Assembly: GCF_964355755.1 (NCBI RefSeq)
Contig: NC_092670.1
Location: 35,638,388-35,702,387 of the forward strand
Reading direction: 5' to 3'
Length of the DNA: 64,000 nt
Source: Antedon mediterranea
Lineage: Eukaryota; Animalia; Echinodermata
Shown piece by piece: positions 1-64,000 of this stretch. The number at the start of each line of letters is the position of its first letter. Within the stretch, counting starts at the first letter, position 1. The position numbers were made by a program, and so were the translations under genes. A model generated the notes under the pieces. That model was not told the origin of the DNA. It saw only the letters and a program-made list of their open reading frames with translations, and did no database searches.

Positions 1-1574
1 ACGAAAGCAGTTTCCACACCACCAAACCAAGCCAATAGTAGAGAAGCTTTAATTAGCTATAGAAAGTATATTAATGCGGTTTGTAAATCAGTTCCAGAAA
101 AGTAAGTGGAAATGCGTTAGTGGAGTCATTTGGTCCTTCAATTGACCATGTTGATGATGGACAATGGGAAGTTGTTAATGTATGTTTGTTTAATTTTAAT
201 ACTTTACCACCTGGTTAGTCGGCTTGGATTTTGTAAATGTTTTGATATATGAATGTCTATTTAATGAAGTTTGATTGTTTTGTGGAGAAAAAAAACTATA
301 AATAATGAATGACATCCTATAGCAAACATTTTATCTGTGTGCGGCAAAAATAAAAAACAGCCACACCTACATCTGCGGACTGAACAAATTGATAGGACAA
401 ATAAAAATAATTTACACAAAAAATGTCAACTTCAACAAAAATAATATACTAAATAATCAATAACAACATTATTAATGCACATTAAATACTAAATTTTCCA
501 CTTTAGAAACTTTCCTCTTATCAAGGTCAATCCACTTTAGAAACTTTCCTCTTATCAACGTCAATCCAGAAAAAAAGCAAACATGTGATGTAGTAACATA
601 AAACCGTAATTTAAATTTTTAAACAAAATGTATTCAACGTTTAAATAGTTAACTGGAATTCAATGGATTTTTGGTTGAATTTAACTGTATATTATGAGCG
701 AAATCATAATTGTTGTCCTTTTATTTGTCATTAAAAGTGAATAACTTGAATAAAATTAATAATTTCATTAGGTTTTACTAATTTTATTCAAATAATAAAA
801 TGAAATGAAATCTTTATTTTTCATGTTTTGGTGACAATACATCTTATTATTTGATATTATTTTTTCTTTTTTTAAAGTAGCCTATATACTGTATTTAAAA
901 ATATAAAAAATTTCCTTGTTCCTTAAAATTCATTTACTTAAATTCAATTATTAAAATTGGCTCAATATCAGTATGGGATATAAGCTGATTACACTTGTTT
1001 ATTCGAATTGTTGGTGTCTGTGTCTACATATCAGATACATTTTATCCTAAGTTTAGGAGGATACAATCCAGATGAATGCTATAGTCATTGCAACTCCTAT
1101 AAAAGTACACACTGGGGATAGCCAGATAAAAACCAGGTACAAGTTCACACAATATTCACGAACACAGGAACAATTAAAATCATCGTTTAATTAGTAATGG
1201 TTACATTTAAAACGTTTTACCCGTAATAACAAATATGTGGTCAAAGTGAGAATTTGGTGAAATTGGTGACAGGCACCTCATTAAAATTATCAATTATAAC
1301 TGTTTTGTCATTGTAAATTTGCAATAAAATTATTTTATTTCTATTATCGTTGCATGTAAACATAAATCTAAATTTTTAATATTACTCAATTTGATTTATC
1401 TTCAAACATTGCATTTGGAGACATACTACTGTAGGTGGTGATTAAGTTCAATTTTTAGAAATCCTGTCTCTGCCTGGTGGCTGTATTTGGTTTTTTGTTG
1501 TTGTTGCATTATATTTTATTTATATGTATTTTTTAGGCAAAATAAATAAAATACGTAAAAATAGAAATTGATAA

Positions 1575-2120
1575 AGATGTATTGTCCCTTTGACTAATTC
1601 CAAAAAAATTAAAAATTAAAGATTTCGAAAAAAGGTGGGTCATTTTGAAGTATCATATAGTTATTAACTATCACCAAAAATTTTTCGAAAAAAAACCAAA
1701 TTTAACTGAAATACAGACGTTTTTTGTTAAAAAAATAACTTTGACTTCCAGTCAAAGTTTTCAATCAAAACATATCCCATAATGAAACGCGCTTGTTTGG
1801 CTACTCTGTATGCATAATCATAAAACTTCCTCATGATCTGTGTGAAAATACCTTCTTAACCGTGACGAGTTGTAAACAATCCTAATTTAGCATATGCATA
1901 ATGCATACTCATGGTTTGAAATCTTTGTTTACTTTCGCTCGTGACGATTTTCCAGATGAAATGTAATCAAACTAATTTACCTGTTAATTACGTAAACTTG
2001 TTGTTTTTGGTTCAAATTTTTGACTTAAAGTGAATAACTTTAATATTACTTTGATATGGCCACTTTAAATTTAGAATATTTTGACCTTCATTTTTTTGTG
2101 TTTCAAGGGACAATACATCT
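1575..2120. mobile_element. Non-autonomous TTAA-target DNA transposon (Kolobok-like); related ends at 15416-15681, 51594-51909 and about 845
   Basis: TIR AGATGTATTGTCCC / GGGACAATACATCT flanked by (a/t)TAA and TTAA. Purine termini favour Kolobok over piggyBac. Confidence 0.7.
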
Positions 2121-3239
2121 TTAAATAAATTCAAAACTGAATTTTTACCAAACTTTCCAGAAATTTCCAATTCCAACATTCCAAACGTTTCAGGTTTGGG
2201 AACAGCTTTATTTCAGTATATTATTATTCAAAAAAACGTAGTGTACTACCTTCACTCAAATAACACTTGACATTTTTCTGTGTGTGGATGTCTCTTTGAA
2301 TCTAGAGTGAAGTGTCAAATCAACCACAAACTTCTCCACAAGTCAAATTGAATGAATTTCAAAGTACTTTAGGTTCAGTATCCTATGAGCTAATTACCAC
2401 TGTTAATAAACCCACTCATAATTAATTAGCTATGCATGTTTATTGTTGTATGAGTGTTTGAATGTCTCCTGTGTATTATTTTAAATCATAGGACTGTGAG
2501 ATACTGTACAATAAATAGATTGGCCAATTATTAGATGATAAAGCAGAAATTATATTGGTAAATACACCTCATTGGGTCAGGAAATGGGGGGGGGGGGAAG
2601 AAAGAGGGGGTGGGGGTGTCATTCTAAAAAGTTTCAAGGAACTAGTATGGGGTTTGGGAGAACCTACTACTTTACTTGTTGCAACCCATAAATATGTTGA
2701 AAACTGTGTTAAATTACAAAACTTAACATGTAATATAATTTGGCAATGGTACTGGAAATTAGTAGACAACATTGCAAAATAACCATAATTAAATTTGAAA
2801 ATTTTATGGTCTTCTGCTCATCTTGTTTTCATTTGTGATGTCAAATTTGCTTAGGTTTAATATTATCCTGGTTTATAGTTTACTGTACTTTTTAATAGCA
2901 CATTAACTAATTTTTAACTTCCTCGTGAAATTTGATATGACATTCCACATAAAAAAAAACATGCCTTATATATCTTTCGGAAGTTTAATAATACGATCAA
3001 GGCTGAAAAGTTAATTTTGCAATTCTGCAAAAATTGATTCTCTAAATCAATGAGTGATGGATACAAGTCAGGTAGGTCTAATTTAGAAGAAATATATGTA
3101 GTGTTTTCTAACAATTAATAGTCAATGTAATGTTATAATAGCCCTTAATGCTCGCACTTGTGACAATGAAACGATAGCATTTGATTTGATTTGCCGAGGC
3201 CGGACTGGCAGGTGTGAAAAACCCTTTACTGTGGTCTAC

Positions 3240-3350
3240 GGTATGGAAAGCTCCTGTAACCAGCGCAATGGTGTTTGACTCAACCAGGTTCTCATTTAAC
3301 ACCTGGGTGAAGAGAGGCTAAGTGTCTTGCTTAAGAACACAAGCAATGCG
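3240..3350 (-). mobile_element. Fragment of a second SINE family
   Basis: Minus strand tgtgttcttaagcaagacactta...ttcacccaggtgttaaatg resembles a conserved invertebrate SINE core; family not resolved. Confidence 0.45.
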
Positions 3351-4302
3351 ACGAGCGTTGGTCTCTATGTCAATGCCTAAAATAACGTGCCACATGCTCT
3401 TCACATATGATTACAAACCATACTGTAGTATTTCAATACTGTACAGTAATTTGTATCAAATTTTACAAATCAATTTACCAAAAACAATTACTTGCAGACA
3501 TTGACCTATTTAAAATGTCACACCACAAATTGTCATTCTAAAATGCTTTAGAATTTGCAAATTATAATAAAATACAACCAGTCAATGATGTCACCATTAG
3601 AGACAATAATATTTATATTAATGACCACCATATTAAAATTTTCTGCCATACACTGTCATTGTCATTGCGAACTTCCTTTTATTTACACAAACTTCAAGAG
3701 ACAAAGGCAAGCATGTCTAAAATGTAACATCTCAAGGTGGGCCTAATTACATGGGTTGAAATTGGCTATCCTGTTATTCTATTGCATTGCCACAACACTA
3801 ACATCCTTTCAGTGGGACGGAATTGTCTACCCTGGTCCACAAGATTAACCACTGTCAAAATATGCTATAAAAAAAGGTCATATAATAATAAAGAATAACC
3901 TATGAATATTCATTAATGGCCATAATAACACCTATTTACTATGAATAGAGTGTCTCTGTATATAGGCATATCCATTACATTTAGAGGCTCTTCATCTTTG
4001 TTCATAAATAAATCTTAAGACTATTTGGCATCAATAATAGTTGCATAATAAATGTATTGGTACAAATAGTCTTAAGATTACAATAAATACAATATAGGTA
4101 ACACATTTTAAACAGATAAAAAGCTGGATATGAAATAACAAATAAAAGCACGAAAATGGAAAATTGTAGGAATGACAGCTCTAAACTCAAACTGCCTATC
4201 CTCTTTTCATTCCGACAAGATTTTCTGATAATAAATGATGTTTTCACAAAATTCATAAATGAAAAAAGTCAAATAAACGTAAACAAAAAATAAGAAACAT
4301 AC

Positions 4303-4394
4303 CTGTTGTAAGAATAGTGGCACCCTAACATTTGGTTTCAGTTTTTTGTCATTTTCTATTAACACGTTTAGTGGTACTCCAAAAATGCCATTCT
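4303..4394 (-). CDS. ARHGAP18: RhoGAP exon 9, start of the GAP domain: NGIFGVPLNVLIENDKKLKPNVRVPLFLQQ; gene continues beyond position 1
   Basis: The FGVPL...VP start of RhoGAP domains; tttttctgtag acceptor, CAG|gtatgt donor. I found no further exon in 1-4300. Confidence 0.95.
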
Positions 4395-6024
4395 CTACAG
4401 AAAAAAAAACAACCAAATCGTATGCAATTGTTATTTGTGCAAATCTGATGCTTATACATTTAAAAATATCAAAATAAACTAGTTTGAAAGGTACTGTCAA
4501 ACTACATTTTCAAAACACATAAAAATGTTTCTGACATAATTTGTACCTTAACGTAACAAATCTCCTTGAACCCAATTTGAAAACATTGACCCAGTTCATA
4601 CCGCAAACTACCAACAATTTTACCCATCGTCGCAAGTCTGAATACGAAGCAGATTGCCGTCTAAGAATGTAATAATTGATATGATGAAGAAGGACAGGAT
4701 AATGTCGTTTTGGAAGTGATAATCTTGGGTGGGTAATTTCTGCCGTGAATGCTGTGGTACAAGTAATTAATTTTAATTTTTCTCAATGATAGGCCTCCGG
4801 ACAAGAAGTGGCATCATTTCCACAACTAAATCATCTCCATATTTAGTATGTTTATCGTATTTTGTACAAAAATATATATATATATATAATGTTAATCTAC
4901 AACAGTTTTCACTACACTCTGAATATAATATTTTTCAAAACATGGAAGCCATATTGGTTCATGGAGATACCTCTATGATTGGTCTAATGCTAAGACGTTT
5001 AAGGTCAATTCACACAGATGAGCGGTAACGGTAATAAAAATATAGAATCCATAGCGGATAGATACAGATTCTATGTGGCATAAGCTACACAGTTTTCCGC
5101 TTACCATTACTGCTTGTCTGTGTAAATTTTTTTTTTTTATACTGTATATCAAGCAAAGGTATACATTTAATGTTTTACACATTATCATGTATTTCAACAT
5201 ATTTAGAAATGTAATACTAGTAAAAGGCTACAATATCAATTACATCTAAATAAACAGAACTTATACAAATGTGCCAGCATCTGATTATTTTTGGATGTAC
5301 TAATCTAAACGTTGATTTTAATACAGCGAATGCCAACAAATCAATTATATGATCTAATTCCTATTACGCAGTATTATTCACTGTCAATCATGATAATAAA
5401 GATTGCAGAAAAATGCCAATCAAGATGGGTGTTTATCGTTGATATCCTGGCAACTTATTTTTGGTTCGTTCTTTCAAATGCTTTGTATACTTTCATTAAT
5501 GTATTTTGTTATTGTATAATTATCATCAGGGGGCACTACTGGTTGCTTCATGCCACTGTTGCAAAAGAGGTATTCCCAATAAAGTTATTTATTATTATGA
5601 TAAATTTATTCTTTTGGTTTTACCGGGAATAAATTAATTTACAGAATAGGTAAATAAATAAAATTGTAAAGTTATTTTATTATGATAAAGTTATTCTTAA
5701 TCCGAGGGATTCATTAAATTTATTTACAGTATATGTAAATACATAAAATTGTAAAGCTCTGTTTACACTATCAAACTAGTTTAGCAATAAACATATGATG
5801 TACCTAAATATGGTAGTGATCCCCAAATATGTAGGAGTGATATAATCATCATGTCCGTATATGGGCATGTCATATTTTTTTTTACATTAAGTAGACACAA
5901 CAACCTTAAACTTACCTGCTAATATTCATAAAATAACTAGTATAAAAGATGAGAAAAATAATAAAGTTTAACACTTTTGTATGCCAGATAAAATCAGTTA
6001 GAAGTAAAATTTAATTTGTTTTAC

Positions 6025-6193
6025 CCTTAGTCTTTTTTCTGTTTTGTTTTCTTGCATGTGGTAGGGGCAGGCCATATTTGTCAAACAAAGACGTCAACTC
6101 AATGAGTGCTAGTGATCGAACTTTCGACCTGTCTTTCTGCTCAAGAAAGTTGATAGGCGTTAAACCGCATTTGTCACGTGCTAATGTGATATT
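6025..6193 (-). CDS. ARHGAP18: RhoGAP exon 8: NITLARDKCGLTPINFLEQKDRSKVRSLALIELTSLFDKYG...RKKTK(E)
   Basis: KVRSLALIELTSLFD matches the ARHGAP18/28/40 signature KKVxxLALIELTALYD; splice sites and phases 0/1 fit. Confidence 0.95.
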
Positions 6194-6568
6194 CTGTAAT
6201 TAGATGAAAAACATGTTTATTATAGTATTGAAATAATATAGAATTACAGTGGAACCACACCCTCGGGAAATTCCTATTCAGGGGACACGCTTATCATGGG
6301 GGAAAACTTTTCTGTAAAATGAATGTGAGGAAGTATATATTATAACACTATGGAGAAACCATTTTTTGGGTCCTCATGAGAAACCATTGTCATTCATTTG
6401 AACGATGTGTCTACACTCTTCAGTTTTTACTCTAAACCAAAAATGATTATTATTCATTGATTTTTCTGCATACTTTTTTTTTACCACAGAAGGAACAACG
6501 GGAAGGGTTTCAATAAAATAAATTTGTAAAACCCAATAATATTATTAAAAAAATATGTGTATACTTAC

Positions 6569-6640
6569 TGGTAAATTGCTAGCTAGACTATTCATAATTT
6601 CTTCTTGTTTTCTAAAATCACTTTCTAATGTTTCAAGATC
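6569..6640 (-). CDS. ARHGAP18: RhoGAP exon 7: DLETLESDFRKQEEIMNSLASNLP
   Basis: cttttaacag acceptor, gtaagt donor, 72 nt, phase 0/0. The junction LP|NITLARDK resembles family LPxFxLPKDK. Confidence 0.88.
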
Positions 6641-6877
6641 CTGTTAAAAGTATAAAATAACTAACATTAATAAATAATTTAATAATATTAATATTGGAAG
6701 GAAGGATTCTCACCCAAAAAATATCCACACATAAGATAACATTTGTGTAAATAAAATCGTGAACATGATAAAAAAGCATTAAAATGTTTGACAATATTTT
6801 GTACATATCATATACAGTAACTGAAATAATCATATTATGAATAGTAGATTAATTAGTGGCGCTTTAGCAGTCCTTAA

Positions 6878-7056
6878 AGCTTGGTTCCCACTAGAACCTA
6901 ACGCAAGGACGTAAACGCAACGCAAGTGTGTTGACAAATGACAAGCGAAGTTATAGACAGTTAGCAATCACAAGCGAATAAGCCATCGCTTGTGATTGGT
7001 CAATTCACTTGCGTTGCGTTACGTCCTTGCGTTGCTTCGCTAGTGGGAACCACGCT
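6878..7056. mobile_element. MITE family A (TIR AGC[T/G]TGGTTCCCACTAG, TAA TSD; Harbinger-type)
   Basis: TIRs and TSD visible. Near-identical copies at 40296-40474 and 41213-41391; decayed copy near 13280-13405. Confidence 0.85.
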
Positions 7057-7542
7057 TAAGTCCTTATTTTAAGAGTTCTAAGTTCACATCTTTTCCCTGT
7101 GTACGATACAATGTTTGCAATACTGTACATACTGTATGGTATTGGTATGTCTTACCAATAATTTATATTAACTTTTGGCAGTTAAAATGTACAGTTTAGT
7201 TGTTAAAATAAATAAAACAATTTAAATAGAAAAAAAAAAATAACAAAAAACTGTTTTTATAAAAATCTTTCTCAACTTTGGTGAGACAATAATTTAGAGA
7301 ATTCGAGTGGAATAATTAAATATCTAGATTCTTACAATATCCTATTGTCAAAATGATGATTATGATATCAATTAGATTATCCTATTAGCAGGAAATTTAA
7401 AAAAAGGATACATCTAATCAACATATATTAAAATATATGAATTAATTAATTATATTATTTCAACCTATTGCATATTATGGGAACAACTTTAGTTTCTCAT
7501 CCAATACTGTAGTATAATAGTAGAAAATCACATGATTCAAAT

Positions 7543-7845
7543 GGATGTCTAGAAAACTCAGAAATGCTAAGACTAAATTTGAACAGTAGCATGTACTATA
7601 TTTTCTTTATGATTTAAGTCCTAGGCCGCTACTACAAGTTATAATATTAGTAAGAAAACATATAATACTGTAGTATTTCAAATAACCTACCCTCTGATTA
7701 TAAATTAATGAAACAATCCGTTTGATGATCCAAGTTTTCTAGTTGAAGAATAAAACTAAACAACTCAGATCAAGATATCCGAGTTTTCTGGATCTAGGAA
7801 ACTCAGATAATCTGAGTTTTCTAGATATGAGTTTTCTAGACACCC
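7543..7845. mobile_element. MULE-like MITE with a 9-bp TSD
   Basis: TSD gattcaaa(t/c); TIR gg(a/g)tgtctagaaaactc; internal aaactcag repeats. Confidence 0.7.
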
Positions 7846-9834
7846 GATTCAAACAATAGTACTATTATTAACCAGTAGGCTACTTAAAAAATATATATTT
7901 TCTTTTAGTTCCTAGTAAGAAATATAAAAGTAGTGATAATATTTGATCCAGGGTTGAATGATTAATTTATATCATTGTACTGTACTGCCTTAAAAACTAC
8001 ATTATTTAGGGAAACCGACAAAGTGTGCCCGGAATAGAGGTTATTATTGACTTGATCCCGGATTAACTTGTTAAGATTAATTTTTCAGTTTCTTTACAAT
8101 TTACTTTAGTTTACAAATATCAACACAAAAATCTAAATAATTTAAATTAATTAAACCAGATCACATTTCAACCGTTGAATGTTTCTTGGCTACCGCACAT
8201 TTTAGAAATGCATATGGGGGGTGACAACCTCTGGAGACAAATCTACTAACATACGCCAACAAAATGGAGGCAACACAGCACAGTAATTTGTTTCAGAAGT
8301 GATTAATTTAGGAAGCTCTCCCCTGAGAGTTGGATACATCCACTTGTTGATTGTTGAAAGAGAATCGAAGTTTAGCATGCCGCACAAAAACGTAAAGAAC
8401 TTATTTTATACTGGATAAATGCAAGCATATAACCAATGTCTTTTATATTTTCATTTAGCAAAATTAGTTTCATACTACCTTAAGTGTCCTAACCACCTTA
8501 ATTTCTGCTTGCTCTCCCTAAGGCCATGGTAATAGATTGATTCAAATTTTATATTTATAATTTCGGAATAAAAAAATCTTCAGGTCAAATTTAGATCAGT
8601 TTTCATCTTTGTTTTTTTTTCAATAAATAAATACTAAAATAGTTGGTAAAAAATAAAATCAGGGTCTAGGAGTAAATTTAAGTTAAAATAGCATGCAGGA
8701 GCATTTAAATGTGCTTTGTTCATCTTGATGTTTTTCCTTTGTAAATTTGGATTTTACAAATATTGTAAAATTTTCATTCATTCTAATTTAGGTGTATATT
8801 AGGATTTTTGGTTTTAGTTAAACTCTTGTTGTTAATTGTTAAATTAATTTGTGTATGATGTATTATAGCCTCGTGGAAAAACACCATTGAGGTGAACAAG
8901 TGTTACTGTTGTTTTATTATTACTATTATTCCCCCACACTCATGTTGAGTTGATGCTATGTGCTGAATGTTTGTACACGCGATTTTTTCATATTTTTCTT
9001 TGCTTATTCTTATAATATACCTCCAGAGTTTTTTAAAATGAGATCCCTAACGAAAATCCCTATTTGGTCATCCAAAAAATATAAAGTAATGATTTCTGCA
9101 GTTATATTGAGAACAGTCGTATCCCACCGAGTTATTTTTCTATATCATTCCGCAAACCCAATGCCGAGATTAACCCTCCCGGAAGGCAAGAACCCTTGCT
9201 GAAAATGAGCATTTCACAATCTGCTAAGGACAATATTCAAAGTACACTATAAATGCAAAGTTGTTATGACAGTAAATTCAATGAGATATTAATTTGTAAT
9301 TATAACAGGAACCACGGTAAAGCGACATTGTATGAAATACGAAAGATGTTATTTAAAATGGCAATAACAAACACAGTGTCCTTTAGTGTAACAATAACAG
9401 TTCCAGGAACCGAAAGTGTTTTATATAATTCAACAGCGTACATATTTTGTATTTGTACTGCTCCTTGATACTCAAATACAGATTGCCGTCATCTCCTGTT
9501 TGTTTTTACGTTTCATTCAGTGTAGCCTTGTAAATATCTATAATGCATTTTCCGTTTTTCAACAAACATATTTTCAAGTGTTTTGATTTAAACACTGCCT
9601 TGTAAACAGAATAGGGTAGAACGCCATTCTGGACCCAACAAAGTATTCACTCCCCTCAATGATGTTGAAACACAAATTTCCGCTCGTTCATTTCATAATA
9701 AAGTGTCCCCTAAATAAGGAATGGCCAAATAAGGGGGTTCTATAGTAGTTGAATTAAAGAGGAAATTCCTTATCAATATCAATTGCTACAATATTTTAAC
9801 CTATTGGAGAAAATATCTACTGTATAATATTATA

Positions 9835-10140
9835 TATTATATAACACCTATATAAATTCCTGTCATTTGATTGGACGAATGTGGGTCACATGGCGTGCAA
9901 TAGTACGCACTATTCAACGATCGTTAAATAGTACTTTTTGAAACATTTTTGTTTGTTATTTAGATGTTATATAAAACAAATAATGAATGTTTTGTATTCG
10001 TGTAATGGTACAAATAATGGCACTTGGTGAATGATGAAAGGTTATATCAACTCGGCTTTGCCTCGTTGATATAACCTTTCATCATTCACCTCGTGCCATT
10101 ATTTGTACCATTGCACTCATAAACATTCATTATTTGTATA
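9835..10140 (+). mobile_element. Interspersed element with a long terminal hairpin (about 70-bp arms around ctcggctttgcctcg)
   Basis: Hairpin visible; near-identical inverted copy at 48054-48369. Confidence 0.8.
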
Positions 10141-10243
10141 ATATTATATAAGACAGACCAGTTACCATGGTTACTGCTGGTCTTATATTATGATATTGGA
10201 AAAATGTTGAATATTTTTTTAAATGATAAAGTTTGTAGTGTTA

Positions 10244-10667
10244 AGCTTGGTTGCCAGTGGGACTCAACGCAAGGACGTAAAGCACAAAGAAAGTAATTTG
10301 ACCAATCACGGCATGATGATCATCAGCTTGGTTCACTGGGACTCAACGCAAGGACGTAAAGCACAAAGAAAGTAATTTGACCAATCACGGCATGATGATC
10401 ATCAGCTTGGTTCACTGGGACTCAACGCAAGGACGTAAAGCACAAAGAAAGTAATTTGACCAATCACGGCATGATGATCATCAGCTTGGTTCACTGGGAC
10501 TCAACGCAAGGACGTAAAGCACAAAGAAAGTAATTTGACCAATCACGGCATGATGATCATCAGCTTGGTTCACTGGGACTCAACGCAAGGACGTAAAGCA
10601 CAAAGAAAGTAATTTGACCAATCATGACATGATGATTATCCAAATTTTGTATTGTGATTGGTCAATT
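10244..10667. repeat. 5 x 79-bp tandem array derived from the left arm of a family-A-like MITE
   Basis: Units start at 10244, 10325, 10404, 10483 and 10562 with agcttggtt...caacgcaaggacgtaaa. Confidence 0.9.
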
Positions 10668-11926
10668 GTCCAAGATATAGTATGCTTCAAGTGAGCATTA
10701 TCCTACTATCTACAAAATATCACGATTTTCTTATTTTTACAATATTATGTGATAAAAGCATGAAAAAAAATATTTGTTTATTTCACTGAAAATGTAAAAT
10801 GCATGAAAATATCAAAATCTAGCTGTTTCCCTAAATTATTCTCAAATAACGAAAAACAAAATTTGAATGAATTTTTTCCCCGATTTTATACTTTTTGACA
10901 AATTTATTCTCTGTGACTGTTTTGTAAATCAATTCGTACCAGACATTTCTATCCATGTGGGACTACAGAACAAAAGAAAACAATTTTATAGATAAAAACA
11001 TTATCACAGATTTGACCTAAGGAAATGGTATTATTGAAAACAAATGTTCTTTTGTCTTTGTTTAAACAATAACAGATTATTCACAAAAAAATTATAGTTT
11101 TCATGTTTTTACATAAAGAAAAATATCATAAATAATAATTTCCTTTTATCATTTAAAATAATTAAATTATGATCATGATGAGGAGTACATATTCTGTTAA
11201 ATATTAAACTGAAATTTATGATCTTCTATGCTAATACAATACCGATAGATAAAGAAGTATATTGAATGTAGATGATGGGATTTATTTCATTTTCTAAATA
11301 CGCACACATAAATAAATTTATCCTCTCATTTGGACATTCCTATTCAGGGGACATCATCATTCAATTAATACTTTCATGTGAAAAGCCATAATTATGTCTA
11401 AAGCTCTGTCCACACTAGTTTGACAAAAAGAGTGTAATGTGCCCAAATATGGTAGTGATATGCCCAAATAGACAGAGCTTAATACTATTGCAGCCAACCC
11501 ATATTTAGAGCTATTAGGGGGATATTCTTTTATTTTCATTCATATTTCCACCACTAACAGAATGGATTAAAAATATATAAAACAATATAAAATATTTTTT
11601 TCAATATTAAAATATACACAAACCAAAAGTGGTGTTGGTAATCTATAAGTGCTAGCTTTACCTGGATAAACCAACATTGGCCTATCCTCTCCGGAAAGAG
11701 AGCTACAACTCGAATATATAAAAAAAATTTAAAAAAACCCCATCAGTTAATGGTACATTCCATGAACCCTGCCCTCAAGTGGGAACATCCCAACATACCA
11801 CCATCATCATTTCTTTTCTAATTATTTGGTATTAAACTTTGTTTAATGCTTACCAATATTGAATCTGGTGTCGATGAGATCATTTCTTTTCTAATTATTT
11901 GGTAATAAACTTTGTTTAATGCTTAC

Positions 11927-12039
11927 TAATATTGAATCTGGTGTCGATGAGCGGGTATCGTCTTTAGATGCACCCTCCTCGTCTTTTGCACTTGGAACTT
12001 GCACTGGTTGTGTATTGGTAATGCTTAAAACTTCTACTC
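11927..12039 (-). CDS. ARHGAP18: RhoGAP exon 6: VEVLSITNTQPVQVPSAKDEEGASKDDTRSSTPDSIL
   Basis: ttttccag acceptor, gtaagc donor, phases 1/0. Confidence 0.82.
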
Positions 12040-13867
12040 CTGGAAAAAGAAATAATATTATTACATTACAAAATGTGACTGACAAAACCAACAGCATTGA
12101 ACACCACATTTTGATAGGAAAAAACATCTAGGTATCAAATTGAAAGAAAAAACAACAAAGGAATTTTTTTTTAAATGGTAAAGAAATAGAAAACAAAGTA
12201 CTGTAAAAAAGAAATTCATGAATTAGGTTTTTTTAAACAAAATATTTATTTAAATTTATAACATTTATATCTACAATAATTGTCATTAAATAAATATTTT
12301 ACCTACTAGAAAAAAAATGTTTAAATCCAAATTATGAATAAAATTATCAGCAATCAAGTCCAATATTAAAAATCCATGAAAAGAAATAAATAAAATCAAT
12401 ATGTCATTTGAAAGTCCAGTATTCAAGAATTAAGACAACTCATATTCGTTATGTGTTACTGGCTACGCGTCAAACATCCATGTGTTCAGTAGCAATATCT
12501 TGGTAGATATAGCCAGGCCTACATAACCGTCCGGCTGAGTCACCATCAAACTGATCTTCAAGCACTGCGGTTGTCACTGACTTCTACCAGGATGATTTTA
12601 GAGGAATTGATCGTCTATGTCACGTTAAATGTATAAGGAAACTCTAATTGTCCAGATTACCCTGTTGTGAAGTGTGTAAATTAACTTAACTGTGTGTTGA
12701 TTAAGTTTTCTTAAGGGTCAATTTTGTAATAACAATTTATATTAATTAATTTATACGTAGACTACAAAATCATAACAGTTTTATACTCGTACACTTTTGT
12801 AACAAAATGATATTCATCGTCGTGGTCTATATGTTAAGTTCACCCTGTAAGGAAGATGATTGATTTAGTTCAACTAGTAGTATGTATTAGTTTTTACAGA
12901 ACTTTCCTTTTTTAGATATGACCAAATTAACATTTCATATTATTACAAAACAGTTTAAAGTCCACTTTGAAAATCAGTAGGCCTACTGTGATACTGAAAG
13001 TGTTATCACATAAGACAGATATAAAATACTACCAACCATTCTCATAACCACAAATAAATATTAAAATAATAATTCAATGGTTACCATATGATAAAAAAAT
13101 AGTGAATTAAACTTATGAATATTATACTAAATATTGTATTTTGAATTTTGAGTTAAAATCACTTTATCTTTTTGATATTAATACTTGTCTGCAAAAATAT
13201 ACGGTGGTTTGCTGACAAATAAAAGAAAAAATTCTTTGATAGTATTAAATCTATAATAAACTATAAGTAATACCACTCACAGTTCCCACTAGGATGAAAT
13301 GCAAGGATGTGCATGTGAAACGCAGGTTATTTATTTATATAGCAGCAGCTTGCTTGTGATTGGTCAAATTACTCACATTCTACATACTTCAGTGGAAACT
13401 AAGCTTTAGTTGGAAAATAAGTTTAACAGATCAATTAATCTAAATATTATTTATCCGGAAAAAAAAATTAAATTAAATTTGAAAACAGATACCTACAGGA
13501 AAATTAAGACATCAATTATTACAGTTTTTATTGATTACTTAAAATCAAGTTCAACGGTTATTGACCTGTTTACTAACAGACAGGACATCTTACAGTAAAG
13601 TCCATGAACACATATTCCGATGACTAACCTACTTATCCAACAGCCCAGATGTTACGAAACTTCATATTTTTCCTTCCTTGTTTGATGTTTTGTAGTGTGT
13701 CCCCTCAATAGGTGTTGGCCGTAGTTTTAACATACTGTTACCGATTCATTTCACAGCAAAGTGTCCGTTAAAGGGGTCCCTTGAATAGGATCGGCTATAG
13801 TGTTACCATATTGCTACTGATAATAATGATTCATTTCACAGGAAAGTGTCCCAAATAGGGGGTGTCC

Positions 13868-27520: not shown

Positions 27521-29133
27521 CTCAACAAGAGTAGGTAAACTAGTAACAGACAATGCATGATCATAGCACAAATAGTTGTTACCTAGACATTCATTGTATG
27601 TACTGTATGTGAGTAACTATTGTATAGAGTTAATGCAGTGAAGAAAATGACATACTGTAGTAAACAAAAACAACTTGTACAGTATTCTATTCCCATGACC
27701 TAGGCCAATTAACCATACTATACAAAAGTTTGTACTTAGACACAAATCAAGGTTATACTGTTTGCAAAAGTATCACATATTTTATCAATGGACAAAAAAA
27801 CAAGACAAAAATATGGTAAAACTTGTTAAAAAAACAACCACTATGCTAAACTAATACTGCATCTATCCAGTTCAATATTGTCACTACCTGTACAGTACAC
27901 TTTCGAAAAGAAAATGTATGCAAGAATCACAATATTCAATATTTCTCAAAATGAAGAAACGGGCAAACAAACACCGTCATATTATAATGTGGTATAGTGT
28001 ATCATTCAAAGAGAGAGTTTAGTTAATATAATAACTCCTTGCATCAGATGATGTATGTTGTTTATAGCCAAAGTGTGGATGTGGACATAGAGGGCAGCTA
28101 CAGTAATTGTAATGCATCACTAACAATTTAATGACACTCAACAAACTCCTATGCAAACTACTGTAAATAACTGTATAAATATTCTTTCAACGAGATTCAT
28201 ATTTATTGAAAACGAAGTACAAACAAATTTGTCTTGCAAAAAAAAATCCAATATCAAATCGCTACAAGAATACAATTATTGTAATATTTAATAGTAAACA
28301 CAGTTTTTTATTAAAAAATCAAACTTATTGGTTAAATTAATATGTAATCAGTTTACATACCTAATGTAAAATATACTATTCCTGATTGAGTTTTACTCCT
28401 AGGCCTACAGCAGCAGCATAGCAGTGTATGGGCCTCTTTCAACATGGCTCTTGCTGCTCTGGGCTACAATTCCTCATGACTTTAGAACTAATTTTTACTA
28501 CAGTATAAAAACTATAATTCCGAATCTTATCCTACTGACTGAATTGTGTTAAAAGGACGCTATTCTAACTCTGTAACCTCACTCATGTGTGCAATGAGAT
28601 CATCGAATCACAGAGGTCATTTAAAATACAAGAGAAAGGGAGCAGCATAGCGCATCCAAGTCTTATGCAAATCACTCAACAACAATAGACAGTTACAATT
28701 ATAATATGCCACAGCTTGACAGGTACTACCTTCTTCATCTGAGAAACTTTAAAATTCTGTTTTTGATTTATATATGATTGAGTAAACAATAACATAGCTT
28801 TATTTTCCCACATTCAGGTGATTTCACAATGGGTTGTACCAAACAATAGGATAGTAGCGCACTAATGGAACTGTCTACTGTAACAATATGTCTATAAAAC
28901 GTTGGTTGTTGAACCCTATCAACTAGTATAATCAAAAAATCATTATTTATGTCAATGTTAGTGTATTAAATGTATGGATACTAAGTTTTTTGTCTGTGAG
29001 AGGAAAGCAATGTACAGGTTTATTACAATTTAGACATTCATTACCCATCTCTATCAATCAGGCAACTTCCATTGCTTGAAAACCCACATTTGTTACTGTT
29101 ACTTTTCTGGCATTAGTTATTTCTTTATGTTAA

Positions 29134-29293
29134 AGCTTTATCTACACTATCAAACTTTATGTGACAAAAAAATGTGATGTGCCTATATATGGACATGATG
29201 ATGTCATATACTACCATATTTGGGCATATCACTACCATATTTGGGTACCTTACACGTTTTTTGTCAAACTAGTTTGATAGTGTAGACAGAGCT
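29134..29293. mobile_element. MITE family C (TIR AGCTCTGTCTACACTATCAAA, TAA TSD); other copies at 5755-5896, 11402-11479, 45054-45212 and 53875-54038
   Basis: Five related copies with TIRs and internal ccaaatatggtagtgat repeats. Confidence 0.85.
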
Positions 29294-29779
29294 TAAGCGC
29301 AGTATCTTCGAAATGACTAGTGCATTTAATATACAACTTCTAATTAACATTCAATCAAATTAAAAAAAATTTAAAACCTTTTTAATTCCTCTAGGATAAA
29401 ACCTCTATTTGAACAATGTTAGTGTTAACCTGTTAAATACAGCGAGACCGGCATTTATCACCATCTATGACAAATCTAAAACTTTATTTTATTACTCTGA
29501 TTATCATAGCTGAAAGCTAATTTATTGTTGGCCTTATTGAAAATTTTCCTATTTTGTTTATATTCTACTCATTTTTTAAGTGGGTTCACAATAAAGTCAA
29601 TGCACTCAGTTGAAATCAACCAGCACATAATTCTTTTTTGTGTTCTCTACAGAAAAATTGTTGATCTTTGACCTACTGTACAATACAAGATGTGTAAAAT
29701 ATATGGTTAATAAAAAACTTCATATTTCAGCAATAGAGGGTGCTATCAGATTGCTGAGGTTTCTGCATCAGCAGGATTA

Positions 29780-29985
29780 AGCGTGGTTCCCACTAGAACG
29801 CAAAGCAGCGACGTATTGACGCAAAGTAATGTATTGCGTAATCACAAGTGGAAACCGACGACGCAATAGTGCTGCAAAAATTGCAGGTTTGATTTCACGC
29901 GGGCGGGGCAAGCACAATTATTGGAAGGGCATTTTCTTACGTTGCGTAGGTTACGTTACGTTGTGTCGCTAGTGGGAACCAAGCT
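29780..29985. mobile_element. MITE family B (same TIR as family A, different interior), TTA TSD
   Basis: TIRs and TSD visible; related copies at 39802-40291, 41110-41209 and about 19120-19290. Confidence 0.85.
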
Positions 29986-30381
29986 TTAAAGAAACCATAC
30001 AGTACACTAAATAATAATTGTACACTTTCGTGGATGCTACCATTATCCGATAGGGGTGCACACTGCTGTTAGTGTTATTGACCAATTTTTTTTTTGCTGT
30101 TTGGTTTCAAAATAAAATAACAGAATTTCCTCTGTTCCTAATTGTATCCTTTCTTCAAAGAGGGCTATTGTTGGTTTATCCAGGTAAGGAGGCACTACTG
30201 CATATAGACTACTCTGTAGGAGATGTAAATAGAGTAATAAATATAAAAATACATCTGTGTATCCTTGTGATTTTATTGGTTAATTTTGGTTGTTCAGTTT
30301 TAGTTCTATTGCACTCACAGGAAACATTTGTTTGCTAAACTGATGTATTAACACAGTCTCAGAAAAATATTCTAAACTAAC

Positions 30382-30527
30382 CTTCAGGGGCGTGTTCATC
30401 TTCTAAAGCTTCAGATCCATTTTCAATTCTACTTGGCGATGTCTCTTGTTGTATTTCTTGAAGTTCTTTGAAGTAAACCTCCAATTGTTGGCTTGTCTTG
30501 CTGCGCCGATCAACTAATGGAGATAAA
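30382..30527 (-). CDS. ARHGAP18: RhoGAP exon 2: LSPLVDRRSKTSQQLEVYFKELQEIQQETSPSRIENGSEALEDEHAPE(D)
   Basis: Acceptor ttttcttacag, donor G|gttagt, open frame. LEVYFKELQEI resembles the MEDYWxELENI block of ARHGAP18 (from recall). Confidence 0.85.
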
Positions 30528-32645
30528 CTGTAAGAAAAAACAACAAAACAAAAAAATTTATTACTAAAACCTCATCTTGCTATAAACAACATAAAACAAA
30601 CAAAGAAAATATATACAGTTCTTTTAAATAAAAAACTTCTAAAAATAACAAAATGTTAATACCAGGTATTACATGTAGATTTCCCCATAGAAAGAAGGTA
30701 TTTACTGTAGATACGACAGGCTACTTGTATATGATTCTAAGTTTTTAATACAAATTATTGATAAATGCATTTTTGACTGAGGGTTACAGCCATGGTGATA
30801 ACCCCTATTAATATTTCCTCTCCTATCATCAGGAATAGCATTTTAAAATTGGTGAGATCTACAAATGCTGGCAGAAGTATGTGTATTCAGGATTCAGTAC
30901 ACCATGCGTTTCCAAAATATAAAGAAAGATTGAAAATATCTCAACATTTCAGTTGTTTTGCTACAACCATGATGTTAGAGTTCTAGAGTAATTAATCACA
31001 GTACAGAAAGTATTAAGTACAATACTTGAAGCACTTTACACCTTCAATTTGAATAAGGGCCTACTGTACAATGTAAACTACCAATATACAGTACCCTTTT
31101 GAGAACATTTTGCAATGGTACTAGAAAGGTTAACTACAACCTCTGTTATTACAGCATTATTCCTATTGAACCAAACAACCTTTGTAGCCTCAATGCAGTT
31201 GTTTGGATCTTATTTGTTTAGCAATCAATCCATTTCATATCATATCCTTCCTATGCCTGGTACTGTAGAACTATGAATATTATAGAGGTTATTGTGTGTG
31301 AAATTTGACAAAATGTTGCAATTGATGACATCAGCTTTAATAGATTTAATGCTAAGTAATAAATTGGTTGACAAGAAAATCAGATTACATCCAAAATACC
31401 CAATTCTTTCATTGAAATACATTTTCAAAAACTGAATAAAACTGTTAAAGTTAAATAATGTGTTGACAGAACTATAATCTTGTATTTTTAGGGGAAAACA
31501 ATTGGATCATGTATTTCTCCTTACTGTGGGTAAAGTTGTTTTTTTCCGATAGACCAATAGCCGCCAGCAGTGCATGGCCTACTGTACCATATTCATCAGC
31601 ACATGACCATCACCTGTTTTTTTCTGAGGACCAATACTTTATACTTTTAATTTTTTTTTTCCAGTGCCATGCAAATTGGGTACATTTTATGTAAATTGAC
31701 ACACTTGTTTTGTTTGTTTAAATCTTTTAATCTAAATATTGAGAGAATTTAGATTGGGCTCTTAACGGATACACGGATGGACCAGTACATTGGGTAACCC
31801 CTAATCTTCGGAAAGATGCAGTGGTTTCTTTATAGTACATACAAGTTTAATGTGTACATTGGACCTTCAGATTAAAGTCTTTATTCGAGAAGACTTGTTT
31901 TACATCATAACTATGGTAAAAAAGAGAGACTTGAACCCATGCCGATTTTATCGCGATAACAGTTTGCCGCACCCTTGCCATAACAACTCAGCTACTTGTG
32001 TTGATAACAGAAACATAGATTACTGGATGATATCTTACCATATGTCAATACAGTACTAGTATCTTTGAAGAATTATTTATGAATATGAAATTTAAGTAAA
32101 AAGGAACTAAGACAAAAGATTCAGACCTACTTACAATAAATTGCTTATTCAAACTTACTTGCTCCCACGCAATTTCATCTAATAGAAATAAATTGATATA
32201 CCAGGAACAATTAAAATGGCTTGACATTAAGCCAGATCTGATTGTTTACCTCAGCAAAGTTGCCTACAGTATAACAGTACCAATACAGTTACGGATATAT
32301 AGCATAGTTTTAGAGAACATTGGTTATTGGTGATGGCACACCCTCAGGGTTGAAGCATGCAGAGTACAGTAATAATAATAAAAGTCAATTTAATATATTG
32401 TTGCAGGTTCTTTTCAAACAAGAAATCAGAAGCGAAAGTATGGTAAAATAAATATGCTTTAGCCTACTGTAGAATGGCAATTATATTTTTACATTTTGTA
32501 GAAAACGAACGACCCAGTGTAAAATTCCTGGCAATGGATTTGGAAATGATGTCTATTGTTGTTTTTTTTATCAAACTAAGAAGTTGCCTTTCACCATTCA
32601 CAAACCCTTAACAATAGCTGCATCCATCATTATTATATTTTACAT

Positions 32646-32847
32646 CAGGCCTTGTCTTTTAAGGCGAGCGAGAGTGATCACTCACCTAACACACTCCTAA
32701 ACTGCTATTAAGGAGTGCGATTTACAACACGCCTAAATTTGGTAAACTTCTACACACCAAAGTACAAACAGGACACCTACAGCACCCCTGAATGTATTGA
32801 GGAGTGCAATTTGTAGCACACTTACAATTTTGAAAAGACATGATCTG
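32646..32847. mobile_element. hAT-like MITE
   Basis: 8-bp TSD ttttac(a/g)t; imperfect TIR caggccttgtctttt / aaaagacatgatctg. Confidence 0.6.
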
Positions 32848-33798
32848 TTTTACGTCTTACAACATGCCACAATTATTGTTCTGTGTGTCCATGGGGGTTT
32901 TGTTTCTTGTTAGTAAAATTTTCTATTTCATATCAATAATATTGTTTAAATTTTTCATTCAACTTTTTTTTTAAATTGATAAAAATTGATATAAGTTTTA
33001 GTTATATCTATATACAGTACAGTATGGATATGAATCATCATCAAGTTTGGAAATCGCCACATTTGGCCTGATGACACGACCTGGATAGGTTGTGAACATC
33101 CAGTTGACTAGTGTTAATTGTCTACAAACTACATATGGTACTACAGTAATTTAAAAATGAAATTCTAAAACAAAAAGAAATGAAAACAAAGAACTATGTA
33201 TTCTCTTCAGTACAGAGTATACAGATTGAAAATCAGGAGAAAAACACTTGAAAGAGGTACTTTAAAAGCTAAAATACAATAATCATGATCAATCGCAAAA
33301 GGAAATAATTTAACAATGTTTACAGTTGCCATGGTTATGGTGCAAGCATTCAAGAAAGCAAATATAGATTTATAATTATAAATTAAAAGTCTGGATTAAT
33401 ATGATGATTGCTAATGAAAAAAACGTTTGTTATTTGGTTTAATAAAATTTAGACCATCACACAATTGTTTTCTATTTTGAAAGAAGATTTGTTTGTGCTC
33501 AGAAAAAATATAATACTTGATCACTGTAAATAGATTAGAAGATACATAGGTAATAATGGTAAAGAATCATAATTTTGTGACGTGTGAGGAAGAAATGGAG
33601 ATTAGAAGGAAGAAAATGGAGATAAGAATAAAATTTAGGAAAATGGAGATTAGAGGAAGAAAATGAAAATTATAGGAAAAAAATGAAAATTAGAGGAAGA
33701 AAATGGAGATTAGAGAAGAAAATGGAGATTAGAGGAAGAAAATGGATATAAGAATAAGATTTAGGAAAATGGAGATTAGAGGAAGAAAATGAAAATTA

Positions 33799-34684
33799 GG
33801 CCCTGTTTCTGCTGCCAAGAAAATACCGAATTTTATACGGTATTTTTTGAATACCGTATATATACCATATTTTTTTGGCAGCAGAAACTGTGCTCATAAA
33901 AAAAATACCGTATTCTGTATACCATATTTTTCCCACAAAATGTGTGGATAAAATACGGCATTTACAAATTTATACCATATTTTTTGTACCCTTTTCTGCT
34001 GCCAATAAAAAATACCATATTTTTTTTACCTGCGACATGAGGTCAACATCGTGTTTTTATTTTCTGTCGCTGTCAGCTGTTTTACACACGTGTATAGATA
34101 TATTCGGCGAAAATGTGGAGCGAAGACGTCACAGTATTTACTATATAAATCTGTGTGGGGAAAGAGGGGTGGATAAGGAGGGGGTGGGGAAGCTAAAATG
34201 TCCGGCCAACTAAAAGGTAATAAAAGGGACAACCACATTTATAAAGACATTTCTACAAAAATAAAGCAGGAGTATGGAATAGACTTGTCTCCAAAGCAAG
34301 CAAACTCAAAGCTGAAGAGCCTGCGAAAGCAGTACAACATTGCAAAAGACAATAACTCAGGGAGGGAACGAATTACTTGTCCCTATTAGGATGTTTTCTG
34401 TGCTCTCACCACATCTCTATCACTAGGGCTAGGCTGTTGAAAGTGAGGCGTAAAACTTCCTTTAAGGCGTAAAACTTCCTTTAAGGCGTAAAACTTCCTT
34501 TAAGGCTTTATTGCGACTTTTAATTATCGACCAAATAAATGAATGGCAATTTGGTAAAAAAGGATGTTTAGTTTAACACGACCACCCAAGAAGTATTGTT
34601 AGCAGAAACGGGGTACTAAAAAATACCGTATTTTATACCGTATTTTTATACCGTATTTTAAGCAGTTGAAGCAGAAACGGGCCC
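33799..34684 (+). mobile_element. PIF/Harbinger deletion derivative with a Myb/SANT-like gene remnant
   Basis: TTA TSD on both sides; imperfect TIRs ggccctgtttctgct / agcagaaacgggccc; subterminal ATACCG repeats. Confidence 0.85.
34198..34389 (+). pseudogene. Myb/SANT-like (trihelix) DNA-binding fragment of Harbinger ORF1
   Basis: LKGNKRDNHIYKDIS...QANSKLKSLRKQY..KDNNSGRERITCPY* follows the Myb_DNA-bind_4-type pattern; truncated, with a premature stop. Confidence 0.75.
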
Positions 34685-37544
34685 TTATAGGAAGAAAATG
34701 AAAATTAGAGAAAGAAAATGGAGATTAGAGGAAGAAAATGAAGATTAGAGGAAGAAAATGGATATAAGAATAAGATTTAGGAAAATGGAGATTAGAGGAA
34801 GAAAATGGAGATTAGATTAAGAAAATGGAGATTAGAGGAAGAAAATGGAGATTAAAGTAGAGGGAAAGAGAATGAAGATTAAATGAAAACAAAGAAGTTT
34901 CCAGGTATTCCTGATTTTGTTAAATTATTATTTTTAAATCTCATCAATGTTTTTTCTATCTTTTCAGCTCATTTATATAGTTTGGGCCGTAATTTTTAGC
35001 GTTCAAGTTCCCTAGTCATATTTGTATTGTACTGTATTCATGCAGGTCTCAGGAGTTTGTATACACTTTCTATACAGGTTAGTTTAAACTGGCCTCAATA
35101 AAGAACAAATGAAAAAGTGAACAATATGACGTATTTATTATAATATTATGAACATAAACAATTGCTGATGATATAAAAACTTCAACTTCCTTGGGAATCC
35201 ATTCAACTGAAAGATAACAGGATATATATGATAATCAAGGACAAACATAAAAATAACAATTTCCAAAAATAATTACAGATCTAAAAAAAGGAATATATCT
35301 CATGATGAAATTAATATTGTTTTGTGATTGAAAAAGGGAAATTCTACAAAATTCTACTGTATACTTTCTGCTATTAATACAGACTGTAAAAATGAATGCC
35401 ACCTATATTCTCTGAGTCATGTGTTCTCCAAACATTTCCAGTTTTATCCATTTTCACACTTCTAAACAAATTAGGTGTATTACCATATTAGATCTATTAT
35501 TAATGATATACTAAATCATGACTAAACTTAGCACTAAGCATAACAACACCATATGTTTATATCATAATACTCCTATCCTAGATTGTTAATTATTATACTG
35601 TTTCAGAAGCATGTCATACCAGTTCACTAGACCATGAAAAGGTCATTTTATAACTGTTCATCAACTTCCTAAATGGGGCAGGTGTGATTTTTAATTGTGT
35701 AGAGGCAATAGACTGGTACAAATACTAAAGGTGAGTGTGACACCTCATTCTATCAAACTTGGGGAAAAAGATATAGAATACTGTAGGCATAGTATTTCTT
35801 AATAGAGAAGGGGGTGTTGAAGAGTGACAGAGAAGGGATGAGAAAGAGAAGGATGAGGAAAGAAGAAAATTATAATGGAAAATTGAATGATTCTTTCAAT
35901 TTGATTTTACTAAATATGATCATCTATTTAAAAATAAAATATTGAAGAATATCTGAACTTTGCAATAGGTACTGTAATGTAAAGAAGGATATAGTATATC
36001 GCATACAATATAACACAATGAAAGGCAAACACTATACACCTTTGGTGACATTTTAATATAGTTTGTGTATAGTTTGTTTTTTCATGGGAGAGAAATTTCA
36101 TACTATATCAGTTAATATTTGAACACAAAATTCTGGTAATCACCTTTTTTAACAATCAGTACAAGCTACAAAATAGTCAATTCATAGAATACGATGTAAA
36201 CTTTATCCTAATGAACTTCAACCGACAAGAAAAATTATTTTACGGTGACAATCACAAAGTAACTTTAATATTTAGTTAATGACATGTTATTAATGCATCA
36301 GTACCAGATTTATGACGAGTTTTAATATCATTCTCAACTTTAATTAAAAACTCATTTATTGAAAGAAGACATACGATTGTACTTTACACTCGGATAACCG
36401 TACTAAAATGCTTTAATATATTTTTTCTCGGTTTTCTTGTACTATAATTAAGGCCAGTGAGCTTAATTAATGTTAAATAAATTAATTGCAACATTGTGTT
36501 TTATTAAAAAAAGCTTTAATTAAACCACCAATTAATCAATCATTACCCACTGGATTGAACACTGTACTTCACAAATAGAAATGATCAAAGCTACTTTTAA
36601 TACCAATTTAAAGGGAGAGGTGCAAACATTGGGTTATACAGGTTTTTTTATTTGGATTCATTTCTTATATTTTATATTATTATCAACAAATACCATAGAA
36701 AGAGGAATTAGGTAATTTTGTTGTATTTTTACTTTCTTGACACAAACTAAAACAGTGTGAATTCTAGAATCAATCAACTTCTTACTGTCTAATACGGTTT
36801 GAGATGACTATTATGTGTTTTATGTGATTATATGTTTTAAAGGCTTCAAAATTTAATATTTATTTATTTTCTATCATGGGACATTGAAATCCAATAGGCC
36901 TATTGATAATTTCGCATTCCATGATAACTTATCAATATTTACATTAAATAAACCATAGAGATATTATAGTTCACTATAATATCTCTATGAATAAACCCAT
37001 GATTATCTATTTAAAGGACAGATTAATATTTTGACCTTTACAATACTGGATAAGGGTATTTCTTTTAGGTATGATATTAGTACTATTGTAAGAATAATTA
37101 CAGACTGTTCCTTTCCCCACTTTCTGTATGTTTATATTCAATTCAACAAACATTTATTCAATCAAAAACACAAAACAATACAAATATAATACAAAACATA
37201 GGACCAACCTCGAAGTAAACTTGTCTTAGTTGGCCCTTTAACATGGTTACACAAAATCAGTGCTTATGTAAACTACTTAGATTAGTACTAGTAGAAGTAA
37301 GTAGGCCTTATCGAGGTAAAGTAATTTTGTAGAAACTATCTATTTATCAATAGTTAAAAGACAGTTTCATTATTTCGTAAAACATAATTTTTATTTAATA
37401 ATACCACGACACTCAGCTCAAATTGTTGGTGAAGCCGGTGCCCGCGAAGAAGACTGAACTACAGTCTGCAGCAATAAAAATAAACAAACATGAAAGATTA
37501 AAATCATAGTATCCTATACTGATATTGTTGTAAATACAACTTAC

Positions 37545-37591
37545 TGTTTTCTGTTATGAAGAGAAACATCTAATTTGTCTGATGCTTGCAT
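37545..37591 (-). CDS. ARHGAP18: RhoGAP (ARHGAP18/28/40 family) putative first coding exon: MQASDKLDVSLHNRK(H)
   Basis: ATG at 37591, strong donor CA|gtaagt; 47 nt ends in phase 2, matching the phase-2 acceptor at 30527. No homology support for this peptide. Confidence 0.55.
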
Positions 37592-37599
37592 TATACTGC

Positions 37600-37860
37600 A
37601 TTTATCCTTTCCAGTTACGTTTAAAACCGGACGGATTTATAAAATAGGGCGAGAAAGCATCTAAGCCCGTCGTCCTAGCCCTGAGAAAAACCAGCAATAT
37701 CTACCTATTTTTAGCAGGGCGATAGCCTGATTGAGCACTGGTAGGCAAGTTCTATTATTGGAAAGAGCGCCACCAGTAGGTTGTATCGTCATCACACCGG
37801 CCATGTTTACTGTGTTTTTACAATAGGCAGAGATAGGGGCGTGTCCATGACTCATCATTT
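37600..37860 (-). promoter_or_regulatory. Probable 5'UTR/promoter of the RhoGAP gene
   Basis: Locally GC/CpG-enriched segment immediately upstream of the putative first exon. Confidence 0.4.
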
Positions 37861-38393
37861 GTGATTTGATTTGTTACTGATATTATTTCTGTATGGATAG
37901 TTAATTCCACATCAATCACCAGAGTTTAATTGCAAACTACACTACCGACGTACTTTCAGCAATGATTTTATACTTAATACTTTAAACGTTTATATTGTCG
38001 ATTTAATATTTATACAGTATTATTAATATATATATTAAAGATAATAAAAAATGTTTAAAAATAAATAAATTGTAATTATCTTTAAATAATTTTATTCATT
38101 TTCTCCTACACATATGACTCATTGTGTTTTGTATACATTTTTTAAATATTTATAGACTGAATTGTAGGTCTATAAATTGTTTTAAGTTGTATATCAATCA
38201 TTTTATCTTTTAATATCATATGTAGGTAAAATTTAATAATTGAATATCCAATGCGTCTGATTGGTGTTCTGCCCTCTATAGTGAATGCGCATGTATTGCA
38301 TAAAACAACTTTTTTTTATAGGCCTATAGACTCTAATGAATAGCTTGTTTTAAAGATTTCTTCTTTTTACAGAGAGTGGTTTTTGTGTGTTCA

Positions 38394-38502
38394 TTTTTAG
38401 TCGCGTGGACGCGACTCTATAGTTCACTACTATGTCGGTCGGTCTGTCTGTCGGTATCACTATGCATTGTAGCACGCGACTTAATGGCTGTTGGCCTTGT
38501 TT
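38394..38502 (+). mobile_element. HINE/DINE-1-like non-autonomous Helentron
   Basis: T-run start, 5' hairpin agtcgcgtggacgcgact, (gtcg/gtct)n microsatellite, 3' subTIR cacgcgact, short hairpin, then ttgttt. Confidence 0.75.
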
Positions 38503-39781
38503 AACTACAATTGAACTCATCCCAGTAGTACAGTAATCGGAAGCGCGTCCAGCATTATTAGCGCACCGGATGTGCGTGTATATGCGATACGCGCATTGAG
38601 ACGCTGCTCTGGAGACTGTGGTGTACGCGCAATAACATTTTTAGACCGTCCGTACGATCCGATCGAATGCAGAGCTGCAGCGGTTCAAGCTGGCTGACAA
38701 TATTGTTTTTTTATCTGATTCGGCTCAATCCACGAAGAAATATAGTAAAAAAAGGGGGAAATTTGTGAATATCAATCTATGCAGACTTTTTGAGAAAAAA
38801 AAAAGTAAACAACAAATTTAATTAAAATAGATTTATTCAGCTAAAATATAATGGTCATAAATGTTTAATATTCGGCAATTATAAAAAGATATCTTAAAAT
38901 CACTTTATTAACATAACAAAACCTACTATAAGTATACATACAATATTTATACTCATGAAAAGAGTCCAGATTACCAACAAACTTGACATCACAATACATC
39001 CAGCAAAGGAGGGTATTATTATTTACAAGTATTTTAAATGCAGTATATACGGCACGGGTTTCATTAACCTCTTCATTTGTTTCTGCCCCAAACTTTCATT
39101 ATCTATTATCAATATCATTAAGTTGAATAAATAAATATACTGTACATAGGACACAGATATAATTACTGTCGTACAAATCATTACTGTACACGTGACAAAT
39201 ACTTTATTTAAGTATAGAAAATGAAATATATAGTAAAATCAACTCTATGATGCAAAACCAAACACATGAGCGGCCAAAAACGTTATCAGAATAGGCCTAT
39301 AGAGAAAAAAAGAAAACGTTTTTTGGTCGAATATTTTTTGTGAATGTTAATTTGAGTTGAAATCTTGAATATTACAGCTTAATTATATATTCAGGCCTAC
39401 TAAAAATCACTTTAGCCCTAGTAGAGTACAGAATTATTAGTACAACAAGACTGAATTCTAGTTATTTATATACATGATCAGTGCAATAATCAATAAAAAC
39501 AGAAGATAAAATAATGATGGGTTTCGTGTCCGGTTTCGTGTTCGATTAGTGTTAAAAACATGTATTTCCCTTTCCTTAAAATGGCCGCGTTCGCTGAATA
39601 AAATAATAATTTTAGGCGATACATTTTTTTTTCATAAACACCAATATTATGTATGTGCATTATATTGTTTCAATACAAATTGAGTTTTGTCTTTATATCG
39701 GACTTTACCGGTAACCATAGTTTGACAACGGAGGGATGTAGGCCTATATACGATAATATCATTAGAGAAAATTATCATTTA

Positions 39782-41391
39782 AGCGTGGTTCCCACTAATA
39801 AAGCGTGGTTCCCACTAGAACGCAACGCAGTTTCGACACAAGGTGCTGATTGATTGAAATATATATTTATACTGGGTAACCTCTTCAGTCAATGACTGGT
39901 CTCCCAGAGGGCCCAGTTGGTGATCAGTGGCTGTGATGTACTAATACACCGGGGTAACCCCCTACTCGTCTCGAAAGATGTACTAGGTTCTTTAAAGTGC
40001 ACACGAGCCAGATGTGTACACTGGACCTACGGTTTATAGTCCTTATCCGAGAAGACTCGTTCTACCACCAGAACCATGGAGTGAGTGAGCCTCGAACCCC
40101 TGCCGTTGTTATGGCTAGGTAATTACGGTTCCACTGTCTTAACCGCTCGGCCACTCACTCATCTGCTGTATTGCGTAATCACAAGTGGGAACCGACGACG
40201 CAAAAGTGCTGCAAAGGTTTGATTTCACGCAGGCGGGGGCAAACACAATTATTACGTTGCGTTACGTTGCGACGCTAGTGGGAACCACGCTTTAAAGCTT
40301 GGTTCCCACTAGAACGTAACGCAAGGACGTAAACGCAACGCAAGCGAATTGACCAATCACAAGTGATGGCTTATTCGCTTGTGACTGCTAACTGTCTATA
40401 ACTTCGCTTGTCATTGGTTAAAACGCTTGCGTTGCGTTTACGTCCTTGCGTTACGTTCTAGTGGGAACCAAGCTTTAAGCGTGGTTCCCACTAGAACGTA
40501 ACGCAAGGACGTAAACGCAACGCAAGCGTTTTAACCAATGACAAGCGAAGTTATAGACAGTTAGCTTAATATACAACATTATTTTGTTTACCTTAAGCCA
40601 CTGAAAAAATTATTAATGCATTCTGCTACTGCAGGCAAAAACAAGACACTGTACAGTCATGAATGCTTTAAACTGGTTATTAGTTTTTTAAACTAGTTTA
40701 AAATATATACACAGTTCTCCATTTTGGAATCGATATAACTGGCAAATAACAGTAGGCTAGTAAACACTAGATATAACACTCGATCTAGCCTACTTTGGCA
40801 AGAAAAGGATTTCCAAAGTTTTCTAAGTGTAAGAAGACCAAATTTCTAAAAACTACTGAAAACTAGTTTGCATAAGTTCATCAGAAGGTTTTACATTAAG
40901 CACCTTCTTGACAAACTACTGTAGTTTCTGAGGGTGTAGTGGTCAGAGACAGCCTCCAGTAGCAAAGACTGTAAAGACATTCCTTTTGCAAAAAAAAAGG
41001 AGTTTTGGTTAAATTTGCTAGAGTTTGGCATTATTATACTGAAGGTACGTATTTTAATGTATACTGTACTTATGAATTTCATATTGACGATTTCCAGATC
41101 CATCTATAAAGCGTGGTTCCCACTAGAACGCAACGTAACGCAGCGACGTATTGACGCAAGGTGCTGTATTGCGTAATCACAAGTGTGAACCGACGACGGA
41201 ACAGTGCTGTAAAGCTTGGTTCCCACTAGAACGTAACGCAAGGACGTAAACGCAACGGAAGCCTGTTGACCAATGACAAGCGAAGTTATAGACAGTTAGC
41301 AATCACAAGCGAATAGGCCATCGCTTGTGATTGGTCAATTCACTTGCGTTGCGTTACGTCCTTGTGTTGCGTCGCTAGTGGGAACCACGCT
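39782..41391. mobile_element. Cluster of abutting and nested family A/B MITEs with an inserted SINE
   Basis: TIR starts at 39782, 39802, 40296, 40478, 41110 and 41213, each preceded by TAA/TTA. Confidence 0.85.
39849..40163 (-). mobile_element. Full-length tRNA-derived SINE with a Nin/Deu-like central domain, inserted in a MITE
   Basis: A box TGGCCGAGCGG and B box GGTTCGAG; central GGATAAGGACTATAAACCGTAGGTCC...TTAAAGAACC...GAGTAGGGGGTTACCCCGGTG; TGCTG TSD. Confidence 0.88.
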
Positions 41392-41966
41392 TAACTTTCA
41401 TAATTATATATAATCAATGCGTTTATTGACATACATCATGTCAGTTTTAATATTATAAATCTATAAGTAATAATAATATATTTATTCAATAGTAATTTAG
41501 ACAATAAAATGCTATATATAAAATAAGTTTATAAAAATATTGTATTCCGCTTTTCATAAAAGAATGGAAATGTTTCTTAAATACTATCTGAATATAACAA
41601 TAACAGTGTCAGAGTCATCTTCTCTTCTATGTTGCTGCAGTCACTCGGCGCAACATGCTGTAAAACGATCTGTCTAAGAATTGTACACAACTGTATACAT
41701 TTTCATACTCATTTTTTCACCATACCTTTCATCTATCTTATGTCTCCAATAAAAGTTGATAACTACAGTATATAGTAAATGTAGCATATTTGATATAAAG
41801 AATTAATTTTACAAACATACTATAAAGTATTTCGAATAAAATAATGAGATTTTGTGTTATACAGAGCAACAAAGTATTTAAAATACAAGAGTTTTACTAA
41901 GGCAGCCACCGACCATTCCTGATTGCATCTGCTAAAATTCATGGAAACAGCAGCCTCCATATAAAT

Positions 41967-42647
41967 GTCCACATGATTAACAACTGTGTCCACATGTTTA
42001 ACAGCAGTGTCCACATGTTTAACAGCAGTGTCCACATGATTAACAACAGTTTCCACATGTTTAACAACAGTGTTCACATGATTAACAACAGTGTCCACAT
42101 GTTTAACAGCAGTGTCCACATGATTAACAACAGTGTCCACATGATTAACAACAGTGTTCACATGATTAACAACAGTATCCACATGATTAACAGCAGTTTC
42201 CACATGATTAACAGCAGTGTCCACATGATTAACAGCAGTGTCCACATGATTAACAACAGTGTCCATGCGATTAACATCAGTGTCCACATGATTAACAACA
42301 GTGTCCATGCGATTAACATCAGTGTTCACATGTTTAACAACAGTGTTCACATGATTAACAACAGTGTCCACATGTTTAACAGCAGTGTCCACATGATTAA
42401 CAGCAGTGTCCACATGATTAACAACAGTGTCCACATGATTAACAACAGTGTTCACATGATTAACAACAGTGTCCACATGTTTAACAGCAGTGTCCACATG
42501 ATTAACAGCAGTGTCCACATGATTAACAACAGTGTCCACATGATTAACAACAGTTTTCACATGATTAACAACAGTGTCCACATGATTAACAGCAGTGTCC
42601 ACATGATTAACAACAGTGTCCATGCGATTAACATCAGTGTTCACATG
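41967..42647. repeat. About 32 x 21-bp minisatellite (gtgtccacatgattaacaaca) in the probable 3'UTR of the membrane-protein gene
   Basis: Direct inspection; begins about 100 nt after the stop codon. Confidence 0.95.
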
Positions 42648-42745
42648 GTGTTTTTGGAATTATAATGAGTTTGGAATGTACAAAATGGAGAATCAAACCC
42701 AATCCAAAAACATGAAATGACTGTTAAGATAGGAACAGTCTATGA

Positions 42746-43743
42746 TCAGGATCTGTACAATTTGGTATAGTTCTCTTTTAGAGCAGGGTTTCCACTTTTA
42801 TCAGCCTTTTGATTGTAGTAGTCACCATGTTTTGGCATTCCTTTGAAGCTTACTGGTTGATTATAAACATATGGTGCATCATAGACCTGATTAAAGTCCT
42901 CTGCTGGTGGCTCTGCTGGTCTCCGAGGAAATTCTTGCAACTGTATGCTTGTTGTATTTTCATATATACAGTCAAAATCTAGATCATCTGGTTTTTCTTG
43001 TAAAATAGGTGTTTCATATTGGTCGCCATAATCTTGTTCTGGTCTCATAAAATTTGTAGTCATTGGAGCCTCATAATTGTCCCCATAATCTGGTTGTCCT
43101 GATGGTTCTTGCATTATCGGAGCTTTATATGAACTTCCTTTGCTACTTTGCTTTGCTTTTGATGGTGAAGATTTCTGATGTAGGCCTACAACTGGCTTTT
43201 TCTTTACAATTGGTGGCAAGACCTTTGTCTTTTGAGGTGAAACGAACTCATAAGTGTCACCATAATCACTATCAGGAATTTTTGATGGTGAAGATTGAAG
43301 AGCAATTTCATAATCTCCACCATAGTCTTTATTTTCTGAGGGAACTGGAATTTCATAATCTCCACCGTAGTCTTTATTTTCTGAAGGAACTGGAATTTCA
43401 TAATCTCCACCGTAATCTTTATTTTCTGAGGGAACTGGAATTTCATAATCTCCACCATAGTCTTTATTTTCTGAGGGAACTGGAATTTCATAATCTCCAC
43501 CGTAGTCTTTATTTTCTGAGGGAATTGGAATTTCATAATCTCCACCGTAGTCCTTACTTTCTGAAGGAACTGGAAGCTCATGTCGACCTCTTGCACTTGG
43601 ACTCTTTAATTGTGTTGGTACGTAATCGTTTCTTTTCTTGTTCGGATTTCTGTGATTTCCTCCACTATTCTGTTTCTTTTGAGGTTTCATTTCAACTTCT
43701 CCAAAAATGTTGCTATCATCAATTTTCCGTATTACAGTTTGCT
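42746..43743 (-). CDS. Membrane protein last exon: Tyr-motif-rich tail with 6x DYGGDYEIP-type repeats, ending ENYTKLYRS*
   Basis: ttttttgtttgtag acceptor in phase 1, long open frame to TGA. Candidate AATAAA signals lie on the minus strand near 41422 and 41481. Confidence 0.92.
43304..43573 (-). repeat. Coding tandem repeat, 6 x 45 bp (PVPSENKDYGGDYEI)
   Basis: Direct inspection; differences between units are mostly synonymous. Confidence 0.95.
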
Positions 43744-45306
43744 CTACAAACAAAAAAGTTTAAAATTAATTATGTTTCATATCATCTTTTTATTAGAATT
43801 TGTTAAATGTAATTTATTTTTTGTTTTGTTTTTTAAATTGTATAGAGTTTAATTTAGTTAAAGTTACTCAAATTTTGAAATTTTGAGGGCTCATGGATAT
43901 CAGCTGGCCTGTGGATTCAGGTGGAAGGATTACCATCTCTAATAAAGTTGAAATAAATTTAAAAAACAAACAAAAACTGCAATGTCTACATGAGATATAT
44001 TTTCATAATTTCCAGATTCACACTGAATCTTGACACACTGTTGGATATAAATAACACACCCTTGGCTATATAAAACCAAAACAAGCCCACAATTATGCAT
44101 GTCTGGCAGAAAATATATACTTCACTTTTTGAGGTAATATCATAAAAAACATTTCACCTAAAACAGTAACAATGGTAATAAAAAAAAATAATTAAAAAAA
44201 ATAATAGAATAAAAATAACATAAACAAATTATTGATAGCAGTCATATGAGGTCATCCAGGTTGTAAGACGGGGGAGGGGAGGGGGGTCGTGGTTTGAGTG
44301 ATGTAAACTTTTTCTGGTTGGTTCATTTTATAAAGTGGGGAAGGATCAGCTCTAAATCCAGTTTTAAGAATTAAACAAGTTATTAACCATTAGGGTCAAG
44401 TTGAAATTGATGAAATAAACTGATTTTCCAAACACAGTGAATTGTTTTAAACTAAGCATTTAAAAAGACCAATGCAGACTTAAATAAATCATAGAACTTG
44501 TATAGTATTATAAGGTACTATAAATAAAAATAAAAGCTGTCAAAAAGTATAAGTCAACCAAGAAATGCAACCTTGTGAGTAAAAAAAAGAAGGGAATTTC
44601 CCTTTTGTTTCCTTTTCCTTGTTTGCAGAACTAAAGATCAAATTACAAACTTATACAACTATTCAATAGCCTTAAGTTTATTATAATAATGCATTATATT
44701 TCTATGTTAAAAACCTAGTTATCATTACTAGTGTGTTGGGTCATGACTTATAACTGGTATCTTATCTTATCAAATATAAATAATGTATAAAATAAGTAAC
44801 TGTTTTACCACTGGAAGTCTTATTCCTAAATAGTTACGGTATACAGAATGTTACAATGTATTATTGCTTATGACTATGTAGTCACATGGAATGAATTTGT
44901 ATGATTTTAAATATTTTAATGTTTTTATATACACCTGTCATATAGTATTGAGGCTACCACAAATAATTAAATGGTGCAAGTAACAATCAAACGCTTCTTT
45001 TTTTTAATGTTAACATGGCAAGAAAATGAAAATTCCCTATCTAACTAATCTAAAGCTCTGTCTACACTATCAAACTAGTTTGACAAAAAAAGTGCGATGT
45101 GCCCAAATGTGATATGCTCAAATATGGTGGTGATATGACATCATCGTGTCCATATATGGGCACATCAAACTTTTTTGTCACATAAACTTTGATAGTGTAG
45201 ACAGACAGATCTTAACTATATTTGTTTCTCCAAGCAAACTTCCTCCAATCCCAAAAGTTTGCCAAATAGGTATTAATGCCTATGACTAGCTTATTTAAAG
45301 TTTTAC

Positions 45307-45613
45307 CTAGTCTTTTTTTCAATAAATCTCCAAGCGGTGTATTAGTAGGTGGCAGAGGAGGAGGACTTGATTCTGGCATGGAATGCTGTTTTGGTAGACT
45401 TAAGGTTGAAGGTGGGCTAATTGCCATTCGATGAGGTTGAGGAAGTGGCGGTGCAGTACCCTGAAAAGCTTCATTGTTATTTCCAATGTTCCCATATTCA
45501 TTTCCGTAATCCAAAGGCACCTCTGGAAGTAACCGTTCATTTTGATTTTGTGATTCCCTTTTTGGAGCATTTTCCATATCCACCTGTCCTAATACATTCA
45601 CATTTCCATAGGC
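45307..45613 (-). CDS. Membrane protein exon 5: AYGNV...DYGNEYGNI...PPLPQP...PPPLPP...KKRL
   Basis: tttaatttcag acceptor, G|gtaaaa donor, phases 0/1; YxN and PxxP motifs. Confidence 0.88.
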
Positions 45614-45867
45614 CTGAAATTAAATAATATATTTAATTATACTATAGTATTACAAATGAAAATTGTTAATTGACTGGAAAATGGAAGGAAGAACTTTTAT
45701 ACTTTATTAATTTCTAATCAGCCTACTTTTCCTAAAATTTAATACAGTACTCTGACCCATGGGCCTATACTCGGTCAAATGCAGTATCTTTAAATACTAA
45801 GGTTAAAATGTTGATGGAAAAATATAAGAAAAGTTTATTTGTTATTTTTTTGCATCAATATACTTAC

Positions 45868-45951
45868 AGGCTCTGCATCGATCACTCGGGCAGGCATACT
45901 TGACGATGTTGAGGTTGGTAACAGATTTGGTGGTTTCTGAACTGGTGTTGG
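45868..45951 (-). CDS. Membrane protein exon 4: PTPVQKPPNLLPTSTSSSMPARVIDAEP
   Basis: tttcttgttttag acceptor, gtaagt donor, 84 nt, phase 0/0. Confidence 0.85.
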
Positions 45952-46031
45952 CTAAAACAAGAAATCAAAGTCAGTTATTAATTGCCAGTAAAATTAAGAA
46001 TAAAAACAATATAAAAAAGAGAGAAGCCATG

Positions 46032-46069
46032 ATTCGAGTTTCAATCTTTATTTGATCATCATCAGGAAT
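46032..46069 (-). ncRNA. Degenerate minimal (Penelope-type) hammerhead ribozyme motif
   Basis: Minus strand reads attc-CTGATGA-T-GATC-aaataaa-GATT-GAAA-CTC-gaat. Stem I is attc/gaat and stem II is GATC/GATT; helix III is apparently damaged. Confidence 0.5.
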
Positions 46070-47373
46070 GAAGATCAAAACGGTGAATCATGGTATTCCT
46101 CGTTATTTGGAGTGAGTTTTATACTATGTTATTTAAATTTAAAAAAATAATGTGGCAAATATAATGACAATAAACTTAAATAAAATTGATTGATAACTGA
46201 GTTCTTAATCAATTAAAATATCATGATACAGCAGTATAAAATTTGAATTTTAAAAAAGGTGGTCTATCACATTAATTCTATCACAATCACATTTTGAAAT
46301 GCACCACACGTATTAATTCCAGCATAAAAAAAAACTATTATATTTTGTTTATTTTTTATTGGATTTTGAAATATACGGAAATTTATTTAATTTATAGTAT
46401 TAATACTAAGTATTTCCCCATTATAATAAACTTAAAAAATAATAACTTCATAGAATAACATTACCAATTATGTGTTGACTACCATGTTTTATAGTATTAA
46501 TACTGAGTATTTCCCCATTAATAACTTCATAGAATAACATTTAGGTGTCGACTACCATGTTTTATAGTTTTCAAAATTAAAATTATGTAGTACCGTAACT
46601 GAAGGAATTAATACATGACTTTAAAATGTATATTAGAAAGAATAGAAAAAGAAAATAAAAAATATTAATAAGTTAAACACGAGTGCTTTAAATCGGTTTA
46701 TGTTATTCTGTGTTTTGTGCCGGTATAGCCACAAGAATTAAAGTGTTCACAAAAGGGGACAATCCTCTGTGCAGGCAACATGATTGTCATAGACCTCTGT
46801 CAAAGAGTGGTCAGGTTGAAACTATATCAACCGTACTGGTAGCTATGGCACTGTGTTTTTGTATAACTAAATTAATATATTGTACATCAGAAAAGTTTAC
46901 ATTGGATTTAACAACACAGAGACTGCAGGTCGCAAATTAGTAGACCGTCAGTAATTGTACCGCTTTTCTTTTTGACCTTACTTTCCTGGAAGTACATGGT
47001 AAAAAATCTGAATCTGTGTCGCACTAAATATACTATAGTTTCACAGTTGATTTTAGGCCAATTGAAATTCTTAAAAACTAGGCCAATCGCAATATAAAAA
47101 CCACCAAACAATGCATTTTAATATTAAGCCTTTCAAATCCAAACCTTTATTCATGCTTTTGTTAAATAAATGCTTTTGAAAAATATTGTCAAAATTTGTT
47201 TCCTGAAAGTTTGTTTGTCATAAATGAAGCTGCTACTACTATGGCAGATATTAATGTTTTATTTTGTTTTTTTAAAAATGAATTCTAATGTGCCAATTGT
47301 TGGTTACTACTGGGTGATGATACTGATCATAGAGTATATTAGTGTACTTAGGCCTTTTTTTAATAAATGTTAA

Positions 47374-47967
47374 AGCTCAGGTACAGGCATGAATTTTAAA
47401 TATAATATTTGGTTAATTGTACATAAATCAAATATTTGTAACAGAAATCGAGACGAAAAAACATGAATTTCCCTTAATATGGTCAAATACAAAATTTGGC
47501 AAAATTCTTCCATAAAAACCAGGAAGACTTTTTTCCAGTAGTTAGGTAGTTAACCTAATGTAATAACATGTCTGGTGACTCCCTAGACGGTGGAAAAAGA
47601 TGGTGGATATACGGTGGATAATTTTTGCTATAGCATGAAAATAAAAATCTGAAGTTGAATAAAAATATCAGAAATGTAATATTCAAGTTATATTACCTAT
47701 ATTTAGTCATCTGATAACATTTTTTACCACACCGTTTATTTTTCATAGCTTTTTAAAATGCCTCTCTATTTACAAAATTTGTGTACAAAGGAATAGAGAT
47801 TTTACTGTGTAATTTGAACTATCCCCCCACTGATAAGAAAGTGCTTATTTTCAACAAGCTCGTGTAACACAAATAAAATCCCAAAAATTATGAAACATTG
47901 GGGAAACTATAGATCGATAATTATTGGAATGTATGATCAATAGAAATTTTTTGCCCGCACCTTGCCT
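47374..47967. mobile_element. Second TTAA-flanked non-autonomous element (Kolobok-like)
   Basis: TTAA on both sides; imperfect TIR agctcaggtacaggca / tgcccgcaccttgcct. Confidence 0.6.
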
Positions 47968-48053
47968 TTAAGTTTAATAATGTTATTAGTGTAACATTTT
48001 CCATTAGACACGTGGTGTGTACAGCATCCACATTATTCCTATTATTACTATAG

Positions 48054-48369
48054 TATACAAATAATGAATGTTTATGAGTGCAATGGTACAAATAATGGCA
48101 CGAGGTGAATGATGAAAGGTTATATCAACGAGGCAAAGCCGAGTTGATATAACCTTTCATCATTCACCAAGTGCCATTATTTGTACCATTACACGAATAC
48201 AAAACATTCATTATTTGTTTTATATAACATCTAGACGTTTTTTTTTCGTACACAAAAATGTTTCAAAAAGTACTATTTAACGATCGTTGAATAGTGCGTA
48301 CTATTGCACGCCATGTGACCCACATTCGTCCAATCAAATGACAGGAATTTATATAGGTGTTATATAATA
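48054..48369 (-). mobile_element. Inverted second copy of the 9835-10140 hairpin element
   Basis: Reverse-complement identity over nearly the whole length. Confidence 0.8.
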
Positions 48370-49465
48370 ATGTATATGACCGAGTATAATCCCATACTCG
48401 AATACAGTAACCCAACCGTCTAATTTAAGCTAAATTTGGACACAAGTCTTTTGGCAGTTTCATTAATTATTGAATCAGAGTATAATCCCAAAATACCTGG
48501 GTTCCTGGCGCCATCACACACGTCCTCGCGTATTATTGTTATTACAGTGCGCCACCTTGCGCCCTATCGAGGGACATTGTTTTTTCTCTTAGAGTTAGTT
48601 TGTTCATGTTATATAGTCGCAGTCGGTTGGTATTATATTCGTTTATACTTTAATAAAGTGTTCATATCTTCATAAAATTGATGAGTCTCTATTGCCGTGG
48701 GACTATTACTAAGATTATTAAAATACCTAGCTTTAAACTATAGTTTGCTGTTGCAGAGCCTACAGTAATTGTGATTTGTGCAACTAAGGGTTTATACAAA
48801 ATCTTACAGAGAGCTCATAATAAAAAATAAACTTTCTTGGCTCAGTGAGATTTACACAGTCGGGTTAAAACTTCTGAGCAGTGAAAAGCCAAAACACTCC
48901 CGCATATATGACTGTCAGAGTTTTTTTGGCTAGGTGAACCATCTCAAAAAGATTTACCAGAGGCAAGCGGAACTATTAAGAAAGGAGGAAAACTTACTCT
49001 GCAGTTTGATAAGTTTTTTCAAAGGAAAGTTTCTGTCAGGCGGCCTGTTCGCACTTAATATTCGATTGGTATTAGTCTTAAAAGAGATACAACTTTAGCA
49101 TTTGATCAGGAACGGACTTACAGACGGCGGAAGACTGCATGTTTAACTAGGATATAGCTGGTGGCCCATTAGTCGGTCTTATCTCACTTGCTTTAATATA
49201 ACTTTAGTACAAGGAAACAACATTCATGTATCAGGTTAAATAACATCAGGGAGATGTAATTGAGTTTGATTTATCATTATAGTGTAAATGTGAACATGCA
49301 TTCAATGTGTAGTCAACATTAACATAAAAAGATTACAGTAATTGTTAATCCCTGGTTAAAATCAAAATACATAGCAAAATAGTGCAAACTTAAAATCAAA
49401 CTCATGCTGCCAAATTAAAAATGGATTGAAATATAATATAATTATTGCACATATTTCGTTTATAC

Positions 49466-49498
49466 CTCATCCGTTGCTTTCCAAGACTTGAATCTCAT
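49466..49498 (-). CDS. Membrane protein exon 3 (33 nt): MRFKSWKATDE
   Basis: tgttctttag acceptor, GAG|gtataa donor, phase 0/0. Confidence 0.6.
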
Positions 49499-50389
49499 CT
49501 AAAGAACAGTAAAAGAAACATTTATGTACGGTCTAATATCTCAAGAACAAATATGCCTTCTTGTTGAACAGGGGCGAATCCAGCATTATGTATAAAAAGG
49601 AGGCCTGGAAGTGCATTTTTTTCAATTGAAATACAGTATAAAGTTGGCCCATGTCCGATGTGCCCACAAGTACATCCCCTCTAAAATAAATATTAAGACT
49701 TGAGTACTGCAAAAGGAGGCCTGGAAGTGCAATTTTTTCCCAATTTAAATACAGTACAAAGTTGGCCACTTCTGATGTGCCCATCCCCCACCAACACCTC
49801 TAAATAAAATATCAAGACTGCGAGTACTGCAACATTGTCTTGTGATAAACAAATATTGCCATTCTTCAGTTACTAATTTTACAAATTAAACGTGACAATG
49901 GAATTGGTAAGCGAACATGATCATACCAAACGTTTGTACATGAACATTATGTTGCACAAAATTTGGCCTACTTTATGGTATTTATTTTTTATTTCATATT
50001 CACTGATAGATATATACAGCTGCAATGGAAAGCTGACACCGTGCATGTCGCCTCTTTTTCGAAAGCATCTCAACGGTTTTTTATAAGCCAGTAGTTTGGC
50101 TGTTTGGCTTTACCTTCAGAAAAGTTTTGACCCCACCAATGTTGTTTTAAAAATGTTTATAGAGAGATTAATTTAAGGGTTAGTTGTAAATTAAGGATGG
50201 GTATGTTACCGACAACAGGTAGGCCAATCGTCGCTAGACATAGTACAACAATTTGACGTGAGGTATAGACTGCAATAGATCTGTAAAGGGCCTGATTTGC
50301 TAAAGTTATTTAAGTAAACCAGTAACATTGATTAGGCCTACATACTTATAAACATATACATATAATATTTATCTATTGGTTTAACTTAC

Positions 50390-50956
50390 CGGTTCATCAT
50401 TACGGCCACAGTAATAACGTATCAAACATGATAAGGAAACGATAAGTAGAACGACACCAACAATAATTGCAATGATGATAAATCCAAATATAAGTTTTTC
50501 ATTTTTTAAAAAACATGCTAAAGTTTTGCATTTCGTTTTGCATTCACATTTTTCCAAATCATAACCATAATGACCACATGTCTCCTCAAAACATTTACAA
50601 TCATCTGGATCATCTACCGAACAACCATGCACGCATTTTTCGTTACAAATCGTGCAATTTTCTTCAAAACTGATGTCCGTGCACGTATTATGTAGGCCTA
50701 TATTGTAACAACAATTGTCCATCATTTCTGTTACCATGTCTGTGGCTGCTTCCATAGTCGTGTTTGCCACAGTTGTGTTTCCTACCACAGTTGGTGTTGG
50801 TCGAGTTGTTGTAGGAAGAGTTGTTGTTGCCACAGTTGTAGAAGATTCTGTTCCATTCAATCTGGTAGAAGTATTCACTATTGTAGTTAATATAGTTCCT
50901 TGTATTGTTGTGGTTTCAGAACATTTAAGTATATAGTATTCTGTTGCTGCACACAT
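50390..50956 (-). CDS. Membrane protein exon 2: Thr-rich mucin stalk, 14-Cys domain, TM helix (LIFGFIIIAIIVGVVLLIVSLSCLI), juxtamembrane RYYC
   Basis: 567 nt open; ttctttttcaatag acceptor, CCG|gtaagt donor; N-x-S/T sequons NTS, NGT, NTT x2, NCT. Confidence 0.92.
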
Positions 50957-52989
50957 CTATTGAAAAAGAAAATAAAATTTAAAACCTTTGAAAATACCAC
51001 CTCAAAATTCCCCTGATAACCTCGGTTTTCCTTGATTTTTTCCACTAAAATACAATTTCATCCGATTTTTTTTGGAAAACAACAAAAAGATCAGATAATA
51101 ACCAAATGTACAATTATCACTGCTACAAGAAAGAACTATAATAAATAATATCCATGCGTTGTTGATTTATTATTATTATATTATACATTGTGTACCATAG
51201 CGCCTTCTATGGTTTTATCATTACAAATATTATAGCACACTCTATATTATTTTGTACATTGCTTTCATTGCGATATTTAATTTTTTTCAAGTTGACAGGG
51301 AGTCTACCTTACTTGAGTTTATCTGTCCATATGGATAGAAATGTTTTAAATATTGAGGAACTTAAAACTTAAAATGGTTTAAAACTTTAAACGAGTCATT
51401 TATACATTTTTTTTTTAAATCAATGAACTAAAGGCAAAAACAGAACAACTGTTTTCAACCTGTATGCAGTATGGCTGAATGTTTTACATACTTTAACTCT
51501 AGTGGTCTGGCCATGGATCTATACATTTATAGGTCCATGGTCTGACCATAGGGCATTCATATCTGTCTAGTTGATCTCATTTTTTATCTCTAAAGATGTA
51601 TTGTCCCCTAAAAAATGAAGATTAATTAAATCAGACTTTGAATAGGTTATTTTGTAGTTTAATCAAGTTAATCACTTTGTGAAAAAACATTAAAATGACA
51701 AAATAAATGGTTAAATTCAACCAAAAGCCCATTGGCTAGCAGCCAATTTGATTATTTTTTGCTTTAAATTACAGTATTTTTCAGGTAAATGCTATTTTTT
51801 CCATCCAAAGGTTTTGATCAATGTAGATTAACTATTATGCAACATTAAAATGGCATATTCAACAAAAAATGTCACTGTAATCATTATTTTTCCAGGGGGA
51901 AAATACATTATAATCTATAACCATTCTTTTTTCAAGTTCCCAATTCTATATAGTCAGTTTTGTTGCCACAGGGTGACAGATGGATGAGGTTCTCATCAAC
52001 ATTCAAAAGTAACAATTATCTACTTGTCCAAGACCTAATTATGATATAAATGAAATTTAATAATCAACAAATCATTGGAATCCCCTCCTGGTCACAAAAC
52101 AGATGCGGTAGGGGGGCTTGTAATGACCTAAAAAGATTATTTTTAAACATAATCATTGTGTATTGTTGTCAATTTAATAACTAGATATATTGCATAAACA
52201 ATCATTGACTCAATCACTCTGAGTTATTAATATTAAATAATGCAAGCCATCCATTTGAAAAAAAATTAGAATAAAATAGAATTTTATGAAGTCATACAGT
52301 TTAAAATTAGTTTCCAGTGTAAGTTTTGTGGCTCGAGGAGGGGGTAACTTGTATGAACTACTAAACAGAGTACCACAGGTAACTGTTATACTTTTAGCAA
52401 TTTTAAAAGAAGAAATAACTAAAGTTGTATAACATGCAACAATTGTAATTTTAGATTTGAGAAAATTTTATTTTTAGTTTCATTTAAATGAAATCTGTTT
52501 TGATATATATGTTTTGTAACTTGAAAAAGTTACTTTATTATTATTTTGTATTACTTTGTAATGTAACCAAGTTAAGTAATGTATACTGTTTTATGAAATA
52601 CAGAAAATAAAATAATTAAAAAAAAAGTTTCATTTTGATGCTAGATAGCATTACCATAATAAAGTCACAAGGTAATGAAAACACATTATTTCCACCAAAA
52701 AAATTACAAATTTTCAAAAACAAAAGAGAAAGATACGGGGAAGTAGACCAGTAAATTAACGTAGATAAAAATGATTCTTCGATATTGACAATATAAAACA
52801 TTGTTCTGGTAGCTGACAGAGACAGCAATATTTCCTGTTTAGATCCGTGTCTTTCCATTCTGATGATCTTCCTGTTATAGTGTAGGTGATTTCCTGCAAC
52901 TATCGTACTAGAAAGCTACATTGAATATTAATCAATGTTAAGTACAAAAGTACGCCAAGGCAAAAATGAGTACTTTATACAGGGTGGCC

Positions 52990-53349
52990 CAGTGGTGTAA
53001 CGCAGATGCCTTTAGGGCCCCTGGTTTAGGGACACAATAACGTAGCCCTTCAACACAAAGGCTTCTGGCATTCTTAGGCCGGTATTCATGAAAGGGGACT
53101 ATCCTTAGTCCTGGACTATCTAGTCCAGGACTAAGGATAATCCTGGACTATCCTTGATATGGTATTCATGAAACCTGGACTAAATAGTCCTGGATTAAGC
53201 CATGGAAAATTACAGCAGCTAGGTGGTCCATGATGTTTCCTTCTTTTTTTTTTGACATAAGATAATGCCTTTTTTTCTCCGGGCGCTGCTCTGGGGCACC
53301 TTATAAGCTAAGGGTTTAGCCAGTAGTGCTTATAACTGTGACACCACTA
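52990..53349. mobile_element. CAGTGG-terminated MITE with an agggtggc TSD, containing a nested palindromic transposon end (53078-53200)
   Basis: Direct repeats at 52981 and 53350; TIR cagtggtgt / acaccacta; nested tcctggacta / tagtccagga repeats. Confidence 0.6.
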
Positions 53350-54464
53350 AGGGTGGCTAACAATTGCTGTTCTACAGTATACCCCTTGTATGAAAAGAAA
53401 TGCTTAACTCAAAATCATTCATCAATAATTTTAATGTTTAATGTACGTTTTTAAACATCATATTACAATGTGTGTTATCTATGAATAGTTTTGAAATGTA
53501 TAAATAAATGGGAAATATTCTATTATTTCTATTTTATTTTTCTGCATGTGATTTATTTTAAACTTTTTATATTGACTTTGACATTTGTCCTTGTTTTTTA
53601 CACTAAAAGTAAAACACAAAAGTATAAGCAACACAATAATGTTTAAAAGTCGAAGAAACAATAAAGAATTCTAAGAAGAAAAAAATTCAAAATGTGTGAT
53701 TCACCATTCTGTACACATTACCAGGCTCTTTTTTTACTTTGAAATTTGGATAATAAGAGTTTTCATACACACACCATGTTTTTGCTAAGCCATTGAATTA
53801 AATAAAATTAATACCATTGCCATGTTTAACAGAATACTGTGTTATTCATTTTGAACAAGTGATAACCAAGTTAAAGCTCTGTCTACACTATGAAACTATA
53901 GTTTGACAAAAAAGTGTCATGTGTCCAAATATGGTAGTGATATGCCTAAATATGATAGTGATATGACATCATCATGTCTATATATGGCACATCACATTTT
54001 TCTGTCACATAAAGTTTGACAGTGTAGACAAAAAGGCTTAATAAAAAACTGTACACAAAAATGTCAATCCTCTGAAGCTAAGAGCGTATCGATCTGTTAT
54101 ATACATAGATACAAAGTGTTGACATGGTTTATAGTGTTATTTTAATTGTTGAACTTTAAACTACTCTACAGTATATTGTTTAATTAGTTATAAACACACA
54201 CACGCAGTGAATTGACAATGGTGTTCTTTTTTTTGTAAAAAGTGATGATATTTACTTAATTGAGAAGATCAATACAAATAGGTTAGACTACACTCATGTA
54301 GATGGCTTAGTGATGTGTTAAGGTGTGCCATCCAATGCAAATGTTATCATCAGAAACCGTCACTAACTGAGGCAGCGCCACTGAATCTTAATTTCAAAGG
54401 CAGTTTCTCAGTACTATACAGTACTTTGTAAAATAGTAACCTATGTTTTAATCTTTAAGTACCT

Positions 54465-54911
54465 ATGTTCTGTTGAATTTTCTACAACTTAATACCAGGA
54501 AATCCTGACAACTAAAACAATGATGAGGAGTAAGACCCTCGATGTAGTTTTAATGTGTAGATAAAGGCCAAAGATTGAGGAAGTATGTTTCTTAGGAAGA
54601 CGAGATGTTTTTATTATGTACTGTAATTACCTGATTACAGGTGCAATCACCTTTAATTCATTATTATTCAGCTTCTCAGTACATATTGTAACTCATGTTA
54701 TTTAAGTGCCGATGTTCTGTTGAATTTTCTACAACTTAATACCATGAAATCCTGACAACAAGACCCTCGGCCTCGACTCAATGTAGTTTTAATGTGTATA
54801 TAAAGGTCAAAGATTGAGGAGGAAGTATGTTTCTTAGAAGACCACAATGTATTTTGAGATTTGTATTATGTAATTACCTGATTACAGGTGCAATGATCAC
54901 CTTTAATTCAT
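54465..54911. repeat. Diverged tandem duplication of a ~200-bp intronic segment
   Basis: atgttctgttgaattttctacaacttaatacc occurs at 54465 and 54712 with colinear continuation. Confidence 0.8.
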
Positions 54912-55956
54912 TGTGCCAGAAAATAAAATATGATAATTTTAAATGTACAATGTAAGTTTTCGCGCCACGATTTTAGGCAGTTATATTCAAGAGAACGGAA
55001 TCATTAGGAAACAGTTACCATGCGGTAGCTTATTGTTTACTATGGCTCAACAAATTCCGGGTGTTTTGCCCATATAGAAAAAGATGCTTACAAAAAAATC
55101 AATATATTGTACTTTATCGATCCATTTGACAAGAAATGAAGCCTATCTAGGACGATAATGATTGATAACTAGATATGTATTTTTTATGTACAGTAGTAAA
55201 AAAAATAAAAAATGTTTTTATCATCGAACAATAGGATAACCATTTTATACTAATTAATAATTAATAATAATTACCTTCACAAGTTCAATCAAATGATGTC
55301 ATCATTAGTTTATTAGTTATTTTCTTCAGCATAAATAGTTATCCTATAGCTAGAATAAAAACTGCTCTAATTTCTTTTATTTTATGTAAGAAAAATCTTA
55401 TTCACGTATTGTTATTGTTTTTAGTACAAATAAATGTAATAAATGTACTGCATTGTGTTGAATAAAAATTATAACATTCTATATATCTTTTTATTTTAAT
55501 TTTAAAAATAAATGTAAAAAACCAACAATAGATTCTGAAATTGTTTAGTGTTATCTGGTATAAACCAAATACAACTACATTTTACAGTCATTATTTGAAT
55601 TTGTAATGTCCAAAATATGCTGTCACTTTGTCGACAAAGCTATTTTTCCAGTTTTATTTATCAATTCAATACAAAGAATAGTGTGCTTTTAGAATTAAGT
55701 TCTTTGAATACAAAAAAAAACTAGCCACGCATCAGTAAAAAATAATGTAACAAAACGTGAGATCATTTAAAAAATACTTTGACAATACTAGTTCCTCTTT
55801 TAACAACTGGTATTAACAAATAATAGTAATAGTTTCATGTGATCTACGTCAAAGTTTCACTTTAAGTAAAGATATAATAGGCAAAGCTGCTGACATAAAT
55901 TGAAATCGTAAAGTTTTTTTCAGTATTTATTTAATTTTAATTTTAGTGACTATTAA

Positions 55957-56274
55957 GAGTGAGTGAGTGGCCGAGCGGTTAAGACAGTGGAACCGTAATT
56001 ACGTAGCCATAACATCGGCAGGGGTTCGAGGCTCACTCACTCCATGGTTCTGGTGGTAGAACGAGTCTTCTCGGATATGGACTATAAACCGTAGGTCCAG
56101 TGTACACATCTAGCTTGTGTGCACTTTAAAGAACCTAGTACATCTTTCCAGACGAGTAGGGGGTTACCCCGGTGTATTAGTACATCACAGCCACTGATCA
56201 CCAACTGGGCCCTCTGGGAGACCAGTCTTTGACTGAAGAGGTTACCCAGTATAAATATAAATTTCAATTCAAAT
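55957..56274 (+). mobile_element. Full-length copy of the same Nin/Deu-type SINE
   Basis: Near-identical reverse complement of 39849-40163. Confidence 0.88.
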
Positions 56275-56537
56275 GAGACTTGTGAAAATAAATACTAATG
56301 CACTTAAATGCACTAAAGGATGAACCACAATTTTTAATTCTGGGATTTTATAATTCAGACTAGCATGATTATGAAATTTTAGGGACCTAATTCCTACTGT
56401 ATTTAACCAATAGTGTTACATGGTATAACAATCTATTAATGACACATGGTGTTACTAGTTGGATAAAGCTATGGCATGGTAAACTGGTTGATGATCATGA
56501 TTTTAGGCCTACTGTATTATGTCGGCACAGTTGACCA

Positions 56538-56862
56538 TCAATATTTGGTGTGGCGCTTGTCAATATTTGGTGTGGCGCTTGTCAATATTTGGTGTGGCGC
56601 TTGTCAATATTTGGTGTGGCGCTTGTCAATATTTGGTGTGGCGCTTGTCAATATTTGGTGTGGCGCTTGTCAATATTTGGTGTGGCGCTTGTCAATATTT
56701 GGTGTGGCGCTTGTCAATATTTGGTGTGGCACTTGTCAATATTTGGTGTGGCGCTTGTCAATATTTGGTGTGGCCCTTGTCAATATTTGGTGTGGCGCTT
56801 GTCAATATTTGGTGTGGCGCTTGTCAATATTTGGTGTGGCGCTTGTCAATATTTGGTGTGGA
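56538..56862. repeat. About 15 x 22-bp minisatellite (tcaatatttggtgtggcgcttg)
   Basis: Nearly invariant units with no spacers. Confidence 0.95.
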
Positions 56863-57627
56863 GCGGCCTATTGGCACACAGGTGACCATGCGTCTTTACA
56901 CACTATAGGTTGTCTATCCGCACAGAGAACTAGATGCACAGTTGATCTACCTTGACTTTCTATCAATAGAAAACTTTACATAGACGCACAATCAACTGGG
57001 CCGGCTTTATCGAAAAATAATATTATGATATTGATTGATTGATTGATTCTTTTATTTTTCACACAACATTCTTAAAAATATAAATAAAAGATTAAGTACA
57101 ATAAAGTGTGAAAAACAGGATAACCACAAGCAAGCAAAGCTTTTAATCTGTGGCACCCTAACTTAAAATATAAATTTACAAATATATTACAAAAAATGTA
57201 TATGTATGGTTGACCATGCTGAAATAGCCAAATTCATTTATAACATTATAATAAAAACATTCCACAACATAGTTTGTGTATTTTAAACATAAAATTTAAA
57301 ATGTCGATGTCTAATTTAGCAATATTACAAGCAAATTGGCTTCAAAATTAAAAGTTTGAAACGGAAAAAAATTAGTCTTGACGCCAATTTAGGCCTTGGC
57401 GTTTCAACAATTCGAACATTTATTGAGGGAGAAACCTCCATGATGTGGGCCTGATCCACTGGGGAAACCTCGGATAAAACTACATTACAATATACCACTG
57501 TATATAAAACTGTAAATACACTAGCTGAAACAATATAATAATCTACAATACAACCAGGCACAGTAGCACAAAGAATAAGGATGATTTAGAGATCATAAGG
57601 AGGAGGAAATAATCAATATTCACTTAC

Positions 57628-57699
57628 TTCGTCGGCAACCACGACTGTCTGCCAAAAACTACCACCACACACCAACATGAGGAGCACAGCGTAAAACAT
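57628..57699 (-). CDS. Uncharacterised type-I membrane protein, exon 1: signal peptide MFYAVLLMLVCGGSFWQTVVVA-DE
   Basis: acaATG, hydrophobic core with a V-x-A cleavage site, GAA|gtaagt donor; phase 0 matches the acceptor at 50956. Confidence 0.85.
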
Positions 57700-57819
57700 T
57701 GTTCTTTCAAGTTCAACTAAAATAAACAGTTAAAATAAAACTTCATTTTCTCTAAATTGTCGCAAAAGATCGTACCAAAAACGAGACAAAATCAAAGTTT
57801 TTAACTTCTGAATTTTGGA

Positions 57820-57990
57820 GCCTTACCCGGAAATAAACTAAATAAACTTTTAAAGGCAACCGCGTTGAACTGTGCTACGATCTGAAGTGTTTACTTATCG
57901 TATGCTTGGTCAGGTTTAACCCGGAAGCTCAGTGAGTGGCCTTCTTCTTTGGTGTATGACGTAACCAGGAAATCCTTTTATTGGTCAATA
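57820..57990 (-). promoter_or_regulatory. Probable promoter of the membrane-protein gene: clustered ETS-like sites, a CRE-like site and a CCAAT box
   Basis: ccggaaat at 57827, ccggaagc at 57921, caggaaat near 57966, tgacgtaa at 57957 and attgg at 57980, all 130-290 bp upstream of the ATG. Confidence 0.5.
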
Positions 57991-60045
57991 GTTTATGATG
58001 TTATATACAGCCCACGGGACTAATAATAGCCTCTTGTTGATAATGATAATATAGTAGGCCATTCACAACATCAACTAAAACAATATTACAAAACGGATTT
58101 ACATCTTACTTTATATTTTTTAATAATAGGCATCAATTTACAATGATTTTAATCATTTTCAATAATAATTCATTCAAAAATGCAAACGTTTACTACTTTC
58201 TAGCATAGGAGTAGTAAGCACATTTCTATATTTTCTGTAACCATGTTTCATAAGTATTATCTTGTAACACACAACATTGTCACAGTATGATAAACATGAA
58301 ATAAACAAGTAGAAAATAATATATAACCAATGGAGTAATTTTGACAATAAATTGAATAAGTGTAAGACTATTAAGCATAGATAATACCTATAAATTAGTG
58401 GTAAAAATATTACAAATACTAGAATACAAATTATACACAAAAGTCTAAATTCAGTCATATAATAGTATTACTTAATAAGTGAATGTCTTTAATTTTCATA
58501 AGAATTCAATATTTAAAAAAACAAATATATGCATAATGCAAATAAAAATAATATCACAATAATATAATTTGTTAAAATAATACATTTAATGAAAATATAT
58601 ATTTAAATAAATAATATAATTTATTCAACTGAATAATTGTTCATAACAATTGAATTTATTCTAATACAATTATTATATTGTAGTACAGTGATTGGAATAG
58701 AAAAAACACAATACTGTACTAAGCAACATTATATCAACATAATAGAAATATAGCTTTCTATAATAACTACATCAAGAAAATCACTAAAATATGGTACGGA
58801 TGCAGATTTTCCCTTTCCCTGCAATTCTGTTTATATCCTGTGCACTTAGTGAAATTGTATACACATGTGACCAACAACCCTGCCAATAATTCAATACTAA
58901 CACACAAGAAAAACAATGTATAGAGGGATTAACTTCCTCCATCAATTGAGTCAATAAAAATAACATTATAATAATAATGGTTTTTTTTTTTTACCAAACC
59001 TGATAAAATGAGAGAAACAATGTACAGAAAACAACATAGGGTCGATTGTATTTGGAAAATAAGGTAATACTGTCAACATTATGTTTATCGCAAATAGTGT
59101 ACACAACACATCGTGTGAAGGGTTTGGGAGCAAACGTCACGACACGTACGTACATGATTTGTTGTTGGTAGGAATGCATCATGACCTTTCCCATCATGCA
59201 TTGTGCAATGACGTTCATCACGAAATCAGGCTATTTGCGACAAACCATATTCCCATAAATAAAAACTAAAAAACCTATTTCCAACTATTTCCTACTCTAT
59301 AAAATGCCTTCTGGAAATTGTGTCTCGGATGAAAGTAGTATATCAACAGGCGACTGCATTATAACAAAAAAAATTAAGCACTTTCTATACGATTGAAAAT
59401 ATCAATTCATTTACATTGCACAGTTTTAGATAATCTTGTTGCTATTAATATTATGAGATAAACTACATAAAAAAAGAAGCGTTCTAAACATTTTATTATT
59501 AAGCTACTTATTTACCCTATCTTTGCTCCAATAACAAACTGTATATAATTGGTATAACATGTCCACAGATACAGTATCCATATTAAACAGTATTAAAACA
59601 AGTATTAAAGACCAGAAAGTTACCGTTTTTTTTATAACTATAAATTTTAAAAGCTTCTAAAATGTCATTTCCAGTCCGGTATTATGTTTCAGTTTTAGAG
59701 AGAAGGAAGCTCTATGGACTAAAAATAAAAAAGAGTACATCTCGACATAGGGAAGGTTTATGCGACAAGTTTACAGTGTGCGTCAACTGTTAGTGTACTT
59801 TAAACACACTCAGCTGAATGTATTTCGAACATTGTGCATTTTTATAAAAACTGTTTAGGTTGAGGTGAATCAGGAGAGTGGACCTTAGGATTAGCTTTGC
59901 ACATGATCCTACTTAATTACAGACATAATCATAAAACATGTTAAATGTTGAGCTTTTCTTCTTCCCTAAAATATAATATAGTGTTGAGGAAGCTTTGATC
60001 AGACTAGAACTTCTATAATATATTATATAGTATAGGATAATAGGA

Positions 60046-60240
60046 CATCCAGGGGTGGCCAAGCCAGGGATGATACATCCCTGGATTTGCCACCCCTGGA
60101 TGGGTCATCCCTGGATGGGTCATCCCTGGATGGGTTGTCCCTGGCTGTGTCATCCCTGGCTGGGCCACACCTGGATAGGTCATCCCTGGATGGGTCGTCC
60201 CTGGCTGTGTCGTCCCTGGCTGGGTTATCCCTGGCTGAGT
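60046..60240. repeat. 15-bp GC-rich repeat (catccctggatgggt) with two inverted terminal units
   Basis: Direct inspection. Confidence 0.9.
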
Positions 60241-62914
60241 GGGTGGCTGGATCGCTCGCATCTGTTTCATCCTGTTCCTTTATAAACTCTACAAGATAAC
60301 TACTTAGAAATTCACCAAGCATAACAGAACCTAATCATTAAAGCCTAATTATGTTATTTTAATTACAATTAACTAATGACTAAAGCATTAATGACATTTG
60401 AAGGCTGAAACAACTGTTCTAAAAATAATTCTGTAAGATTATTATGATGGTTTTAGTACAACTACAAGTAATTATTTCACTTGCTCATATAGTTAAATAA
60501 CGTTTTTACTTTGAATAAAACAATGTTTTAGGTTAGATTATCTATTTTAGATGACAACTATTAAAATTTGCTGAAAAAAATAACTTTTAAATTTAAAAAG
60601 GATAGTATCAAATATTTAAAATAATATAAATTTATGTGATAGGTAAAACTAATCTTAATTGTACTGTTTTTGTCTATTGATTTTGTTAACTGCTTTCGGT
60701 TTGTTTATTTGTTTATATTATAACGCACAAACTTAATACCAAAATATATACTTTTTCAAAACTTTTAGTAGTATTTAGATGTATTTAGTATTTAGTGGTA
60801 TATAAAATTGTTCAGACTGCTCTCAAATTTAAACAGTATTCAATATTATATATATTGATTTAAACTACAGAGGTTATATGATCAACTAGAGAGTCAAATC
60901 AATCAATGGCTCAAAATCCGAGTCGCCATGGAGAAGGATATGGCTACATCACATTGGTCAATCAGATATGCCAGTGTGAAGTCATATGCCCTATTCACTC
61001 ATGGACAACCATGCTTCTATTACAGCGTGTTAAGCGTAAAGAGCATACAGATTGCCATTATCAATAGAGTTAATGTCTAAAAACTGTATTGTTTGTACAA
61101 ATAAGAAGACCATTTTGAAAAGTCCCTGCACTCTCCACATGACTTTTCGTTGTTGCTTAGTTGACTCTAATTAATTTATTTAACCTCTTTGTTTTAAAAC
61201 ATACTACTGTATGACTGTTTAAGCACACAATATACAATCCTTTCACAAGGGTCATTTTGGATAAGAAGGTGTGTGGTCATAAGTGTATCTATATTCATAA
61301 AGCATTGCATTTATATTACAAGAACATTAATATTTTATCATAATGCATAACCAGAATATATAAATATGATAATGATATTCACAAATATTTTAGGATGAAA
61401 ATCCAAGTATGGATATATAACACTACAGTGTGCTTTTTGGTGAATATAGCATAGTGTGAAGAACACCACACAAGAAGGTCTTTCAGCACAGCAAAGAACA
61501 AGAATATATTTGTACAAAATGGTTTTTAAAATACACATCTTTATATTTTTTTTATAAATAATTTGTATTATTAGAAATCTTTTTATTTCACAAGAGGAAT
61601 GGATGAATGTACTTATTAAAACGTTGTGGATCATGTGACATACACACTCTATAAATGTATGAGTATTTATAAAAAAACGAAACAGTATGTACAGCAGCAA
61701 AGAATATGTCAAGATAACTATACTGTGATCTCCTATCCTGTAGTGTATGTCACAATTACTGTAGTAGTAGTAATGGAGATATTATTATTAATAATGTTAT
61801 TTAGTCGTTTCCACAGGATTATATATTTTTTTTTTTTTTACATATTTGTTTAGTTAAGTTTGTGAATTTGTAACTTTTACTTAAGAACGCACCAATTGTC
61901 ATTGATTGAGTGCCACCGATTTAAAGGTGTAAGTTCAAATAAATATATATGTATGAAAATGAGTAAGCATAAACCAAAACTTTTAGGTTGTAGACTTTCT
62001 TATACTTTACAATACAGTACATATAAACTTCATAACATTAACAATTGAACATTGTTATCGTTATGTTTATAAAAACCTTGTCCACATATATATTCCATGC
62101 GAACACAAATATACAAGTTTCAAATGGTATGGTAGTCAAAAAACATCATTAATGATGTCTGTAATTTACCTATCACATTTCCTAGCAAAACTTGAAGTTT
62201 TTACACACAATGAGACTTCCGTTTTGTATAGCATGTGCCCCATGTTTGTGTGAACTCTAGAATGTACACACATGGGGGAGCACACAATACAAAACACAGG
62301 TGTTGACAAAGTGTGTGTAAACTATCGAGTATTACTAAATGTAAACTTGTGTAATGTAAAATACAGTAGGTGTAACGGGTTATTCATAAGTAATGAATTG
62401 GGAGATGCTACTGTACTATCTTTTCGACTTTTTACAACATAAACACTTTCTTTAAGTCAACACTCATTCCATATGGATAACAGATACCAAGGAAGCACCC
62501 TATGGAAAAAAGTTTGGAAAAATAAAACTCACAATTTGATACAAAGTTCGCAAATTTGATCACTAAATGACAATCCGAAGCACATTACATATGTAATCAT
62601 TTTTATGGAAACATGAATATTATCTCTAAAATCACATGATTTCATATTTTTTTGGTCTCACTTTTGTCTCCTGAAAAAAGGATAGAATAATGTAGAAAAC
62701 TACATTGCATTGTAAAATTAATAAGGGTATATCTATCGTAATGCACATAAAAAAAACAATTTATTTGAAAACCTATCTACTTATTTTAGAGAAACAATTT
62801 ATTGTGAAGATACACCAGCTCGTTATACGTCATATGCTGTCATTTCCATTGTAATGTGACCGTACAACAAATATTACTTCTGATGTTTGACAATTCATCA
62901 CAGCAGTTGTAGAA

Positions 62915-63830
62915 ATCCATTGAATGCTGATGTGTACTAAACTTGCTAGACCAAACAGGTCTCACCAATGACTGTTGGTTGGACCAAACACACCAGATGA
63001 AACCAGGTCACAATTGAGTGCTGTGCATACAAAAGTCACTGGACACAAGTTCTTCATTTAATGCTGGTGAGGACCAAACATCATTCATAACGTCTGAATG
63101 CTGGTGTGCAGTAAACTTTAACAGACCAGCATCTAGGTCTCCATTGAATGCTGGTGTGCAGTAAACTCACCAGAACAACCAGGTCTCCATTGAATGCTGG
63201 TGTGCAGTAAACTCAACAGAACAACCAGGCCTGCATTAAATGCTGTGCGTAAAAAAGTCACCAGACTAACATCCATAAGTTCTCCATTGAATGCTTGGGA
63301 GGACCAATCATCATCCACTGAATTTTGTGCATACAAAAGTCACTAGACCAGCATCCACAAGTTCTTCATTGAATGCTGGTAAGGACCAAACATCATTCAT
63401 AACGTCTGAATGCTGGTGTGCAGTAAACTTTAACCGACCAACATCTAGGTCTCCATTGAATGCTGGTGTGCAGTAAACTCACCAGAACAACCAGGTCTCC
63501 ATTGAATGCTGGTGTGCAGTAAACTCACCAGAACAACCAGGCCTGCATTGAATGCTGGTGTGCAGTAAACTCACCAGAACAACCAGGTCTCCATTGAATG
63601 CTGGCGTGCAGTAAACTCACCAGAACAACCAGGTCTCCAATGCTGATGAGTACCAAAATCCAGGTTTCCATTGAATGCTGGCGAATGCAGCCAAACTAAT
63701 CTGGCCAACATCCAGAAGGTCTCCATTAAATACTGGTGTGTAAACTCACTTGACAAAGTAAAAGAATGATTCTATTGAGTGCTGATGTGTACCAACATTC
63801 ACCAGATGTTGTCTTCATTAAACTGCAGTG
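62915..63830. repeat. 46-bp satellite (ccattgaatgctggtgtgcagtaaactcaccagaacaaccaggtct) with ~310-bp higher-order structure
   Basis: Unit spacing 63481->63527; a variant block recurs at about 63071 and 63383. Confidence 0.9.
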
Positions 63831-64000
63831 TGTGATAAAAAAGAAGTATACTATTGAATGCTGTTGAATTCATCACTAAACTCCTTCAATTATATTTCTA
63901 AAAGAATAATTCTTGTAACAAATATTTGATCACCAATTAGTATCTGGTCCTTAACACTAAAGACATCATTTAATACTAGTTGTCCGCAAAGCTTTTAAAA

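What the first reader, a model, noticed from the sequence alone, without database searches (positions are those of the whole stretch)
42746..57699. Unrecognised single-pass receptor/adaptor: mucin + Cys-rich ectodomain with a long multi-tyrosine docking tail
Seen: six phase-compatible exons give about 686 aa, comprising a signal peptide, Thr-rich stalk, 14-Cys domain, TM helix, juxtamembrane Cys (SCLIRYYC) and roughly 480 aa of low-complexity tail with no recognisable catalytic domain. The tail has YxN sites (YGNV, YGNI, YENT, YYNQ), many YxxP sites (YEIP x5, YEAP, YETP, YDAP), PxxP tracts (PPLPQP, PPPLPP) and a terminal YTKL. Known: pYxN binds Grb2 SH2; pYxxP binds Crk/Nck/Abl SH2, as in the p130Cas substrate domain and nephrin; palmitoylated transmembrane adaptors (LAT, PAG) use juxtamembrane Cys. 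Inference: a lineage-specific receptor with a Cas/LAT-like multivalent scaffold attached to a mucin-type ectodomain, possibly acting in immunity, adhesion or phagocytosis.
Basis: partly seen in the sequence, partly recalled or inferred. Interest (0 to 1): 0.78.

Follow-up and report, generated by a model that had tools for sequence, protein, structure and literature searches.

The report
Echinoderm receptor with repeated tyrosine code
A feather-star gene, with likely relatives in sea stars, encodes a predicted single-pass membrane protein with no recognisable enzyme domain whose long inner tail repeats one tyrosine motif about ten times between a second kind of tyrosine site, likely forming a docking platform that gathers signalling adaptors when the receptor is engaged.

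Summary
The gene is real. The six GT-AG exons give 686 aa, identical to an 'uncharacterized' Antedon mediterranea RefSeq protein. A 675-aa isoform skips the 33-nt exon 3. Contigs of one RNA-like run show exon 1-2 clearly; 2-3, 3-4 and 2-4 have only 29 letters on the short side. No Pfam, NCBIfam or PDB family fits. Relatives exist in a second crinoid (tail only, E 4e-61) and two sea stars (reciprocal E 3e-9), so it is not a one-species orphan; the range beyond these is untested. YxxP is not conserved (10, 11, 3, 0 sites). Best reading: a non-catalytic receptor whose phosphorylated tail likely recruits Grb2 at the flanks and Nck/Vav-type SH2 adaptors on the array. Ligand, tissue and phosphorylation are unknown. 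It is a new variant of a known kind.

The parts
57628..57699 (-). Exon 1 coding part: Met + predicted signal peptide (aa 1-24)
   Evidence: Hydrophobic window KD19 up to 1.9. Joined to exon 2 in run X1: the loose end behind 50956 maps to 57628. No SignalP available.
50390..50956 (-). Exon 2 (aa 25-213): Cys pair, Thr-rich stalk, Cys-rich domain, TM, juxtamembrane Cys
   Evidence: X1 contig depth 29-60 vs 3-11 in flanking introns
50717..50917 (-). Thr-rich mucin-like stalk (aa 38-104), 25 Thr in 67 aa, 4 N-glycosylation sequons
50513..50713 (-). 14-Cys ectodomain module (aa 106-172); its core C-x2-C-x3-C-x3-C-x6/7-C-x-C spacing recurs in sea stars; furin-like/growth-factor-receptor type is a lead only
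   Evidence: sequence similarity to sea stars not above shuffles
50420..50494 (-). Single transmembrane helix (about aa 179-203)
   Evidence: KD19 peak 3.49; helix 187-218 is the only stretch of the Patiria model whose block pLDDT passes 70
50408..50428 (-). Juxtamembrane Cys201/Cys207, candidate palmitoylation sites
   Evidence: Cys also at the inner TM border in Patiria (3) and Acanthaster (2)
49466..49498 (-). Exon 3, 33-nt cassette micro-exon (aa 214-224)
   Evidence: Included and skipped forms in X1; RefSeq X1/X2 differ by it; sea-star isoforms differ by a 12-aa block at the same place
45868..45951 (-). Exon 4 (aa 225-252)
   Evidence: Loose ends before 49466 and before 50390 map to 45923-45951
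45307..45613 (-). Exon 5 (aa 253-354): YGNV, DYGNEYGN (first D-Y-G-x-x-Y unit, YxN type), Pro-rich tract
   Evidence: X1 contig, depth 108.5, lies on 45307-45612 with 27 and 86 letters beyond; YGNV invariant in 4 of 4 proteins
42746..43743 (-). Exon 6 (aa 355-686 + stop): RxIDD, tyrosine array, distal YxN sites, terminal YTKL
43715..43729 (-). RKIDD motif, single copy just before the array in all four proteins
43304..43575 (-). 45-nt tandem repeat, 6 copies, 94% identity: six D-Y-G-G-D-Y-E units at 15-aa spacing
43007..43267 (-). Three further D-Y-G-x-x-Y-E units outside the tandem repeat (Y519, Y578, Y597)
42809..42979 (-). Distal YxN sites (Y615, Y663) and the Y642/Y646/Y648 cluster
   Evidence: near-identical block in Anneissia
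42758..42769 (-). Terminal YTKL; a Tyr seven residues from the C-terminus with a hydrophobic +3 residue in all four proteins

Best explanation
This is a spliced crinoid gene for a predicted single-pass membrane protein with no recognisable catalytic domain, whose tail carries a conserved array of D-[Y/F]-G-x-x-Y-E units between YxN sites, and it likely works as a non-catalytic receptor whose tail, once phosphorylated, would recruit many SH2 adaptors at once. Shown: gene structure, the motifs, their order and their conservation in a second crinoid and two sea stars. Inferred: (1) an unknown ligand or surface engages and clusters the mucin-stalk/Cys-rich ectodomain; (2) non-receptor tyrosine kinases phosphorylate the tail, Src-family kinases probably at the YxN sites (hydrophobic -1) and an acid-preferring Syk-type kinase possibly at the array; (3) Grb2-family adaptors bind the flanking pYxN sites, and Nck/Vav/RasGAP-type SH2 domains bind the pY-E-x-[P/V/T] array; (4) valency of 5-10 array sites plus 5-6 YxN sites drives membrane clustering and actin remodelling, as in nephrin and LAT; (5) the terminal YxxΦ ends or internalises the signal. 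Odds: SH2-docking scaffold about 0.7; the specific Grb2 plus Nck/Vav-to-actin version about 0.4.
For: Exon joins are seen in RNA-like contigs and not in the DNA run, and both isoforms are RefSeq proteins. There is no catalytic domain by Pfam, NCBIfam or PDB. D[FYWH]GxxY occurs 10, 13, 8 and 9 times against shuffle means of 0.01-0.02, and 0 of 5000 shuffles reach this in any protein. Over 43 D-aromatic-x3-Y sites, G is at -3 in 40 and E at +1 in 34. The order is YxN - array - YxN - terminal YxxΦ in 4 of 4. YxN is enriched in the sea stars (6 vs 0.64; 5 vs 0.82), and none of the 21 YxN sites has the Pro at +3 that Grb2 rejects (PMC3514216 passage). +3 is P or V at 24 of 30 array sites, matching Nck1 pY-[D/E]-[E/L]-[P/V] at +1 and +3. 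pYELP peptides bind Nck1, Vav1 and RasGAP at 0.4-5 uM (Table 2 rows). SLP-76 DYESP binds Vav and Nck (PMC2803302). Most non-receptor kinases favour +1 Glu (PMC11136658 section 5). ZAP-70 wants -1 Asp and Lck wants a hydrophobic -1 (PMC5089863); here -1 is hydrophobic at 12 of 20 YxN sites and 2 of 30 array sites. Nephrin clustering depends on pTyr valency (PMC4238058).
Against: No phosphorylation, binding, ligand, tissue or phenotype data exist here; all partner assignments come from human SH2 and kinase motifs. The +2 residue of the array (A/V/I/T/P/F/Q/L) mostly misses the E/L of the Nck1 consensus, and Y[DE]x[PV] is not enriched in Acanthaster (2 vs 0.55, 313 of 3000 shuffles). The -1 Asp (Syk-type) is mainly crinoid: 13 of 19 array sites vs 2 of 11 in sea stars, where Ser, generally disfavoured at -1, occurs 3 times. 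Site counts are inflated by tandem duplication. The most invariant positions (D-5, aromatic -4, G-3) lie N-terminal to the Tyr, where SH2 domains do not normally read (PMC9333988 passage), so the model does not explain them. [quoted passage not shown] Crinoid-to-sea-star homology is not significant for the Cys domain (175 and 412 of 1000 shuffles; hhalign probability 1.9%) or for the tail after the array (214-432 of 1000).
Confidence: 0.5

Rival explanations
1. The unit is read from its N-terminal side. D-[Y/F]-G-x-x-Y is a dedicated docking or recognition motif for a PTB/TKB-type domain, for one specific kinase or phosphatase, or for a phospho-independent sorting adaptor, so the protein would be an endocytic or cargo receptor or a kinase-tethering scaffold rather than an SH2 platform.
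For: Conservation is strongest at -5 to -3: G is at -3 in 40 of 43 sites and the -4 aromatic swaps freely (Y 25, F 16, H 1, W 1), so the first Tyr is not an obligatory phosphosite. The same prefix precedes both YxN-type and YE-type tyrosines. Residues -4 to -1 are read by kinases rather than SH2 domains. The terminal YxxΦ in 4 of 4 fits the AP-2 sorting signal (recalled).
Against: +1 Glu (34 of 43) and YxN at fixed places are also conserved, which points to C-terminal (SH2-type) reading. No NPxY occurs in any of the four. No paper in the library holds the motif string.
Confidence: 0.2
2. One reading: a p130Cas-like Crk/Abl-recruiting YxxP scaffold on a receptor.
For: 10 and 11 YxxP sites in the two crinoids, above shuffles. 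Crk needs +3 Pro or Leu and ABL kinases select +3 Pro.
Against: YxxP is at chance level in Patiria (3 vs 3.7) and absent in Acanthaster (0). Cas-type YDxP occurs 1, 1, 1 and 0 times, all at chance. In Table 2 of PMC3514216 pYELP peptides bind Crk weakly (44 and 23.7 uM), although the paper's text gives 380 nM for one of them, an inconsistency within the paper. It could still hold for crinoids alone.
Confidence: 0.1
3. A highly diverged member of a known receptor family: TNFR-like, a kinase-less EGFR/insulin-receptor derivative that kept the furin-like domain, TM and C-tail, or MEGF10/Draper-like.
For: ESM feature leads (all under 0.9): TNFR-Cys, Furin-like_2, GF_recep_IV and VSP clusters for the Acanthaster Cys domain, with 8 of the 10 best named hits in one family or clan; MEGF10-like and EMI clusters for whole Patiria; Fn14 for Antedon. 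The sea-star Cys spacing resembles furin-like repeats (recalled pattern).
Against: No Pfam hit for any ectodomain. No meaningful PDB sequence hit at E up to 10. No NPxY or ITAM, and no TRAF motif shared between species. The search of 1.84 billion representatives with exon 2 found only the protein itself. Both AlphaFold models were too poor to test the fold (pLDDT 36.6 and 37.8).
Confidence: 0.15
4. The tyrosine array is a neutral tandem-repeat expansion in a low-complexity tail and the motifs have no role.
For: Six of the ten Antedon units come from one recent 45-nt tandem repeat, and the window is full of minisatellites.
Against: Four Antedon units lie outside the repeat. Arrays with different spacers (15, 18, 13-21 aa) keep the same core in four species. 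Within the Antedon repeat the core D-Y-G-G-D-Y-E-I is the same in 6 of 6 copies, with codon changes at two positions both silent.
Confidence: 0.05

Closest known systems
Anneissia japonica XP_033121370 (LOC117120454), Patiria miniata XP_038051606-10 ('formin-like protein 20'), Acanthaster planci XP_022106879-81 ('titin-like')
   Same: Same tail motifs in the same order. The sea-star proteins also have a hydrophobic N-terminus, Cys pair, Thr stalk, Cys module, TM, juxtamembrane Cys and a 12-aa optional block after the TM.
   Different: All are uncharacterised, and their names look like low-complexity artefacts. The Anneissia model holds only the tail (contig of 2,806 nt). The sea-star array has V/T at +3 instead of P and 16 ectodomain-module Cys instead of 14. 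Orthology was not shown by synteny.
Nephrin (NPHS1)
   Same: Non-catalytic single-pass receptor with several Nck-type pTyr sites that cluster by valency (PMC12203975 and PMC4238058 passages).
   Different: Nephrin has eight Ig domains plus FN3 and three YDxV sites. This protein has a Thr stalk and Cys module, and 5-10 YE-x-[P/V/T] sites with a fixed D-[Y/F]-G prefix plus 5-6 YxN sites.
Transmembrane adaptors LAT/NTAL/PAG and the cytosolic adaptor SLP-76
   Same: Long tail with several Grb2-type sites and juxtamembrane Cys. D-Y-E-x-P resembles SLP-76 DYESP/DYEPP.
   Different: TRAP ectodomains are a few residues and are unlikely to bind ligand; here there are about 156 residues. The LAT-like and SLP-76-like site classes sit in one chain. 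No sequence homology was found.
p130Cas substrate domain
   Same: Tandem Y-x-x-P sites in the two crinoids.
   Different: Cas is cytosolic (recalled) and its peptides are YDxP. Here the sites are YExP and the Pro is lost in sea stars.
Amphioxus BbLcLRR (PMC8211107, abstract seen)
   Same: Invertebrate deuterostome non-catalytic receptor phosphorylated by a Src-family kinase on tail tyrosines.
   Different: LRR ectodomain, three ITIM-like sites, inhibitory through SHIP1. This protein has no ITIM in Antedon and about 20 non-prefix tail tyrosines.

Membership tests
Transmembrane adaptor proteins (LAT/NTAL/PAG) | Extracellular part of only a few amino acids | tested here: not met
   About 156-aa ectodomain after the predicted signal peptide vs the definition in PMC4861716
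Transmembrane adaptor proteins (LAT/NTAL/PAG) | One TM and a long tail with several tyrosine motifs | tested here: met
Transmembrane adaptor proteins (LAT/NTAL/PAG) | Juxtamembrane palmitoylation | tested here: inconclusive
   Cys present at the inner TM border in 3 of 3 full-length proteins; the modification itself cannot be tested here
Non-catalytic tyrosine-phosphorylated receptors (works-like class) | Tail tyrosines phosphorylated on engagement and bound by SH2 proteins | not testable with these tools
   Motif match only
p130Cas family | Array of YDxP Crk sites; cytosolic SH3-bearing protein (second part recalled) | tested here: not met
   YDxP 1, 1, 1, 0 at chance; TM present and no SH3 by Pfam
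Nephrin / Ig-superfamily adhesion receptors | Ig and FN3 ectodomain | tested here: not met
   No Pfam family in P0004; definition from PMC12203975
ITAM/ITIM immunoreceptors | YxxL/I-x6-8-YxxL/I or [ILVS]xYxx[LVI] in the tail (patterns recalled) | tested here: not met
   ITAM 0 in 4 of 4; ITIM 0 in Antedon and 1 in each of the other three
MEGF10/Draper/CED-1 engulfment receptors | EMI plus EGF repeats and an NPxY motif (recalled) | tested here: not met
   No EMI/EGF Pfam hit; NPxY 0 in 4 of 4; ESM lead only 0.75-0.77
TNF receptor superfamily | TNFR Cys-rich repeats and a TRAF-binding motif or death domain (recalled) | tested here: inconclusive
   No Pfam hit; TRAF-type motifs are not shared among the four proteins; ESM lead 0.79; fold untestable
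Furin-like / growth-factor-receptor Cys-rich domain | Furin-like repeat fold and disulfide pattern | tested here: inconclusive
   ESM named hits 0.77-0.79, 8 of 10 in one family or clan; Pfam and PDB blank; models low-confidence and Foldseek blank
Receptor tyrosine kinases / phosphatases | Catalytic domain in the tail | tested here: not met
   No kinase or phosphatase family in P0004, P0005 or P0006; in-frame stop after YTKLYRS

The most novel reading that the evidence does not exclude
An ancient echinoderm receptor family that fuses a ligand-binding ectodomain to a LAT-plus-SLP-76-like two-kinase, two-adaptor scaffold in one chain. It uses an undescribed phosphotyrosine code, D-[Y/F]-G-x-x-Y, read by a dedicated kinase or PTB-type domain, with signalling strength tuned by lineage-specific tandem expansion of the unit. 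It would be a one-molecule invertebrate analogue of the vertebrate immune-receptor condensate.
Probability: 0.2. Interest if true: 0.78.

Novelty: new variant of a known kind. Interest (0 to 1): 0.5.

Why it matters
If the reading holds, echinoderms have a receptor that carries its own multivalent phosphotyrosine scaffold, a job vertebrate lymphocytes split between receptor, LAT and SLP-76. The natural variation in unit number (5-10) and spacing (13-22 aa) across species offers a ready series for testing how valency and site order set condensate formation and actin output. The invariant D-[Y/F]-G prefix is a concrete, testable lead to a kinase or binding-domain specificity that the papers read here do not explain. 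The limits are that the general design (non-catalytic receptor with a tyrosine-rich tail) is well known, that unchecked notes report many such receptors in this same genome, and that nothing here identifies ligand, cell type or pathway.

Tried and rejected
No whole genome was held, so paralogue number and synteny are untested. Within the window the motif occurs only in this gene (10 of 10 six-frame hits). The run search listed no holder on record as RNA; X1 is RNA by guess only, and all runs are contigs, so depth is not expression. In one search the joint table was swamped by intronic high-copy repeats (1775 rows not shown), so exon 4-5 and 5-6 joints were not displayed. The profile search with the 4-protein alignment returned only P0003 and missed three of its own members, so it says nothing about range; sea urchins, sea cucumbers, brittle stars, hemichordates and chordates remain untested. 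The metagenome scan matched 244 stretches and confirmed none. Pfam was blank for the window protein (only sub-threshold TM-type or spurious hits for P0005 and P0006), and NCBIfam was blank. PDB sequence searches gave nothing meaningful; searches used a window stretch holding only part of the Cys module and were repeated on the right stretch. Both AlphaFold jobs were low-confidence, and Foldseek on the first gave no match under E 0.001, which is meaningless for such a model; the VIA searches were not run for that reason. ESM Atlas hits were all 0.80 or less. A TRAF6-type PxExxD occurs 6 times in the Antedon spacer but 0, 1 and 0 times in the others and was rejected. Diversifying selection on the ectodomain was not shown: 4 differences in exon 2 of run X1, 3 non-synonymous, vs 5 in flanking introns, p 0.10. 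No complex prediction was sent: phosphotyrosine cannot be modelled and no echinoderm SH2 partner was in hand. Literature: no paper held any of five identifiers or the motif string; topic searches found no description of this family (listings and abstract starts only). Supplements were not searched and could list these genes.

Full report
Observation. The window is AT-rich animal DNA. On the minus strand six exons (57699-57628, 50956-50390, 49498-49466, 45951-45868, 45613-45307, 43743-42746) have AG acceptors and GT donors, phases 0,0,0,0,1, and translate to 686 aa with one stop (one search had exon 4 off by one base). The product has a hydrophobic N-terminus, a Cys pair (26, 36), a stalk with 25 Thr in 67 residues, 14 Cys at 106-172, one TM at about 179-203, Cys201 and Cys207, and a 483-aa tail with 33 Tyr. 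A search of exon 2 against 1.84 billion representatives returned one protein, 100% identical, of 675 aa. Its cluster has two members, Antedon mediterranea XP_071946604.1 (675 aa) and XP_071946521.1 (686 aa), both 'uncharacterized'. They equal the five-exon (exon 3 skipped) and six-exon models exactly. These models come from the same assembly and are not independent of it.

Splicing. Five runs hold the region, and none is on record as RNA. Run X1, guessed to be RNA, behaves like it: contig depth is 29-61 on exons 2 and 3 and 3-11 on the introns beside them, and a contig of depth 108.5 lies on 45307-45612, the extent of exon 5, with 27 and 86 letters hanging off. In one search, X1 has a loose end behind 50956 that maps to 57628 (exon 1-2; 155 and 255 or more letters on the two sides), a joint 49498-50390 with CT..AC ends (exon 2-3; depth 47.8, 0 in DNA run X2), and loose ends before 49466 and before 50390 that both map to 45923-45951 (exon 3-4 and exon 2-4). 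The last three have 29 letters on the short side, below the tool's bar of 31. Exons 4-5 and 5-6 rest on contig borders only, and no record spans the transcript. This is one study and contigs only.

Relatives. Full-length phmmer found 3 proteins among 7994 scored candidates: the isoform itself, Anneissia japonica XP_033121370 (E 4e-61, 512 aa, tail only, on a 2.8-kb contig) and Patiria miniata XP_038051607 (E 3e-3). The reverse search from Patiria residues 95-620 found 3 among 7993: itself, Acanthaster planci XP_022106880 (E 3e-85) and the Antedon protein (E 3e-9). The sea-star proteins have the same layout: hydrophobic N-terminus, Cys pair, Thr-rich stalk, Cys module, TM at about 195-217, Cys at the inner border, then the tail. 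Their RefSeq isoforms differ by an optional 12-aa block starting at residue 227, about ten residues after the TM, like the 11-aa Antedon cassette at 214 (not checked against reads). Results against homology: the Cys module is not more alike between crinoid and sea star than shuffles (175 and 412 of 1000; hhalign probability 1.9%), nor is the tail after the array (214-432 of 1000 in four pairs). The tail before the array is (0, 3, 1 and 2 of 1000), partly through Pro-rich stretches. I take the four as one family on the reciprocal E-value, shared motif order, Cys spacing and cassette position; orthology is not proven. The profile search missed its own members, so the wider range is unknown.

What the tail conserves. 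YxxP: 10, 11, 3 and 0 sites against 4.1, 3.2, 3.7 and 2.8, so it is a crinoid feature only. YxN: 5, 5, 6 and 5 against 2.1, 1.8, 0.6 and 0.8, so it is conserved. D[FYWH]GxxY: 10, 13, 8 and 9 against 0.01-0.02, never reached by a shuffle. Among 43 sites defined as D-aromatic-x3-Y, -4 is Y 25, F 16, H 1, W 1; -3 is G in 40; +1 is E in 34. The free Y/F exchange says the first aromatic is a recognition residue rather than a required phosphosite. Six Antedon units come from a 45-nt repeat (6 copies, 94%) and are not independent, but four lie outside it, and the other species have arrays with other spacers (18 aa in Anneissia; 13-21 aa in the sea stars). The order is the same in 4 of 4: two or three YxN sites (YGNV invariant), a Pro-rich tract, a single RxIDD, the YE array, two or three more YxN sites, and a Tyr seven residues from the C-terminus with L, L, M or I at +3. 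There is no ITAM and no NPxY in any of the four.

Mechanism. Shown: the anatomy above. Inferred from human motif data: Grb2 requires +2 Asn and rejects +3 Pro (PMC3514216, passages), and all 21 YxN sites comply. The array is pY-E-x-[P/V] at 24 of 30 sites. This matches +1 and +3, but mostly not +2, of the Nck1 motif pY-[D/E]-[E/L]-[P/V]. Table 2 of that paper shows pYELP peptides binding Nck1, Vav1 and RasGAP at low micromolar and Crk at 24-44 uM (its text gives a conflicting 380 nM for one Crk pair). SLP-76 DYESP binds Vav and Nck (PMC2803302, passages). Most non-receptor kinases favour +1 Glu (PMC11136658, passages and section 5). ZAP-70 strongly prefers -1 Asp while Lck prefers a bulky hydrophobic -1 (PMC5089863, passages). 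Here -1 is hydrophobic at 12 of 20 YxN sites and 2 of 30 array sites, and Asp at 15 of 30 array sites. However, 13 of those 15 are crinoid and many are duplicated copies, so the two-kinase idea is a hint only. Nephrin clusters with Nck and N-WASP in a valency-dependent way (PMC4238058, passages; PMC12203975, passages). The best model is a non-catalytic receptor whose clustered, phosphorylated tail gathers Grb2 at the flanks and Nck/Vav-type adaptors on the array and drives actin remodelling (0.5). Its weak point is that the most invariant residues lie N-terminal to the Tyr, where kinases, not SH2 domains, read (PMC9333988, passages). That leaves room for a dedicated kinase or PTB-type reader, or a sorting role (0.2). 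The same paper notes no functional evidence for Grb2 sites upstream of Nck sites in membrane proteins, while this tail has YxN on both sides.

Ectodomain. Pfam, NCBIfam and PDB searches were blank or spurious. The sea-star module has a Cys spacing that resembles furin-like repeats (pattern recalled), and ESM's named neighbours are TNFR-Cys, Furin-like_2, GF_recep_IV and VSP clusters at 0.77-0.79, a lead only. Both AlphaFold models failed (mean pLDDT 36.6 and 37.8), and Foldseek on the first found nothing. Fold and ligand are open.

Comparison. It works like nephrin and the LAT/SLP-76 pair but is a member of neither: the ectodomain is not Ig/FN3, and it is far longer than the few residues that define transmembrane adaptors (PMC4861716, passages). 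It is not Cas, an ITAM/ITIM receptor, Draper/MEGF10 or an RTK by the tests listed. An invertebrate-deuterostome precedent for a kinase-read non-catalytic receptor is amphioxus BbLcLRR (PMC8211107, abstract and outline). No paper in the library holds the five identifiers tried or the motif string, and five topic searches showed no description of the family (listings only). Most subscription papers and all supplements are outside these searches. Earlier unchecked notes report several clusters of Ig receptors with tyrosine-rich tails in this genome, which makes the general design less unusual here; none covers this gene.

Verdict. A real, annotated but uncharacterised gene of an unnamed crinoid and sea-star family, with a sharply conserved and undescribed tyrosine unit. 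It is a new variant of a known kind, interest 0.5.

Noticed in passing
window 4207-26234, minus strand (open frames at 25908-26234, 17567-17839, 6014-6199, 4207-4509): Exon-like frames of a downstream gene on the same strand that resemble an ARHGAP18/28/40 (Conundrum)-type RhoGAP from memory; Pfam and PDB searches of the fragments did not confirm this. A RhoGAP next to a putative actin-regulating receptor is a useful synteny marker.
   Followed up: partly
window 41966-42647: A 21-nt minisatellite (32.5 copies) begins 100 nt after the stop codon, and the first AATAAA on the minus strand is at 41486, so the repeat probably lies in the 3' UTR. It gives long spurious open frames on both strands.
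   Followed up: partly
window 57717-57826 and 57827-57960: A possible 110-nt GT-AG intron in the 5' UTR; upstream lie two CCGGAA (ETS-like) sites and a TGACGT (CRE-like) site, and the putative spliced UTR has no upstream ATG (motif names recalled).
   Followed up: partly
window 50390-50956 (exon 2): Run X1 differs from the window at 4 places in exon 2, 3 of them non-synonymous and in or next to the Cys module (D104N, K145Q, E148V); in all, 5 of the 6 listed coding differences are non-synonymous. Not significant against flanking introns (p 0.10).
   Followed up: partly
window 45050-45205, 53920-54030, 47400-48550, 51600-51800, 55960-56150: Very high-copy interspersed repeats in the introns (summed contig depth 10^4-10^6); the first two are copies of one element, and the last looks like a tRNA-derived SINE head by eye (not tested).
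   Followed up: no
window 43304-43575: The spacer of the coding repeat gives six PxExxD matches to the TRAF6 pattern (recalled), not shared with the other three proteins.
   Followed up: yes
window 60016-60334, 63095-63639, 56538-56861, 10244-10640: Further tandem repeats (15/60, 46, 22 and 79 nt); the one at 60076-60234 is GC-rich and open in several frames on both strands, with no sign found that it is coding.
   Followed up: no
P0006-P0012: NCBI names for the sea-star relatives ('formin-like protein 20', 'titin-like', 'pollen-specific leucine-rich repeat extensin-like') differ even between isoforms of one gene and look like low-complexity artefacts.
   Followed up: yes
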